DNA from: Candidatus Woesearchaeota archaeon
GTDB taxonomy: Archaea > Nanobdellota > Nanobdellia > Woesearchaeales > UBA525
DNA length: 35,865 nucleotides
Reading direction: 5' to 3'
NCBI GenBank assembly: GCA_037442865.1
Contig: JBBIPM010000002.1
Span: 1-35,865 of the forward strand
Part shown: positions 1 to 35,865 of the stretch, in pieces
Layout of the letters: the number at the start of each line of letters is the position of its first letter
Numbering within the stretch: the stretch's first letter is position 1
Position numbers and translations under genes: made by a program
Notes under the pieces: model-generated
What the model saw: only the letters and a program-made list of their open reading frames with translations
What the model was told of the DNA's origin: nothing
Databases searched by the model: none

Positions 1-1
1 T

Positions 2-271
2 TTCCCAATCTTCGTCGACAATCCTCGACGACGAGGCACGGAGACCAAGCAGCCGCCCTGGCCGCCCCTCAAGCGGTATCGCGTCTGCGTCGAACAATGC
101 AACAGCATCGTCAAGACACAGACGATGAAGAACCTCTGGACGCTCGTCAAGGGCTTCTGGGCCAAGGCGACGTTCGCCTTGGCCGCCGTGCTTGCGACGC
201 AAGCACTCGCCGTGTTCAATCTCACGACGAGAAACTACCCAACGATAAGAATGACCGAGGCGAGAGATTAA
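2..271 (+). CDS. 3' end of a gene cut by the left window edge; hypothetical protein with a C-terminal hydrophobic helix
   Basis: Frame 2 is open from position 2 to TAA at 269-271, with an internal ATG at 125. It is absent from the supplied track. Codons are mostly C/G-ending (ttc, atc, gtc, gac, aag), like the well-supported genes here. The translation ends ...MKNLWTLVKGFWAKATFALAAVLATQALAVFNLTTRNYPTIRMTEARD, which has one TM-like helix. I prefer this to track ORF 97..303 in another frame. Confidence 0.45.
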   Translation, partial: FPIFVDNPRRRGTETKQPPWPPLKRYRVCVEQCNSIVKTQTMKNLWTLVKGFWAKATFALAAVLATQALAVFNLTTRNYPTIRMTEARD

Positions 272-288
272 TTCTGCCCTACCCTATC

Positions 289-828
289 TTATTTCTTCTT
301 TAATATTTCGTAAAGATCTTTATCTAATTTTATCTGTCGCATTTTTCCCATCGCTTCTTTCGTTAGGATTCCTTTTCTGACAAGTCCTTCAATTATTCTA
401 TGTGCTTTTACTTTTGTGTATCCTTCCATGTATGTGATTTCCATTTGTTGTGTTTTGCCATTGTTTTCTACTATTTTGTTTATTACTTTTCTTTCCTCTG
501 GATCAACTAATTTCAATATTATATCAGTGTTATGTTCTATAATTTTCTCTTTCTTTTCAAGATCTATTGTGTTTATGAAGTAAATTACTGCTCCAACACC
601 TACTCCCAAAAAACCGAATATTGGAATGAAGTAATAGAATGGCACTCCTTCATTTGCTTGTCTTTCATAGATCGTTTGGATGATCTGCTCTTTTTGCATG
701 CTTTCAAGTTCAAGAGGATCTATTCTTCGCATATCTCTTGTATTGTCAATGTAGAATATAATGCTAGCTATAAGAAGTAAAAAACTCAATGCTATAAGCC
801 CAGATATGAACAGCTTTTTCTGCCTCAT
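289..828 (-). CDS. Membrane-anchored winged-helix (MarR/TrmB-like) transcriptional regulator
   Basis: 179-aa ORF. It has two hydrophobic helices (LFISGLIALSFLLLIASIIFYI; FYYFIPIFGFLGVGVGAVIYFI). These are followed by a wHTH-like C-terminal domain (EERKVINKIVENNGKTQQMEITYMEGYTKVKAHRIIEGLVRKGIL). Codon usage is A/T-rich, unlike the rest of the window. A TATA-like box lies ~27 nt upstream of the ATG (826-828). Confidence 0.75.
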   Translation of the reverse strand: MRQKKLFISGLIALSFLLLIASIIFYIDNTRDMRRIDPLELESMQKEQIIQTIYERQANEGVPFYYFIPIFGFLGVGVGAVIYFINTIDLEKKEKIIEHNTDIILKLVDPEERKVINKIVENNGKTQQMEITYMEGYTKVKAHRIIEGLVRKGILTKEAMGKMRQIKLDKDLYEILKKK

Positions 829-850
829 AAACGGGGTTAAGTCTGCCTAT

Positions 851-861
851 CTTTTAAATGT
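851..861 (-). promoter_or_regulatory. TATA box for the wHTH regulator gene (leaderless spacing)
   Basis: CTTTTAAATGT is centred ~27 nt upstream of the minus-strand ATG at 828. Confidence 0.5.
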
Positions 862-871
862 TACTTTCTTT

Positions 872-946
872 AGTTTCAATTTTTTGAAACTCAGTTTCAA
901 CAAATTAGTAATATGGTTTCAACCATATGATACTATAGGTTGAAAC
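872..946. promoter_or_regulatory. Operator-like array of five GTTTCAA/TTGAAAC half-sites in the divergent intergenic region
   Basis: There is a perfect palindrome AGTTTCAA-TTTT-TTGAAACT at 872-891 and a lone GTTTCAA at 894-900. An inverted pair, GGTTTCAACC (915-924) and GGTTGAAAC (938-946), flanks a 13-nt A/T-rich spacer (atatgatactata) that looks like the TATA box of the + gene. Confidence 0.6.
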
Positions 947-974
947 AAAGATTTCAGCCTGAGAGGTAACCAAA

Positions 975-1430
975 ATGAAAAACCAAATGTTACGGGGACT
1001 TTTCGCATTATTCGTTGTGAGCATCGTATCGCTCGCAGGAATAGCTTATGCGTATAAAGGATACCCAAATGTAAAAGGACCTAACTATAATGCAGATGTG
1101 CATGAGAAGTTAGAGGCGGCAATGGAAGCGGGAGACTACGATACCTGGATAAAGATAAGACAGGATAATAACTTGCCAACAAAAGGAAGAATATTCCGGG
1201 TAATCAATGAAGACAACTTTGACAAATATGTAGAGCTTCATGAAGCAAACCTTGCAGGAGACACAGAAAAAGCTGATGCTATCAAAGCAGAGCTTGGTCT
1301 TGGACAGGGAATGATGAAAAGAGGCAATGGTCAAGGCAAAATGACCGGTTCAGGCAGCGGTCTTCAGAGGAACTTTGTTGATGCAAACAACGACGATCTT
1401 TGTGACAGTTGCGGAAGAGCAAAGAACTAA
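975..1430 (+). CDS. Small secreted or membrane-anchored hypothetical protein
   Basis: 151-aa ORF. The SD-like GAGAGGT (961-967) lies 8 nt before the ATG. It has an N-terminal signal or anchor helix (LFALFVVSIVSLAGIAYA), a Gly/Met-rich linker (GLGQGMMKRGNGQGKMTGSGSG), and a C-terminal FVDANNDDLCDSCG motif resembling DxDxDG-type calcium-binding loops. Codon usage is low-GC. Confidence 0.7.
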   Translation: MKNQMLRGLFALFVVSIVSLAGIAYAYKGYPNVKGPNYNADVHEKLEAAMEAGDYDTWIKIRQDNNLPTKGRIFRVINEDNFDKYVELHEANLAGDTEKADAIKAELGLGQGMMKRGNGQGKMTGSGSGLQRNFVDANNDDLCDSCGRAKN

Positions 1431-1438
1431 ATTCAAAA

Positions 1439-1456
1439 CTTTTCTTTTTCTTTTTT
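1439..1456 (+). terminator. Oligo-T tract after the 975..1430 gene
   Basis: cttttctttttcttttttt starts ~9 nt after the stop codon. Archaeal termination typically occurs at T-runs. Confidence 0.45.
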
Positions 1457-1470
1457 TGGTATTGTACCAT

Positions 1471-1699
1471 TTAAAGTACTTTAATTCTGTAGTGGAGTAG
1501 GTTTCCCCACATCCAGACTTTCGTTGCGATGCCCTCCGCGATTGCTGGCATCAGTCTTTCTCGGAGTTTATGCATGAAATTCCAGTAAAACTGGAAAAGC
1601 CCGATGGCGTTCGAGAGCCGATCACGGTTCTTCGCGTAGCATTTTCTCCGACGGACGATGCGTCCGACGCGCTCCTCATCGTGTATCTCTTTCTCCCCT
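1471..1699 (-). pseudogene. C-terminal remnant of a DDE-type transposase
   Basis: The translation ...RRRKCYAKNRDRLSNAIGLFQFYWNFMHKLRERLMPAIAEGIATKVWMWGNLL matches the conserved tail seen in several IS transposase families (...YNF..H..L...TPA.A.G....W...LL). Only ~70 aa are present and no catalytic domain. It starts directly after the stop of the FkbM gene (1700) and ends at the GC/AT compositional boundary. Confidence 0.5.
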
Positions 1700-2452
1700 T
1701 TATCTTTCTTGTCGCTCCGCATCGATATACTGGCCGCGGACAGTGACGCGGAACCCCTTCCGTTCAAGGTACGTTGCGAGGGCCTCTTTGTTGTATCCTC
1801 GCAGCTTCTTGATGGTGTGGCATTCGATGATGAGCCGTCGGATCCTTCGGAGGACGTCCTGAGGAGCGCTGTAGAGGATGGGGTACTCGCTCCCCTCCGT
1901 GTCGATCTTCAGTAGGTCGCAGGCAAGTATCTTATAACGCCGAAAGAGCTCTGCGAGGCTGATCGCTGTGACTTTGACGGCATGGTCGCTCTCCATCAGG
2001 GCAGAATGGCCGCCCGTATTGATGTCGCTGACATAGAATGTGAGCACCCGGTTCTTGTCAGAGACTGCGAGGTTGACAGGGATGATCCCTTGCTGGAGCC
2101 CGTTGTCCGCCACGTTCCGCACCAGGAGATCGAAGTTCTCTTTCCACGGCTCGAACGCGTAGACCTTGCAACCTCGGTGGGCGGCGTATGTTGAGAAGAT
2201 TCCGATCTGAGCGCCGAGATCGATGACGATATTCCCTGTCCCGAGCCTGTGGAGGTTGTAGTCCTCCAGCAGCCAGACCTCGTTGACGATGCCCCGGTCG
2301 CATGTGCCTGGCCGGAGCGTGTAGGCGAGGCCATTACGGAGCCGCAGCGTGTAGGTCGGGCGTCGGAGGAGCCGGGTGTAATCGAGGAGGTATGCCGGCC
2401 AGCTCTTCACCTGGCGGAGCACCTTGAAGAGGAGCGCGACCTTCCCTGCCAT
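1700..2452 (-). CDS. FkbM-family SAM-dependent methyltransferase
   Basis: 250 aa with FkbM-type motifs: VIDLGAQIGIFSTYAA (SAM-binding glycine loop), AFEP, and LKIDTEGSEY. A TATA box lies ~28 nt upstream of the ATG (2450-2452). Confidence 0.85.
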   Translation of the reverse strand: MAGKVALLFKVLRQVKSWPAYLLDYTRLLRRPTYTLRLRNGLAYTLRPGTCDRGIVNEVWLLEDYNLHRLGTGNIVIDLGAQIGIFSTYAAHRGCKVYAFEPWKENFDLLVRNVADNGLQQGIIPVNLAVSDKNRVLTFYVSDINTGGHSALMESDHAVKVTAISLAELFRRYKILACDLLKIDTEGSEYPILYSAPQDVLRRIRRLIIECHTIKKLRGYNKEALATYLERKGFRVTVRGQYIDAERQER

Positions 2453-2474
2453 CAGCTGCCGGCGCGACGCCCGC

Positions 2475-2484
2475 TTTAAAAAAT
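2475..2484 (-). promoter_or_regulatory. TATA box for the FkbM gene (leaderless spacing)
   Basis: TTTAAAAAAT is centred ~28 nt upstream of the minus-strand ATG at 2452. Confidence 0.5.
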
Positions 2485-2708
2485 CTTTGGCCCACCCCGC
2501 CGCGGGGAACGGCCTTCCAGTCGCGGTGGGAGAGCCGAGGGGCGCCCCTTTGGCCGCCTTTCCGATTGCGGAGCGGTCGCACGAGGCTTACTCGCTGATG
2601 CTCGTGGGTGCCGGAGCAAGTCCGGAACCTCGGAAAAACAGCAATTTCACAGCCGATGGCGGCCGGGGCGCCGGACGAGACGTCCACCGCGGCCCGGTCT
2701 TCCATTCC

Positions 2709-2718
2709 CTTTAAAAAC
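2709..2718 (+). promoter_or_regulatory. TATA box for the flippase gene (leaderless spacing)
   Basis: CTTTAAAAAC is centred ~26 nt upstream of the ATG at 2740. This supports 2740 rather than the track start at 2608. Confidence 0.55.
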
Positions 2719-2739
2719 GACGGACGTTTCACGTGCCGG

Positions 2740-4245
2740 ATGGCGAACCGGCCCCCTGCTGACGCCCCTGACGCCCTCCGGTCAGTGCCGCTCTTCTACG
2801 CCTGGACCGGCATCGGCCTGGTGGTCAGCTATCTCTTCCGCATCCTGCTCGCCCGCTCCCTGACCCCTGAACAATACGGCACCTTCTACGCGGTCATCGG
2901 ATTCATCGGCTTCCTCCTCATTTTCAATGATTTCGGCCTCGGCTCCTCCTTCCTCTTCCACATGATCCGGTGGAAAGAGAGCCCGCGGAAGAGTGCCGGC
3001 GTCTTCACTTTCGTCGTCGCCGCTAAGCTCTGCATCGCGCTCCTCCTCGGAGGACTCCTTCTCCTCTTCCATGACGCCGTCGCGATCCATTTCTTCCGGA
3101 ATCCCTCCCTTGGGCCTGTCTTGACGCTCTTCTCCGTCTTCTTCCTCTTCGAGACGCTCCTCGCCATCGCGGCGAAATACTTCGCCGCCACTGGCCGCCT
3201 CCATCTCTATGCGGCGCATGACCATGTCAGGATGGCGCTCATCCTGCTCTTCAGCGTCGCAGCCCTTTTGTTCCTCCCTCCCCCGCGCATCTTGACCGGG
3301 TTCTTCTTCGCGTGGTTCCTCTCGTTCGTGGTCGCAGGGACGGTCGGGGCACTCCTCGTCCCTTTCCGGCGGCTGACGCTCTTCCGGCCCGTTCCCGGCG
3401 TCGCGAAGACGGTCACGCTCTTCGCCCTCTTCACCTTCTTCTCCGCCGCCGCGGACATCATCCTGAGCCGGATAGACATCCTCTTCATCACGTACTACCG
3501 TTCGGCCGTAGAAGTGGGCCTCTACGAGGTCGCCGTCCCGGTCGCGACGATGCTCACCTTCTTCTTCGCCCCGCTCAACAAGTTCCTCGGACCGATGGTG
3601 ATGCACCGTCGCCGAGAGCAATCGAGCTTCCTCAGCGACACCCTCTCTGGCTTCTATGGCGCGGGCCTCTTCCTCCTCCTCCCCCTGGCGCTCATCCTCA
3701 TCCTCTACGCCTCAGAGGTGATAGTTGCGCTCTTCGGCGCCGCGTACCTTGCAGCGACGCCGGCGCTCGTCATCCTGACGGTCCAGACATTCCTCTTCTC
3801 CTTCGTGAGCCTCAATCTTCTCTTCCTCTATTCGCTCGGCTACCCGAAGACGCAGATGTACATTCTCTACGCCGCCGCCGCGGTCAAGGTGCTCCTCAAC
3901 CTCGCCTTCGTCCCCCGCTTCGGATTCATCGGGGCCGCGGCCACCACGCTCCTCTCCACCGCTCTCCTCCTCCTCGCGACGGTGGTCGCCCTCCGGCGAC
4001 ACGTCCGGTTCCGGGTCTCATTTAGGGCCCTTGGTCTCACCTTCCTCCTCGCGGCTCTCACCTTCGCTTCGGCGCTCACCCTGAAGCGATTGTTGGCGCT
4101 CCCGCTCCACCTCGAGGCGGGGCTCATCGGCGTCACGTTCCTCCTCTGCTACTACTGCGTCGGCCTCTTCCTCTTCCGGCTTGCCGACTGGCGACAGCTC
4201 CTCGGCCTGGCGAGACGGTTCCTCCACGGCTTCAAACCAGGATGA
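2740..4245 (+). CDS. Wzx-like polysaccharide/oligosaccharide flippase (MOP superfamily)
   Basis: About 500 aa, almost entirely hydrophobic helices (12 or more TM-like segments) separated by short Arg-rich loops. Size and pattern are typical of 'polysaccharide biosynthesis protein' flippases, and it sits in a glycosylation cluster. The start is set at ATG 2740 (MANRPP...) by TATA spacing. Confidence 0.72.
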   Translation: MANRPPADAPDALRSVPLFYAWTGIGLVVSYLFRILLARSLTPEQYGTFYAVIGFIGFLLIFNDFGLGSSFLFHMIRWKESPRKSAGVFTFVVAAKLCIALLLGGLLLLFHDAVAIHFFRNPSLGPVLTLFSVFFLFETLLAIAAKYFAATGRLHLYAAHDHVRMALILLFSVAALLFLPPPRILTGFFFAWFLSFVVAGTVGALLVPFRRLTLFRPVPGVAKTVTLFALFTFFSAAADIILSRIDILFITYYRSAVEVGLYEVAVPVATMLTFFFAPLNKFLGPMVMHRRREQSSFLSDTLSGFYGAGLFLLLPLALILILYASEVIVALFGAAYLAATPALVILTVQTFLFSFVSLNLLFLYSLGYPKTQMYILYAAAAVKVLLNLAFVPRFGFIGAAATTLLSTALLLLATVVALRRHVRFRVSFRALGLTFLLAALTFASALTLKRLLALPLHLEAGLIGVTFLLCYYCVGLFLFRLADWRQLLGLARRFLHGFKPG

Positions 4246-4308
4246 ATCAAGAGATTCGCAAAGGGAAGATTCACGTCCACCGCCCGCCACGAAGCCCCTT
4301 CCACAACC

Positions 4309-4319
4309 GTTATAAATGG
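4309..4319 (+). promoter_or_regulatory. TATA box upstream of the neuB operon
   Basis: GTTATAAATGG lies ~50 nt before the GTG start at 4366. The SD GGAGAGGAGG (4347-4356) lies between them. Confidence 0.45.
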
Positions 4320-4365
4320 CTCGCCGCTTTCGTTTCTCAAGCTCCTGGAGAGGAGGAATCATACT

Positions 4366-5166
4366 GTGCGCACCCTGATCATCGCTGATGTCACGTCGAA
4401 CCACGGTGGTGACTTGGACCTCGCTAGGCGATTCATCCGGACGGCGGCTGAGTGCGGCGCCGACTACATCAAGTTCCAGTCCTGGCGGGCGTGCAAGGTG
4501 CGGCTCTCGGATCCGCAGAAGGCGTGGTTCGAGAAGGCGGAACTGAAGGACGAAGACCATCGCATCCTGATCGAGGAATGCAAACGGCACGAGATAGGGT
4601 TCTTGACGACTATCTTCGACATTGAACGGATCGAGTTCCTTGCTTCGCTCGGGATCGACACGATCAAGGTGCCGAGCCCCGACGCCGCGAGCTACACGAT
4701 GCTCGCCGCGCTCAGGCAGCGGTTCAAGAATATCATCGTCTCGGTAGGCATGGCAACCGAACAGGAGATTAAGAAGACGACGGAACTCCTACGGTCCGGG
4801 CGATTCTCGCTTCTTCACTGCGTTTCCCTCTACCCCGTCCCGGACGACTTGGCGAATGTCCGGAAGATGCTCGCGCTCCGAGACTTCGCGGAGAGCGTCG
4901 GCTACAGCGATCACACGGTCGGCAACGACGCGGCGAAACTCGCCATCGCTCTCGGAGCGGCATACGTCGAGAAGCACTTTTGCCTCTCCCGTGACGGCAC
5001 GCTTGGTCGGAGCAACCCCTGGGACATGACGCCCGACGACCTGAGAGAGATATGCGGTTTTTCGCAGCGTGCGGAGCAGTTGCTGGGAGACGGCTCGCTC
5101 ATCGTGAGCGCCCAGGAACTGGAGAATCGGCCACGGTTTGTCGGACGTTGGGGGGACAACCGATGA
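4366..5166 (+). CDS. neuB: Nonulosonic (sialic) acid synthase, NeuB family; TIM-barrel domain only, no C-terminal SAF domain
   Basis: N-terminal signature IIADVTSNHGGDLDLARRFIRTAAECGADYIKFQ (NeuB: IAEIG.NHNGdl.lAk.li..A...GAd.vKFQ). Later motifs are KVPS, LLHCVSLYP and GYSDHT. It is 266 aa, with a GTG start behind a strong SD. Confidence 0.85.
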   Translation: MRTLIIADVTSNHGGDLDLARRFIRTAAECGADYIKFQSWRACKVRLSDPQKAWFEKAELKDEDHRILIEECKRHEIGFLTTIFDIERIEFLASLGIDTIKVPSPDAASYTMLAALRQRFKNIIVSVGMATEQEIKKTTELLRSGRFSLLHCVSLYPVPDDLANVRKMLALRDFAESVGYSDHTVGNDAAKLAIALGAAYVEKHFCLSRDGTLGRSNPWDMTPDDLREICGFSQRAEQLLGDGSLIVSAQELENRPRFVGRWGDNR

Positions 5167-6338
5167 AGTTGACCGCGATACTCCTCGACCATCATCAGCT
5201 CAGCAGGGAGTGCTTGGATGAATATGAAACGCGGACGAGGTCGCTCTGCGAGACCCTCGCGAAGCTCAGGATTGAGACTCTCCTCCTCACCAACAACCGC
5301 TATGCGTGGTCGCCGAGGACGGTCGAATTCCCGAACGAGCTCATCGATGCATGTCGCGAACGCGTCGTCCGCTATGCACTCCAACAGACGAGGATGACCG
5401 GTCCGATCATTGTTTTGGACCCTCGTTATGGCATCGCCCGAACGGACCTCGAGGAGGCGATCGTCTGCTACGGTGACCGTCCATCCATCCTCCTCACCGC
5501 GGGGAAGAACGGCGTAATCAACGAGGCGCTCCTCATCGCTGATGCGACAGCCTACGCAACGGATGGCGAGGAGGCGCTCTGCTACGAGGACCCTTATCTC
5601 CTCATGCTTTCCGAAGAGAAATCCTTTCCGCTCGGATGGTCGCGGGGACAGGAACTAGCATATACGACGGAACGCCAGCTTCATTTCGCGCGCATCTACC
5701 CAGACCGGATCGGCGAGGCGCTTGACGCGGACGCCAACAGTCCGGATGATTTGCTCCGCGCCTCCCGCGACAACCCTGAACGCGTCGCATGCATCGGTTC
5801 GATTCCTTCGGGTGAGCGTTGTCTCGACGTCGGTTGCAGCGATGGAGCAATCACGATCATCCTCGGCCGGAGCGGGAAACGGATCAAGGGCATCGACATC
5901 CTTCCTGAAGCGATTGAGAAGGCGAAGGCGCGGCTCGCCAAGGAACCAACCGAGATCCGGAAACGTGTCTCGTTCGCTTGTGTCCCCGCCGAATCCTTCT
6001 TGATGGGTGAGACGTTCGATACGATATATTTGACCGAGGTCCTCGAGCACATTCCAATCGACATCGACCGGCAGCTCCTTGCTAAGTACGCCTCGGCGCT
6101 CGCCCCCGGCGGCAACATGGTCGTCTCAGTTCCGAATCGGATGGCCGCCGAACGCTACGTCGCCGAACGACGGACAAGATGGTTTTTCGGCGGCCACGTC
6201 ACGCACTTCACCGCGCTCTCCCTTAAGCGCCTCCTCACCGAATACTTTTCCTCTGTCACGTTCCACACGCTGCCTGGCGACGAGCGGCCTCAAGACGGCG
6301 TCTTCCTCATCTGCGATTGCAAGGGGAGGAAACGATGA
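5163..6338 (+). CDS. Two-domain protein: ~230-aa N-terminal domain of unknown function fused to a class I SAM methyltransferase
   Basis: ATG 5163 overlaps the neuB stop (ATGA) and is preceded by GGGGGG at 5150-5155. The C-terminal half has class I methyltransferase motifs: CLDVGCSDGAITIILG (motif I), IYLTEVLEHIP, and LAPGGNMVVSVPN. I recognise no motif in the N-terminal half. Confidence 0.75.
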   Translation: MKLTAILLDHHQLSRECLDEYETRTRSLCETLAKLRIETLLLTNNRYAWSPRTVEFPNELIDACRERVVRYALQQTRMTGPIIVLDPRYGIARTDLEEAIVCYGDRPSILLTAGKNGVINEALLIADATAYATDGEEALCYEDPYLLMLSEEKSFPLGWSRGQELAYTTERQLHFARIYPDRIGEALDADANSPDDLLRASRDNPERVACIGSIPSGERCLDVGCSDGAITIILGRSGKRIKGIDILPEAIEKAKARLAKEPTEIRKRVSFACVPAESFLMGETFDTIYLTEVLEHIPIDIDRQLLAKYASALAPGGNMVVSVPNRMAAERYVAERRTRWFFGGHVTHFTALSLKRLLTEYFSSVTFHTLPGDERPQDGVFLICDCKGRKR

Positions 6339-7570
6339 GTTCCCGATCCGTAAACAGCGGATTGGTTGAGGACCGGTCAGGAATGATCTCCTCCTCCCAA
6401 AAGGGCGACGCGAAGAGGAGGCGGAAGGTGTGCGTCGTCATCGCGAGCAGGGCGCACTACGGTCGGCTCAAGCCCGTTCTCAATGCGATCTCCGAACACT
6501 CGCTCCTCGAACTCCAGCTGGTCGTCGGCGCCTCTGCGCTGCTACAACGATACGGAAACATCAGGAAGACCATAGAGGAAGACGGATTCACCGTGAAGAT
6601 GACCTATTACGCCATTCTTGAAGGAGAGAACCCTCTGACGATGGCCAAATCGACCGGCCTCGCGATAATGGAACTCTCGACGATCTTCGACAACCTGAAG
6701 CCGGACATCGTCCTGACCCACGCGGACCGCTACGAGACCCTCGCCACCGCGATCGCGGCCACGTACATGAATATACCCCTTGCCCATAATCAGGGTGGTG
6801 AGGTGACCGGCTCCATCGACGAGAGCGTGCGGCATGCCATCACGAAGCTCGCGCACATCCATCTCACCACCAACGAGGAGACTGCGCGCCGCATCATCGC
6901 CATGGGTGAGCCGGAGGAGACGGTCTTCATCACCGGGTGTCCTTCCATCGACCTCGTCAAGAGCCTTAGGCTGCGAATCGATGACGGATTCGATCGGCGA
7001 TATGCGTCGACGGGCGTGGGGACCCCTATCGATTTCCGGAAGCCCTATCTCGTTGTGATGCAGCATCCCGTCACGACGGAGTATGGCGCTGGTCTGCAGC
7101 AGGTGGAGGAGACCCTCGCCGCGATCGAGGACCTTCAGGTTCAGACCGCCTGGTTCTGGCCGAACGTGGATGCCGGTTCCGATGAGATCTCGAAGGGGTT
7201 GCGCCTCTTCCGCGAGCGCCACCGGAACGGGAACGTCCACTTCTTCAAGAACCTCCCTCCGGAGGATTTCTTGACGCTCATCGCTAACGCGGCATGCTGC
7301 GTCGGCAATTCGAGCAGCTTCATCCGCGAAGGCTCCTTCCTCGGCGTCCCCGCCGTCGAGATCGGCAGCCGGCAGGAAGGGCGTGCGGTCGCGGAGAACG
7401 TCCTCCGGGTCCCGAGCGATCGGGAGCGGATCCGGGCCGCCATCGAGCAACAGCTTGCCCACGGTCGCTATCCTTCCTCGACCCTCTACGGCGACGGGAA
7501 CGCGAGCGGGCGGATCGTCGAGGTCCTCGCTTCGTGCGAGCTCAAGATACAGAAGCGGATCACGTACTGA
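6335..7570 (+). CDS. neuC: UDP-N-acetylglucosamine 2-epimerase (hydrolysing), NeuC family
   Basis: ATG 6335 overlaps the upstream stop (ATGA), with the SD GGGGAGGA at 6323-6330. Epimerase_2 pattern: KVCVVIASRAHYGRLKPV..., HADRYETLATAIAATYMNIPLAHNQGGEVTGSIDESVRHAITKLAHIHL. Confidence 0.85.
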   Translation: MSSRSVNSGLVEDRSGMISSSQKGDAKRRRKVCVVIASRAHYGRLKPVLNAISEHSLLELQLVVGASALLQRYGNIRKTIEEDGFTVKMTYYAILEGENPLTMAKSTGLAIMELSTIFDNLKPDIVLTHADRYETLATAIAATYMNIPLAHNQGGEVTGSIDESVRHAITKLAHIHLTTNEETARRIIAMGEPEETVFITGCPSIDLVKSLRLRIDDGFDRRYASTGVGTPIDFRKPYLVVMQHPVTTEYGAGLQQVEETLAAIEDLQVQTAWFWPNVDAGSDEISKGLRLFRERHRNGNVHFFKNLPPEDFLTLIANAACCVGNSSSFIREGSFLGVPAVEIGSRQEGRAVAENVLRVPSDRERIRAAIEQQLAHGRYPSSTLYGDGNASGRIVEVLASCELKIQKRITY

Positions 7571-7586
7571 GCCTCAGGAGCCTCCC

Positions 7587-8294
7587 ATGACGCGTGCCAA
7601 GCCCTTCATCATCGGCCTCATCCCCGCCCGCGGCGGCTCGAAAGGCGTGCCACGGAAGAACATCGCTCCGCTCTGTGGGAAACCGCTCATCTGGTATACT
7701 ATCCATGCGGCCACCCAATCGAAGCTCCTTCACTCATGCTACGTTTCAACAGAAGACGATGAGATCGCGCGCGTCGCGGAGCGGTACAACGTCCCTGTCA
7801 TCGAACGGCCGAAGCGGCTCGCGACGGACAAGGCACCGACGCTCCCTGTCATTCAGCACGCCTTTCGGACGATCGAGAAGCGGCTCGGGCGGCGGGTCGA
7901 CGCGGTCGTCCTCCTCCAGCCGACGACTCCGTTCAGGAAAGCCGCCGATATCGACGCTGCTATCCGGCTCTTCCTCAGGAAGAGAGCGAACTCCGTCGTC
8001 AGCGTCAGCGAGGTCCCGGCCCATTATAGCCCGTACAAGCAGCTCAAACCGGCAGGGGGCACCCTCGTTCCCTTCACTGGCACGGATACGCCCCGTCGCC
8101 AGGACGCGCCGCCCACGTATTACCGGAACGGCGAAGTGTACGTCACGAGGCGCGACGTCCTGCTTAGCGGTTCGATGTACGGCGACAGCCCGCTTCCTCT
8201 CATCGAGAAGAAACCGCACCGAGTCAACATCGACACGCCTGAAGATATGCTCTACGCGGAGTTCCTTCTCAAGAAGCGGCTCGTGCAGCCGTGA
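7587..8294 (+). CDS. neuA: CMP-nonulosonate synthetase (acylneuraminate cytidylyltransferase), NeuA family
   Basis: The N-terminus, MTRAKPFIIGLIPARGGSKGVPRKNI, is the cytidylyltransferase P-loop-like signature. The SD AGGAG lies 8 nt upstream. The track ORF 7383.. is a 5' over-extension. Confidence 0.85.
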   Translation: MTRAKPFIIGLIPARGGSKGVPRKNIAPLCGKPLIWYTIHAATQSKLLHSCYVSTEDDEIARVAERYNVPVIERPKRLATDKAPTLPVIQHAFRTIEKRLGRRVDAVVLLQPTTPFRKAADIDAAIRLFLRKRANSVVSVSEVPAHYSPYKQLKPAGGTLVPFTGTDTPRRQDAPPTYYRNGEVYVTRRDVLLSGSMYGDSPLPLIEKKPHRVNIDTPEDMLYAEFLLKKRLVQP

Positions 8295-8315
8295 CCTTCT
8301 GTCTGTCCTGTCACC

Positions 8316-9704
8316 TCACCGTTGACCCCTTCCTCTCTTCCCGGAGAGCCCGACGAGACTGAGTACGTGCCTGGCGATCCGTCGGCCGCTCCTTCCGTCC
8401 GCGCCGTTGCAGAGGAGCTGCAGGGCCTCCTTGCGTTCGGCGCTCCTGAGAGTGGGGTCCTCGAGACACGCGTTGATATGGGCGATGAGCTCCTTCTCAT
8501 TCTTCGCGACAGGAATCGCCCTCGTCTCGACGAGCGGCCGCTGATGCTCGAAATCGTAGTATCGTCGCACGCTCTCGATGTACGGTCGTTCACGCTCGCC
8601 GTCGAACCCGACATGGATCGCGGGCCGTCCGGAGGCGAGCGCATCGAGCGCCATCGTCGAAGCGGTGTTGACGCACACCGCTGCGTGGTGGAGCGTCGTC
8701 GCGAGATGGTACATCTCCGCTCGTGTCGGGCTCCAGAAGCGGGAGTCAGTAACGCGCTTTTTGAAGAGCACCCCCTCATCGAAGGGTATCCTTTCCCTGA
8801 CGATTTCCGCGTACGGCTTCGGGTCACGGGGGTGCGGCCGGACGAGGAGCTGCGCGTCACGGATTCGCCCGTCCTTGATCGCCCGATCCACCATGCGGAT
8901 GCAGTCATATTCGTCAGGGAATGAGGGGACGGTCGCGTAGAGGATGATGCGTTTCCGTGGATCGAGGCCGAATCGGCGGCAGAAGGCGGCGCGTGACTCG
9001 AACCGTGCGGTATCTGTGTAGATGTCAAACTGCGGCGGACCCGAAACGAGAATGTCTTCTGGTTTCATGCAGTGGTACCGGATGAGCTGCTGCTTGTTCA
9101 CCTCGTTCCAGACGATCGCCTTCTCCGGGATGACCGGGATCTCGCCCTTGTTCGTCAGGTTGTCCCAGCTCCCCACCTGCACGACGGTGGGAATCCCGAG
9201 GAGCTTCGCCTCCTTCAGCACGTACTGGTCCGGCGCGAGGAAGACGGGGGAGACAAAGACGAGGTCCGGCCGGTATCTCTTGAGCAGCCGCGCGTATCTG
9301 CGATGGCGGCAGAGGCGCGCCTCGAGCCAGCGGAGAGACGCGGCCGTGGCCTTGTTGCTGATCGCTTTGCTGGAGAACAACCCCGCGAGGGCCCTCTGGA
9401 TCGGCCCCTCCCTTCTGAACTCCTCGACTTTCACGAGCATCGTCGATATCCGATGCCGGTTGCTGAAGACGGCGACGCGCGACTTCCGCAGGAGGTTTTC
9501 CAGCGGTCCGGGTGGCGCGGTGTCGAGGGGTTCGAAGATGACGTTCCGCCCTTCCATCTCCTCCCGGAACGCATCATCTGCCGCGTAGGGGGTGACGAGG
9601 ACTATCCTGAGGTCTGGACGCCCCCTGAGAAGACGATAGAAATCCGTCCTGAGGAGGTCACGGACCAGCTGGCCCCAGGAGATTGCGATGAGGACGGTCT
9701 TCAT
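8316..9704 (-). CDS. GT-B-fold transferase-like protein (TagF/sialyltransferase-like 'HP' motif); specificity unknown
   Basis: 462 aa with coding-like C/G-ending codons. It has two Rossmann-like halves, LLVRPHPRDPKPY in the C-terminal half, and a later NTASTMALDALASGRPAIHVG segment. A TATA box lies ~33 nt upstream of the ATG at 9704. The coding call is strong; the function is tentative. Confidence 0.6.
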   Translation of the reverse strand: MKTVLIAISWGQLVRDLLRTDFYRLLRGRPDLRIVLVTPYAADDAFREEMEGRNVIFEPLDTAPPGPLENLLRKSRVAVFSNRHRISTMLVKVEEFRREGPIQRALAGLFSSKAISNKATAASLRWLEARLCRHRRYARLLKRYRPDLVFVSPVFLAPDQYVLKEAKLLGIPTVVQVGSWDNLTNKGEIPVIPEKAIVWNEVNKQQLIRYHCMKPEDILVSGPPQFDIYTDTARFESRAAFCRRFGLDPRKRIILYATVPSFPDEYDCIRMVDRAIKDGRIRDAQLLVRPHPRDPKPYAEIVRERIPFDEGVLFKKRVTDSRFWSPTRAEMYHLATTLHHAAVCVNTASTMALDALASGRPAIHVGFDGERERPYIESVRRYYDFEHQRPLVETRAIPVAKNEKELIAHINACLEDPTLRSAERKEALQLLCNGADGRSGRRIARHVLSLVGLSGKRGRGQR

Positions 9705-9732
9705 CGGGTTCTCCCTCGGAGTGACTCGTCTC

Positions 9733-9742
9733 TTTTTATATT
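9733..9742 (-). promoter_or_regulatory. TATA box for the 8316..9704 gene
   Basis: TTTTTATATT (plus-strand reading) lies ~30-35 nt upstream of the minus-strand ATG at 9704. Confidence 0.45.
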
Positions 9743-9781
9743 CTTCCTCGAATTTCGGTCGAGGGTTCCCCGCCTTCTCTG

Positions 9782-10687
9782 ATGCTCGGAGCCGCCGCGA
9801 TCCTGAAGGAGCATTGCGGCGAGTACTTCGATCTCGAACGTGAATCCCCGTACATGCTTCTGATCGCGGACGTCAGGAAGCCCGACGTCGTCCCTTCTAT
9901 CACCCACGTCGATAACACCGCGCGGGTCCAGACCGTGACGAAAGAGGAGAACGACCTCTTCTATGACCTAATCAAGGCCTTCCAGGAGATAACCGGCGTG
10001 CCCTGCGTCTTGAACACCTCGTTCAACGACAACGGGGAGTCGATCGTGGAGACGCCGATAGACGCGATTCTCTGCTTTTTCAAGACAGGAATGGACTACC
10101 TCGTCCTCGGAAACCATCTTCTCGACATCAAGAGGATCCCTTCGAAGGATGACGTCCAGAGGGTGATGGAGAATGATCGGGCCGCCGCGATTGCGGCGAG
10201 GCGAGAGGAGTTCCTCCGTCGATTCTTCACGAGGTACGATGAACGGGAACGCGACCACTTCATCTCCGAGTCCAACAAGATGGCTGAATGGCATGCGAAG
10301 TACCGCTCGAAATACGAGCTCGAGAAGCGCGTCGGGGAATGGGTCGCTGCGGGCACGAGAATACTGATAGTGGGCGAACGGGACCACACGGAATTCCTCC
10401 GACGTCATATCAATGGGTTCTGGAACCTGCTCGTCGTCGGGTTCTGCGACTACGGCCATGGATTCGAACAGGATCATCCGCCCGGGTTCCCGTATCCGGT
10501 GGTCTCGTCAGAGGAGGCGGCCGAGAAGGGTTACGACGCAGTCCTCATCTCTTCTTTCGAGCACAACTTCTCCATCCTGCCCTGGCTCGAAAGGTGGAAC
10601 GCGAAACCGGTCTTCCCGATCTACGATAACGCCTCGCGCAGCCTAATGGAGACGATCGAGGGTTTTCCGCCGTTCAGGCCCCTTTGA
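9782..10687 (+). CDS. Carbamoyltransferase (NodU/CmcH family) C-terminal-domain fragment joined to a ~190-aa Rossmann-like extension; N-terminal catalytic half missing
   Basis: The ORF opens inside the conserved carbamoyltransferase C-domain: ...EYFDLERESPYMLL..., HVDNTARVQTV (9905-9937), VLNTSFNDNGESIVETP. Full-length family members have ~350-400 more N-terminal residues. Upstream there is only 57 nt of open frame with no resemblance, then a stop at 9722-9724. The extension contains TRILIVGERDH...LLVVGFCDYG...YDAVLISS. Confidence 0.65.
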   Translation: MLGAAAILKEHCGEYFDLERESPYMLLIADVRKPDVVPSITHVDNTARVQTVTKEENDLFYDLIKAFQEITGVPCVLNTSFNDNGESIVETPIDAILCFFKTGMDYLVLGNHLLDIKRIPSKDDVQRVMENDRAAAIAARREEFLRRFFTRYDERERDHFISESNKMAEWHAKYRSKYELEKRVGEWVAAGTRILIVGERDHTEFLRRHINGFWNLLVVGFCDYGHGFEQDHPPGFPYPVVSSEEAAEKGYDAVLISSFEHNFSILPWLERWNAKPVFPIYDNASRSLMETIEGFPPFRPL

Positions 10688-10696
10688 GGGATAACG

Positions 10697-11602
10697 ATGG
10701 ATCAACAAGCGGACGAACACCTCGTCGTCCTCTACTACTATGTGACTGACGAGGAAGGATTCGTCAGGATCACTCCGCGCCTCTTCGCACGTCATCTGGA
10801 TTATTTCCGCCGTGAGGGTTATGTCCCTTGCACGGTGCGCGATCTCGTGCACTGGCTTCGAGGCGAGCGCTCATTGACCAAAAGGACTCTCTGCATCAAC
10901 TTCGACGACGGCCTCCGGTGCCAGCACGCCGAGGCCTTCCCCCTCCTCCGCGCCGCCAGCTACACTGGCTGCTTCTTCATGTCCACGAACAACGTTACGA
11001 ACGGGCGCGTCCTGAACGTCCACCGGATCCACCTCCTTTTGAGGCATCATCCAGTAGAAGTAGTCGGGGAGGCATTCACGGCCCTGACAGGGATCTCCGT
11101 CCCAACGGACATCCGTCTTAATCCGCGAAAGCGCTGGGACTCTGCCTACGTCGCCAACCTGAAGTTCCTCCTTCATCAGAGTCAAGATGTCCTCGACGAG
11201 CTGTTCTGCGGTTTCTTCACCGAGGAGAAGGATGAGGCGAGTCGTCTCTACTTCGGCTTCGAGGAGGCGAAGGAGCTGCTCGCCGCGGGGATGGATTTCG
11301 GCGGCCACACGATGAACCACGTCTTCCTCGCTGGCCTGTCTGAGCGCCGGCAACGCGAAGAGCTACCCGGCTCCAAGAGCGTTCTCGAACAGAACATAGG
11401 GCGGCCAGTCGACCTCCTCTCCTATCCGAGCGGTTCCTTCGACGAGACGACCATAGCCATCGCCCGCGAGCTCTGCTTCGTCGGCGGGCTCACTGTCCGG
11501 ACCGCGGAGAATACAGGAACGACCGATCCTTTCCGTATCAACCGTCTCGACGCGAACCACATAACGGAGAGGCTTCGACAGGAAGAAAAAGATGGTCGCT
11601 AG
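10697..11602 (+). CDS. Polysaccharide deacetylase (CE4 family)
   Basis: The SD GAGGG lies 8 nt upstream. CE4-type motifs: LCINFDDGLRCQ (the DD metal/catalytic motif), GGHTMNH (His motif), and LLSYPSGSFD. Confidence 0.8.
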   Translation: MDQQADEHLVVLYYYVTDEEGFVRITPRLFARHLDYFRREGYVPCTVRDLVHWLRGERSLTKRTLCINFDDGLRCQHAEAFPLLRAASYTGCFFMSTNNVTNGRVLNVHRIHLLLRHHPVEVVGEAFTALTGISVPTDIRLNPRKRWDSAYVANLKFLLHQSQDVLDELFCGFFTEEKDEASRLYFGFEEAKELLAAGMDFGGHTMNHVFLAGLSERRQREELPGSKSVLEQNIGRPVDLLSYPSGSFDETTIAIARELCFVGGLTVRTAENTGTTDPFRINRLDANHITERLRQEEKDGR

Positions 11603-11642
11603 AACTGTCCGCTCACTAGAACCTCCTCTTCCCGACTTCATC

Positions 11643-11650
11643 TTTTTTTT
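11643..11650 (+). terminator. T8 tract downstream of the deacetylase gene
   Basis: TTTTTTTT lies 41 nt after the stop at 11602. Confidence 0.4.
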
Positions 11651-11952
11651 CGGCCGAGCCCGTTTTCCTGGTCTTCCCTCTCGTCATGCACGAGCGGCTT
11701 TCGCTGCGCTTGAGACTCGCTTCGCGTAGCGTTCGGCCCCGGGATCACGGGGGTCTGCCGTTTCCCTTCCTGTTCTTGAAACACTCCTTCCCAGGGCGGT
11801 CATGAACCAACCCGTTCCTATCCTCGTTCCTCCCCGGTCTGAGAAACCGACAATGAGGCCTGAGGTGTCGTCAGGTTGTAGCGGTCCTGGGTGGTGCCCG
11901 ATGAAACCCTAAGAACGCGCCTCTTGTTCCGGAACGATGAGGAGCGTAGGTA

Positions 11953-12909
11953 TCACGACCGTTGCGCCGCGATCACGTACGCATAATATTTCCTAAGACC
12001 TTCCTCGAACGGCGTTATCCTCTCCTGGTCGAAGTAGGTGCGGAGCGAGTTCTTCGCGATGAAGGACCGCACCTGGCCGGGACGTTCGCCGACGTGGCGC
12101 TTCTTCACCTTCTTCCCGGTTATCCGCTCGATGTGTTCGACGATCTGGTTCACCGTGGTCGGGATGCCGCTGCCGAACGTGTAGACGTTGCACGCCGCCG
12201 CGCGCGGGTTCTTGAAGATCTCGAGATAGCCGCGCGCAACATCCTCGATGTAGATGAAGTCCCGTGCCTGCTCCCCATCGCCGTGGATCTCGATCTCCTC
12301 GTCGTTCATGATCCGCTGGAAGAAGATGGCTATCACGGCGCCGTGACCGCCTGCCTTTTGCAGTGGGCCGAAGACGTTGAACGGCCGGACGATGTCGACC
12401 TTGAGGCCGTACGTCTGCGCATAGGCGTAGGCGAGCCGCTCAGCGGCCGTCTTGCTCGCGGCGTAGGGGCTCTTCGGGTTGAGCATCGCATCTTCGTCGA
12501 TGTTCTCGCCGCCCCCGTAGACTTCGCACGTGCTGGCCAGGATGACGCGGGTTTTGTTCTTCAGTGCCCAGTTCAGGACGTTGGCCGTGCCCTTGACGTT
12601 GGTGTCCAGGAACGAGTCCGGACGCTGGATGGATTCGTCCACGTTGATTTTCGCTGCGAGGTGGAAGACAGTGGAGCATTGGGGGATAATCCTCTCGAGT
12701 AGCTCGATCTCTGTGACGCTCCCCCAAAGCAGATGGAGGTTCTCCCCGATGCTCGCCTCAGGCGTGTGCGCCAGGAGCCAGGCAAGATTCCTTTGTGCGT
12801 CGACACTCGGGGTGTTGAGGACAAAGATGTTATGCCCTTCGCGGAGCAGTTGCTGGGTGAGATGCGTCCCTTGGAACCCGAGCCCGCCTGTGACGAGTAT
12901 CTTCTCCAT
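11953..12909 (-). CDS. Extended-SDR NAD-dependent sugar epimerase/dehydratase (RfbB/UXS-like)
   Basis: The N-terminus MEKILVTGGLGFQGTHL carries the GxxGxxG motif. The catalytic YAASK (YxxxK) is present, as are STCEVYGG and RPFNVFGP. It is 318 aa. Confidence 0.85.
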   Translation of the reverse strand: MEKILVTGGLGFQGTHLTQQLLREGHNIFVLNTPSVDAQRNLAWLLAHTPEASIGENLHLLWGSVTEIELLERIIPQCSTVFHLAAKINVDESIQRPDSFLDTNVKGTANVLNWALKNKTRVILASTCEVYGGGENIDEDAMLNPKSPYAASKTAAERLAYAYAQTYGLKVDIVRPFNVFGPLQKAGGHGAVIAIFFQRIMNDEEIEIHGDGEQARDFIYIEDVARGYLEIFKNPRAAACNVYTFGSGIPTTVNQIVEHIERITGKKVKKRHVGERPGQVRSFIAKNSLRTYFDQERITPFEEGLRKYYAYVIAAQRS

Positions 12910-13035
12910 TGGCTCTTCCTTTGCACGCGGCGTTTCTGGCGAGTCGCTTAAAAATATTCCTGTTTTTTTCGCTGATCCCGTGCCGTTCTCTCATTGTTCG
13001 ACCTTCTTCATTCACTCCCCTCTGTCCGTGACCCG

Positions 13036-14220
13036 TCACTGATCATCCTGCGCTGCGCTCATCACGATCTCCGCGAAGCGGGCAGCGTAGCGTCTGGTCG
13101 AGAACGCCTGAGCCCGTCGGTGGCTGTTCTCGCCCATCGTTTTCGCCCGTCCAGGATGCTCATGGAAGAATCGGATTCTCTCCGCGATCGCGTCGCTGTC
13201 CCGGATCGGGACGACGTAGCCGTCGATTCCGTCGCGGACGACGGAGCCGCTGTGCTCCGTGACGATGCAGGGGAGGCCGCATGCCATCGCTTCGATCACC
13301 GCCTGCGGGCACCCTTCGCTCAGGGAGGGGAAGACGAGAATCGAACCGCCTTGAAGATGCGGGAGAGGATCGACGTGGCCGAGGAACCGGATGCTCGGCT
13401 CATTCCAGTATCGCGGGAAGGTCTTCTTGAACTTCTCCTCGACGGTTCCGCAGAGGACGAGCTCCGCGTCCCGGAGCATAAGTTGTTCCCACGCCTCGAG
13501 GAGGTAGTGGACCCCCTTCCAGAACGAGACCATGCCGACGAAGACGACGCGGAACCTGTCCGGTCGTTTCTTCGCGGGACGAAACCGGTCAAGGTTCGCG
13601 TACATATGGATCGGTTCCGTCGAGATCTTCGTCGCAGGGATTCCGTTCTCGATGAGGGTGCGCCGAACGTACTCTGATCGGGCGAATATGAGGTCGGCTT
13701 CGCGATAGGAATCGTTGTCGGCCTCCTCGATGGCCACGTATTCTGCGACATTGTACGTGAGGCCGTACTTGGCGTACTCCTCAGTCATCAGCGTCCGCAC
13801 GTACTCCATGTGCCCGGTCGAGGCGATGACGAAGACCTTCATCCCCTGCCGCTTCGCCGCGGCGATCTCGCACGTCAGGGACGAGTTGCAGCAGAGGAGG
13901 ACGTCCGTCTCCCCGGGGTGGCGGTCGATGTAACGGGCGGCGAACCGGTCGTAGAGGATGTTCTGCCCGATGTACCGCACCGGGACGCGTTGCGTGATCA
14001 GGGTGATGCCGAAGAGCATCCTCGGCAGGAGGTTACCGAAGGGGAGAGGAGTGACGACGTGTCCTCGTTCGAGCCGAGAAGGCCGTCGTCGTGACACGCC
14101 GCGGCAGAGCACCTTACTGAGCATCCCCCGCTTCGCGAGTTCGACGCCGAGCAGCTCCGGTTCGAAGCCCCTCGGCGTCTCCGGGTTGCCGATGTCTGTG
14201 TAGGCGCTGACGAGGATCAT
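13036..14220 (-). CDS. GT4-family (GT-B) glycosyltransferase
   Basis: C-terminal E-x7-E region: FPSLSEGCPQAVIEAMACGLPCIVTE. I set the start at ATG 14220 (MILVSAY...). The track extension to GTG 14337 runs through the 33-bp tandem repeat. It uses many A/T-ending codons (ACA, CGA, CAA, GGA, AAA, GCT) that are rare in the gene body. The alternative start at 14337 cannot be excluded. Confidence 0.82.
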   Translation of the reverse strand: MILVSAYTDIGNPETPRGFEPELLGVELAKRGMLSKVLCRGVSRRRPSRLERGHVVTPLPFGNLLPRMLFGITLITQRVPVRYIGQNILYDRFAARYIDRHPGETDVLLCCNSSLTCEIAAAKRQGMKVFVIASTGHMEYVRTLMTEEYAKYGLTYNVAEYVAIEEADNDSYREADLIFARSEYVRRTLIENGIPATKISTEPIHMYANLDRFRPAKKRPDRFRVVFVGMVSFWKGVHYLLEAWEQLMLRDAELVLCGTVEEKFKKTFPRYWNEPSIRFLGHVDPLPHLQGGSILVFPSLSEGCPQAVIEAMACGLPCIVTEHSGSVVRDGIDGYVVPIRDSDAIAERIRFFHEHPGRAKTMGENSHRRAQAFSTRRYAARFAEIVMSAAQDDQ

Positions 14221-14237
14221 GGGAAGTCGCGCGCCGT

Positions 14238-14329
14238 TCCCTCGCCGCCTCGCTCCTTGTTTAGCTGTCGTCCCTCGCCGCCTCGCTCCTTGTTTAGCTG
14301 TCGTCCCTCGCCGCCTCGTTCCTCCTTGT
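14238..14329. repeat. 33-bp tandem direct repeat: two perfect copies plus a degenerate third
   Basis: The unit TCCCTCGCCGCCTCGCTCCTTGTTTAGCTGTCG occurs at 14238-14270 and identically at 14271-14303. A third copy from 14304 keeps the first 15 nt, has a 3-nt insertion, and then diverges. Confidence 0.95.
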
Positions 14330-14358
14330 CGTGTCACTCCCTCACGTGTTCGGGAATC

Positions 14359-14374
14359 AATTTAAATAATTAAT
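14359..14374. promoter_or_regulatory. Shared A/T-rich TATA element between divergent genes
   Basis: AATTTAAATAATTAAT is centred ~24 nt from the + ATG at 14390 and ~29 nt from the minus-strand GTG at 14337. Confidence 0.55.
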
Positions 14375-14389
14375 CGACACCCATTCCTC

Positions 14390-15145
14390 ATGCGCCTCAT
14401 CGTCCGGGATGATGACATCTCCTACTTCACCGATCCCCGACGACTCAATGGGCTCTACAAAGGGATATGGGAGAAGATCCCGATCCATCTCGCCGTCGTC
14501 CCGCACCTCTATGCGCGTCAAGCGGAGATTCCTCCCGGGGCGAAGCCGACGAAAGACTATTACTGGGTTGGTGAGAACAAACGGCTCGTCGCGTATCTGA
14601 AGAAGCGGATCGCGGAGGGGAAGGTCGTCATCTGGCAGCACGGCTTCACGCACCGCGACTGGCCGGGCGGCTTCGAGCTCGAGCGGCGCGACCGGAAGCG
14701 GCTCCGGGACGACCTGCGCAGAGGCAAGGAGCACCTCGAACGCGCCTTCTCAGTGACGGTCGACACCCTCGTCGCGCCGCACGACCGCCTCTCCAAGGCT
14801 GCGGTCCTCGCCGCGGAGGATGCGGGTTTCGCGCGGATCTGCCGCGGCTTCGCGCCCTTACCGCGCGAGATCAGATGGACGGATCCCGGGTATCTCGTTT
14901 CCTATTTTCATCTTTTCCTCTTCTGGCTACTCAAGGGACGAGGCGCTAGGTTCCCGCGACCCCTGCTTCTCGGCAACCACGAGGAGACGTTCTTCTATCG
15001 TATCGAGGAATTGAACGCCGAGTCGATTCCCCGCGCGACGGCTCTGGCCCGGAGAGGCGACGGCTTCCTTCGCGTCACGATGCATCACCTGGGCGCCACG
15101 CCCGCGCAGCGATGGACGCTCAGGCGTCTCGTCGATTCGTCATGA
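14390..15145 (+). CDS. DUF2334-like / polysaccharide deacetylase-fold protein
   Basis: The N-terminus MRLIVRDDDISYFTD (beta-strand followed by DD) and the later IWQHGFTHRD resemble the divergent CE4-fold 'predicted deacetylase' family. It is 251 aa with leaderless spacing from the TATA box. Confidence 0.6.
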   Translation: MRLIVRDDDISYFTDPRRLNGLYKGIWEKIPIHLAVVPHLYARQAEIPPGAKPTKDYYWVGENKRLVAYLKKRIAEGKVVIWQHGFTHRDWPGGFELERRDRKRLRDDLRRGKEHLERAFSVTVDTLVAPHDRLSKAAVLAAEDAGFARICRGFAPLPREIRWTDPGYLVSYFHLFLFWLLKGRGARFPRPLLLGNHEETFFYRIEELNAESIPRATALARRGDGFLRVTMHHLGATPAQRWTLRRLVDSS

Positions 15146-15149
15146 CCGG

Positions 15150-17018
15150 TCATCTCAGGGACGGACGCTTGCGCATCTTCTCCTTCGCGCGCCGCGTGCG
15201 TCTTGCCTGTTGCTGCGGCATCATCCACATCTCCCACCAGTGGTTCAGCATCAGGATTCGCCACGTGAGGGTCGTCTCGCTGCTGTCCCTGCATCGCGTG
15301 ATTTCCCTGAGCGTCTCGCGGTCTAGGAGGCCGTGTCCGCGGAAGCGAAGCACCTTCTCTTCAACGAGCGGACGGAGTTCCCCTAACAAGTACTCTTTGA
15401 GAGGGACGCTGAACCCCTGTTTCTTCCTGTAGAGGATGTCGTCAGGCAATACGCCACGGAACGCCTCTTTGAAGATGGCCTTCCCCTCCTTGCCGCGGAG
15501 CTTTAGCAGCGGGTCGATGCGTGCCGCGAGCTCAACGAGGTGATGATCGAGGAGCGGGGGGCGTGACTCGAGGCCGTGAGCGAGCGATGCCCGGTCCACT
15601 TTTGTCAGGATGTCATCCGGAAGGTAACGGTGCAAGTCGTGGTCAATCGCCATCGGCAGCGTCGAGAAACTCCCTTTTCTTGCATACCGTCTGTAAGCGC
15701 TCCGGGGGCTCATCCCGGTCAGCCGTACGAAGAGTCGCTGCGGGACGTTGCTCATCAGCCGCGCGTAGCGTTCCTCTTCCGGCAGGGCGCCGATCTCGAA
15801 GAAGGTTTTCGCCTTCCGCAGTCCGGGGAGCGGGCGGAGCATCGCTTCCGCCACGAGGCAACACCGACGGGGGAGGATACGTTGGAACCGGAGCGAGCGG
15901 TAGAGCTGGTGCGCCTTGTAGCCGCCGAACAGTTCATCCCCTCCGTCGCCGGAGAGGGAGACTGTGACGTGGCGACGCGCCACTTCGCTGACAAGGAAGG
16001 TCGGCACCATTGATGGGTCGCCGAAAGGCTCGTCGTAGTGGTACGCGAGCTTCTTGAGGAGCCGCCGTATGTCTTTCGCGGAGAACGTGACGATGTGATG
16101 GTGCGTCCCGAAGAGCTTCGCGACCCGCTCGCCGTAGGCGCTCTCGTCGTATCCGTCCTTGTCAAACTTGACGGAGAACGTGTTCAACTCCTTCTTGTAC
16201 CAGGTAATCATCGCGACGACGGCGCTGCTGTCCACGCCGCCGGAAAGGAAGGCGCCGACGGGGACATCGGCGACCAAGCGACTCCTGACGGCCTTCTCCA
16301 TGAGCTCCAATATCTTCCGCTTCGCCTCCTCCGGTTCGCTAATCGTCGCCTCTTGACGGACGTCCCAGTACCTGCGTCGTCCGATGATACGTTGTTGCCG
16401 GAGATCATAGACTAGATAATGGCCGGGCTCGAGTTTCCGGCACTCCTTGAGAATCGTCTGCTCGGAGGGGGTGTGGCCGAACGCGAGGTAGTGGGAGAGT
16501 GCTTCATGGTCTAGCGTCCTCTTCCCCCCCGCAGCGAGGATCGTTTTGAGCTCAGACGCGAAGAGGAGCCCGCGCGCGTCTTTGCGGTAGTAAAGCGGGT
16601 TGATGCCGAGCCGGTCACGGACAAGGAAGAGCACGTGTCGCTCTGCGTCGTGGATGCAGAAAGCAAACTGCCCGTCGAGCCGGTCGAGACAGCGAGGGCC
16701 CCACTCCTTGTAAGCGGCCAGGATCACCTCGGTGTCTGACGCGCTTCGGAACCCGTACCCCCGTTCTCGGAGCAGCATTTTCAGCTCACGGTAGTTGAAT
16801 ATCTCCCCGTTGAAGGTGATCCGGAGCCTGCCGCCGTCATACTCCATCGGTTGGGCGCCGTGGCGAGAGAGGTCGATGATGGCGAGCCGCCGATGCCCCA
16901 AACTGACGCCGTCCCCGACACAACGTCCTTCCGCATCCGGACCTCTGTGCTTCAAGGTCGTCACCATCCTGCTGAGGGTCTCTTCGTCCTCCCATGACAG
17001 TCCGCAGATGCCGCACAT
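15150..17018 (-). CDS. asnB: Asparagine synthase (glutamine-hydrolysing)-type amidotransferase
   Basis: The true start is MCGICG. The N-terminal Cys nucleophile of class II glutamine amidotransferases fixes ATG at 17018. The synthetase domain has the PP-loop motif FLSGGVDSS. GGAGGG lies ~11 nt upstream inside the preceding gene, with a 2-nt gap after its stop. Confidence 0.9.
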   Translation of the reverse strand: MCGICGLSWEDEETLSRMVTTLKHRGPDAEGRCVGDGVSLGHRRLAIIDLSRHGAQPMEYDGGRLRITFNGEIFNYRELKMLLRERGYGFRSASDTEVILAAYKEWGPRCLDRLDGQFAFCIHDAERHVLFLVRDRLGINPLYYRKDARGLLFASELKTILAAGGKRTLDHEALSHYLAFGHTPSEQTILKECRKLEPGHYLVYDLRQQRIIGRRRYWDVRQEATISEPEEAKRKILELMEKAVRSRLVADVPVGAFLSGGVDSSAVVAMITWYKKELNTFSVKFDKDGYDESAYGERVAKLFGTHHHIVTFSAKDIRRLLKKLAYHYDEPFGDPSMVPTFLVSEVARRHVTVSLSGDGGDELFGGYKAHQLYRSLRFQRILPRRCCLVAEAMLRPLPGLRKAKTFFEIGALPEEERYARLMSNVPQRLFVRLTGMSPRSAYRRYARKGSFSTLPMAIDHDLHRYLPDDILTKVDRASLAHGLESRPPLLDHHLVELAARIDPLLKLRGKEGKAIFKEAFRGVLPDDILYRKKQGFSVPLKEYLLGELRPLVEEKVLRFRGHGLLDRETLREITRCRDSSETTLTWRILMLNHWWEMWMMPQQQARRTRRAKEKMRKRPSLR

Positions 17019-17020
17019 CT

Positions 17021-17908
17021 TCAATCGCCCTCCGCGCTTCTCTTTTGCCTGTCCCTCGACCTTCTCTTGCGGAAGACAAATTCGTTGCATCCGAGCGACC
17101 TCGCCGGGTTCACTCTCTCAAGACGGAATCCTCGTCGTACGAAATATCCCTTCACTTCTGCGACGCTCGCATACTCATAGGGGTAGCCACCCAGCCAATC
17201 TCTGACGTCGGAGAAGAAATCCATGCCGCGCTTCTTCGGGAATTCCTTGACGTAGCGCACAGGATTCCTGCCATGCAGCAAGAGCCCCGCGAAGAGATAG
17301 CATATGTATGGATAGTAAATGAGTCCCTTGCCGAGCGCTCCCCGGTGATTGTACCAGCGCTTAAGACGCCCCCAGAGAAGGGATGACCCTTCGAGCCGAT
17401 ACTTCTCATTGTTGTTGTAGATGGAGATGCAGAGGAGGCCGCCCTTCTTCACGAGTCTCCCCACGTGCGCGAAGGCGAGCCGCATGTCCCCTGTGTGATG
17501 AAGCACGCCCCAACTGTACACGACGTCATGTTCGCCAAGGATCTGGACGAACTTCTCATCCAGGATGGAGCCATGACGAACGCTCCAAGAGAGTGGATTG
17601 CCGGCCCGGCGACGGAGCTGCCGGGCGCAGGCCAACGAGTGCTTGTCGACGTCGACACTGACGACGCGCCGAGCCCCCTCAAGGAACGCGACCAACGAGA
17701 AAATCCCGCTGCCGCAACCGATATCGAGAAAGTTTTTCCCTCGCACACATGCGAGGCGCCGGAGGGAATTCCTCGCCTTCTCGACACGCTCCGCATCCAG
17801 CTTCTTGAGATATGACTGCCAGTTCTTGCCGAAGCTGAAACGGCGCGGACGGAGATAAGTATCCTCGTACCGTCCGGTCTCCTGACGCATTTCCTCGGAC
17901 CTTCGCAC
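17021..17908 (-). CDS. Class I SAM-dependent methyltransferase
   Basis: Motif I is NFLDIGCGSGIFSLVAF, followed by VVSVDVD and VVYSWGVLHHT. The start is either GTG 17908 or ATG 17890. The stop abuts the asnB start. Confidence 0.8.
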   Translation of the reverse strand: MRRSEEMRQETGRYEDTYLRPRRFSFGKNWQSYLKKLDAERVEKARNSLRRLACVRGKNFLDIGCGSGIFSLVAFLEGARRVVSVDVDKHSLACARQLRRRAGNPLSWSVRHGSILDEKFVQILGEHDVVYSWGVLHHTGDMRLAFAHVGRLVKKGGLLCISIYNNNEKYRLEGSSLLWGRLKRWYNHRGALGKGLIYYPYICYLFAGLLLHGRNPVRYVKEFPKKRGMDFFSDVRDWLGGYPYEYASVAEVKGYFVRRGFRLERVNPARSLGCNEFVFRKRRSRDRQKRSAEGD

Positions 17909-17962
17909 ACTCTTCGTAGTCTCATCACTCTTTAAGAATATTGTGTGGCTCCCCCCGGTTTC

Positions 17963-19129
17963 CTAATCTCCATCAAAGAGCCGTCGATACGCCTCGGAGA
18001 GGCGTCTCGTGGTCGCCCAGACGAAGAACTTCTCCTTGACACGCAGTCGCGCTCTCTCCGCGAACCGCTTCGCACCAGCGCGGTCTCGCATGGTCCTCCT
18101 GACTGCGCGTGCGAGGGCTGACGGGTCTCGCCGAGGAAAAAAAAGCGCCTCCTCTCCCACGACTTCGCGGTTCTCAGGGATATCGGTGCAGACGATCGGG
18201 ACGCCGGCGGCGGCGGCCTCGAGGAGCGCGTTCGGCATCCCTTCATGGAGCGTGGGGAACGCGAAGCAGTCGGTGATCGCGAGGATCTCGACGACGTCGT
18301 CCCGCTCGCCGAGGAAGAGGACCCTCCTCGCGATCCCGAGATGCCGCGCGAGCCGTTCCATTCCGTTCCGGAGCTCGCCGTCGCCGACGAGGAGCAGCCG
18401 CGCCGACCGTCGCAGGCTCCCGCCGAGGAGCGCGAACGCCTCCAGGAGCGTCGCGTGATCCTTCTGCGCCTTGAAGCTGGCGACGTACGTTATGACGAAC
18501 TCGTTCTCCGTGATGCCGAGGGCGGCGCGTTTCGCGCGCCGGTCCGTCCCCGCGACCCGCTCCCTTATCCGCTGCTCGTCGACGCAGTTCGGGATGACTG
18601 TGATCTTCCCGGGCGGCAGGCGGAGCTCCTCGACGAGGAACCGTCGGACGGACTCGCTGTTCGGCGTGTAGGCGTCCACCAGCCCCTGCGTCCGTTTGTC
18701 GAGCCAATTCCAGAACGGCCGGTCGCGATGGATGTTCCGGACGGAACAGATGATTATGGGGACGCCGAAGAGGCGCCCGAAGACCCGTGAGAAGAGGTTG
18801 GTGTGGAGCAGGTAGGAGTTGATGATCACCGGCCGCTCCTGCCTGATTACGCGGCGGAATCGGAGGATGAGCGCGGGGAGATTCCATCGTCGAAGCCCCA
18901 AGCGATGGACCCTGATGCCTCGCTCTCGGAGGAGACGTCCTACCTCGTCGCGGTCGGTGAGGCTGCAGACGACATTCTCGTTCTCCATACGGGGTAAGGC
19001 CTTGAGGAGCATCTGCTCCGCGCCGCCGCGGCCGAGGCCGGTGATCACATGGAGGACTCGGGGACGGATCGCTCCATCTCCCCTCATCTTTGCCGCCCCC
19101 CTGTCGGCTCTCCTCGTTGCCTTCACCAT
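17963..19129 (-). CDS. GT4-family glycosyltransferase
   Basis: RVLHVITGLGRGGAEQ is a GT4 N-terminal glycine-rich loop. The E-x7-E region is PTLHEGMPNALLEAAAAGVPIVCTD. The start is uncertain: TTG 19138, ATG 19129 or ATG 19087. Confidence 0.85.
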   Translation of the reverse strand: MVKATRRADRGAAKMRGDGAIRPRVLHVITGLGRGGAEQMLLKALPRMENENVVCSLTDRDEVGRLLRERGIRVHRLGLRRWNLPALILRFRRVIRQERPVIINSYLLHTNLFSRVFGRLFGVPIIICSVRNIHRDRPFWNWLDKRTQGLVDAYTPNSESVRRFLVEELRLPPGKITVIPNCVDEQRIRERVAGTDRRAKRAALGITENEFVITYVASFKAQKDHATLLEAFALLGGSLRRSARLLLVGDGELRNGMERLARHLGIARRVLFLGERDDVVEILAITDCFAFPTLHEGMPNALLEAAAAGVPIVCTDIPENREVVGEEALFFPRRDPSALARAVRRTMRDRAGAKRFAERARLRVKEKFFVWATTRRLSEAYRRLFDGD

Positions 19130-19174
19130 GCTCTTCAACCCTTTATCGCTCTCGACGCGTTTCTCTCCGCCTCT

Positions 19175-20482
19175 TCATGACTCCCCCTTCGTCGCTCGGT
19201 CAGCGAGTCCTAGGAAGCGGTCGACTATACGGGGCCAGGTGAACCGATCATGTATCGTTCTCGCCGCCATTCGGCCCATCCGCTGGCACGTCGGCCGGCG
19301 CAGCATCTTTTCGAGCGCCGCAGCAAGATGCACCGGGTCTCCCGTCCGGAAGATGAGCCCTGTCTTCCCGTGATCAACATAGGTCAACGGACCACCGTTG
19401 TCAGGCACGATGCAAGGGATGCCGCACGCCATCGCCTCCGGCACAACCATGCCGATCGCTTCCTTCCTGCTGGCGAGGACGAGACAATCAAATCTCCTGT
19501 ATGTCTCGGCCATCTTCTTGTACGGCACGCTCTCACCGAAACGTACATGCTCGGCGAGCCCGAGCTCCTCAGCCTTTCTCCTTATCCCTTTTTTCAACAG
19601 GCCCTCGCCGATGAATGTGCATCGGAACCGTTTCTTCCGCTGAAGGAGCAGTCTGAGCGCTTCGAGAACGGTCTCATGGTCCTTGCAGCTGACGAACCGA
19701 GCAACCATGAGGAACTCCGTTCCCCCGTCTTCCTTTCTCTTCTCTCTCCTCTTTCCATGATCCTCTCCGAGCATCATCTTCTTTTGCTCTCCTCCGCGCA
19801 GTGCTGAGAAGAGCTCTCTTGGTATGCCTGCCGGCAAGGTTCTGATCCGTCCGCGCAGCTCAGGCGCGACCCGCACCCAGAACCGTCGGCTGTTCTCCGT
19901 CCAGGGAAGAAAATAGGCGCACCCCGGCAGTATGAATCGACGAGCGGCCGCGACGTATGCCTTGATGTAGAGCCGGTCGCTTCGCGTCTGCCCGGAGTAC
20001 TGCATCTCGGTCTGGATGAGGAGCGGAATCCCCGTCTTCTTCGCCACGCGTGCCGCCTGGAAAGCGTAGGGGCGTTCGAGGGGATTCGCCACAATCAGGT
20101 CGGGTGAGATGTCACGGACGAGCCTCCCGAGCATGAAGTAGAAAGGCGTTTCAGGGAACTGCTCGTAGTAGCGTCTCGCCCGAGCGGAGATGAACCGGAG
20201 GAGGATGGTTGTTGGCAAGTGGAGGATTCGGCTGAGTGCGCGGAGCGAGGGGACGGGGTGGCGTACGACGCGTGCTGAGAACATGTCCGAATCCCCTTTC
20301 CATCGCGGGAGGACGTAATGGACTTCAATGAACGGCCTGCGCGCGAGTTCGTTCGCGAAGTTGACATAGATCGGGTTGAGGCCGGGCTCGATGAGCATGA
20401 TCCTCATCGGGCGACCACTCCTCGACTGCGCTTCGAACGGTCCCGTCTTCCTCCTCGTGTCGTCCATTGTTGTCATCATCAT
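19175..20482 (-). CDS. GT4-family glycosyltransferase with a Lys/Glu-rich insert
   Basis: The E-x7-E region is ASRKEAIGMVVPEAMACGIPCIVPD. ATG 20482 is preceded by AGAGGAGAG (SD). There is an internal low-complexity insert, GGEQKKMMLGEDHGKRREKRKEDGG. Confidence 0.85.
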   Translation of the reverse strand: MMMTTMDDTRRKTGPFEAQSRSGRPMRIMLIEPGLNPIYVNFANELARRPFIEVHYVLPRWKGDSDMFSARVVRHPVPSLRALSRILHLPTTILLRFISARARRYYEQFPETPFYFMLGRLVRDISPDLIVANPLERPYAFQAARVAKKTGIPLLIQTEMQYSGQTRSDRLYIKAYVAAARRFILPGCAYFLPWTENSRRFWVRVAPELRGRIRTLPAGIPRELFSALRGGEQKKMMLGEDHGKRREKRKEDGGTEFLMVARFVSCKDHETVLEALRLLLQRKKRFRCTFIGEGLLKKGIRRKAEELGLAEHVRFGESVPYKKMAETYRRFDCLVLASRKEAIGMVVPEAMACGIPCIVPDNGGPLTYVDHGKTGLIFRTGDPVHLAAALEKMLRRPTCQRMGRMAARTIHDRFTWPRIVDRFLGLADRATKGES

Positions 20483-20501
20483 CTCTCCTCTTTTCCCCCG
20501 T

Positions 20502-21629
20502 TCATCCTTCCCTCAAGGACTCAAAGAGTTCCTCGTACTCGCTGATGATGCTCTTCCAGCGGAAGTGGCGCCTGATGCGCTCTCGCCCGGCGGCGCCGAG
20601 CCGGTGTCGCATCCTCTTGTCCCCGATGAGCCGATTCAGAGAACGGACCAGTGCGTCGACATCGCCGGGCGGAAAGAGGAGCCCGGTCTCGCCGTCACGA
20701 ACCAGGCAGCCGACGCCGCCGACATCGCTCGCCACGACCGGGACGGACGCGGCCATCGCCTCCATCACGGTGTTCGGCAGCCCCTCCGCGTAGCTCGCGA
20801 GGACGTTGATGTCAGTCGCCGCGAGGATCGCCGGGACGTCGCGACGGAAGCCGAGGAACTCTATTCGATCCTTCCGCGGCAGCGTCTTCCCTTCCGTGTT
20901 GCCGACGAAGAGGAACCGGACATTGCTATGGGTCGTGGTCAGCCGCTCCGCTGCGCGGAGGACGAGGTCCCATCCCTTCACGTTCTCGAGCCGCCCGACG
21001 TAGGTGACAATCACCTCGTCCCGCCTCTTGTCACGGCGCTTCTGGATGTCGCGCGGCGGCGCGTGTCGCCGGAAGGACTCCTCGTCGACGCCGTTGTGGA
21101 TCACGCGGGCGCGCCGGAGCCTCAGTCGTCTCGCCGTCGGAACCAGGTTCTCGTGGAGGAGGATGACCTCGTTCGCGAGGTTGAGGAGCCAGCGTCCGAG
21201 GGTCAAGGTGTAGAGCTTCACCGCCTTGTCCCGCAGCCTGAACGGGGAGAACCAGCAAAGGCCCGGGAAGGTGTCTGTCGTGATGACGAACGGCTGCCCG
21301 AGCAGCCGGAGGAGCGGGGCCGCGAGGGTCGTGAAGAAGACGTACTTGCTGATGATCACGACATCCGGCCCCTCCTTCCGGACGAGTCGCCACGTCCTCC
21401 ACCAGAGGTTGGGCATGACGTTGAAGTTGAACGGGTCCGGCAGGAAGAGGTCGCGGCTCCGATGGATGGTAATCAGGCCCATCTTCTCCTCGGCTGGTTG
21501 GTCTTTGCTCCTGGCGGTCAGGACGTGGACATCGAGCCCATGCCGTGAGAGCTCACGCGCTGTCTTGTACGCGCTCGCCACACCGCGGTGTGGGTCGTTG
21601 AAGAACGGCGTAATCAGGAGTATCTTCAT
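20502..21629 (-). CDS. GT4-family glycosyltransferase
   Basis: The N-terminus is MKILLITPFFNDPHRGVASA. The E-x7-E region is ASYAEGLPNTVMEAMAASVPVVASD. A TATA box lies ~27 nt upstream of the ATG at 21629. Confidence 0.87.
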   Translation of the reverse strand: MKILLITPFFNDPHRGVASAYKTARELSRHGLDVHVLTARSKDQPAEEKMGLITIHRSRDLFLPDPFNFNVMPNLWWRTWRLVRKEGPDVVIISKYVFFTTLAAPLLRLLGQPFVITTDTFPGLCWFSPFRLRDKAVKLYTLTLGRWLLNLANEVILLHENLVPTARRLRLRRARVIHNGVDEESFRRHAPPRDIQKRRDKRRDEVIVTYVGRLENVKGWDLVLRAAERLTTTHSNVRFLFVGNTEGKTLPRKDRIEFLGFRRDVPAILAATDINVLASYAEGLPNTVMEAMAASVPVVASDVGGVGCLVRDGETGLLFPPGDVDALVRSLNRLIGDKRMRHRLGAAGRERIRRHFRWKSIISEYEELFESLREG

Positions 21630-21650
21630 CCTTTCTGAAGTTGCGTCTCC

Positions 21651-21660
21651 ATTTTAAAAA
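21651..21660 (-). promoter_or_regulatory. TATA box for the 20502..21629 gene (leaderless spacing)
   Basis: ATTTTAAAAA is centred ~27 nt upstream of the minus-strand ATG at 21629. Confidence 0.5.
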
Positions 21661-21673
21661 TCGATTAAACTCG

Positions 21674-21692
21674 CTTCCTCTTTCGGAGGAAG
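21674..21692 (-). terminator. 7-bp stem-loop between the methyltransferase stop and the next promoter
   Basis: CTTCCTC-tttcg-GAGGAAG is a perfect 7-bp stem. On the minus strand it follows the stop at 21707 and precedes the T-rich TATA region. Confidence 0.25.
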
Positions 21693-21706
21693 GGGTTGAT
21701 CATCAA

Positions 21707-22513
21707 TCAGTACGGTCTTCCTGATCTTTTTTTCTTCTGCCGTTCTGCTCCGCTCCCTTTATGTTTCTGCGCGATGACCATCCCTTTCGTCGCGAAGCGG
21801 TTGAGGATGCGCGGCGTTGCCCGGAATCCCCAGCGATAGAAAGGGAGGTATGCCTTCCGCAGGATCGTGAACCCCGCGATGCGGATATCGTCTGTCATTC
21901 GGTCGGGAGTCTGCATGTTGATGTGCGTCCGGTCCTTCTTGGCGACGCTCCTGATGCCGAGCGAAGCGATCTTCTCGTAGCACCACGTGTCGTTCACCGA
22001 GAAGAGGATCCCTCCCGGCTTCAGGACGCGATGGAATTCGAGGAGGTACGGTGCCGGGTCGCGGAGGTGCTCGTACACGGTGATGAACGAGACGAAATCG
22101 AGCGAATTGTCACGAAACGGGAGATTCCCTTGATGGTTGATGAGCGTTGGCCGTATCCTCTTCGCTTCAGGGCTGCGGGCGAAGGCCTTCACGCGATTCA
22201 GTGAGAGCTCGATTCCGATCGGGAGCTTGACCAGGTCTGCGAACGTGGTGATTGTCCGGCCGGCCCCGCAGCCGAAATCCAGTCCTGTGGCGAAGGGGAG
22301 CTTTGTTCTGCAAGTCTCGATGAGGAATTCGCGGAGCGTGGCGTCGGCTCGGTCGCCGTCATAGTCCTTGTCGGTCTCGTAGATATCCTCGCCCAGGTCG
22401 TTCCGGAACTGGTAACGGCGGTCGCTGAAGACCACGACGCCGTCCTCAGTCATGCTGGCTCGCTCTGCGAAGGACGGCTTGAGGAGCCGATGCCAATCAG
22501 CGGTCTTTCGCAT
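21707..22513 (-). CDS. Class I SAM-dependent methyltransferase (Methyltransf_11-like)
   Basis: Motif I is GLDFGCGAGRTITTFA, followed by FVSFITVYEHL and LKPGGILF. I set the start at ATG 22513 (MRKTADW...) because a TATA-like GCTTATAATCAA lies ~26 nt upstream. Alternatives are ATG 22453 and the track start GTG 22852, which runs through the 84-bp repeats. Confidence 0.78.
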   Translation of the reverse strand: MRKTADWHRLLKPSFAERASMTEDGVVVFSDRRYQFRNDLGEDIYETDKDYDGDRADATLREFLIETCRTKLPFATGLDFGCGAGRTITTFADLVKLPIGIELSLNRVKAFARSPEAKRIRPTLINHQGNLPFRDNSLDFVSFITVYEHLRDPAPYLLEFHRVLKPGGILFSVNDTWCYEKIASLGIRSVAKKDRTHINMQTPDRMTDDIRIAGFTILRKAYLPFYRWGFRATPRILNRFATKGMVIAQKHKGSGAERQKKKRSGRPY

Positions 22514-22532
22514 TCTGTCCCCTGCGCCTCCG

Positions 22533-22544
22533 TTGATTATAAGC
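22533..22544 (-). promoter_or_regulatory. TATA-like box for the 21707..22513 methyltransferase gene
   Basis: TTGATTATAAGC (plus-strand reading) is centred ~26 nt upstream of the minus-strand ATG at 22513. Confidence 0.4.
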
Positions 22545-22660
22545 TTTCCGTTTCTCCGGGCCGCGATGAAAAAGTCGAGGCGCAACCGGTGCGTTCGTGG
22601 GCACGCCTTCGGCGTTGCCGCCTTGGCGGCCTCTGGGAAGCAGCAGCGATCGCACGATGC

Positions 22661-22852
22661 GTGCTCTCTGCGTTTCCCGGTCGCGGGACGCGCCCGAGCC
22701 CTCGCTGGAGAAGCGTCGCGCCGGCGGGTGGCCGCGTTCACTCCGTGCTCTCTGCGTTTCCCGGTCGCGGGACGCGCCCGAGCCCTCGCTGGAGAAGCGT
22801 CGCGCCGGCGGGTGGCCGCGTTCACTCCGTGCTCTCTGCGTTTCCCGGTCAC
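22661..22852. repeat. 84-bp tandem direct repeat: two perfect copies plus a 22-nt partial third
   Basis: The unit is GTGCTCTCTGCGTTTCCCGGTCGCGGGACGCGCCCGAGCCCTCGCTGGAGAAGCGTCGCGCCGGCGGGTGGCCGCGTTCACTCC. It occurs at 22661-22744 and identically at 22745-22828. A third copy starts at 22829 and matches for 22 nt before diverging. Confidence 0.95.
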
Positions 22853-22956
22853 GGAGCCGGTCCGCGACCAAACCCCCTTTGTCGCTTCGCCTCCTCTTCC
22901 GCCGACGCTCCGCCTTAACTGCGATAGCGGATTTTTTCTCCTGACCCTTCCCCGAC

Positions 22957-22972
22957 ATTAATTTTTTAAATG
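22957..22972 (+). promoter_or_regulatory. TATA box upstream of aglB
   Basis: ATTAATTTTTTAAATG lies ~38 nt upstream of GTG 23004. A GAGGG SD sits at 22993-22997. Confidence 0.5.
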
Positions 22973-23003
22973 GGGCGCCTCTGCTGATACTTGAGGGTTC
23001 GGT

Positions 23004-25931
23004 GTGACGATAAGAAAACAGAGGAAAAACCGGTCTGAGCCTGAAACCGAAGAGCGGGCGAAACAGGGCAAGGGGCCTGATCAGGGGTTGTTTGAGAAAG
23101 CCTCGCGTTTCTTCAGGCAGAATACTCGGATCTTGCTGTTTGGGCTCGTATTTCTGGCCATATTGATACCGGTGTTTCTCTCAATCCAGTACCGCAGTTT
23201 CGTCTATTCTTTGCCTGTGGCCGATGGCTGGGCGCAGAACACTATTAATCAAAACATCCGTTCTCAAGTGACCGCCAGCATACGGAACGATTTCCCTAAC
23301 CTGCCGGTTGCCAACCTGGAAAAGATGGTGGATGAGCAAGTAGATCGGTTCGTGGCCGATAACAAAGAAATTATAGAACAACAAGAGAAGCAATTGGCCG
23401 CTTATTTCCGTTCAAGGCTGCGGGAACCGGACGGTCATTCCTACTTGCCTGACTTGGACCCTTATCATTATGCGAAGAGGATTGATCTTACGCTCGCTAA
23501 TGGTTTTCCGGGTCATGAAAGAAGGGAGGGGCTGTATTGGAATAAACAGGCAGTAGCGCCACTAGGAATATTATCGGGACAAGATATGTTCACCTGGCTC
23601 AATGTACAGTTTTACAAGGTGGCCCGTATTTTCTTCGAGCTAGAGCCTCGGCACGTCCTGTTCTGGTTCAACCTCGTCTTTGCCTCCTTGAGCACAGTCC
23701 TTGCATTTCTCATAACGCGGCACAAAGGGTTGTTCGCCTCGTTCATAGCGGCTTTCCTGGTGGCGGTCCACCCTGGAAGCATCAGCAGAACCTCTGCAGG
23801 TGTTGGCGATACGGAGATATTCGCCCTCTTCTTCCCGTTGTTGGCGGCTTGGTTCTTGGTGGAGGCCTTAGAGACTGAGGAAGGCGATTGGAAACGGCTG
23901 GTCTTGATGCTCATCTTCTCAGGTCTCTCTTTCGGTCTCTTGGCACTTGCATGGGAATGGTGGTTCTTTTTCGTCGTCTTCATGGTCGCGCTGCTCTCGT
24001 TCGTAGTCTTCAGGATCGTGAGCCATTTCGTCAGGGGTGGAACGTTCACAGGGCTTTTTTCAAGCACGAAGATGAGGTGGGTGGCCGCGATTCCTGTCGG
24101 CATTTTCCTCAGCACCGGGTTCTTCGTATCCTTGTTCAGGGGTTTTGACGCGTTCGCGAGCGTCTTCCAAGCGATTATCGGACGAGTACAGTTAAAAGTG
24201 GCCATACAAGCGGGCGGCATCTGGCCGAACGTCATGACCACCGTCGCCGAGCTTAACGTGCCTAGCATAAGCGAGATAATCAACAATGCTGGTGGCAAGC
24301 TTCTTTTCGTACTGGCGGTCCTAGGCCTCGGCTTCGCAATGGTGCCGAAAGATCGGTTGAGGGTCAATGATTGGATTCTGCTCGGCTCTAGTCTACTGGC
24401 CGGCATCATCTTAGTATCGCATTTCGCCGCTGATTTCTCGATATTGAACTTCCTGATTATACTAGGTTTGCCGGTCGTTCTGGGTTGTTTTCTGCTTCTC
24501 AAAGAAGGCGATAAAGATGTTGACTTGGCTTACGCTCTGTTCCTGGCGGCTTGGCTGGGAGTGAGCATCTTCTCGATGACGAGAGGCGTCAGGTTCATCA
24601 GCCTACTTCTGCCTCCTTTCATACTGGCGGTCGCCTTAGGGCTCAACGGCACATACGTGCACCTAAAGCGGCTGTTTAGCGAGCACTTACCGACAGTGAT
24701 CGTTGTTCCTGTCCTCCTGATTTTGTTGATGGTGCCGCTCTACCCCGTGGCCGCGCAAGGCCGCGCGGTCGGTTTCCAGGCGACGCCGCACATGAGCGAT
24801 GCGTGGTGGGACTCCCTGACGCTCATCAAAGAGCAATCCGCTCCTGACGCGATCATCACCTCCTGGTGGGATTTCGGCCACTGGTTCCGGTACGTCGCCG
24901 ATCGTGGCGTCACGTTCGACGGCGCGTCGCAACGTGGTCAGCTCGCGCATTTCATCGGTCGTTCGTTGCAGACGAGCGACGAGAAGGAGACGCTCGCTAT
25001 CCTCCGCATGGTGGATTGCGGCTCCGATCGAGGCGGGGAGGAGCTCGAGTCGTTCCTCCCTTCGCAGGACCAGTACGAGGCGATCCTGCTCATGAAGCGG
25101 CTCATCCTCCTGACGCGCGCCGACGCTGAGAAGCTCCTCCTCGCGAACGGCCTCACCGATGAGCAAGCAGCCATCGTCCTGAACTACACCCATTGCGCTC
25201 CGCCTGAGGCGTATTTCATCACCTCCGGCGACATGGTGGGTAAAGCGGGCGTCTGGGGTCATTTCGGCAGTTGGAACTTCACGCGGGCGGACGCATACGC
25301 TAATTTCCATCGTCTGCCGCAGGCGACGGCTGTCGCGGGGATGAGTGCGAAGTACGGTCTCTCCGAGGATGATGCGTCTGTGCTCTATTATGATATGCTG
25401 CGATTGCCGACCGAGCCGCAGGTCAACTCCTGGATCAGCCCCTGGCCGGGGTATGCCACTGGCGTCGTCGGGTGCAACGATGAGAACGGGACGCGGCTCC
25501 TCTGCGGTTTCAACTTGCAGCTCAATTCCCAGGCTGCCGGTCGCTCGGTCTTGGAGGGGCTCGTCGTCAACATCTCCGATCCCGGCGCCTCGTTCTTTGT
25601 TGTCACGACGTATGATGCGCAGGGTCGTCGCGTCCAGTCGACGACCGAGGTGCGTCCGGAGCGGCTCCTCCTTATCCGGAACGGCACTTTGGGCGAGGTC
25701 CGGTTCCCTGACGGCGGTTTCGGTATGGCGGTCGTCGTCGACCTGGATGGGAAACGCGCGATCATGGCTGATCCGCTCCTCGCCGGCAGCCTCTTCACCC
25801 GGCTTTTCTTCTTCGACGGCGCCGGCACGGTCGCGTTCGAGAAGTTCAGCGACCAGACGACGTTCACCGGGAGCAGGATCATCGTCTGGAAGGTGGATTG
25901 GTCCAAGCTCGAGGAGCTGGGCTTGGCGTAG
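23004..25931 (+). CDS. aglB: Archaeal oligosaccharyltransferase AglB (STT3 family)
   Basis: 975 aa. It has a polytopic N-terminal domain of ~13 TM helices containing LDPYHY and GDTE acidic-loop motifs. The diagnostic WWDFGH (WWDxG) motif lies at 24864-24881, at the start of a soluble C-terminal domain. Confidence 0.92.
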   Translation: MTIRKQRKNRSEPETEERAKQGKGPDQGLFEKASRFFRQNTRILLFGLVFLAILIPVFLSIQYRSFVYSLPVADGWAQNTINQNIRSQVTASIRNDFPNLPVANLEKMVDEQVDRFVADNKEIIEQQEKQLAAYFRSRLREPDGHSYLPDLDPYHYAKRIDLTLANGFPGHERREGLYWNKQAVAPLGILSGQDMFTWLNVQFYKVARIFFELEPRHVLFWFNLVFASLSTVLAFLITRHKGLFASFIAAFLVAVHPGSISRTSAGVGDTEIFALFFPLLAAWFLVEALETEEGDWKRLVLMLIFSGLSFGLLALAWEWWFFFVVFMVALLSFVVFRIVSHFVRGGTFTGLFSSTKMRWVAAIPVGIFLSTGFFVSLFRGFDAFASVFQAIIGRVQLKVAIQAGGIWPNVMTTVAELNVPSISEIINNAGGKLLFVLAVLGLGFAMVPKDRLRVNDWILLGSSLLAGIILVSHFAADFSILNFLIILGLPVVLGCFLLLKEGDKDVDLAYALFLAAWLGVSIFSMTRGVRFISLLLPPFILAVALGLNGTYVHLKRLFSEHLPTVIVVPVLLILLMVPLYPVAAQGRAVGFQATPHMSDAWWDSLTLIKEQSAPDAIITSWWDFGHWFRYVADRGVTFDGASQRGQLAHFIGRSLQTSDEKETLAILRMVDCGSDRGGEELESFLPSQDQYEAILLMKRLILLTRADAEKLLLANGLTDEQAAIVLNYTHCAPPEAYFITSGDMVGKAGVWGHFGSWNFTRADAYANFHRLPQATAVAGMSAKYGLSEDDASVLYYDMLRLPTEPQVNSWISPWPGYATGVVGCNDENGTRLLCGFNLQLNSQAAGRSVLEGLVVNISDPGASFFVVTTYDAQGRRVQSTTEVRPERLLLIRNGTLGEVRFPDGGFGMAVVVDLDGKRAIMADPLLAGSLFTRLFFFDGAGTVAFEKFSDQTTFTGSRIIVWKVDWSKLEELGLA

Positions 25932-26211
25932 CCGCTCGGTCTCGTTCTTTTCGGGATTCTTTGACGGTCACGACCATTATTTTGATGATCTTGATGAACC
26001 GTCGCCTCACTGGCTGTTTACTGGGTCCTCGTCCTGTTCCTCTCCGCGCCGAGCGAGCAGCTCCGGTTCGAGAACCCTGCGTGAAGAACGTCGACGTGCC
26101 GTTAGTCTGCGTCGCGTTGGCCGCGCGTCAGGATGAAACGCGTCGTCCTCGCGGAGGAGCGGATAGTCGCGGCGCGGCAGGGGTTCGGCCCTGAGTGGCG
26201 GAGTTCCGTAT

Positions 26212-26222
26212 GTTTTTTATAC
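26212..26222 (+). promoter_or_regulatory. TATA box for the GT2 gene (leaderless spacing)
   Basis: GTTTTTTATAC is centred ~27 nt upstream of the ATG at 26244. This supports 26244 rather than the track start at 26133. Confidence 0.5.
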
Positions 26223-26243
26223 CCTTCGCGTCTCTTCCGCGCC

Positions 26244-26975
26244 ATGCTCGAGGCTGCGGCGAAGCTGGTGATGCGGGCGTTGCCGAAACGACGGCGCCCG
26301 CATCGTGTCTTCATCGTCGTCGCTGCGTATAACGAGGCGTCGAAGATTGGTTTCGTCCTCGATGATCTGCACCGTCACGGCTACCGCGACGTCATCGTCG
26401 TCGATGATGCGAGCTGTGATCGTACCGGCTCGATCGCGCGCGCTAAGGGCGCGTCGGTGATTCGTCATCAGCGCAATCGTGGCCAAGGGGCTGCGCTCCG
26501 CACCGGGATCGCGGCGGCTCTCGCGCAGAAAGCGTCCGTCATCGTCACCTTCGACGGTGACGGCCAGCATCGTGCCGAGGAGATCGGGGCGCTGGTCGCC
26601 CCTCTGTTCGCAGGAGAAGCCGATGTCGCGCTCGGCTCGCGCTTCCTCGGTCGCGTCGTCGGCATCCAGAAGCGGAAGTGGGTGACGCTGAAAGGGGCGA
26701 TCCTCGTCGAGCGGCTCCTTCTCGGGGTGAAGCTGACCGATGTCCATAACGGGTTCCGCGCCTTGTCGCGGCGAGCCGCTGAGCTGATCGAGATCACGCA
26801 GGACGGGATGGCGCACGCCTCGGAGATAGTCTATGAGATCAGGCTCAAGGGGCTCCGTTTCGTCGAGGTGCCGGTGACGATCCAGTATGACGCGTACGCG
26901 AAGGGGAAGGGGCAGTCCATCCTGAACGCTTTCAACATCCTGCGCGAGATCGTGCGGATGAAGCGGGCGAAATAG
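26244..26975 (+). CDS. GT2 (GT-A) glycosyltransferase, dolichyl-phosphate hexose synthase-like (DPM1/AglD/AglJ type)
   Basis: VFIVVAAYNEASKI, VIVVDDASCDRT and TFDGDGQH (DxD region) are typical of DPM1-like GT2 enzymes. It is ~243 aa from ATG 26244. Confidence 0.85.
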   Translation: MLEAAAKLVMRALPKRRRPHRVFIVVAAYNEASKIGFVLDDLHRHGYRDVIVVDDASCDRTGSIARAKGASVIRHQRNRGQGAALRTGIAAALAQKASVIVTFDGDGQHRAEEIGALVAPLFAGEADVALGSRFLGRVVGIQKRKWVTLKGAILVERLLLGVKLTDVHNGFRALSRRAAELIEITQDGMAHASEIVYEIRLKGLRFVEVPVTIQYDAYAKGKGQSILNAFNILREIVRMKRAK

Positions 26976-27213
26976 GCTTCGGCACGTCGTGGTCGGCGTT
27001 AAACCTCTTGGTCGACGGCGATCCTCTCTCCTTCGTCGTTCTCCACATCTTACTATGGAGCTACTTTTTGGCACTGTTGCCGCGGCGAGAGCTCGGCTCA
27101 GGTCATGGCAGGACGCGACCGAGTCATACGCAATCCTCCGGGGCATCGATGGCCCCGCCAAGGCGGCAAAAGTGCCGGTAGTGACGAGAAGCGCTATTAC
27201 GCTCTTCGCGATG

Positions 27214-27229
27214 AAAAAATATTAATATT
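27214..27229 (+). promoter_or_regulatory. TATA box for the SET-domain gene
   Basis: AAAAAATATTAATATT is centred ~28 nt upstream of the in-frame GTG at 27249. Confidence 0.45.
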
Positions 27230-27248
27230 GGCTTCTTGGTGTGAGGAC

Positions 27249-27767
27249 GTGCCTGATTTCCTCATCTCCTCTTCGCCGTTCGGTCTCGGCGTCGTCGCCG
27301 GCAGACGTTTCCGTCGCGGCGAACCGCTCTTCCCCTTCACCGGGGAGCGTCTGAAGAAAGAGGAGCTTCCCGTGATCTTCGCTCCCGAGGATGATCGGTA
27401 TGTCCGGGTCGGGCAGGATTTTTTCTTCGACCCTTCCGGTGGCTTTGACGATTGCTTTGACGATTTCGTGAACCATTCCTGCGATCCGAATTGCGGTCTC
27501 GTCTTCGACGGCGATCGCGTCCAGCTGGTGGCGATCCGGATGATTGCGCCGGGAGAGGAGCTGTTCTGGGATTATTCGACGACCATGGACGAGGATGGCT
27601 GGGAGTTGGCGTGCCGTTGCGGCTCTCCGCTCTGTCGCGGCAGGGTGAAGGATTTCAAGCATCTCCCCGTTCCGCTTCGTCTCCGGTACGCGAAGCTCGG
27701 CATCATCCCGCCGTACCTTCTCCGGTACGTCCCTGCTGTCATGCTCGTTTCGAATCGTGTCGCCTGA
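27249..27767 (+). CDS. SET-domain protein-lysine methyltransferase
   Basis: NHSCDPNC lies at 27471-27494 and ELFWDYS follows. A post-SET Cys cluster, CRCGSPLC, lies at 27612-27635. The start is uncertain. GTG 27249 fits the TATA spacing. The track ATG 27105 adds ~48 aa in which roughly half the codons are A/T-ending. TTG 27228 is also in frame. Confidence 0.8.
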   Translation: MPDFLISSSPFGLGVVAGRRFRRGEPLFPFTGERLKKEELPVIFAPEDDRYVRVGQDFFFDPSGGFDDCFDDFVNHSCDPNCGLVFDGDRVQLVAIRMIAPGEELFWDYSTTMDEDGWELACRCGSPLCRGRVKDFKHLPVPLRLRYAKLGIIPPYLLRYVPAVMLVSNRVA

Positions 27768-28662
27768 ACCAGGCGATCGTCTCCCGCAGCCCGTGCTCGA
27801 GCGTCGTCGTGGCGGTGAAGCCGAGCTCCTCGTTCGCTTTCGTCACGTCGGCGAGGCTCGTCTGCGGGTCGCCGGGACGGGCCGCGTGATGGATGATCCT
27901 GCTCGTGCTTCCGGTGAGCCGGATGATCGTCCGGGCCAGTTCGTTGATCGTGACGCTCCTTCCGGTGGCGATGTTGATCGTCCCGCTCCCGGTGGCGAGG
28001 CCACGTTCGATCGCGGCGCAGACATCCGCGACGAAGATGAAATCCCTGGTCTGGGTGCCATCACCGTAGATCGTGAGCGGCTCGTTCTTCAGCGCCCGGC
28101 TGATGAACGCCGGGATGACCGCCGCGTACTGGCTCCCGGGATCCTGTCCTGGGCCGTAGACGTTGAAGAACCGGAGGCAGAGGCAGGGCAGTCCGTCGCG
28201 TGTGTATCGTGCTGCGTGCGCTTCCATGGCGAGTTTCGTGGCGGCATAGGGGCTGCCGGGCTTTGGCCTCTCCGTCTCTTTCGTCGGCGTCCGGGGCGTG
28301 AACCCGTAGACGGCTGCGCTGCTGGCGAGCACCGCTTTCTTCACCTTCGCTTCCCGGGCCGCTTCGAGGACGTTGAGGCTGCCCTGGACGTTGACGCGTT
28401 CAGCTTCGGCAGGGTTCTTGATCGTTTCCAGCACCGAGATCATGGCGGCGAGGTGGACCGCCGCGTCTTTCCCTTCCATCGCCTTCTTGATGAGCGTCGG
28501 GTCGGTGACGTTTCCTGCGATGACGCTCGCTCCTTCCGGGATCATCTCCTGTTTTCCGCTGCTCAGGTCGTCGATGATGGTGATGGCGTGGCCTGCTGCG
28601 AGGAGGCGTTTCGCGAGATTGCTGCCGATGAAGCCCGCTCCTCCGGTGATCAGGATCCGCAT
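27739..28662 (-). CDS. Extended-SDR UDP-sugar 4-epimerase-like enzyme (GalE/WbpP type)
   Basis: MRILITGGAGFIGSNL carries GxxGxxG. YAATK (YxxxK) and FNVYGPGQ are present. It is 307 aa. A TATA box lies ~27 nt upstream. Its 3' end overlaps the SET gene 3' end by 29 nt. Confidence 0.88.
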   Translation of the reverse strand: MRILITGGAGFIGSNLAKRLLAAGHAITIIDDLSSGKQEMIPEGASVIAGNVTDPTLIKKAMEGKDAAVHLAAMISVLETIKNPAEAERVNVQGSLNVLEAAREAKVKKAVLASSAAVYGFTPRTPTKETERPKPGSPYAATKLAMEAHAARYTRDGLPCLCLRFFNVYGPGQDPGSQYAAVIPAFISRALKNEPLTIYGDGTQTRDFIFVADVCAAIERGLATGSGTINIATGRSVTINELARTIIRLTGSTSRIIHHAARPGDPQTSLADVTKANEELGFTATTTLEHGLRETIAWFRRHDSKRA

Positions 28663-28682
28663 GGCGGTGGTGACGTTTCACC

Positions 28683-28694
28683 CATTATTAAACT
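28683..28694 (-). promoter_or_regulatory. TATA box for the 27739..28662 gene (leaderless spacing)
   Basis: CATTATTAAACT (plus-strand reading) is centred ~27 nt upstream of the minus-strand ATG at 28662. Confidence 0.45.
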
Positions 28695-28856
28695 CTCCTC
28701 GTTTTCCTTCGCGCGCATATTTATTTACTATATAGTTATTATTTATTCCTCTTTATCGTTCCCGGTATCATGTATCAAGGATGAATATCAGGAACGAATA
28801 CGGACGCCGGGACGGTACTCTATTATACTACTATAAAGTGATTACTTTTCAGAAAA

Positions 28857-28868
28857 GTTTTTAAATAG
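28857..28868 (+). promoter_or_regulatory. TATA box for the first TSP3 surface-protein gene (leaderless spacing)
   Basis: GTTTTTAAATAG is centred ~28 nt upstream of the ATG at 28891. Confidence 0.55.
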
Positions 28869-28890
28869 TGGTTGCTTCATAGCCGGGACT

Positions 28891-30093
28891 ATGGCCGCTC
28901 CGCGCTCCACTTCCCCGCATCCCTGTCGCGTCACCGCGCCGCGCCAACGCGCCCCCAGCACAGCCTCCTCTTCCTCCCGCGCCATCCCCTCCTTCCTGCT
29001 CTGCACCCTCTCCTTCCTCCTCGCTTTTTCCCTCCCCTCCACGCTTGCCGTCATCTACCACGACTACTACGGCCCCTACGGCGGCGACCCCTGGCTCACC
29101 TGGGACGAGGATTACCGGCTCAACAACAAGAGCCACGCCACGCCGCCCTTCGCCCCCCGGCCGAGCTTCGGCGGCTGCTACATCGCCCAAGGGAGCGGCG
29201 TGCTCCTCGACGACCTCGACTGCGACAAGGTCCCTGATGTGTCTGACAACTGCCGCGGCGTCCCGAACACCGACCAGCGCGACCAGAACAAGAACGGGCT
29301 GGGCGACGCCTGCGACCTCGTCGTGGACGCGATCAGGATCGACCCCGGCGTCGTCCTCGAGGACCGGCCGTTCATCGTCACCGCTGCGCTGACGAACTAC
29401 CGTGCGCTGCCGATCAGCAACATCGAGCTCACTATCCAGGTGCCGGAGCTGGGGCTGGACCAGAAAGCGTATGTCGACCGGCTTGAACCCGGGCAGCAGG
29501 GACGCTACGAATTCTTCCTCCGCGTCCCCGGCTGCACCGTCGCGAAGGAGTACGACGTCGTCCTCTTCATCGCCTTCCCGCAGAGCCCCGGCGTGAAGGA
29601 GTTCTTCTACATCCCGACGCGGATGGCGGTCCAGAGCAACGGGCTCTGCCAGGAGGAGCCCACGCTCCGGGGGAAGAGCATCATCACCATCCTCGACGTC
29701 CAGGACATCGACCCGGTGCTGGGCGGCTCCTACCCCTTCACCATTGTGAATGGCGAGCCCGAGAGTCAGGCGTATGTCCTCACCGTCCAGGGCACTGAGG
29801 AGTGGGGGAGCTACCTCATCGAGCCCCGCTCCCTGATCGTCGTTCCTGCCGGCGAGACGCGCGAAGGGCGCCTCACGCTCTTCGCGAAGAAAGGCGTGAC
29901 GGGCGAGCACGGCTTCATCCTGACGTTGCGGAGCAAAGCGGATGCGCAGCAGCTCGTCCTCTCCGCCCGCGTCAAGGACGAGCTCCCGGGACGGAGCCTC
30001 GCTTCGTGGCTCCAGTTCGGCATCTTCATCCTCTGCGCCATCATCCTCGTCGCGGCCTTCGCGCTCCTCCATCTGAAACGCGGAAAACGTTAG
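28891..30093 (+). CDS. Membrane-anchored surface protein: thrombospondin type-3-like calcium-binding repeat plus CARDB-like beta-sandwich domains
   Basis: It has a long signal or anchor region (...FLLCTLSFLLAFSLPSTLA). The TSP3 signature DDLDCDKVPDVSDNCRGVPNTDQRDQNKNGLGDACD lies at 29209-29316. About 250 aa of beta-rich sequence follows, then a C-terminal TM helix (WLQFGIFILCAIILVAAFALL) and a basic stop-transfer (HLKRGKR). Confidence 0.8.
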   Translation: MAAPRSTSPHPCRVTAPRQRAPSTASSSSRAIPSFLLCTLSFLLAFSLPSTLAVIYHDYYGPYGGDPWLTWDEDYRLNNKSHATPPFAPRPSFGGCYIAQGSGVLLDDLDCDKVPDVSDNCRGVPNTDQRDQNKNGLGDACDLVVDAIRIDPGVVLEDRPFIVTAALTNYRALPISNIELTIQVPELGLDQKAYVDRLEPGQQGRYEFFLRVPGCTVAKEYDVVLFIAFPQSPGVKEFFYIPTRMAVQSNGLCQEEPTLRGKSIITILDVQDIDPVLGGSYPFTIVNGEPESQAYVLTVQGTEEWGSYLIEPRSLIVVPAGETREGRLTLFAKKGVTGEHGFILTLRSKADAQQLVLSARVKDELPGRSLASWLQFGIFILCAIILVAAFALLHLKRGKR

Positions 30094-30264
30094 CGTCCGC
30101 TTCTGTTTCCCGTTCTCGCTCTTCTTCCTCGACGGTCCGTAGAACGTCTCTGGCACTTCGTTGGAGAACGCGCGTTCGGTTCCGTGGCGAGGAACCGGGG
30201 AACGGTGACTACGGAGCCAATGCGCGGCGGTCGATGCGCCCTTGTCTCTTCCGACGATACTCAG

Positions 30265-30366
30265 TTCTCCTTCTCCTCCTCTCTCTTTCTTCCGTTCCCC
30301 TTTTTTTCTCTTTCATTTTTTTCTCCCTTTTCCCCTCTCTTTTTCTCTCTCCCTTTTACCTTTTCA
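30265..30366. repeat. ~100-bp near-pure polypyrimidine (plus strand) / polypurine tract
   Basis: ttctccttctcctcctctctctttcttccgttcccctttttttctctttcatttttttctcccttttcccctctctttttctctctcccttttaccttttc has only a handful of purines. It ends ~35 nt before the TATA box of the next gene. Confidence 0.9.
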
Positions 30367-30398
30367 TTACCACTACCAAATAGTTAAAAAACCAATAC

Positions 30399-30409
30399 TT
30401 TTATAAATG
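30399..30409 (+). promoter_or_regulatory. TATA box for the second TSP3 surface-protein gene (leaderless spacing)
   Basis: CTTTTATAAAT is centred ~29 nt upstream of the ATG at 30433. Confidence 0.55.
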
Positions 30410-30432
30410 CTGTTCCTCTCCCTCACCGCACC

Positions 30433-31572
30433 ATGGGAGATAGATTGTCCATCACGCTCGTCGCGCTCGTCGCGTCCTTGCTCATCGCACTGCCCGCCGC
30501 GCTTGCGGACCAGGTCCAGAACGGCTTCCCAATCGACGGATGCGCCCTCGAGACGCCCCACGGCCTCGTCAACGACCGGGACTGCGACGGCGTCGACGAC
30601 TTCCGCGACAACTGCAAATACAGGCCGAACAGCGACCAGCGCGACGCCAACCGGAACGGGATCGGCGACGCTTGCGACCTGCTCGTCACCCAGATACTCC
30701 TCCAGCCCGGGACCGAGGTGCAGCAAGGAGCGTTCTTCACCGTCAGGGTCCAGCTGATCAACAACAAGGCCTACGAGATCACCGACCTCCAGGCACGCAT
30801 CAGGAACAACGCGCTCGACATCGACGTCAGCACCTTCGTCGAGCGGATGAAGCCAGGCGAGCAGCGGACGATCGACTTCATCGCGAAAGCCCCGGGCTGC
30901 GCCCCGCCGCGGAACTACGAGCTGGCGTTCACCACTGACCACAAGGAAGGAGGAAAGGCCTACACCCAGACGCGCTACCAGCAGATCACGCTCCTCAAGA
31001 AGGACGGGGCCTGCACCCCGGTCGCCGGGACGCTGCAGAACACCCTCGTCGACACCTTCACCGGCCAAGAGGTCGAGCCGGGCGGCACCGTCATCTACCC
31101 GATCACGATCACCAACCTGAACAGCCAGGCGAAGACCTACACGGTCAGTGTCGAGCCGATCAACCATCTCGGCACCTACCGGCTCGATCCGGAGAGCACC
31201 GTGACGGTCGACGCAGGCAGGAGCGCCACACTCTTCCTCTTCCTCCAGACGGAGCGGTTCGCCCCGCCCGGACGGAACCAGATCCAGCTCGTCATCGAGA
31301 CCGGGAACGAGCGCGAGACGACGACGCTCAACCTCCGCGTGGTCAACGGGAGGGGGGTCCCGCTCGCCAGGATACTCTTCACCGCGCTCCAGGTGGCGCT
31401 CATACTCCTCGTGCTGGCGCTTATTATCGGCGCCGGCATCGTCGCGTACAGGAAACTGAACGCGGAATACGAGGGGGCGACAGGCGAGAAGCCGCGACGC
31501 TCACGTGGCGAGAAGCACGGAAAGCCGGCCGTCGAGGATGTCGCTGATGATGAGTTCCAGAGCTACTACTGA
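30433..31572 (+). CDS. Paralogous membrane-anchored surface protein: TSP3-like repeat plus CARDB-like domains and an acidic cytoplasmic tail
   Basis: The signal peptide is LVALVASLLIALPAALA. The TSP3 signature NDRDCDGVDDFRDNCKYRPNSDQRDANRNGIGDACD lies at 30571-30678. Beta-sandwich-like segments follow, then a TM helix (ILFTALQVALILLVLALIIGAGIVA) and a ~50-aa charged tail. Confidence 0.85.
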   Translation: MGDRLSITLVALVASLLIALPAALADQVQNGFPIDGCALETPHGLVNDRDCDGVDDFRDNCKYRPNSDQRDANRNGIGDACDLLVTQILLQPGTEVQQGAFFTVRVQLINNKAYEITDLQARIRNNALDIDVSTFVERMKPGEQRTIDFIAKAPGCAPPRNYELAFTTDHKEGGKAYTQTRYQQITLLKKDGACTPVAGTLQNTLVDTFTGQEVEPGGTVIYPITITNLNSQAKTYTVSVEPINHLGTYRLDPESTVTVDAGRSATLFLFLQTERFAPPGRNQIQLVIETGNERETTTLNLRVVNGRGVPLARILFTALQVALILLVLALIIGAGIVAYRKLNAEYEGATGEKPRRSRGEKHGKPAVEDVADDEFQSYY

Positions 31573-31582
31573 GGTGGACCTG

Positions 31583-34500
31583 ATGAAGCAGCCACGCGCA
31601 TCCCTGACCTACCCGCTCCTCCTGTTCGCGCTCCTGTTGACGATCCTCGTCATGCCGGCGCAGGCCGCGATGATCGTGAACACCTACACGAACGACTTCT
31701 CCGTGGAGAGCCCCTACGCCTCCGAGCCGAAGGCGTGCGCCTGCGAGAGCCGCGCCGACCGGGTGACAGTGACCAACACCGGCGCTTTCCTCTCCTCCTA
31801 CACAGTCAGCGTCCACTCAGAGCAGCCCTGGTACCAGCTCCAAGGAGGTGGGTTCACCCTCGCGCCGGGCGAGAGCCGCGACGTCCTCGTCTACGCAGAG
31901 CCGCCTTGCGACGCCACCGGCACATCGCGCTACAGCATCAGGGTCGCGTCGAGCTACGGCCGCGAACGGGTCCTGAGCAGGACCCTCGATGTGAAGAAGT
32001 GCCAGAACGCGTTCCTCACCGTCCAGGGCGGCGTCGAGGAGTCGAACCTCTGCCAGCCCCTCGAGTACATGGTGACGGTCCGGAACGTCGCGGAGTTCGC
32101 CGATACCTTCACCCTCGACTTCGGCGCATTCAACGCGTACGCTGACCTCAAAGAGCGGAGCTTCTCCCTCGTCCCGGACGAGCAGCGGAAACTCCTCGTC
32201 ACGATCACGCCGCCCTGCAGCCTCTACGGCGAGATTAGCATCCCGTTCATCGTCACTAGCGAGAAGAACAAGGTGACTGAGCAGAAGGAGATGCGCCTCG
32301 TCATCGAGAACCAGTTTGACCACGACATATCGATCGCGACCCAGACGGAGATCTGCAGCCGGATCGCGTCCCGATACACGTTCAACATCACCAACCTCAT
32401 CGACGTGCCGAATACGTATGATGTGATCGTCACCGGCCCGGGCTTCCTCGACTACGACCCGAAGCAGCTCGAGCTGAAGGGCCACGAATCGAAGCAGGTC
32501 ACCCTGACGCTGAACCCGAAGAAGGGGCAGGAAGGGACGCACGAGGTGAAGGTGAAGGTCCGGAGCAGGCTCGGCGAGATCACCAAGACGCGCGTCCTCG
32601 ACGTGGACGTCTTCGACTGCTTCGCCTACGAATTCGGCTTCGTCGAGCAGGCACGCGACAAGGACGGGTCGTACGCCGAGGTGGCCTGCTGCGGCGAGAC
32701 GAGCTACACCCTTAACCTCCGGAACGCGGGGCAGACGGAAGAGACCTACAACCTCCTCGTCGACGGCCCGAGCTGGTTCCAGCCCGAGGAACGGACGATC
32801 AGGCTGAAGCCGAGCGAGAACCGGAACGTCCGGTTCGCGGCGCGCCTCCCCTGCACCGACGAGCGGTACGAGCTGCCCGTCACCGTCGTCCTCACCAACC
32901 ACCCGGAGATCGCGGACACCATCATCTTCCGGGTCGAGAGCCAGACGCTCCAGACGTGCCATGCCGTCGAGGCGAGCGTGACGAGCGTCACCATCGCCGA
33001 GGACGACGCCATCGTCCCCTTCCTCGTCAAGAGCACCGGCATCCAGGGCGGGACGTACCGCGTCGCGGTAGACGGAGAGCTCTACGCCGCGGTCTCCGAG
33101 GAGCGGATCACCCTCGCCCCGGGCGAGGAGAAGGCGCTCCACCTCATCACGAAAGGGAACCTGACCGACTACTTCGACGGCAAGTACCTCAGCATGCTCA
33201 CCCTGACGCATGAGCCGCTCGGCCTCGAGTATGCGCAGCCATTCTGGACGCGGTTCGCGCACAACGGGTTGCTCGTCACGGCGTGGCGCGCCCTTGCCGG
33301 CTACGACTACGCGAGCGTCGCGCTCTGCCTCTGGGCGATGCTCCTCCTCGCGCTGCTCGTCATCGCGACGGTCATTATCATCATCCTGACGCTGCTCGGA
33401 GTCCTGCGGCGGCCGAAGATCGACGCGACGCTCCTCTGGGCGCTCCGCGTCGCCCTCCTTGTCGTCGTGGCGCTCCTCATCATCCTCCTCGTCGTCCTCC
33501 CCCTCCCGGCGAAAGACGGGCTCTATGAGGATCGTCTCGAGGACGACGAGTCGGGAATGCTCCTCCAATGGTACGAGAACGAGCGGTTCACCCTGGACCT
33601 GGCGCAGTACTTCGCCGATCCGGACGACGACCGTCTCGAGTTCTTCGCGACGCAGCCGGCGCACGTCCGCGTCGTCATCACCGGAAGCACCGCGACGCTG
33701 ATCCCTGACGCGAACTGGGGGGGCGAGGAGTCCCTCATCTTCACCGCCTCGGACCAGCGCGGCGGCTACACGGACAGCCCGCTCTTCACGCTCAGTGTCC
33801 TCCGCAGGACCGAGTTGACGTTTGGCCAGTGGCTGGCGCGGTACTGCCGCCACCTCAACCTGGCGCTCCTCCTCGTTCTGGCGCTCCTCTGGCTCCTCTG
33901 GCTCTTTCTCGCCAAGCAGGAGGTGAAGCCGCCACGGGAGCAGAAAAAAGGGGGCGTTCACACCGTCGTCGCGAAGGAAGGAGCCGTCCGCAAGCTCGGC
34001 GTCGGCGCTTCTCACCCTCCGTCACCCGTCGATCCGCAGAGCGCGCGGAGCTTGGACCAGGCGTTCGTCGCCTGCGGCCAGGAGCACGAGATGCGCTCCG
34101 TCCTGAAGGCGCACGGGAAGCGCGCCACGAAAGGGAACATCGCCACCGTCCAGGCGGCGTGCCGCGCCTTCAAAGCCGACACGCGATGGACGCCGAACAA
34201 TCGGGAGACGTTCTACCGTTATCTCTCCGCGAACAGGACTCTCGCGAAGCTCGAGAGCAAGGCCGAGAGCAAGGAGAGGCCGCTCGTCGACGAACTGAAC
34301 GCGACCCGTCCGCGTCGTGGACGCCCGCCGCGCCGCGGATCAGCCGCATCAGCCCTGGCGTTCGTCCCTACGCGGAGCGCCCGTCGAGTGGATGAGCGCG
34401 TCGAGGTGCCGCAGCAGTACGTCGAGACGCCGTCCCCGTTCACCCAAGTGAACGTCGCGGTGGGAGCAAATCTCGCCACGGAACGGAAGGAGTTTGTCCT

Positions 34501-34651
34501 GATTGGCGCCAAGAACGGGAACAAGGTCCACGACCCGGAGTGCATGATCGCCCACCGGATCCCGCGGAAGAACCGCGTCACCTTCACGAGCAAGGAGGCA
34601 GCGCAGGCGGGCTACGGCCCGTGCAAGGTCTGCCAAGCGTTCGGTGCGTGA
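31583..34651 (+). CDS. Giant polytopic surface protein: five or more beta-sandwich modules, three TM helices, second ectodomain, and a basic cytoplasmic tail with an AT-hook-like motif and an Ada-type zinc module
   Basis: ATG 31583 is preceded by GAGGTGG (31571-31577), and the track start at 31505 is an over-extension. The signal peptide is LLLFALLLTILVMPAQA. Repeated ~100-aa modules have recurring Cys positions (KACAC...PPCDATG; NLCQP...PPCSLYG; VACCG...LPCTDER). TM helices lie at about 33318-33405, 33427-33510 and 33853-33915. RPRRGRPPRRG lies at 34307-34339. KVHDPECMIAHRIPRKNRVTFTSKEAAQAGYGPCKVCQ lies at 34523-34636. Confidence 0.85.
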   Translation: MKQPRASLTYPLLLFALLLTILVMPAQAAMIVNTYTNDFSVESPYASEPKACACESRADRVTVTNTGAFLSSYTVSVHSEQPWYQLQGGGFTLAPGESRDVLVYAEPPCDATGTSRYSIRVASSYGRERVLSRTLDVKKCQNAFLTVQGGVEESNLCQPLEYMVTVRNVAEFADTFTLDFGAFNAYADLKERSFSLVPDEQRKLLVTITPPCSLYGEISIPFIVTSEKNKVTEQKEMRLVIENQFDHDISIATQTEICSRIASRYTFNITNLIDVPNTYDVIVTGPGFLDYDPKQLELKGHESKQVTLTLNPKKGQEGTHEVKVKVRSRLGEITKTRVLDVDVFDCFAYEFGFVEQARDKDGSYAEVACCGETSYTLNLRNAGQTEETYNLLVDGPSWFQPEERTIRLKPSENRNVRFAARLPCTDERYELPVTVVLTNHPEIADTIIFRVESQTLQTCHAVEASVTSVTIAEDDAIVPFLVKSTGIQGGTYRVAVDGELYAAVSEERITLAPGEEKALHLITKGNLTDYFDGKYLSMLTLTHEPLGLEYAQPFWTRFAHNGLLVTAWRALAGYDYASVALCLWAMLLLALLVIATVIIIILTLLGVLRRPKIDATLLWALRVALLVVVALLIILLVVLPLPAKDGLYEDRLEDDESGMLLQWYENERFTLDLAQYFADPDDDRLEFFATQPAHVRVVITGSTATLIPDANWGGEESLIFTASDQRGGYTDSPLFTLSVLRRTELTFGQWLARYCRHLNLALLLVLALLWLLWLFLAKQEVKPPREQKKGGVHTVVAKEGAVRKLGVGASHPPSPVDPQSARSLDQAFVACGQEHEMRSVLKAHGKRATKGNIATVQAACRAFKADTRWTPNNRETFYRYLSANRTLAKLESKAESKERPLVDELNATRPRRGRPPRRGSAASALAFVPTRSARRVDERVEVPQQYVETPSPFTQVNVAVGANLATERKEFVLIGAKNGNKVHDPECMIAHRIPRKNRVTFTSKEAAQAGYGPCKVCQAFGA

Positions 34652-34655
34652 GCGG

Positions 34656-35177
34656 ATGGGAACTCCTCCGAACCCTCGTGATCTCGAGCTCTTTTTCTCG
34701 TCTCTCGCTCCCTATTCGCCCGTCGCCTCTTTGCTCGCCGAGAAGTGCCGAGAACCCGGTGTCGGCGAGCGGTCGGCCAGCTCCCCTCCCGTCACGGGCT
34801 CCCCGTCCTTCGCGCATCACTCGAACATCTCGTTCGACCCCTTGACCGCTATCGCGAACGGGAACCTTCCGATCGAGTCTTTCCGATCAACCGACCCTTT
34901 CCAACTGCTCGACATCTTCGTCGATCCCGGTACGTATGATCCCTGCTCTCGTCGTTTCCGGCCAGAACCGTTCACCACGGAGAGAGGGGTGAAGGTGCGG
35001 TACGAACCCGACCGAGGCCTCTTCATCCCCACCAATCTCCTCTTTCGCGCCCTTAATCTGCTGGTCGGAGATGCGTATTGCGGAGTCTCTCTCTCGAAGA
35101 ACTTCTTTCTGACCGGGCGCGGCGGGGAGCACCCTTCAGGGAGGCGGATAACCGGCTTTTACGGTTGGTCTCTCTAA
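34656..35177 (+). CDS. Hypothetical protein, possibly translationally coupled to the giant surface-protein gene
   Basis: The ORF overlaps or abuts the upstream stop: GTG 34644 or ATG 34656 against the stop at 34649-34651. Third codon positions are strongly C/G-biased (ctc, ttc, atc, gac, ccc), like confirmed genes. I recognise no domain. Confidence 0.45.
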   Translation: MGTPPNPRDLELFFSSLAPYSPVASLLAEKCREPGVGERSASSPPVTGSPSFAHHSNISFDPLTAIANGNLPIESFRSTDPFQLLDIFVDPGTYDPCSRRFRPEPFTTERGVKVRYEPDRGLFIPTNLLFRALNLLVGDAYCGVSLSKNFFLTGRGGEHPSGRRITGFYGWSL

Positions 35178-35371
35178 TCTCAGTCCCTTCGCCACGGCGA
35201 GAGATTACGCCTTCGTACGACGCGACCGACTCTTCACGCCTTCAGCCCTCCTCTTCGCGTGCCCCGCCAAGCGTGGCGAGTCTCTTCACCACGCCCCGAA
35301 TGCCGGTGAGGAAGGCGGCAAAAGCACCAGTAGATACGAGAAGCCCCATCACTTCTCTGAATCGTGATTCC

Positions 35372-35632
35372 TCACCGGAAGAACTGGATGAAGAGGAGCC
35401 GGAGCAGGTCGTCCTTGCTCTTGCAGAGCTCGATGTTCCGCGCCAGGAACCGATCCTGCATCACCTCTTTGACCCAGGTGGCGAAATCGTTCCGCCCTTG
35501 TCCGGTGTGGTGCTCCCAGACATGGCGTTCCATGGTCTGGAGCTCGGTGAAGAGGTCCTCGAGCGAAGCGAGAGTCCCTCCCTCGTGGAGGTAGAAGTGC
35601 TTCTCGGTGTCGGTCACTGCATACGTCGCCAT
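35372..35632 (-). CDS. Small conserved-looking hypothetical protein (86 aa)
   Basis: It has balanced amino-acid composition and strong C/G third-position bias. The pattern FYLHEGG.L.SLEDL...L..M....W.HH...GRNDFATWV resembles a small archaeal domain I recall as DUF5752-like, but this is unverified. AGGAG lies ~18 nt upstream, and a TATA-like GTTTATAAATC lies at 35680-35690. Confidence 0.6.
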   Translation of the reverse strand: MATYAVTDTEKHFYLHEGGTLASLEDLFTELQTMERHVWEHHTGQGRNDFATWVKEVMQDRFLARNIELCKSKDDLLRLLFIQFFR

Positions 35633-35865
35633 TGTCGTCGATAATCGTCTCCTTTAGACGCCGGAACGGCCAGAATCCGTTTATAAATCTTTCTTTTTGT
35701 CTCTCTGTCGCAATAACGGGTGATGATTCTTAAGTCGAATGCGGGTGATAAGCTGATTTTATTCAAATTTTAGCTCTTTCCGGTTTTGTTGAAAGGTTCG
35801 GAAGGATTATATAGCCACTTATCGTCGACAAAGTGTCAAATCTCAGACGACAACAGAGGTGGCTA

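Follow-up and report, generated by a model that had tools for sequence, protein, structure and literature searches.

Two identical 84-bp units lie back to back in the gap between a methyltransferase operon and the divergently oriented aglB gene of a Woesearchaeota archaeon. What are they? An earlier note on this DNA had correctly located the repeat in the divergent gap and had offered two readings, a control region for glycosylation genes or a repeat-built extension of the methyltransferase. Our analysis points elsewhere. The repeat is very likely a young tandem duplication inside an old MITE, a non-autonomous derivative of the IS5 family.

The window, by which we mean the whole 35,865-nt stretch that was analysed, is a contig of a MAG that carries aglB, asparagine synthase and sugar-pathway genes. 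Left of the gap, on the minus strand, are a class I SAM methyltransferase, three GT4 glycosyltransferases, a second methyltransferase and an asparagine synthase. Right of it, on the plus strand, are aglB (STT3) and a GT2 gene. A search of 5.8 billion proteins turned up no close relative of the methyltransferase next to the gap (the next-best match has 37% identity over 25% of the query), which makes it an orphan within the class I SAM-methyltransferase fold, in a variable glycosylation island. The aglB of congeners is only about 45% identical. Because the methyltransferase has no close orthologue and aglB has diverged this far, there is no empty insertion site with which the locus can be compared. 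The features discussed here are collected in Table 1.

Table 1. Features of the methyltransferase/aglB gap, its neighbours and the related insertion sequences. Positions are those of the window unless a contig is named.
Feature	Position	Strand	Basis or detail
Repeat unit 1	22660-22743	.	84 bp; segment A = first 23 nt, segment B = other 61 nt
Repeat unit 2	22744-22827	.	100% identity to unit 1
Partial unit 3	22828-22854	.	Segment A: 23 nt exact (22828-22850); 27 nt with one mismatch
MITE-like non-autonomous transposon copy, decayed	22559-22869	+	311 bp including the duplication; linked to the C45 and C81 copies by nhmmer and alignment
5' terminal inverted repeat, GGCCGCGATGAAAAAGTCGAGG	22559-22580	+	Matches the IS end and the ends of the ~135-bp G004 MITEs
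Decayed 3' terminal inverted repeat, GGAGCCGGTC--CGCGACC	22853-22869	+	15/19 to the C81 terminus, 2-nt gap
SAM-dependent methyltransferase, 268 aa, first gene of the methyltransferase/GT4 operon	21707-22513	-	Start ATG 22513
Operon core promoter (putative)	22535-22550	-	TATA TTATAATC, 22542 down to 22535; BRE-like CGGAAAGC, 22550 down to 22543
aglB TATA-like box (putative)	22960-22972	+	From sequence; ~90 bp past the element end
aglB, STT3-type oligosaccharyltransferase, 975 aa	23004-25931	+	Pfam STT3, 2.1e-33; 975 aa in two public records
Cognate IS, 900 bp	G004:C66 121-1020		Ends GGCCGCGATGAAAATC... and ...CGACTTTTTCATCGCGGCC (GGCCGCGATGAAAA...); perfect 9-bp duplication ATCACCGGC
Related IS fragments	G000 C29:12170-12743, C27:1-100, C70:1-100, C133:1880-2000, C33 and C129 ends		Ends GGCTTTGTAGAAACAAATAT

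Tandem Repeats Finder reports a single array in the gap, at 22660-22854, with a period of 84 bp, 2.3 copies and 99% matches. The two full units are identical, as the earlier note had said, and its coordinates, which are off by one base, reflect a choice of phase. It had also counted 22 nt of a partial third copy. That copy is present and its exact part is 23 nt long, after which it diverges (81% identity over 42 nt). The array order is A-B-A-B-A, where A is the 23-nt segment, and the unit is 75% G+C and 7% A. The 84-bp unit has no second occurrence in its own assembly (1.24 Mb, 136 contigs), and segment A had zero matches in a metagenome scan. In these searches the unit occurs at this locus only. 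A degenerate form of the B-A junction gave 16 matches in the metagenome scan, none resembling the element outside the motif. Most of them share one conserved in-frame motif (VAAITPWNFP), and we read these as probable aldehyde-dehydrogenase-type genes. Another resemblance to the unit, at 80% identity on contig C22 of the Woesearchaeota MAG G004, was a chance match in a G+C-rich coding region. Only two arrays in the 35.9-kb window exceed a Tandem Repeats Finder score of 110. The window holds a second near-perfect tandem repeat at 14238-14323 (33 bp x 2.6, 98%), between a GT4 gene and a TATA box at ~14360; the genome contains no further copy of it, and transposon-like ends are not visible.

Perfect repeats in a scaffolded, short-read-style MAG invite suspicion, and this one has 24 N-runs, 16 of them exactly 100 N, with one N gap inside the tandem array of another MITE. 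A collapsed longer array could also look like a 195-bp periodic stretch. The public record CAYYMQ010000002.1 (35,889 bp, same contig start, 99.96% identity over 19.7 kb) carries T for C at unit position 74 in both units (22733 and 22817), as expected from one graph loop written twice. The same record agrees with the window on 2.3 copies, and further evidence against an artefact comes from an independent assembly. The Logan contig SRR11582162_466, from run SRR11582162, starts exactly at 22821 and spans aglB and everything downstream. When a k=31 de Bruijn graph was simulated, the 30-mer at 22821 branched only with at least two units, and one unit gave no branch. Because the Logan contig begins at a node that requires the B-A-B junction, the duplication is present in the reads. 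Look-ups of the left-hand Logan contig with three proteins gave only the NCBI record. An assembly artefact as the source of the duplication, of the copy number or of the perfect identity seems very unlikely to us.

The exact unit number (at least two) and the 100% identity could be assembler products. This bears on the earlier argument that zero mismatches imply very recent expansion or ongoing homogenisation. The units are identical as assembled, but as a sign of homogenisation this is weaker than was claimed, since both units are changed at one position in the second record. A short-k assembler that wrote one loop edge twice would explain this concerted C/T difference; true homogenisation is the alternative account. 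The two records differ at other sites as well. At 20510-20513 the window has CCC and the public record CCCC, which alters the C-terminus of a GT4 protein (383 aa vs 375 aa), and the CCCC version restores an ATGA-type overlap with the following gene. Further differences are found at 23273, 25973, 26009, 27159 and 34538, and the public record has 23 additional bases at the contig end.

The surroundings of the repeat reveal what it is part of. When the 490-bp gap was used as a query, matches were found on contigs C81 and C45 of its own genome (G000) and at many sites in two Woesearchaeota genomes of the same genus, and they centre on about 30 nt at 22558-22587. The element in G004 is about 135 bp long, its termini (GGCCGCGATGAAAAAGTC...GACTTTCATCGCGGCC) are inverted repeats, and it is flanked by 9-bp direct duplications (GTGAGGAGG, GGAAACGCC, CTATTAAG). 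At least 30 copies of this MITE are present in G004, many of them at contig ends, and 13 in G001. The own genome holds about 16 related copies of 135-340 bp, with perfect 9-bp duplications at the C45 copy (GCTCTTCTT) and the C101 copy (GGAGAGCGC). Among the matches listed (at least 80 loci), the end motif recurs many times only in the Woesearchaeota MAGs G004 and G001; the single matches in that list are nearly all from bacterial records, plus one 'uncultured archaeon' MAG. At a number of G004 and G001 loci (L071, L073, L083, L091, L117, L124, L066 and L102), a second recurrent sequence, ...ATTTGCCTAAGAGCC, is found at a distance of exactly 9 nt from many MITE ends. It looks like the end of another MITE family, with elements apparently stacked at common hot spots.

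The cognate IS of this family encodes a 277-aa DDE_Tnp_1 / IS5-family transposase. Its PF01609 score is 68 bits, above the cut-off, and its best NCBIfam model is NF033579 (IS5 family), at 124.7 bits against a cut-off of 140 bits. Target duplications of 9 bp are a feature of the IS903 group within the IS5 family. By the ISfinder groups, the mobilising element may belong to an IS903-like subgroup. On the same contig, a MITE of the cognate IS family abuts the 900-bp IS and ends at 110, in a common target region. We found no IS with matching ends in the own assembly (88% complete); all that it holds are fragments of a related IS whose end differs (GGCTTTGTAGAAAC), most of them at contig ends. The fragment on C29 encodes a transposase with 41% identity over the N-terminal 157 aa, and the fragment ends presumably resemble those of IS903. 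The related IS seems to break the own assembly. One further candidate, a 1.5-kb 'IS' at locus L059, has end-like motifs, but the second of these is a chance match inside a gene.

The window copy shows signs of age. Its 5' end, GGCCGCGATGAAAAAGTCGAG (22559-22579), is identical at 21/21 positions to the right end of the 900-bp IS, and the full inverted repeat is identical to the ends of the ~135-bp G004 MITEs. On the left, the element has a sharp boundary at 22559. On the right, the boundary most likely falls at 22869, where the sequence aligns with the final 19 nt of the C81 copy, and the same terminal base closes both. The right boundary is less certain than the left one because there is no target-site duplication (left GTTTCTCCG, right AAACCCCCT) and the 3' inverted repeat matches only with a gap. 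The missing duplication marks the copy as old and decayed and, since the family has 9-bp duplications, we file it as a decayed member. Terminal inverted repeats that match an IS, small size, lack of coding capacity and dispersal in many copies are all found here, the 3' end being the decayed one. The element fills 311 of the gap's 490 bp (63%), and up to 168 bp of the 311 is derived from the duplication.

The C45 copy, the closest relative, bears on how the duplication arose. Its alignment with the window covers the promoter-like flank, the 5' end and roughly 100 nt of the body, up to ...GCACGATG. The alignment then skips 41 nt, resumes in the second half of segment B and passes directly into the start of segment A. 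Because C45 has this half of B joined directly to A, the B-to-A junction (...TCACTC/CGTG..., 22737-22766) can be taken as single-copy ancestral sequence; it is single in C45 and double in the window. The ancestral A-B-A state is a reconstruction and not an observation, because the C45 copy is without the first segment A. The duplication is young relative to its surroundings, in line with the earlier note.

Internal tandem expansion recurs in this MITE family. The C22 copy of the own genome (G000 C22:5285-5720) has its own 19-nt tandem array (GAACGAGCGAGTACCCTGT) of at least four units, and the same 19-nt unit is present twice in the C100 copy and once each in the C7 and C101 copies. The assembler left the copy number of the C22 array unresolved because the array runs into a 100-N scaffold gap. 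Elsewhere in the genome (G000 C9:21850-22115), a MITE copy adjoins a tRNA gene, and the flank between TATA and element is tandemly duplicated (TAAAAGTGATGGGAAAGG x2).

Three steps would account for the present state of the locus. The MITE would first have inserted close upstream of the methyltransferase operon's BRE/TATA, as this family usually does. The element would then have decayed, with damage to its 3' inverted repeat and loss of the target-site duplication. Finally, slippage or unequal exchange between two 23-nt copies of segment A would have converted A-B-A to A-B-A-B-A. We infer the role of segment A, the order of these events and their neutrality; one such event between A copies that already existed would be the simplest origin.

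Does the repeat encode anything? The earlier note had entertained the idea that from GTG 22852 onward the methyltransferase might have an Arg-rich N-terminal extension, in which each unit would read TGKRREHGVNAATRRRDASPARARARPA. The frame is indeed open from that GTG and runs without a break into the methyltransferase, and 84 bp is a multiple of three. Openness is uninformative here, since five frames out of six stay open over the repeat. Codon composition argues against translation. The G+C content of codon positions 1/2/3 is flat across the repeat (0.66/0.68/0.72), as compared with 0.57/0.43/0.77 in the methyltransferase body; five neighbouring genes, that body included, have 0.41-0.46 at position 2 and 0.70-0.86 at position 3 (about 0.6 at position 1). 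When the 381-aa ORF was compared with 5.8 billion proteins, the only full match was the 268-aa product, and none covered the extension. The Pfam Methyltransf_11/23/25 domain starts at residue 191 of this long ORF. An extension would also need read-through of the BRE/TATA and the MITE inverted repeat that lie inside it. The homologous DNA of C45 is intergenic, and family copies differ by indels whose lengths are not divisible by three. In the public record the methyltransferase is a 268-aa product that begins at ATG 22513, in agreement with the operon start that the earlier note had preferred, and this ATG with a TATA box at ~22537-22542 is the best operon start. We regard the extension as extremely improbable.

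A small plus-strand gene deserves still less credence, and has next to no chance of being real. It would be either a 131-aa ORF running from ATG 22566 (MKKSRRNR...) to 22961 or a small RNA transcribed from a TATA box at 22537. A TATA-like box stands 28 nt upstream of the ATG, and the start of the ORF resembles a signal peptide, but this start (ATGAAAAAGTCG) is the transposon inverted repeat and recurs at every copy. The C45 version stops after 23 codons, copies vary by 1- and 5-nt indels, and the order of BRE and TATA fits leftward transcription. Rfam gave no match at E<=1 across 22300-23200, and the unit and the 5' body fold no better than shuffled controls (z-scores +0.86, +0.68, -0.26 and -1.38). 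The repeat DNA is non-coding and gives no sign of structured RNA.

By the archaeal consensus, 22535-22550 would be the operon promoter, and the operon mRNA is probably leaderless, since ATG 22513 lies only about 26 nt downstream of the BRE/TATA. The TATA-like run that the earlier note had seen before aglB is also present. The element starts 16 bp upstream of the operon BRE/TATA, and both core promoters are outside it. The array lengthens the spacer between the two intact divergent core promoters by 84 or 168 bp of G+C-rich sequence. We assume that the effect of the element on expression is most likely nil or small.

The idea of a control region, as the earlier note had framed it, is right about the place, a divergent gap, but not about free-standing control DNA, as the repeat is the interior of a MITE. 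In a stronger form, the array would be a functional, copy-number-tunable regulatory module for the glycosylation genes, such as an activating or spacing element or a contingency locus. Its location between two divergent promoters of N-glycosylation genes suits this model. MITEs can alter the expression of their neighbours (PMC10969869), and MITE-borne minisatellites with promoter activity exist in bacteria, BrickBuilt being an example (PMC4596501). Against the model, the unit is found only at the window locus and has no A/T-rich box or recognisable motif, copy number is equal in the two records, and neither core promoter is part of the element. We think a tunable module unlikely.

The young duplication in an old MITE remains our preferred reading, and the position of that MITE relative to the promoter is shared with a number of its relatives. 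We took 50 distinct element ends from the own genome and the Woesearchaeota loci retrieved. In 20 of them an A/T hexamer begins 13-18 nt beyond the end, vs 1% for random positions. The 900-bp IS lies 14 nt from a TATA box, a BRE/TATA-like arrangement is also found 16 nt from the end of the C45 copy, and, of four ends shown for fragments of the related IS, those on C29 and C27 have a TATA-like box some 15 nt away. One could speculate that the transposase aims IS and MITE copies at the upstream edge of promoters, and that minisatellite expansion then tunes or phase-varies surface-glycosylation genes. We hold this to be decidedly unlikely. If true, docked elements would gain variable length (by 84 bp in the window, by 19 bp in C22) in a DPANN archaeon.

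MITEs are well known in bacteria and some archaea. The archaeal examples are from Sulfolobus, Halobacterium, Haloquadratum and Desulfurococcus, with no DPANN lineage in a 2024 review (PMC10969869), and our literature search found no paper on Woesearchaeota MITEs. Like prokaryotic IS5-derived MITEs, the present family is short, non-coding, multi-copy and intergenic, its inverted repeats are identical to those of a DDE-transposase IS, and intact copies have 9-bp duplications. It differs from them in its DPANN host, in a cognate transposase that scores below the NCBIfam IS5 cut-off, and in that the window copy has no target duplication and a damaged 3' end.

There is bacterial precedent for a MITE with a minisatellite. 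All copies of BrickBuilt, a MITE of Porphyromonas gingivalis, are defined by a 23-nt repeat, and promoter activity has been shown (PMC4596501). The window element resembles it in being intergenic and in having a tandem repeat between a leader and a tail with inverted-repeat ends. Unlike in BrickBuilt, the 84-bp duplication is confined to a single copy, the 19-nt array of another copy is a different one, and there is no internal promoter-like box. The earlier note had also mentioned repeats of archaeal extrachromosomal elements. The tandem repeats of Borgs (Methanoperedens) are A-enriched and occur throughout an extrachromosomal element, and the ones within ORFs are genuine coding sequence (PMC9879509). 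Perfect units, a flanking partial repeat, a 3n unit length and an archaeal host are shared features, but the window unit is 7% A and non-coding, and only one other long perfect array accompanies it in a 36-kb window that looks chromosomal. A parallel with Borgs is not supported.

These findings have practical consequences. The methyltransferase annotation should start at ATG 22513. Before homogenisation is claimed for perfect repeats in short-read MAGs, their transposon context and the possibility of assembler-imposed identity should be checked. The repeat-bearing element is an ordinary kind of feature, neither part of a protein nor a dedicated control element. What had looked like one or the other can be re-annotated as a by-product of mobile DNA, and 63% of the aglB/methyltransferase gap as a dead MITE with a young internal duplication. 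The docking of IS and MITE copies about 14-16 nt from TATA boxes in Woesearchaeota may merit a study of its own.

Follow-up and report, generated by a model that had tools for sequence, protein, structure and literature searches.

P1, P2 and P3, encoded one after another downstream of an aglB gene in a 35,865-nucleotide stretch of Candidatus Woesearchaeota DNA (this whole stretch is called the window), are surface proteins with immunoglobulin folds and membrane anchors that are conserved as a set across Woesearchaeota and probably make up a lineage-specific envelope module of Woesearchaeota/Nanoarchaeia (DPANN archaea). Woesearchaeota, which are tiny DPANN archaea, form a very large group that is among the most widespread of the uncultured archaea. 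Gene order and spacing show that P2 and P3 form what appears to be a tightly, translationally coupled two-gene operon belonging to a family of hundreds. The reading that we favour, and put forward tentatively from sequence comparison and predicted models, is that P1-P3 are an envelope module in which P2 and P3 may associate as a heteromeric structural scaffold of the envelope or as an anchor of the S-layer. The initial annotation had proposed one co-regulated envelope structure made of four proteins; its surface location, its assembly in the envelope and the conserved arrangement P1-P2-P3 stand, and the fourth ORF probably does not belong. The locus is laid out as follows.

23004..25931, + strand, AglB/STT3 oligosaccharyltransferase gene, a context gene upstream of P1-P3
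28860..28867, + strand, TATA-like box of P1, TTTAAATA, ending 24 nt 5' of the ATG
28891..30093, + strand, P1 ORF, 400 aa
30094..30399, + strand, P1-P2 spacer, pyrimidine-rich, with T7 runs at about 30280-30370
30400..30407, + strand, TATA-like box of P2, TTTATAAA, ending 26 nt 5' of the ATG
30433..31572, + strand, P2 ORF, 379 aa
31573..31577, + strand, GGTGG Shine-Dalgarno-like element between the P2 stop and the P3 start
31583..34651, + strand, P3 ORF, 1022 aa, polytopic envelope protein
34656..35177, + strand, P4 ORF, 173 aa, abutting the P3 stop
35372..35632, - strand, gene of an 86-aa conserved cytoplasmic protein, convergent with P3

All four + strand ORFs of the initial annotation are present where it had placed them, and the STT3/AglB gene and glycan island that it described upstream are real. 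It had also given P1 and P2 separate leaderless promoters, in agreement with the two TATA-like octamers; for P1 the distance of 24 nt from the ATG implies a leaderless or near-leaderless transcript. The consensus TTTAWAWA is found 11 times in the window against 0.38 copies expected and every copy is intergenic. The T7 runs in the P1-P2 spacer are as expected of a putative archaeal oligo-T terminator, and in relatives this slot is occupied by unrelated genes. No Rfam or tRNA match that would indicate a non-coding RNA in the spacers was obtained anywhere in the window. P3 does begin 10 nt after the P2 stop behind a Shine-Dalgarno element, as had been noted, and GGTG is found at the matching position between P2 and P3 in most close relatives. 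The database gene call starts P3 at 31547 (1034 aa) but the alignment of orthologues favours the start at 31583. P4 abuts P3, as described, with its ATG 4 nt after the P3 stop.

In 23 of the 24 related loci compared, a P2-like gene lies directly 5' of a P3-like gene, the two being 1-178 nt apart, and this adjacency persists in relatives with only 22-35% identity (L012, L021-L025, L028 and L029). Wider sampling of loci with a closer P3 alignment gave only 7 metagenome loci, and a word-indexed search with a diverse P2 alignment added just 3 distant P2-like proteins. P1, P2 and P3 are found together in the window and in L001-5, L009-11, L023, L024 and L026, the presence of P1 being usual and not constant. 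The order AglB, GT2, epimerase (on the - strand), P1, a variable segment, P2 and P3 recurs in four further lineages, and at least 9 loci have the gene of the 86-aa cytoplasmic protein as a neighbour in synteny. A profile search with P3 retrieved 716 proteins at E<=1e-30, of which more than 100 cover the signal peptide, the five Ig domains, the TM hairpin, the Big_9 domain and TM3; the members that carry names are Woesearchaeota or 'archaeon', and most members are 750-870 aa long and end soon after TM3 without a cytoplasmic tail. The initial annotation had asked whether the four-gene order is conserved elsewhere, and it is so for P1-P2-P3, most strongly for P2-P3, whereas P4 is conserved in none of the loci. 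Neither tblastn nor a comparison of every ORF from this slot with every other found a P4 homologue in any syntenic locus, P4 is a singleton cluster, Pfam gave it no support, and its codon signal is weak (GC3 0.70 and ENC 45 compared to GC3 0.90 and ENC 33 for P1-P3). P4 is probably not part of the P1-P3 module, and its membership was rejected on these grounds.

The sequence identity of the ectodomains was 0.52-0.65 compared to 0.31-0.42 for the TM segments, and between genomes the identity of P1-P3 was 49-70% compared to 44-49% for AglB. In three GC-rich genomes P1-P3 have the strongest codon bias of the neighbourhood (lowest ENC and highest GC3); the low-GC relatives L001 and L023 do not show this. 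The bias fits high expression of P1-P3, codon bias being a weak proxy for it.

The features within the three proteins are given below.

29203..29328, + strand, P1 TSP3-type calcium-binding repeat, residues about 105-146
30565..30681, + strand, P2 TSP3-type calcium-binding repeat, residues 45-83
31561..31569, + strand, P2 C-terminal S-Y-Y-COOH codons, with the acidic run DDEFQ just before
31694..33259, + strand, P3 ectodomain, five tandem Ig-like beta-sandwiches with 13 conserved cysteines
33323..33505, + strand, P3 TM hairpin, TM1 about 581-604, a basic loop, TM2 about 615-641
33545..33817, + strand, P3 Big_9/cadherin-like domain with a YFxDPDxD motif, membrane-proximal and extracellular
33845..33916, + strand, P3 third TM helix, residues about 755-778
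34034..34258, + strand, P3 cytoplasmic helical module HEM...FYRYL, residues 818-892
34514..34636, + strand, P3 C-terminal Ada-like zinc motif VHDPEC...GYGPCKVC

Hydropathy and the helices of the AF2 models give each of P1, P2 and P3 a hydrophobic signal at the N-terminus, with a cleavage site of the A-x-A type, as well as TM helices; all three are Sec-exported and held in the membrane by these helices. The initial annotation had called the first three signal-peptide proteins anchored by TM helices; this holds for all of them except that P3 is no simple anchored protein, as it crosses the membrane with three TM helices and has about 245 aa of cytoplasmic tail. P1 is a type I membrane protein with a signal peptide, two Ig-like domains and, near its C-terminus, a TM helix (377-395) followed by a short basic tail, and its conserved head, YHDYYGPYGGD...NNKSHATPPF, carries one conserved sequon (NKS79). 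P2 is likewise a type I membrane protein, with a signal peptide at 1-25, a hairpin and the TSP3 repeat at 31-83, Ig-like domains at 84-188 and 204-303, a TM helix at about 311-340 and then a cytoplasmic tail. P1 and P2 are 33% identical over 244 aa (E 1e-39); the two are ancient paralogues, and P1 has a promoter to itself. Their common TSP3 repeat, which had been pointed out earlier and is confirmed here, reads D-x-D-C-D-G-x-D-D...N-G-x-G-D-x-C-D; in each protein two Ig-like domains are capped by a cysteine-knotted TSP3-type loop predicted to bind calcium. The calcium-loop motif is plainly seen in P1 and P2, and in P2 the D/N/G/C ligand positions are invariant in all 20 orthologues. The PF02412 scores of P2 (24.0 bits) and P1 (18.1 bits) fall just short of the gathering score of 25 bits, and a distant orthologue (L012) scores 25.9 bits. 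The 45-aa tail after the TM helix of P2 is conserved and is unlike the layout of an archaeosortase substrate; it ends in [S/T]-Y-Y-COOH in 21 of 23 loci, with codons that vary synonymously. The C-terminus of P1, namely Q-F-G, the TM helix and KRGKR, resembles an archaeosortase substrate in layout only. No PGF-CTERM or PEF-CTERM model matched P1-P3, as the initial annotation had stated, and the isolated C-terminal peptides of P1 and P2 gave no match to CTERM models even at E<=10; an archaeosortase signal in P1 or P2 was rejected accordingly.

P3 is a five-Ig rod (residues 38-137, 144-242, 247-344, 349-454 and 462-559) with three membrane crossings and a cadherin-like domain placed on the membrane surface. 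The rod contains an invariant sequon, N526-L-T, and the Big_9/cadherin-like domain is the most conserved part of the wider P3 family. The cytoplasmic helical module is present in 1-3 copies in orthologues and gave no Pfam match at E<=1 and no PDB sequence match at E<=10. The zinc motif is found in 11 of 16 aligned sequences; P3 scored 20.3 bits against Ada_Zn_binding (PF02805; gathering score 23), and the ligands are H-x-P-x-C...C-x2-C and not four cysteines. That the motif had moved to a downstream ORF where P3 lacks it was considered and rejected, since it was found only at P3 C-termini. The domain architecture was drawn from Pfam and NCBIfam matches, hydropathy and AF2 monomer models. The models had pLDDT values of 73 for P3 and 71 for P2, and their fold matches listed were to tandem-Ig proteins only, the S-layer protein SbsB among them. 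A reading of P3 as a HAP2/GCS1 fusexin was prompted by a Pfam match to the Ig-like part of HAP2 (E 0.004, 16.1 bits against a cut-off of 27.4) and was dropped, as the AF2 model is a linear string of five Ig domains and no class II fusogen was among the best 50 Foldseek matches listed for PDB or BFVD.

The linkage of aglB to the cassette, whose conservation had been put forward as a check, holds in the closer clade only (the window, L001/2, L003/4 and L005/10); it is inverted in L023 and lost in L011, L012 and L022. The N-x-S/T sequons noted initially (NKS, NIT and NLT) do exist, with 1 in P1, none in the P2 ectodomain and 2 in the P3 ectodomain in this window, but their number is at or below chance. 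Across 20 orthologues the P2 ectodomain has 11 sequons compared to 49.5 expected, and 13 of the 20 have none (Poisson P about 4e-11 under a shuffled-composition null that ignores the relatedness of the sequences). The P1 family has 5 compared to 7.3 expected and the P3 family 88 compared to 72.6 expected, with conserved columns at residues 152, 205, 305, 526 and 547, of which the window keeps 526 alone. The earlier suggestion that these subunits are AglB substrates is, as far as sequons can tell, contradicted for P2 by this depletion and modestly supported for P1, with its one conserved NKS, and for P3, with its five conserved columns. Closeness to aglB is no guide to which proteins are AglB substrates.

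A possible explanation for these observations is that, in the space separating the membrane from the outermost layer, P2 and P3 build a heteromeric structural array stabilised by calcium, which would be an S-layer-type wall or, more likely, an anchoring or pillar layer beneath one. In such an array the ectodomains would be tightly packed protein-protein interfaces, and this would account both for their higher conservation compared to the TM segments and for the exclusion of N-glycan sites from P2 despite the neighbouring AglB. The acidic [S/T]-Y-Y-COOH tail of P2 may dock to a cytoplasmic partner, for which the basic loops of P3, the P3 tail or a soluble protein are candidates, and this docking would tie the envelope array to the cell interior. 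P1-P3 have the Sec signal, the Ig-like/beta-sandwich array and the TM attachment of an S-layer protein but not the many sequons. Archaeal S-layer proteins are usually sequon-rich and fast-evolving, and P1-P3 are neither, which counts against the favoured reading. A structure-prediction survey assigned an MSTP-like beta-sandwich S-layer protein to Nanoarchaeota (bioRxiv 10.1101/2024.05.28.596244); P1-P3 gave no match to the MSTP/DUF1608 family in Pfam or NCBIfam scans, and the lattice itself may thus consist of other proteins. No S-layer or envelope protein of DPANN archaea has been determined experimentally so far (bioRxiv 10.1101/2023.10.27.564410). 'S-layer protein genes' were among the top-expressed in a Woesearchaeota metatranscriptome, where they are not linkable to the P1-P3 family.

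P1-P3 could instead be a host-attachment or cell-cell contact complex, that is, adhesins binding the DPANN cell to its host, with contact mediated by the TSP3 and cadherin-like calcium sites and a junction reported or stabilised by the P3 tail. Most DPANN archaea are episymbionts, with Ig-rich surface proteins as the usual host-contact candidates (bioRxiv 10.1101/2023.10.27.564410), but host-facing adhesins usually diversify and here the ectodomains are the most conserved parts, on a par with housekeeping neighbours. Similar TSP3 repeats are present in MtsC, a cell-cohesion protein of myxobacteria (NF047638, E about 1e-7), although the matches span the generic TSP3 repeat only, at about 30 bits against a cut-off of 350, and the cadherin-like Big_9 domain of P3, which would suit adhesion, lies between TM2 and TM3, up against the membrane of its own cell. 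One P2-P3 contig (L006) was binned with a Methanosarcinales MAG but it is a 3.8-kb contig that may be mis-binned. We regard a contact complex as unlikely.

A transmembrane receptor or signalling device, in which the P3 ectodomain would sense an external ligand or the state of the envelope with P2 as co-receptor, and the helical modules and Ada-like zinc motif would relay the signal, possibly to nucleic acid, appears improbable. The P3 tail of this clade, about 245 aa with 1-3 helical modules and an Ada_Zn_binding-like motif, and the near-invariant P2 tail, which resembles a docking peptide, would fit such a device; however, the Ada match is sub-threshold, no signalling gene, be it for a kinase, a response regulator or another protein, is conserved near the cassette, and most P3 family members (750-870 aa) lack the tail, which makes it a clade-specific addition and not the core function. 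It is also very doubtful that the four genes are a co-regulated module whose subunits are major AglB substrates, an S-layer glycoprotein set, as P4 is unconserved, P2 is sequon-depleted, P1 and P3 have sequons at chance frequency and the AglB linkage is lost in three loci, even though aglB adjoins the cassette in the window and four other lineages and conserved sequons are present in P1 (one) and in the P3 family (five columns).

The scaffold or S-layer anchor that we prefer can be taken further, to P2-P3 as the principal wall-building or wall-anchoring complex of Woesearchaeota on a new principle, and this extension we consider unlikely. The principle would be a polytopic five-Ig pillar with a glycan-free, calcium-capped partner whose [S/T]-Y-Y-COOH tail would clamp the envelope to a cytoplasmic partner, and in a bolder version the membrane-spanning P2-P3 complex would be the symbiont-host cell junction. 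The conserved two-gene cassette is a concrete target for antibodies, cryo-ET assignment, proteomics and multimer modelling, and its unusual features are a polytopic Ig-rod protein, a sequon-avoiding partner beside an oligosaccharyltransferase gene and a near-invariant cytoplasmic Y-Y-COOH tail.

Among known families, the C-terminal half of NF033506 ('PACE-CTERM-PROT, putative S-layer protein', from DPANN archaea), which consists of two Ig-like domains and a TM anchor, is matched by P1, P2 and the first P3 domain at 32, 57 and 43 bits, respectively, and by the P2-like protein of L022 at 99 bits, all below the curated cut-off of 110. The last positions of the model are unmatched and P2 instead runs on into its long tail with the terminal [S/T]-Y-Y. 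That this family is called 'S-layer' is a matter of annotation and not of experiment, and no mention of the PACE-CTERM family was found in the literature searched. The papers retrieved there on DPANN and thrombospondin did not, going by their titles and abstracts, deal with DPANN surface proteins. Archaeal NEW3/NPCBM_assoc and FixG_C proteins resemble P2 in their types of domain and in being built of a signal peptide, then Ig-like domains and then a TM helix at the C-terminus. What sets the P2 family apart is its TSP3 cap, its Y-Y tail and its obligate pairing with P3; the database names of relatives, 'NEW3 domain-containing protein' and 'uncharacterized membrane protein', carry no function. 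To HAP2/GCS1 fusexins the weak Pfam match to the Ig-like part is the sole likeness of P3. Candidate S-layer proteins of the same broad archaeal group, compared here by description only, are Nanobdella MJ1_0160 and MJ1_0707, NEQ300 and Micr_00292, which are Ig-fold surface proteins of about 1000 aa with five Ig-like folds, or have a C-terminal TM anchor (bioRxiv 10.1101/2023.10.27.564410); in MJ1_0160, 15 glycosylation sites are predicted and TM helices are absent, compared to two sequons in the ectodomain and three TM helices for P3. SlaA and SlaB of Sulfolobales, as summarised from eLife PMC10903991 in bioRxiv 10.1101/2023.10.27.564410, are encoded by co-transcribed Ig-rich envelope genes and the stalk partner has a C-terminal TM helix; going by that summary, P2-P3 are similar in being paired genes for Ig-rich envelope proteins. 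SlaA and SlaB have no sequence relationship to P2 or P3 and are heavily N-glycosylated while P2 avoids sequons, and, unlike in the Sulfolobales pair, P2 and P3 are both membrane-embedded, the large P3 being polytopic with a cytoplasmic tail.

The four plus-strand open reading frames that the initial annotation had placed downstream of the aglB glycosylation island, P1 to P4, were all found at the coordinates claimed for them, and TATA-like octamers were found ahead of the first two.

28860-28867, TATA-like octamer of P1, TTTAAATA, ending 24 nt before the P1 ATG
28891-30093, plus strand, P1, 400 aa
30400-30407, TATA-like octamer of P2, TTTATAAA, ending 26 nt before the P2 ATG
30433-31572, plus strand, P2, 379 aa
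31583-34651, plus strand, P3, 1022 aa
34656-35177, plus strand, P4, 173 aa

The octamers agree with the claim that P1 and P2 each have a promoter of their own. The window has 11 copies of the pattern TTTAWAWA, compared to 0.38 expected from shuffled sequences, and all of them are intergenic. In archaeal promoters such a distance between the TATA box and the ATG is that of leaderless or near-leaderless transcripts, and this fits with P1 and P2 transcripts that are predicted to be of this kind. The spacer of about 340 nt between P1 and P2 (30094-30432) is pyrimidine-rich, has T7 runs and is gene-free in the window, as expected of a putative archaeal terminator. As claimed earlier, the P2 stop and the P3 start are 10 nt apart, with a Shine-Dalgarno-like sequence, GGTGG, between them. 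The database gene call of P3 is 1034 aa long with a start at 31547 that overlaps the 3' end of P2, but the alignment of orthologues and the GGTGG favour 31583 as the probable start, in agreement with the initial annotation. The P4 ATG follows the P3 stop by 4 nt. Rfam and tRNA scans of the window gave no matches. The first kilobase (1-1000) has a GC content of 0.39 compared to about 0.60 overall, and 35640-35865 is likewise AT-rich.

Gene order was compared in the loci of closer relatives, whose P3 is 49-56% identical to that of the window, and of distant ones, whose P3 is 22-38% identical. In L001/2, L003/4 and L005/10 the order is AglB, GT2, epimerase (minus strand), P1, a variable slot, P2, P3, a second variable slot and a gene for an 86-aa protein (minus strand), and in L011 GT2, epimerase, P1, P2 and P3 are retained and AglB is replaced by other genes. 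In the distant L012, L021-L025, L028, L029 and L031 a P2-like gene lies directly upstream of a P3-like gene on the same strand. Thus, the proposal that the four-gene order is conserved elsewhere held for P1-P2-P3 and for P2-P3 but at no locus for P4. A P2-like gene precedes a P3-like one in 23 of 24 loci (about 20 of them distinct), and the two are separated by 1-178 nt, mostly 4-26 nt. A paralogue of the P1 type lies ahead of P2 in the window, L001-5, L009-11, L023, L024 and L026; it is missing in L012, and in L007 it is missing within 3.6 kb. The proposed linkage to aglB was seen in the window as well as in L001/2, L003/4 and L005/10. In L023 the arrangement is inverted, and in L011, L012 and L022 AglB was not found next to the cassette. 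We conclude from these comparisons that P2-P3 is the core operon and P1 a frequent third member. The slot between P1 and P2 holds an unrelated 209-aa gene in L001 (8152-8781), a 161-aa NIF-phosphatase-like gene in L005 (8368-8853) and about 2.2 kb of other ORFs in L011 (7906-8712).

The fourth member did not survive this comparison. No homologue of P4 was found in any of the compared loci, and P4 is a singleton in the protein collection. Where other genomes have an ORF in this slot, it is related neither to P4 nor to the slot ORFs of the remaining genomes, except for one 46-aa ORF common to L005 and L009. These slot ORFs have a low GC3, the lowest of the locus in 4 of 5 loci, and in three GC-rich genomes their ENC is also among the highest; P4 itself has a GC3 of 0.70 and an ENC of 45, compared to 0.90 and 33 for P1-P3. 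We conclude that P4 most probably lies outside the module. The 86-aa protein, which is cytoplasmic and encoded at 35372-35632 on the minus strand, convergent with P3, is 57-79% identical among close relatives and better conserved than the envelope genes. Its gene holds its position in at least nine loci and lies near the P2-P3 pair again in the distant L024 (42% identity), and its sole family match is a weak one to DUF5752. A palindromic TATA-like box at 35680-35687, at the 3' end of the window, probably serves this gene.

P1 and P2 are paralogous (E 1e-39, 33% identity over 244 aa). Both begin with a signal peptide whose cleavage site is of the A-x-A type and have a cysteine-framed thrombospondin type 3 (TSP3) calcium-binding repeat (DRDCDGVDDFRDNC...NRNGIGDACD), followed by two Ig-like domains of the FixG_C/NEW3/CARDB type and a single TM helix. 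The Pfam TSP3 scores of 24.0 bits for P2 and 18.1 bits for P1 are slightly below the threshold of 25; the motif itself is plainly present in both proteins, as claimed, and its ligand positions show no variation in 20/20 P2 orthologues. P2 ends in an acidic run and [S/T]-Y-Y-COOH (DDEFQSYY in the window). The S-Y-Y tail is present in 20/20 close P2 orthologues, distant P2-like proteins with ectodomains only 23-36% identical end in QTYY, ETYY, KTYY or QSYY, and overall 21 of 23 loci have the [S/T]-Y-Y tail; two more family members end in EPYY. Because the codons of this tail differ synonymously (TAC/TAT, AGC/AGT, ACN) and its distance to the P3 start also differs, the constraint is on the protein and not on a ribosome-binding site. 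This motif is replaced by a short basic tail in P1-type paralogues.

The layout of P3 was derived from an AF2 model (pLDDT 73), hydropathy and Pfam, and is as follows.

Residues 1-32, signal peptide
Residues 38-137, 144-242, 247-344, 349-454 and 462-559, five tandem Ig-like sandwiches
Residues ~581-604 and 615-641, TM hairpin around a basic loop
Residues ~655-745, extracellular Big_9/cadherin-like domain with a YFxDPDxD motif
Residues ~755-778, third TM helix
Residues 779-1022, cytoplasmic tail of about 245 aa

P3 is thus a signal-peptide protein anchored by TM helices as described initially, but it is polytopic and more complex, with three TM segments and a cytoplasmic tail. Besides a helical module at 818-892, the tail has a disordered stretch and an Ada-like zinc motif (VHDPEC...GYGPCKVC), which scores 20.3 bits where the threshold is 23. 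The tail is modular across orthologues (window 34034-34636, residues 818-1018): they carry 1-3 copies of the HEM...FYRYL helical module, L005 having three, and the zinc motif is found in 11 of 16 aligned sequences. Of the ectodomain cysteines, 13 show no variation among 16 close orthologues, and about 120 distant representatives retain most of them. The invariant cysteines include a C-x-C pair, C52/C54, a vicinal pair, C369/C370, and also C582 (all in window 31583-33322) and C755 (33845-33847), which mark where TM1 and TM3, respectively, meet the outer face of the membrane; these residues could form a juxtamembrane disulfide or metal site. Foldseek searches of PDB and BFVD listed only generic tandem-Ig proteins with TM-scores of 0.1-0.25, namely ciliary ASH/hydin-type proteins, the SbsB S-layer protein, alpha-2-macroglobulins, RbmA and DUF11 proteins. 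A weak Pfam match of P3 to HAP2/GCS1 (E 0.004) raised a fusexin as a candidate, which the predicted fold rules out, and class II fusogens are absent among the best 50 matches listed per library.

A word-indexed search found 16 close homologues of P3 at 46-59% identity, and a profile search of 1.84 billion representatives yielded 716 proteins at E<=1e-30. In more than 100 of these, which are 750-870 aa long, the match is a single stretch over profile positions ~5-780. Therefore, the P3 core from the signal peptide through the Ig domains, hairpin and Big_9 domain to TM3 is a large family, to which the window's clade has added the long cytoplasmic tail. By record titles and names the members are Candidatus Woesearchaeota, Nanoarchaeia or 'archaeon', all DPANN, and the GC content of the relatives ranges from 30% to 60%. 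The 3.8 kb contig CAZSAS010000111.1 has a typical pair of P2 and P3 genes (59% and 56% identity) but belongs to a MAG deposited as 'uncultured Methanosarcinales archaeon'; either the contig was mis-binned or this hints at a Woesearchaeon physically associated with a methanogen.

Upstream of P1 there is a genuine N-glycosylation island with STT3/AglB at 23004-25931, GT2, epimerase, three GT4 enzymes, methyltransferases, asparagine synthase, NeuB, UDP-GlcNAc 2-epimerase and a flippase. The genes for the NeuB-type nonulosonic-acid synthase and the UDP-GlcNAc 2-epimerase (4366-5166 and 6317-7570) suggest that the glycans of this archaeon contain a sialic-acid-like sugar. A gene for a SET-domain protein (27105-27767, plus strand; Pfam E 2.6e-17) lies between the GT2 and epimerase genes. 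Since none of the syntenic relatives (L001-5, L010, L011) has it there, it is a lineage-specific insertion into the island.

The sequons named initially (NKS, NIT and NLT) do occur, though their counts are at chance or below. P2 of the window has none, and the ectodomains of 20 P2 orthologues have 11 compared to 49.5 expected from composition, 13 of the 20 being without any (Poisson P ~4e-11 with the sequences treated as unrelated); P2 appears to have been selected to remain free of N-glycans. In the P1 family the number is at chance and one NKS site is positionally conserved in 5/6 sequences. The P3 family has 88 compared to 72.6 expected, which is about chance, with conserved columns at residues 152, 205, 305, 526 (16/16) and 547; of these the window P3 keeps only N526, and it has one further, unconserved sequon in its ectodomain, NIT268. 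Thus, the conserved columns make P3, and the NKS site makes P1 at that one site, plausible clients of AglB as had been proposed, but the sequon-depleted P2 is not. Judged by these counts, P1, P2 and P3 do not resemble classical sequon-rich S-layer glycoproteins.

These data show that P1-P3 is a conserved, lineage-wide module of Sec-exported, membrane-embedded Ig-domain proteins with P2-P3 as its core. The initial description is largely borne out and its interpretation in part: the conserved envelope module stands, but P4 was wrongly included and the idea that the proteins are AglB substrates is weak. In the close clade the mean pairwise identity is 0.52-0.65 for the P3 Ig domains and 0.63 for Big_9, compared to 0.31-0.42 for the TM segments and 0.38 for the cytoplasmic module. 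Between genomes P1-P3 are 49-70% identical, which equals or exceeds AglB at 44-49%, and in three GC-rich genomes their codon bias is the strongest of the neighbourhood (ENC 30-37 compared to ~36-46). A densely packed, abundant structural assembly would fit better than a diversifying adhesin, because the exposed domains are uniformly and strongly conserved, P2 avoids glycans, the repeats provide calcium-binding caps, P2 and P3 are translationally coupled and the codon bias is strong.

We tentatively propose, at somewhat below an even chance, that P1-P3 form a heteromeric scaffold of the envelope. It could be the wall itself but would more likely be a pillar or anchor layer below an outer lattice, and the tail of P2 would dock to a cytoplasmic partner. 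That they are a host-contact complex is possible but rather unlikely, and that they are a transmembrane receptor is quite improbable. Known archaeal S-layer proteins are usually sequon-rich and fast-evolving. A prediction survey assigns an MSTP-like S-layer protein to Nanoarchaeota (bioRxiv 10.1101/2024.05.28.596244), and on both counts P1-P3 as the S-layer itself is disfavoured. It has been reported that no DPANN S-layer protein has been experimentally determined (bioRxiv 10.1101/2023.10.27.564410). If P2-P3 were the Woesearchaeal wall or a host junction, its importance would increase. P2-like proteins score 57-99 bits against the NCBIfam model NF033506, 'putative S-layer protein', and do not reach its curated cut-off of 110; the module's members are distant relatives of that family, whose S-layer label is annotation only. 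The P1-P3 family is uncharacterised and its combination of features is unusual, yet it is of a familiar kind, that of archaeal membrane-anchored Ig-fold surface proteins.

Follow-up and report, generated by a model that had tools for sequence, protein, structure and literature searches.

How a protein built for the cell surface might come to carry a long basic tail with a DNA-binding-style zinc module is the question raised by one gene in the 35,865-nucleotide stretch of Candidatus Woesearchaeota DNA analyzed here (the window). The gene occupies 31583..34651 (on the + strand, as do all features described below) and encodes 1022 amino acids plus a stop codon, as seen in the ORF list and in colinear homologues. 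A Shine-Dalgarno-like GAGGTGG (31571..31577), read from the sequence, lies 5 nt before the ATG at 31583 and overlaps the stop codon of the preceding surface-protein gene. Fifteen homologues share 46–59% identity with the 1022-aa protein, and a more distant sister clade shares 31–34%; all are colinear with it across its three transmembrane (TM) helices. In total there are at least 16 orthologues, plus the sister clade, all from Woesearchaeota/Nanoarchaeia-type MAGs. Comparisons of charge and tails across the family refer to 16 sequences, namely the window protein and the 15 homologues. A preliminary description of this locus had raised the concern that the ORF is two genes split by a frameshift near 33300–33900. 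Because the orthologues and sister clade are colinear through all TM helices, we reject a frameshift artefact, and the homologues indicate that 31583–34651 is one real, conserved gene of Woesearchaeota-type (DPANN) archaea. The ORF and every part named in that description were recovered, with coordinates exact or off by a few codons.

The protein starts with a signal peptide (aa 1–28, 31583..31666), evident from hydropathy, with a K/R n-region followed by a Leu-rich core and the cleavage motif AQA|A. Homologues keep the A-x-A motif, followed by a conserved (L/M)IVN(K/T)YTNDF, so the proposed signal peptide is borne out. Next comes an array of five Ig-like beta-sandwich domains (aa 39–559, 31697..33259; AF2, Pfam and Foldseek), modeled by AF2 with pLDDT 75–94. 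It is acidic and contains 10–12 conserved Cys, in line with the beta-sandwich modules and recurring Cys noted earlier. Pfam matches FixG_C (Ig-like) in this array (E 4e-16), and Foldseek matches include HYDIN/CFAP-type Ig arrays, the S-layer protein SbsB and alpha-2-macroglobulin. The second ectodomain (aa 660–740, 33560..33802), described previously as Ig-like, is a Big_9/cadherin-like Ig domain according to Pfam (Big_9, E 1.6e-6; Cadherin_5, E 9e-5) and AF2 beta-strands; it is acidic and lacks Cys. A fusexin (HAP2/GCS1, archaeal Fsx1) was considered and rejected. The Pfam match to HAP2-GCS1 is weak (E 0.004, 16 bits versus a cut-off of 27) and falls on an Ig-like stretch (aa 24–103), and neither a fusexin among the best 50 Foldseek PDB matches of the ectodomain nor the three-domain fold of class II fusogens was found.

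The genomic context also speaks of the cell surface. An N-glycosylation locus with an AglB/STT3 oligosaccharyltransferase (23004..25931; Pfam STT3, E 2e-33) adjoins the surface-protein genes, with the same gene order in L001–L005. Two of these, assigned with Pfam, precede the gene of interest. One encodes a 400-aa surface protein (28891..30093), syntenic in both clades, that combines TSP3 repeats with an Ig-like domain and carries a TM helix at its C-terminus. The other, immediately upstream (30433..31572), encodes a paralogous 379-aa surface protein, likewise with a TM helix at the C-terminus; its orthologues occupy the same position at 55–65% identity. The cytoplasmic end of this neighbor is a conserved acidic motif, ...DDEFQSYY in the window and also ...DDDFESYY or ...EDEFQSYY. 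Synteny with AglB, glycosyltransferases and the two TSP3/Ig/TM proteins is kept in both clades. A signal peptide, an Ig array and TM anchors, along with synteny with the AglB locus, fit a surface-layer protein; however, the score against the NCBIfam PACE-CTERM S-layer model is 43 bits versus a cut-off of 110, and the window ectodomain contains only 2 sequons versus 3–9 in homologues. Judged from this context, the core of the protein and the two upstream TSP3/Ig/TM proteins most likely form a cell-surface layer or an adhesin-like complex.

Hydropathy and AF2 helices place TM1 at aa 581–604 and TM2 at aa 615–638, forming a membrane hairpin around a short basic loop (aa 605–614; 33323..33496 for the whole), and TM3 at aa 755–776 (33845..33910). 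Thus, the two adjacent helices and the third helix reported earlier are confirmed. Five independent lines bear on the side of the membrane to which the tail belongs: three strongly hydrophobic helices (hydropathy and AF2) together with the signal peptide, charge asymmetry, the distribution of sequons and Cys, the sister-clade stub, and the location of one tail module (module B, see below) in other proteins. In all 16 sequences, net charge is −19 to −49 for ectodomain 1 (the Ig array), +1 to +7 for the TM1-loop-TM2 segment and −3 to −14 for ectodomain 2; for the tail, it ranges from +16 to +61 (+20 for the 244-aa window tail, aa 779–1022). In these sequences, sequons for N-glycosylation and structural Cys cluster in the outside portions. 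Tails hold 0–2 sequons, and their only Cys are the three of module C, apart from two more within module B in three sequences, one of which is the window protein. The sister-clade protein stops 11–27 aa past TM3 in a Lys/Arg stub of the type YxYYNPxKNRKK, which looks like a classic cytoplasmic anchor and supports an inside tail. In 21 of 59 multidomain matches elsewhere (e.g. P0083 from Spirochaetales), module B itself opens the protein, with no signal peptide ahead of it, and leads into a single TM helix and then a periplasmic OmpA_C domain; given this order, module B is a cytoplasmic domain. Collectively, these lines indicate that the tail very probably lies on the cytoplasmic side, as had been anticipated if all three helices span the membrane, with the positive-inside asymmetry conserved in 16/16 sequences.

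Compared across the family, the tail is a variable cassette of hairpin motif(s), zero to three copies of module B, polycationic linkers and at most one zinc module (module C). Module B is absent from 4 of the 16 tails and module C from 6/16 orthologues. Whatever the role of the tail, such variable composition suggests that it is dispensable or redundant. Module A (aa 791–806, 33953..34000), a beta-hairpin motif GVHTVVAKEGAVRKLG, directly follows TM3 in 16/16 tails, and related copies (FTYVD..G..RTLGVAE) are repeated in some homologues; AF2 predicts its strands (aa 794–796 and 802–804) with low confidence. Module B (aa 818–891, 34034..34255), recognized from AF2 and homologue copies, is a ~74-aa five-helix domain with the motif D..(L/F)V....HEM..VL..HGKR.T..N...FK......NR..FYRYL and pLDDT 93–97. 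Both the hairpin motif and the helical module B had been overlooked in the preliminary description.

Module B is not confined to this family. It recurs in 119 outside clusters, including the N-terminal cytoplasmic domains of OmpA-family proteins, and also sits on PpiD/SurA-like proteins, among many unrelated envelope anchors. Ribosomal proteins S6 and L21 also carry fused copies. Some copies, P0099 among them, are acidic, including bacterial ones. Searches found no PDB relative, and the window copy has no Pfam match at E ≤ 1, PF11015 (DUF2853) included. The module B profile does match a DUF2853 protein, P0160, within its DUF2853 region, and 4 of 44 module B sequences match PF11015 weakly (E below 1e-3); the relationship between these two uncharacterized families is thus remote and indirect, via P0160. 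An 'anchor + K-rich linker + B (+/− C)' cassette appears on unrelated multi-TM anchors (P0066, P0076, P0078, P0086, P0087, P0093 and P0102, the last with module B and then an ADA_N-like end), and three coiled-coil proteins from Woesearchaeota/Nanoarchaeota (P0092, P0075 and P0023) carry the same K-rich linker/B cassette.

Between modules B and C lies a disordered polycationic linker (aa 892–954, 34256..34444). Its AF2 pLDDT is mostly <50 (aa 898–901 and 921–950, running on into the module C extension to aa 967), and the corresponding linkers of homologues are Lys-rich. The sequence RPRRGRPPRRG (34307–34339), taken previously as AT-hook-like, falls inside this linker. An Arg/Pro-flanked RGRP in a disordered region is indeed what the window protein shares with the AT-hook, the HMGA-type R-G-R-P minor-groove motif. 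However, RGRP occurs in 0/15 homologues, whose linkers are rich in Lys, Ala and Val with H1-like KKxxKK repeats rather than in Arg and Pro; it arises by chance in ~1% of shuffled tails; and Pfam AT_hook has no match in the window protein at E ≤ 1. We therefore reject an AT-hook. Most simply, the Arg/Pro composition of the window linker would be the high-GC version of an ordinary polycationic linker.

Module C (aa 955–1022, 34445..34648) is a putative zinc module of the ADA_N-like type, supported by Pfam, a PDB profile, Foldseek and AF2. Its folded core spans aa 972–1018, and VHDPEC...PCKVCQ lies at 34523–34636. The predicted zinc ligands His983, Cys987, Cys1014 and Cys1017 align with Cys38, Cys42, Cys69 and Cys72 of Ada. 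Zinc coordination by His-Cys3, with His in place of Ada Cys38, is plausible but differs from the canonical Cys4; the site is invariant in the 9 aligned family modules. The isolated window module scores 23.0 bits against Pfam PF02805 (gathering cut-off 23, E 8e-5), and longer window fragments score less (21.6 and 16.2 bits); PF02805 is matched by 9/9 family modules, the best at E 3e-6. Hence, the match is marginal for the window copy and consistent across the family. In the PDB profile search, Ada was the sole match (E 0.007; each of the four chains listed belongs to Ada), and Foldseek ranked the Ada–DNA structure 1zgw first of 350,542 PDB chains (48 columns, rmsd 2.0 Å, 29% identity, probability 0.87, but E 0.68). 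The AF2 model has a beta-beta-alpha-beta-alpha order plus a terminal helix (pLDDT 79–87), and shows the beta-sheet, short helices and C-terminal helix bearing C-x2-C of an ADA_N-like domain. The Ada-type module proposed earlier thus emerges from both profile searches and structure prediction of the tail end, and the assignment of module C as an ADA_N-like domain with a predicted His-Cys3 site is marginal but consistent.

With the N-terminal domain of E. coli Ada (N-Ada10; PDB 1adn, 1eyf, 1u8b and 1zgw), module C shares the predicted fold and the residues at three of four zinc-ligand positions, and the family and most outside relatives keep the pattern N..(V)xF.S..eA..aGY.PCK.C (GFRPCKRC in Ada). 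The differences are considerable. Module C has His for Cys38, and only positions 29–63 of the 65-position Pfam profile align, leaving the Ada N-terminal helix unmatched. The module is N-terminal in Ada and C-terminal here, and the window protein has neither an AraC-type HTH nor an O6-MGMT domain. Module C would therefore correspond at most to the phosphate-gripping part of Ada, not to the repair enzyme or regulator, and a functional Ada (methylphosphotriester acceptor/regulator) was rejected, given the His at Cys38 and the lack of an AraC-type HTH in Pfam, NCBIfam and Foldseek searches. Among the ligand-keeping relatives outside the family, the Cys38 column is mostly His; in ligand-loss variants it is Tyr. 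The closest relatives outside the family are mostly secreted or TM-anchored bacterial mini-proteins, and 20 of the 24 inspected have an N-terminal signal peptide or TM anchor directly before the module. It follows that module C is not confined to one compartment and that its presence is not in itself evidence of DNA binding in the cytoplasm.

Our favored interpretation, held tentatively, is that the protein is an envelope glycoprotein whose accessory tail would bind a polyanion in the cytoplasm, nucleic acid being the likeliest ligand. A cleaved signal peptide would export the acidic, disulfide-containing five-domain Ig array, the TM hairpin would bring the chain back outside for the Ig-like Big_9 domain, and TM3 would then put the C-terminus into the cytoplasm. 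In the window sub-clade, the Lys/Arg stop-transfer stub would have grown into a polycationic tail of 125–326 aa, mostly disordered and assembled from interchangeable modules (A, the ~70-aa B and the terminal His-Cys3 module C). Such a tail could act as a non-sequence-specific tether to chromosomal DNA, or to RNA/ribosomes, with the Lys/Arg linkers supplying electrostatic affinity and the zinc module gripping backbone phosphates in N-Ada fashion. The idea of a polyanionic ligand draws on the H1-like linkers, the recurring cassette, the fusions to ribosomal proteins and ComEC, and one relative of module C, P0046, that its source calls a 'nuclease'; for ADA_N-like domains, fusions to ribosomal protein L4 and to ComEC are described (PMC12353581). 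Tethering of DNA by the tail is possible.

Alternatively, the tail may be a protein- or membrane-interaction scaffold rather than a nucleic-acid binder, with a purely structural zinc site, a reading that we find rather doubtful. The linkers would then lie on anionic archaeal lipid head groups, or modules A, B and C would bind a cytoskeletal or division protein or the cytoplasmic tails of co-encoded envelope proteins, and the surface complex would be organized from inside. Under this scenario, the conserved acidic end of the upstream neighbor could pair with the basic tail. That many unrelated envelope anchors bear module B at their cytoplasmic end fits an envelope-organizing adaptor. Also in favor of the scaffold are the acidic copies of module B (P0099) and the bacterial ADA_N-like domains, which occur together with CW_binding_2 and LGFP domains in proteins associated with the cell wall (PMC12353581). 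However, the fusion of both B and ADA_N-like domains to ribosomal proteins, and of the latter to ComEC, points to nucleic acid, and H1-like KKxxKK linkers typify proteins that bind DNA or RNA. An extracellular tail, with TM3, or one of TM1 and TM2, not spanning and module C working outside like its secreted bacterial relatives (e.g. binding extracellular or host DNA or host surface polymers), is quite improbable. It would agree with the signal peptides or anchors of the outside module C relatives (20/24) and with the signal peptides of C. difficile ADA_N-like proteins (PMC12353581), but not with three clear TM helices following a signal peptide, the charge asymmetry (16/16), the short KR stub past TM3, cytoplasmic module B in OmpA fusions, or the few tail sequons (0–2) and the restriction of Cys to module C (plus module B in three sequences).

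The two remaining readings give the tail a more specialized role. At the membrane, the zinc module might accept methyl groups from methylphosphotriesters or detect nucleic-acid alkylation in some other way. Module C is homologous to N-Ada and retains Cys1014, aligned with Ada Cys69; but Cys38, reportedly the accepted methyl acceptor of Ada, is replaced by His in 9/9 aligned family modules and most ligand-keeping relatives, and because of this replacement the protein is probably not a methyl-accepting Ada-type sensor. Zinc-thiolate chemistry further suggests that His-Cys3 would be less nucleophilic than Cys4, and there is no methyltransferase or HTH partner domain. Ada itself also bears on the suggestion, made at the outset, of a one-component transmembrane sensor or regulator, in which a ligand or contact with a host would be perceived by the ectodomain and the tail, tethered or released by proteolysis, would regulate transcription by binding specific DNA sites. 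The N-domain contributes to promoter recognition in E. coli Ada, the Ada structures 1zgw and 1u8b were matched here, and the tail is cytoplasmic and basic. Nonetheless, Ada requires its HTH domain for specific binding, and Pfam, NCBIfam, PDB and Foldseek searches of the tail revealed neither an HTH nor any other domain for sequence-specific DNA binding. Orthologues in the same synteny vary in their modules (0–1 C, 0–3 B), the sister clade is almost tailless, and the AT-hook is unconserved. This regulator deserves very little credence, and the protein is not a sequence-specific transcription factor. Ada-like chemistry seems extremely unlikely, even with the published speculation that ADA_N-like domains sense alkylated DNA (PMC12353581).

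In the preliminary description, no archaeal architecture of this kind was known to have been reported. The layout of a surface protein with a zinc-module basic tail is indeed unusual, but C-terminal ADA_N-like domains on membrane and secreted proteins have been described. Pei et al. 2025 (PMC12353581) placed these domains (Pfam PF02805, Ada_Zn_binding) in an ECOD X-group. They are mostly C-terminal, and M. tuberculosis ArfC, C. difficile Cwp27 and ComEC, and C. acnes RplD are examples of proteins with such a domain at the C-terminus. Like these domains, module C combines a small beta-sheet and C-terminal helix with predicted ligand pairs x-x3-C and C-x2-C, and lies at the extreme C-terminus of a larger, often membrane-anchored protein. 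With respect to the core of the protein, archaeal two-component S-layers that include a membrane-anchoring subunit (e.g. Sulfolobus SlaA/SlaB, PMC10903991) and bacterial SbsB-type proteins likewise have a signal peptide, beta-sandwich arrays and a TM anchor, and S-layer systems share the genomic association with N-glycosylation (AglB). Foldseek similarity extends to SbsB with its Ig array, and neither SlaA nor SlaB showed sequence homology to the window protein. Unlike these systems, the window protein has three TM helices, an intervening Ig domain and a long modular cytoplasmic tail. Module C, in turn, differs from known ADA_N-like domains in its archaeal (Woesearchaeota-type) host, in its first ligand (His instead of Cys), in its predicted cytoplasmic location within a giant three-TM surface protein (the C. 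difficile examples are secreted), and in its combination with module B and polycationic linkers.

On the plus strand, the open reading frame of the giant protein extends from 31505 to 34651, with the ATG at 31583 as the biologically sensible start. This codon lies 5 nt downstream of a GAGGTGG sequence that shares nucleotides with the TGA stop codon of the gene before it, and gives a protein of 1022 aa (31583-34651). All of the parts listed in the preliminary description are present. The signal peptide consists of a Leu-rich N-terminal segment with AQA-A at its end and is followed by the conserved sequence (L/M)IVN(K/T)YTNDF. Next comes a beta-sandwich array of ~530 aa, resolved in the full-length AlphaFold2 (AF2) model into five domains at aa 39-559 (pLDDT mostly 75-94). 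This array matches Pfam FixG_C (Ig-like; E 4e-16) and Cep192/CFAP65-type Ig families, and its 10-12 Cys are mostly invariant in the 16-sequence alignment. Two TM helices (aa 581-604 and 615-638), a second ectodomain (aa 660-740; Pfam Big_9, E 1.6e-6; Cadherin_5, E 9e-5), a third TM helix (aa 755-776) and a tail of 244 aa (aa 779-1022; net charge +20) complete the protein. The concern that the frame might represent two genes joined by a frameshift or fusion, which had been placed around 33300-33900, is ruled out by colinear homologues. That region is continuous in database entry P0001 and in the 15 homologues (46-59% identity), and likewise in 11 more distant genomic relatives (31-34% identity), indicating a single gene.

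DPANN archaea are tiny, mostly uncultivated cells thought to depend on host contact, and to our knowledge their envelope proteins are almost entirely uncharacterised. The named homologues of the giant protein and all 16 GTDB-species loci come from MAGs, mostly labelled Candidatus Woesearchaeota, Nanoarchaeia or Nanoarchaeota, with a few labelled as other archaea. The gene sits in a conserved locus that begins with asparagine synthase, GT4 glycosyltransferases, AglB/STT3, GT2 and an NAD-epimerase and continues with ~400-aa and ~379-aa proteins that each have TSP3, Ig-like and C-terminal TM elements. The giant gene comes next; it is followed by a small ORF with little conservation and, on the other strand, by a gene for an 86-aa protein. 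The order of surface protein, giant protein and 86-aa gene is kept even in the sister clade at 31-34% identity. When the full-length model was searched with Foldseek, only generic Ig-domain arrays were retrieved (HYDIN/CFAP-type, SbsB S-layer protein, alpha-2-macroglobulin, cadherin and PrgB). A fusexin/HAP2 assignment, suggested by a weak Pfam match, was ruled out, as no fusexin appeared among the top 50 PDB matches of that search. Based on these Ig arrays, the architecture and the locus context, we infer that the core of the giant protein is a candidate envelope (surface-layer or adhesin-like) glycoprotein. Searching the literature for a Woesearchaeal S-layer, or for a protein with the architecture seen here, gave nothing specific. 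The locus can be viewed as encoding a conserved candidate core surface complex, in which two TSP3/Ig proteins and the three-TM giant lie beside AglB.

The preliminary description placed the tail in the cytoplasm on condition that all three helices span the membrane, and five independent lines of evidence make this orientation very probable. The protein has a signal peptide and three strongly hydrophobic helices. Its charge is distributed asymmetrically in all 16 sequences, with −19 to −49 in ectodomain 1, +1 to +7 in the TM1-loop-TM2 segment, −3 to −14 in ectodomain 2 and +16 to +61 in the tail. N-x-S/T sequons number 2-9 in ectodomain 1 versus 0-2 in the tail, and structural Cys are confined to the outside, except for the zinc-site Cys and two module B Cys in three sequences. 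In the sister clade, the protein extends for 11-27 aa past TM3, and this final stub, for example YYNPNKNRGKKG or YYRPKTRPRRRKKKR, is of the textbook stop-transfer type found on the cytoplasmic side. Finally, the helical domain of the tail (module B) forms the very N-terminus of other proteins, which lack a signal peptide and in which it is followed by one TM helix and, at the C-terminus, an OmpA_C peptidoglycan-binding domain. This arrangement is seen in 21 of 59 multidomain matches, one of which is named 'OmpA family protein [Spirochaetales bacterium]', and by analogy with MotB/OmpA the N-terminal module B of these proteins is cytoplasmic.

Alignment of the 16 tails reveals a cassette of modules whose order is not fixed. 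Module A (aa 791-806), a hairpin with the motif (A/V)VHTVV.K.G.V(R/K)KLG, lies directly past TM3 in all 16, and some tails have one or two extra, related copies of the form G..FTYVD..G..RTLGVAE..WPEP. Its AF2 confidence is low (about 60-69). One sister-clade orthologue (8398-8994 in locus L013) has, rather than the usual 11-27-aa stub, a 199-aa tail of six ~33-aa repeats (ITREKGYLYYVDKKG.VSR.KMAR.GKK), an independent expansion from hairpin repeats reminiscent of module A. By Pfam, both module A and these repeats show only a generic likeness to beta-hairpins or propeller blades (DUF5050, choline-binding repeats). The linkers between modules are disordered (pLDDT below 50); they are Lys/Ala/Val-rich with histone-H1-like repeats in the homologues, and Arg/Pro-rich in the high-GC window. 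Within such a linker lies the RGRP that had been read as an AT-hook. The window protein has a single copy of this motif and the 15 homologues have no copy; the motif has no Pfam AT-hook match and arises by chance in about 1% of tail shuffles. An AT-hook is thus ruled out, and RGRP is regarded as a by-product of composition.

Module B (aa 818-891) is a helical domain of ~74 aa with the motif D..(L/F)V....HE(M/L)..VL..HGKR.T..N...FK....(Y).P.NR..FYRYL, present in 0-3 copies per protein and carried by 12 of the 16. AF2 models it as five helices (pLDDT 93-97), of which helices 2-3 have, as no more than a visual impression, a HeH/SAP-like look that we do not put forward as an assignment. Neither profile search nor Foldseek against the PDB gave anything significant, and the window copy has no Pfam match. 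While a word-indexed search for homologues came back empty, HMMER, run exhaustively against 1.84 billion representatives (E below 1e-3), yielded 119 clusters at 50% identity (P0056-P0173), many of them stand-alone proteins of ~70 aa. Fusions include OmpA-family proteins, membrane-anchored SurA/PPIase, ribosomal proteins S6 and L21, and AAA/ORC-like NTPases; the module is a C-terminal extension on S6 and L21, and the N-terminal cytoplasmic domain of Spirochaetales-type OmpA-family proteins. Two further fusion types look DPANN-like, namely a multi-TM anchor with a KKxxKK linker and B, and a coiled coil with a K-rich linker and B (e.g. P0075 from Nanoarchaeota and P0092 from Woesearchaeota). A link to DUF2853 is weak (P0160; 4 of 44 sequences) and the literature search on that family was uninformative; there is also a remote link to DUF3606. 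Module B is a widespread, effectively unannotated domain of ~70 aa. No further B or C modules were found outside the target gene in the window and homologous loci L001-L004. In the metagenomic protein P0102 (319 aa), an unrelated small multi-TM protein, a K-rich linker, B, a second K-rich linker and a C-terminal ADA_N-like motif (FHLPSC...HRPCRVCNP) follow one another, indicating that B and C travel together on different anchors.

Module C comprises the last ~68 aa (aa 955-1022 in the window protein), is carried by 10 of the 16 proteins and is always terminal. The proposal that the protein ends in an Ada-type zinc module is supported by sequence comparison and by the predicted fold. All nine family copies scanned match Pfam Ada_Zn_binding (best E 3e-6); the window copy, taken alone as a 68-mer, reaches 23.0 bits, exactly the gathering score, and scores lower in longer fragments. 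A profile built from nine of the ten copies (alignment A2) retrieved only Ada from the PDB (E 0.007), and NCBIfam gave no module C-specific model beyond weak Ada matches. AF2 predicts a beta-beta-alpha-beta-alpha fold with a terminal helix (pLDDT 79-87). In Foldseek, the Ada-DNA NMR structure 1zgw ranked first of about 350,000 chains (48 columns, rmsd 2.0 Å, 29% identity, probability 0.87); its E value, 0.68, does not reach significance by itself. Zinc is predicted to be bound by His983, Cys987, Cys1014 and Cys1017, a His-Cys3 site in which the His aligns with Ada Cys38. In N-Ada, Cys38 is said to be the accepted methyl acceptor, as attributed to Lin et al. 2001 and He et al. 2005. Cys69 has also been named as methyl acceptor (PMC12353581), and the residue aligned with it is kept in module C. 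With Cys38 replaced by His but Cys69 retained, Ada-type methyl capture is unlikely, if conceivable.

ADA_N-like domains were defined by Pei et al. 2025 as modules that mostly sit at the C-terminus of a wide range of proteins, with a role stated as unknown, and module C thus belongs to a recently recognised class (PMC12353581). Among the carriers described there, ArfC has a TM helix, Cwp27 and ComEC have signal peptides, and a further one is ribosomal protein L4 (PMC12353581). Among the outside relatives of module C that we inspected, 20 of 24 are bacterial proteins in which the module comes directly after a signal peptide or TM anchor at the N-terminus, and hence the module is not diagnostic of a cytoplasmic DNA-binding role. 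In some relatives the zinc ligands are replaced (YY...C...PAAxC), and a few lack an export signal, such as P0021 and P0023, the latter a coiled coil plus the module.

What might such a tail do? The reading we favour is that it would tie the envelope protein to a polyanion, with nucleic acid as the likeliest ligand, through a cassette of polycationic linkers, module B and the ADA_N-like zinc module that would be reused on other DPANN membrane anchors and coiled-coil proteins. This idea draws on the H1-like, polycationic character of the linkers; on N-Ada, the sole functionally known member of the module C fold, which grips DNA backbone phosphates; on the recurrence of B or ADA_N-like modules on S6, L21, L4 and ComEC (PMC12353581 in part); on one module C relative called 'nuclease' by its source; and on the reuse of an anchor or coiled coil, a K-rich linker and B and/or C on unrelated Woesearchaeota/Nanoarchaeota-type proteins, P0102 among them. 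Against it, C is missing in 6 and B in 4 of the 16 orthologues, and some bacterial B copies are acidic. As the sister clade does without the tail, any function must be accessory, and the tail itself is a clade-specific, variable accessory.

Equally many facts fit a tail that acts as a protein or lipid scaffold. A partner could be the product of the gene just upstream (30433-31572, +), whose orthologues have a conserved acidic cytoplasmic end (...DDEFQSYY, ...DDDFESYY or ...EDEFQSYY) that might be a peptide onto which the basic tail docks. A sequence-specific regulator, in line with the regulatory role raised in the preliminary description, is unlikely, given that no HTH or comparable domain was found in the tail and that module content differs between orthologues. 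Returning to the nucleic-acid tether, its boldest form, a giant adhesin or S-layer anchor coupled by its cytoplasmic tail to the chromosome or ribosomes as a lineage-specific tethering system, strikes us as improbable. If true, such an envelope-to-nucleoid or envelope-to-translation tether could place DNA or RNA where these very small episymbiotic cells touch their hosts. Nucleic-acid binding by the tail would provide a direct envelope-nucleoid or envelope-ribosome link in archaea and a first functional handle on ADA_N-like domains; if the tail does not bind, the result would still be of use as annotation of an envelope protein family specific to the lineage.

Relative to known systems, the giant protein partly resembles both Ig-array surface proteins with a TM anchor and carriers of an ADA_N-like end-piece. 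Module C has the sequence and fold features of the ADA_N-like class, with a predicted His-Cys3 site in place of the canonical Cys4, and the protein falls outside functional Ada, AT-hook proteins and fusexins. The preliminary description knew of no described archaeal architecture of this kind; C-terminal Ada-like modules on membrane proteins had already been reported (PMC12353581), and what is new is that an ADA_N-like module is placed at the cytoplasmic end of a giant surface protein with three TM helices. Also new are the archaeal host lineage for this module, its pairing with a widespread, essentially unannotated helical domain, and evidence for the cassette as a reusable unit in DPANN-type proteomes. 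More broadly, the locus illustrates how membrane anchors acquire cytoplasmic end-pieces from small, widespread, unstudied domains, here the ADA_N-like domain and module B of ~70 aa.

Several further observations concern the neighbouring genes. Scanning the window for Rfam families and tRNAs gave no matches. The 359-aa frame at 27757-28836 (+), without a Pfam match, is a shadow ORF; the real gene, at 27739-28662 (−), encodes an NAD-dependent epimerase/dehydratase (Pfam Epimerase, E 1e-60) and matches the minus-strand epimerase at the same place in L001 and L003. Within the N-glycosylation/surface-protein locus, 27105-27767 (+) encodes a SET-domain protein (Pfam SET, E 3e-17) with no tblastn match in 20 loci. 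The two surface proteins encoded at 28891-30093 and 30433-31572 (+) are paralogues with 28-30% mutual identity, and both combine TSP3 repeats with an Ig-like domain and a TM helix at the C-terminus. Downstream, an ORF at 34656-35177 (+) begins 5 nt past the giant-gene stop codon, where homologous loci have a gene of 121-153 aa. Its product is faintly similar to that of L003 (pairwise E 0.002) and shows no similarity to that of L001; it is possibly a fast-evolving, co-transcribed small protein. The 86-aa protein (35372-35632, −), with a weak DUF5752 match only, is encoded downstream of the giant gene, on the opposite strand, in every locus examined; identity is 57-79% within the near clade and falls to about 30-35% for the sister clade. 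GC content is 0.39-0.48 at the left end of the window (1-2000) and 0.51 at the start of the AglB gene (23001-24000), compared to about 0.60-0.66 elsewhere.
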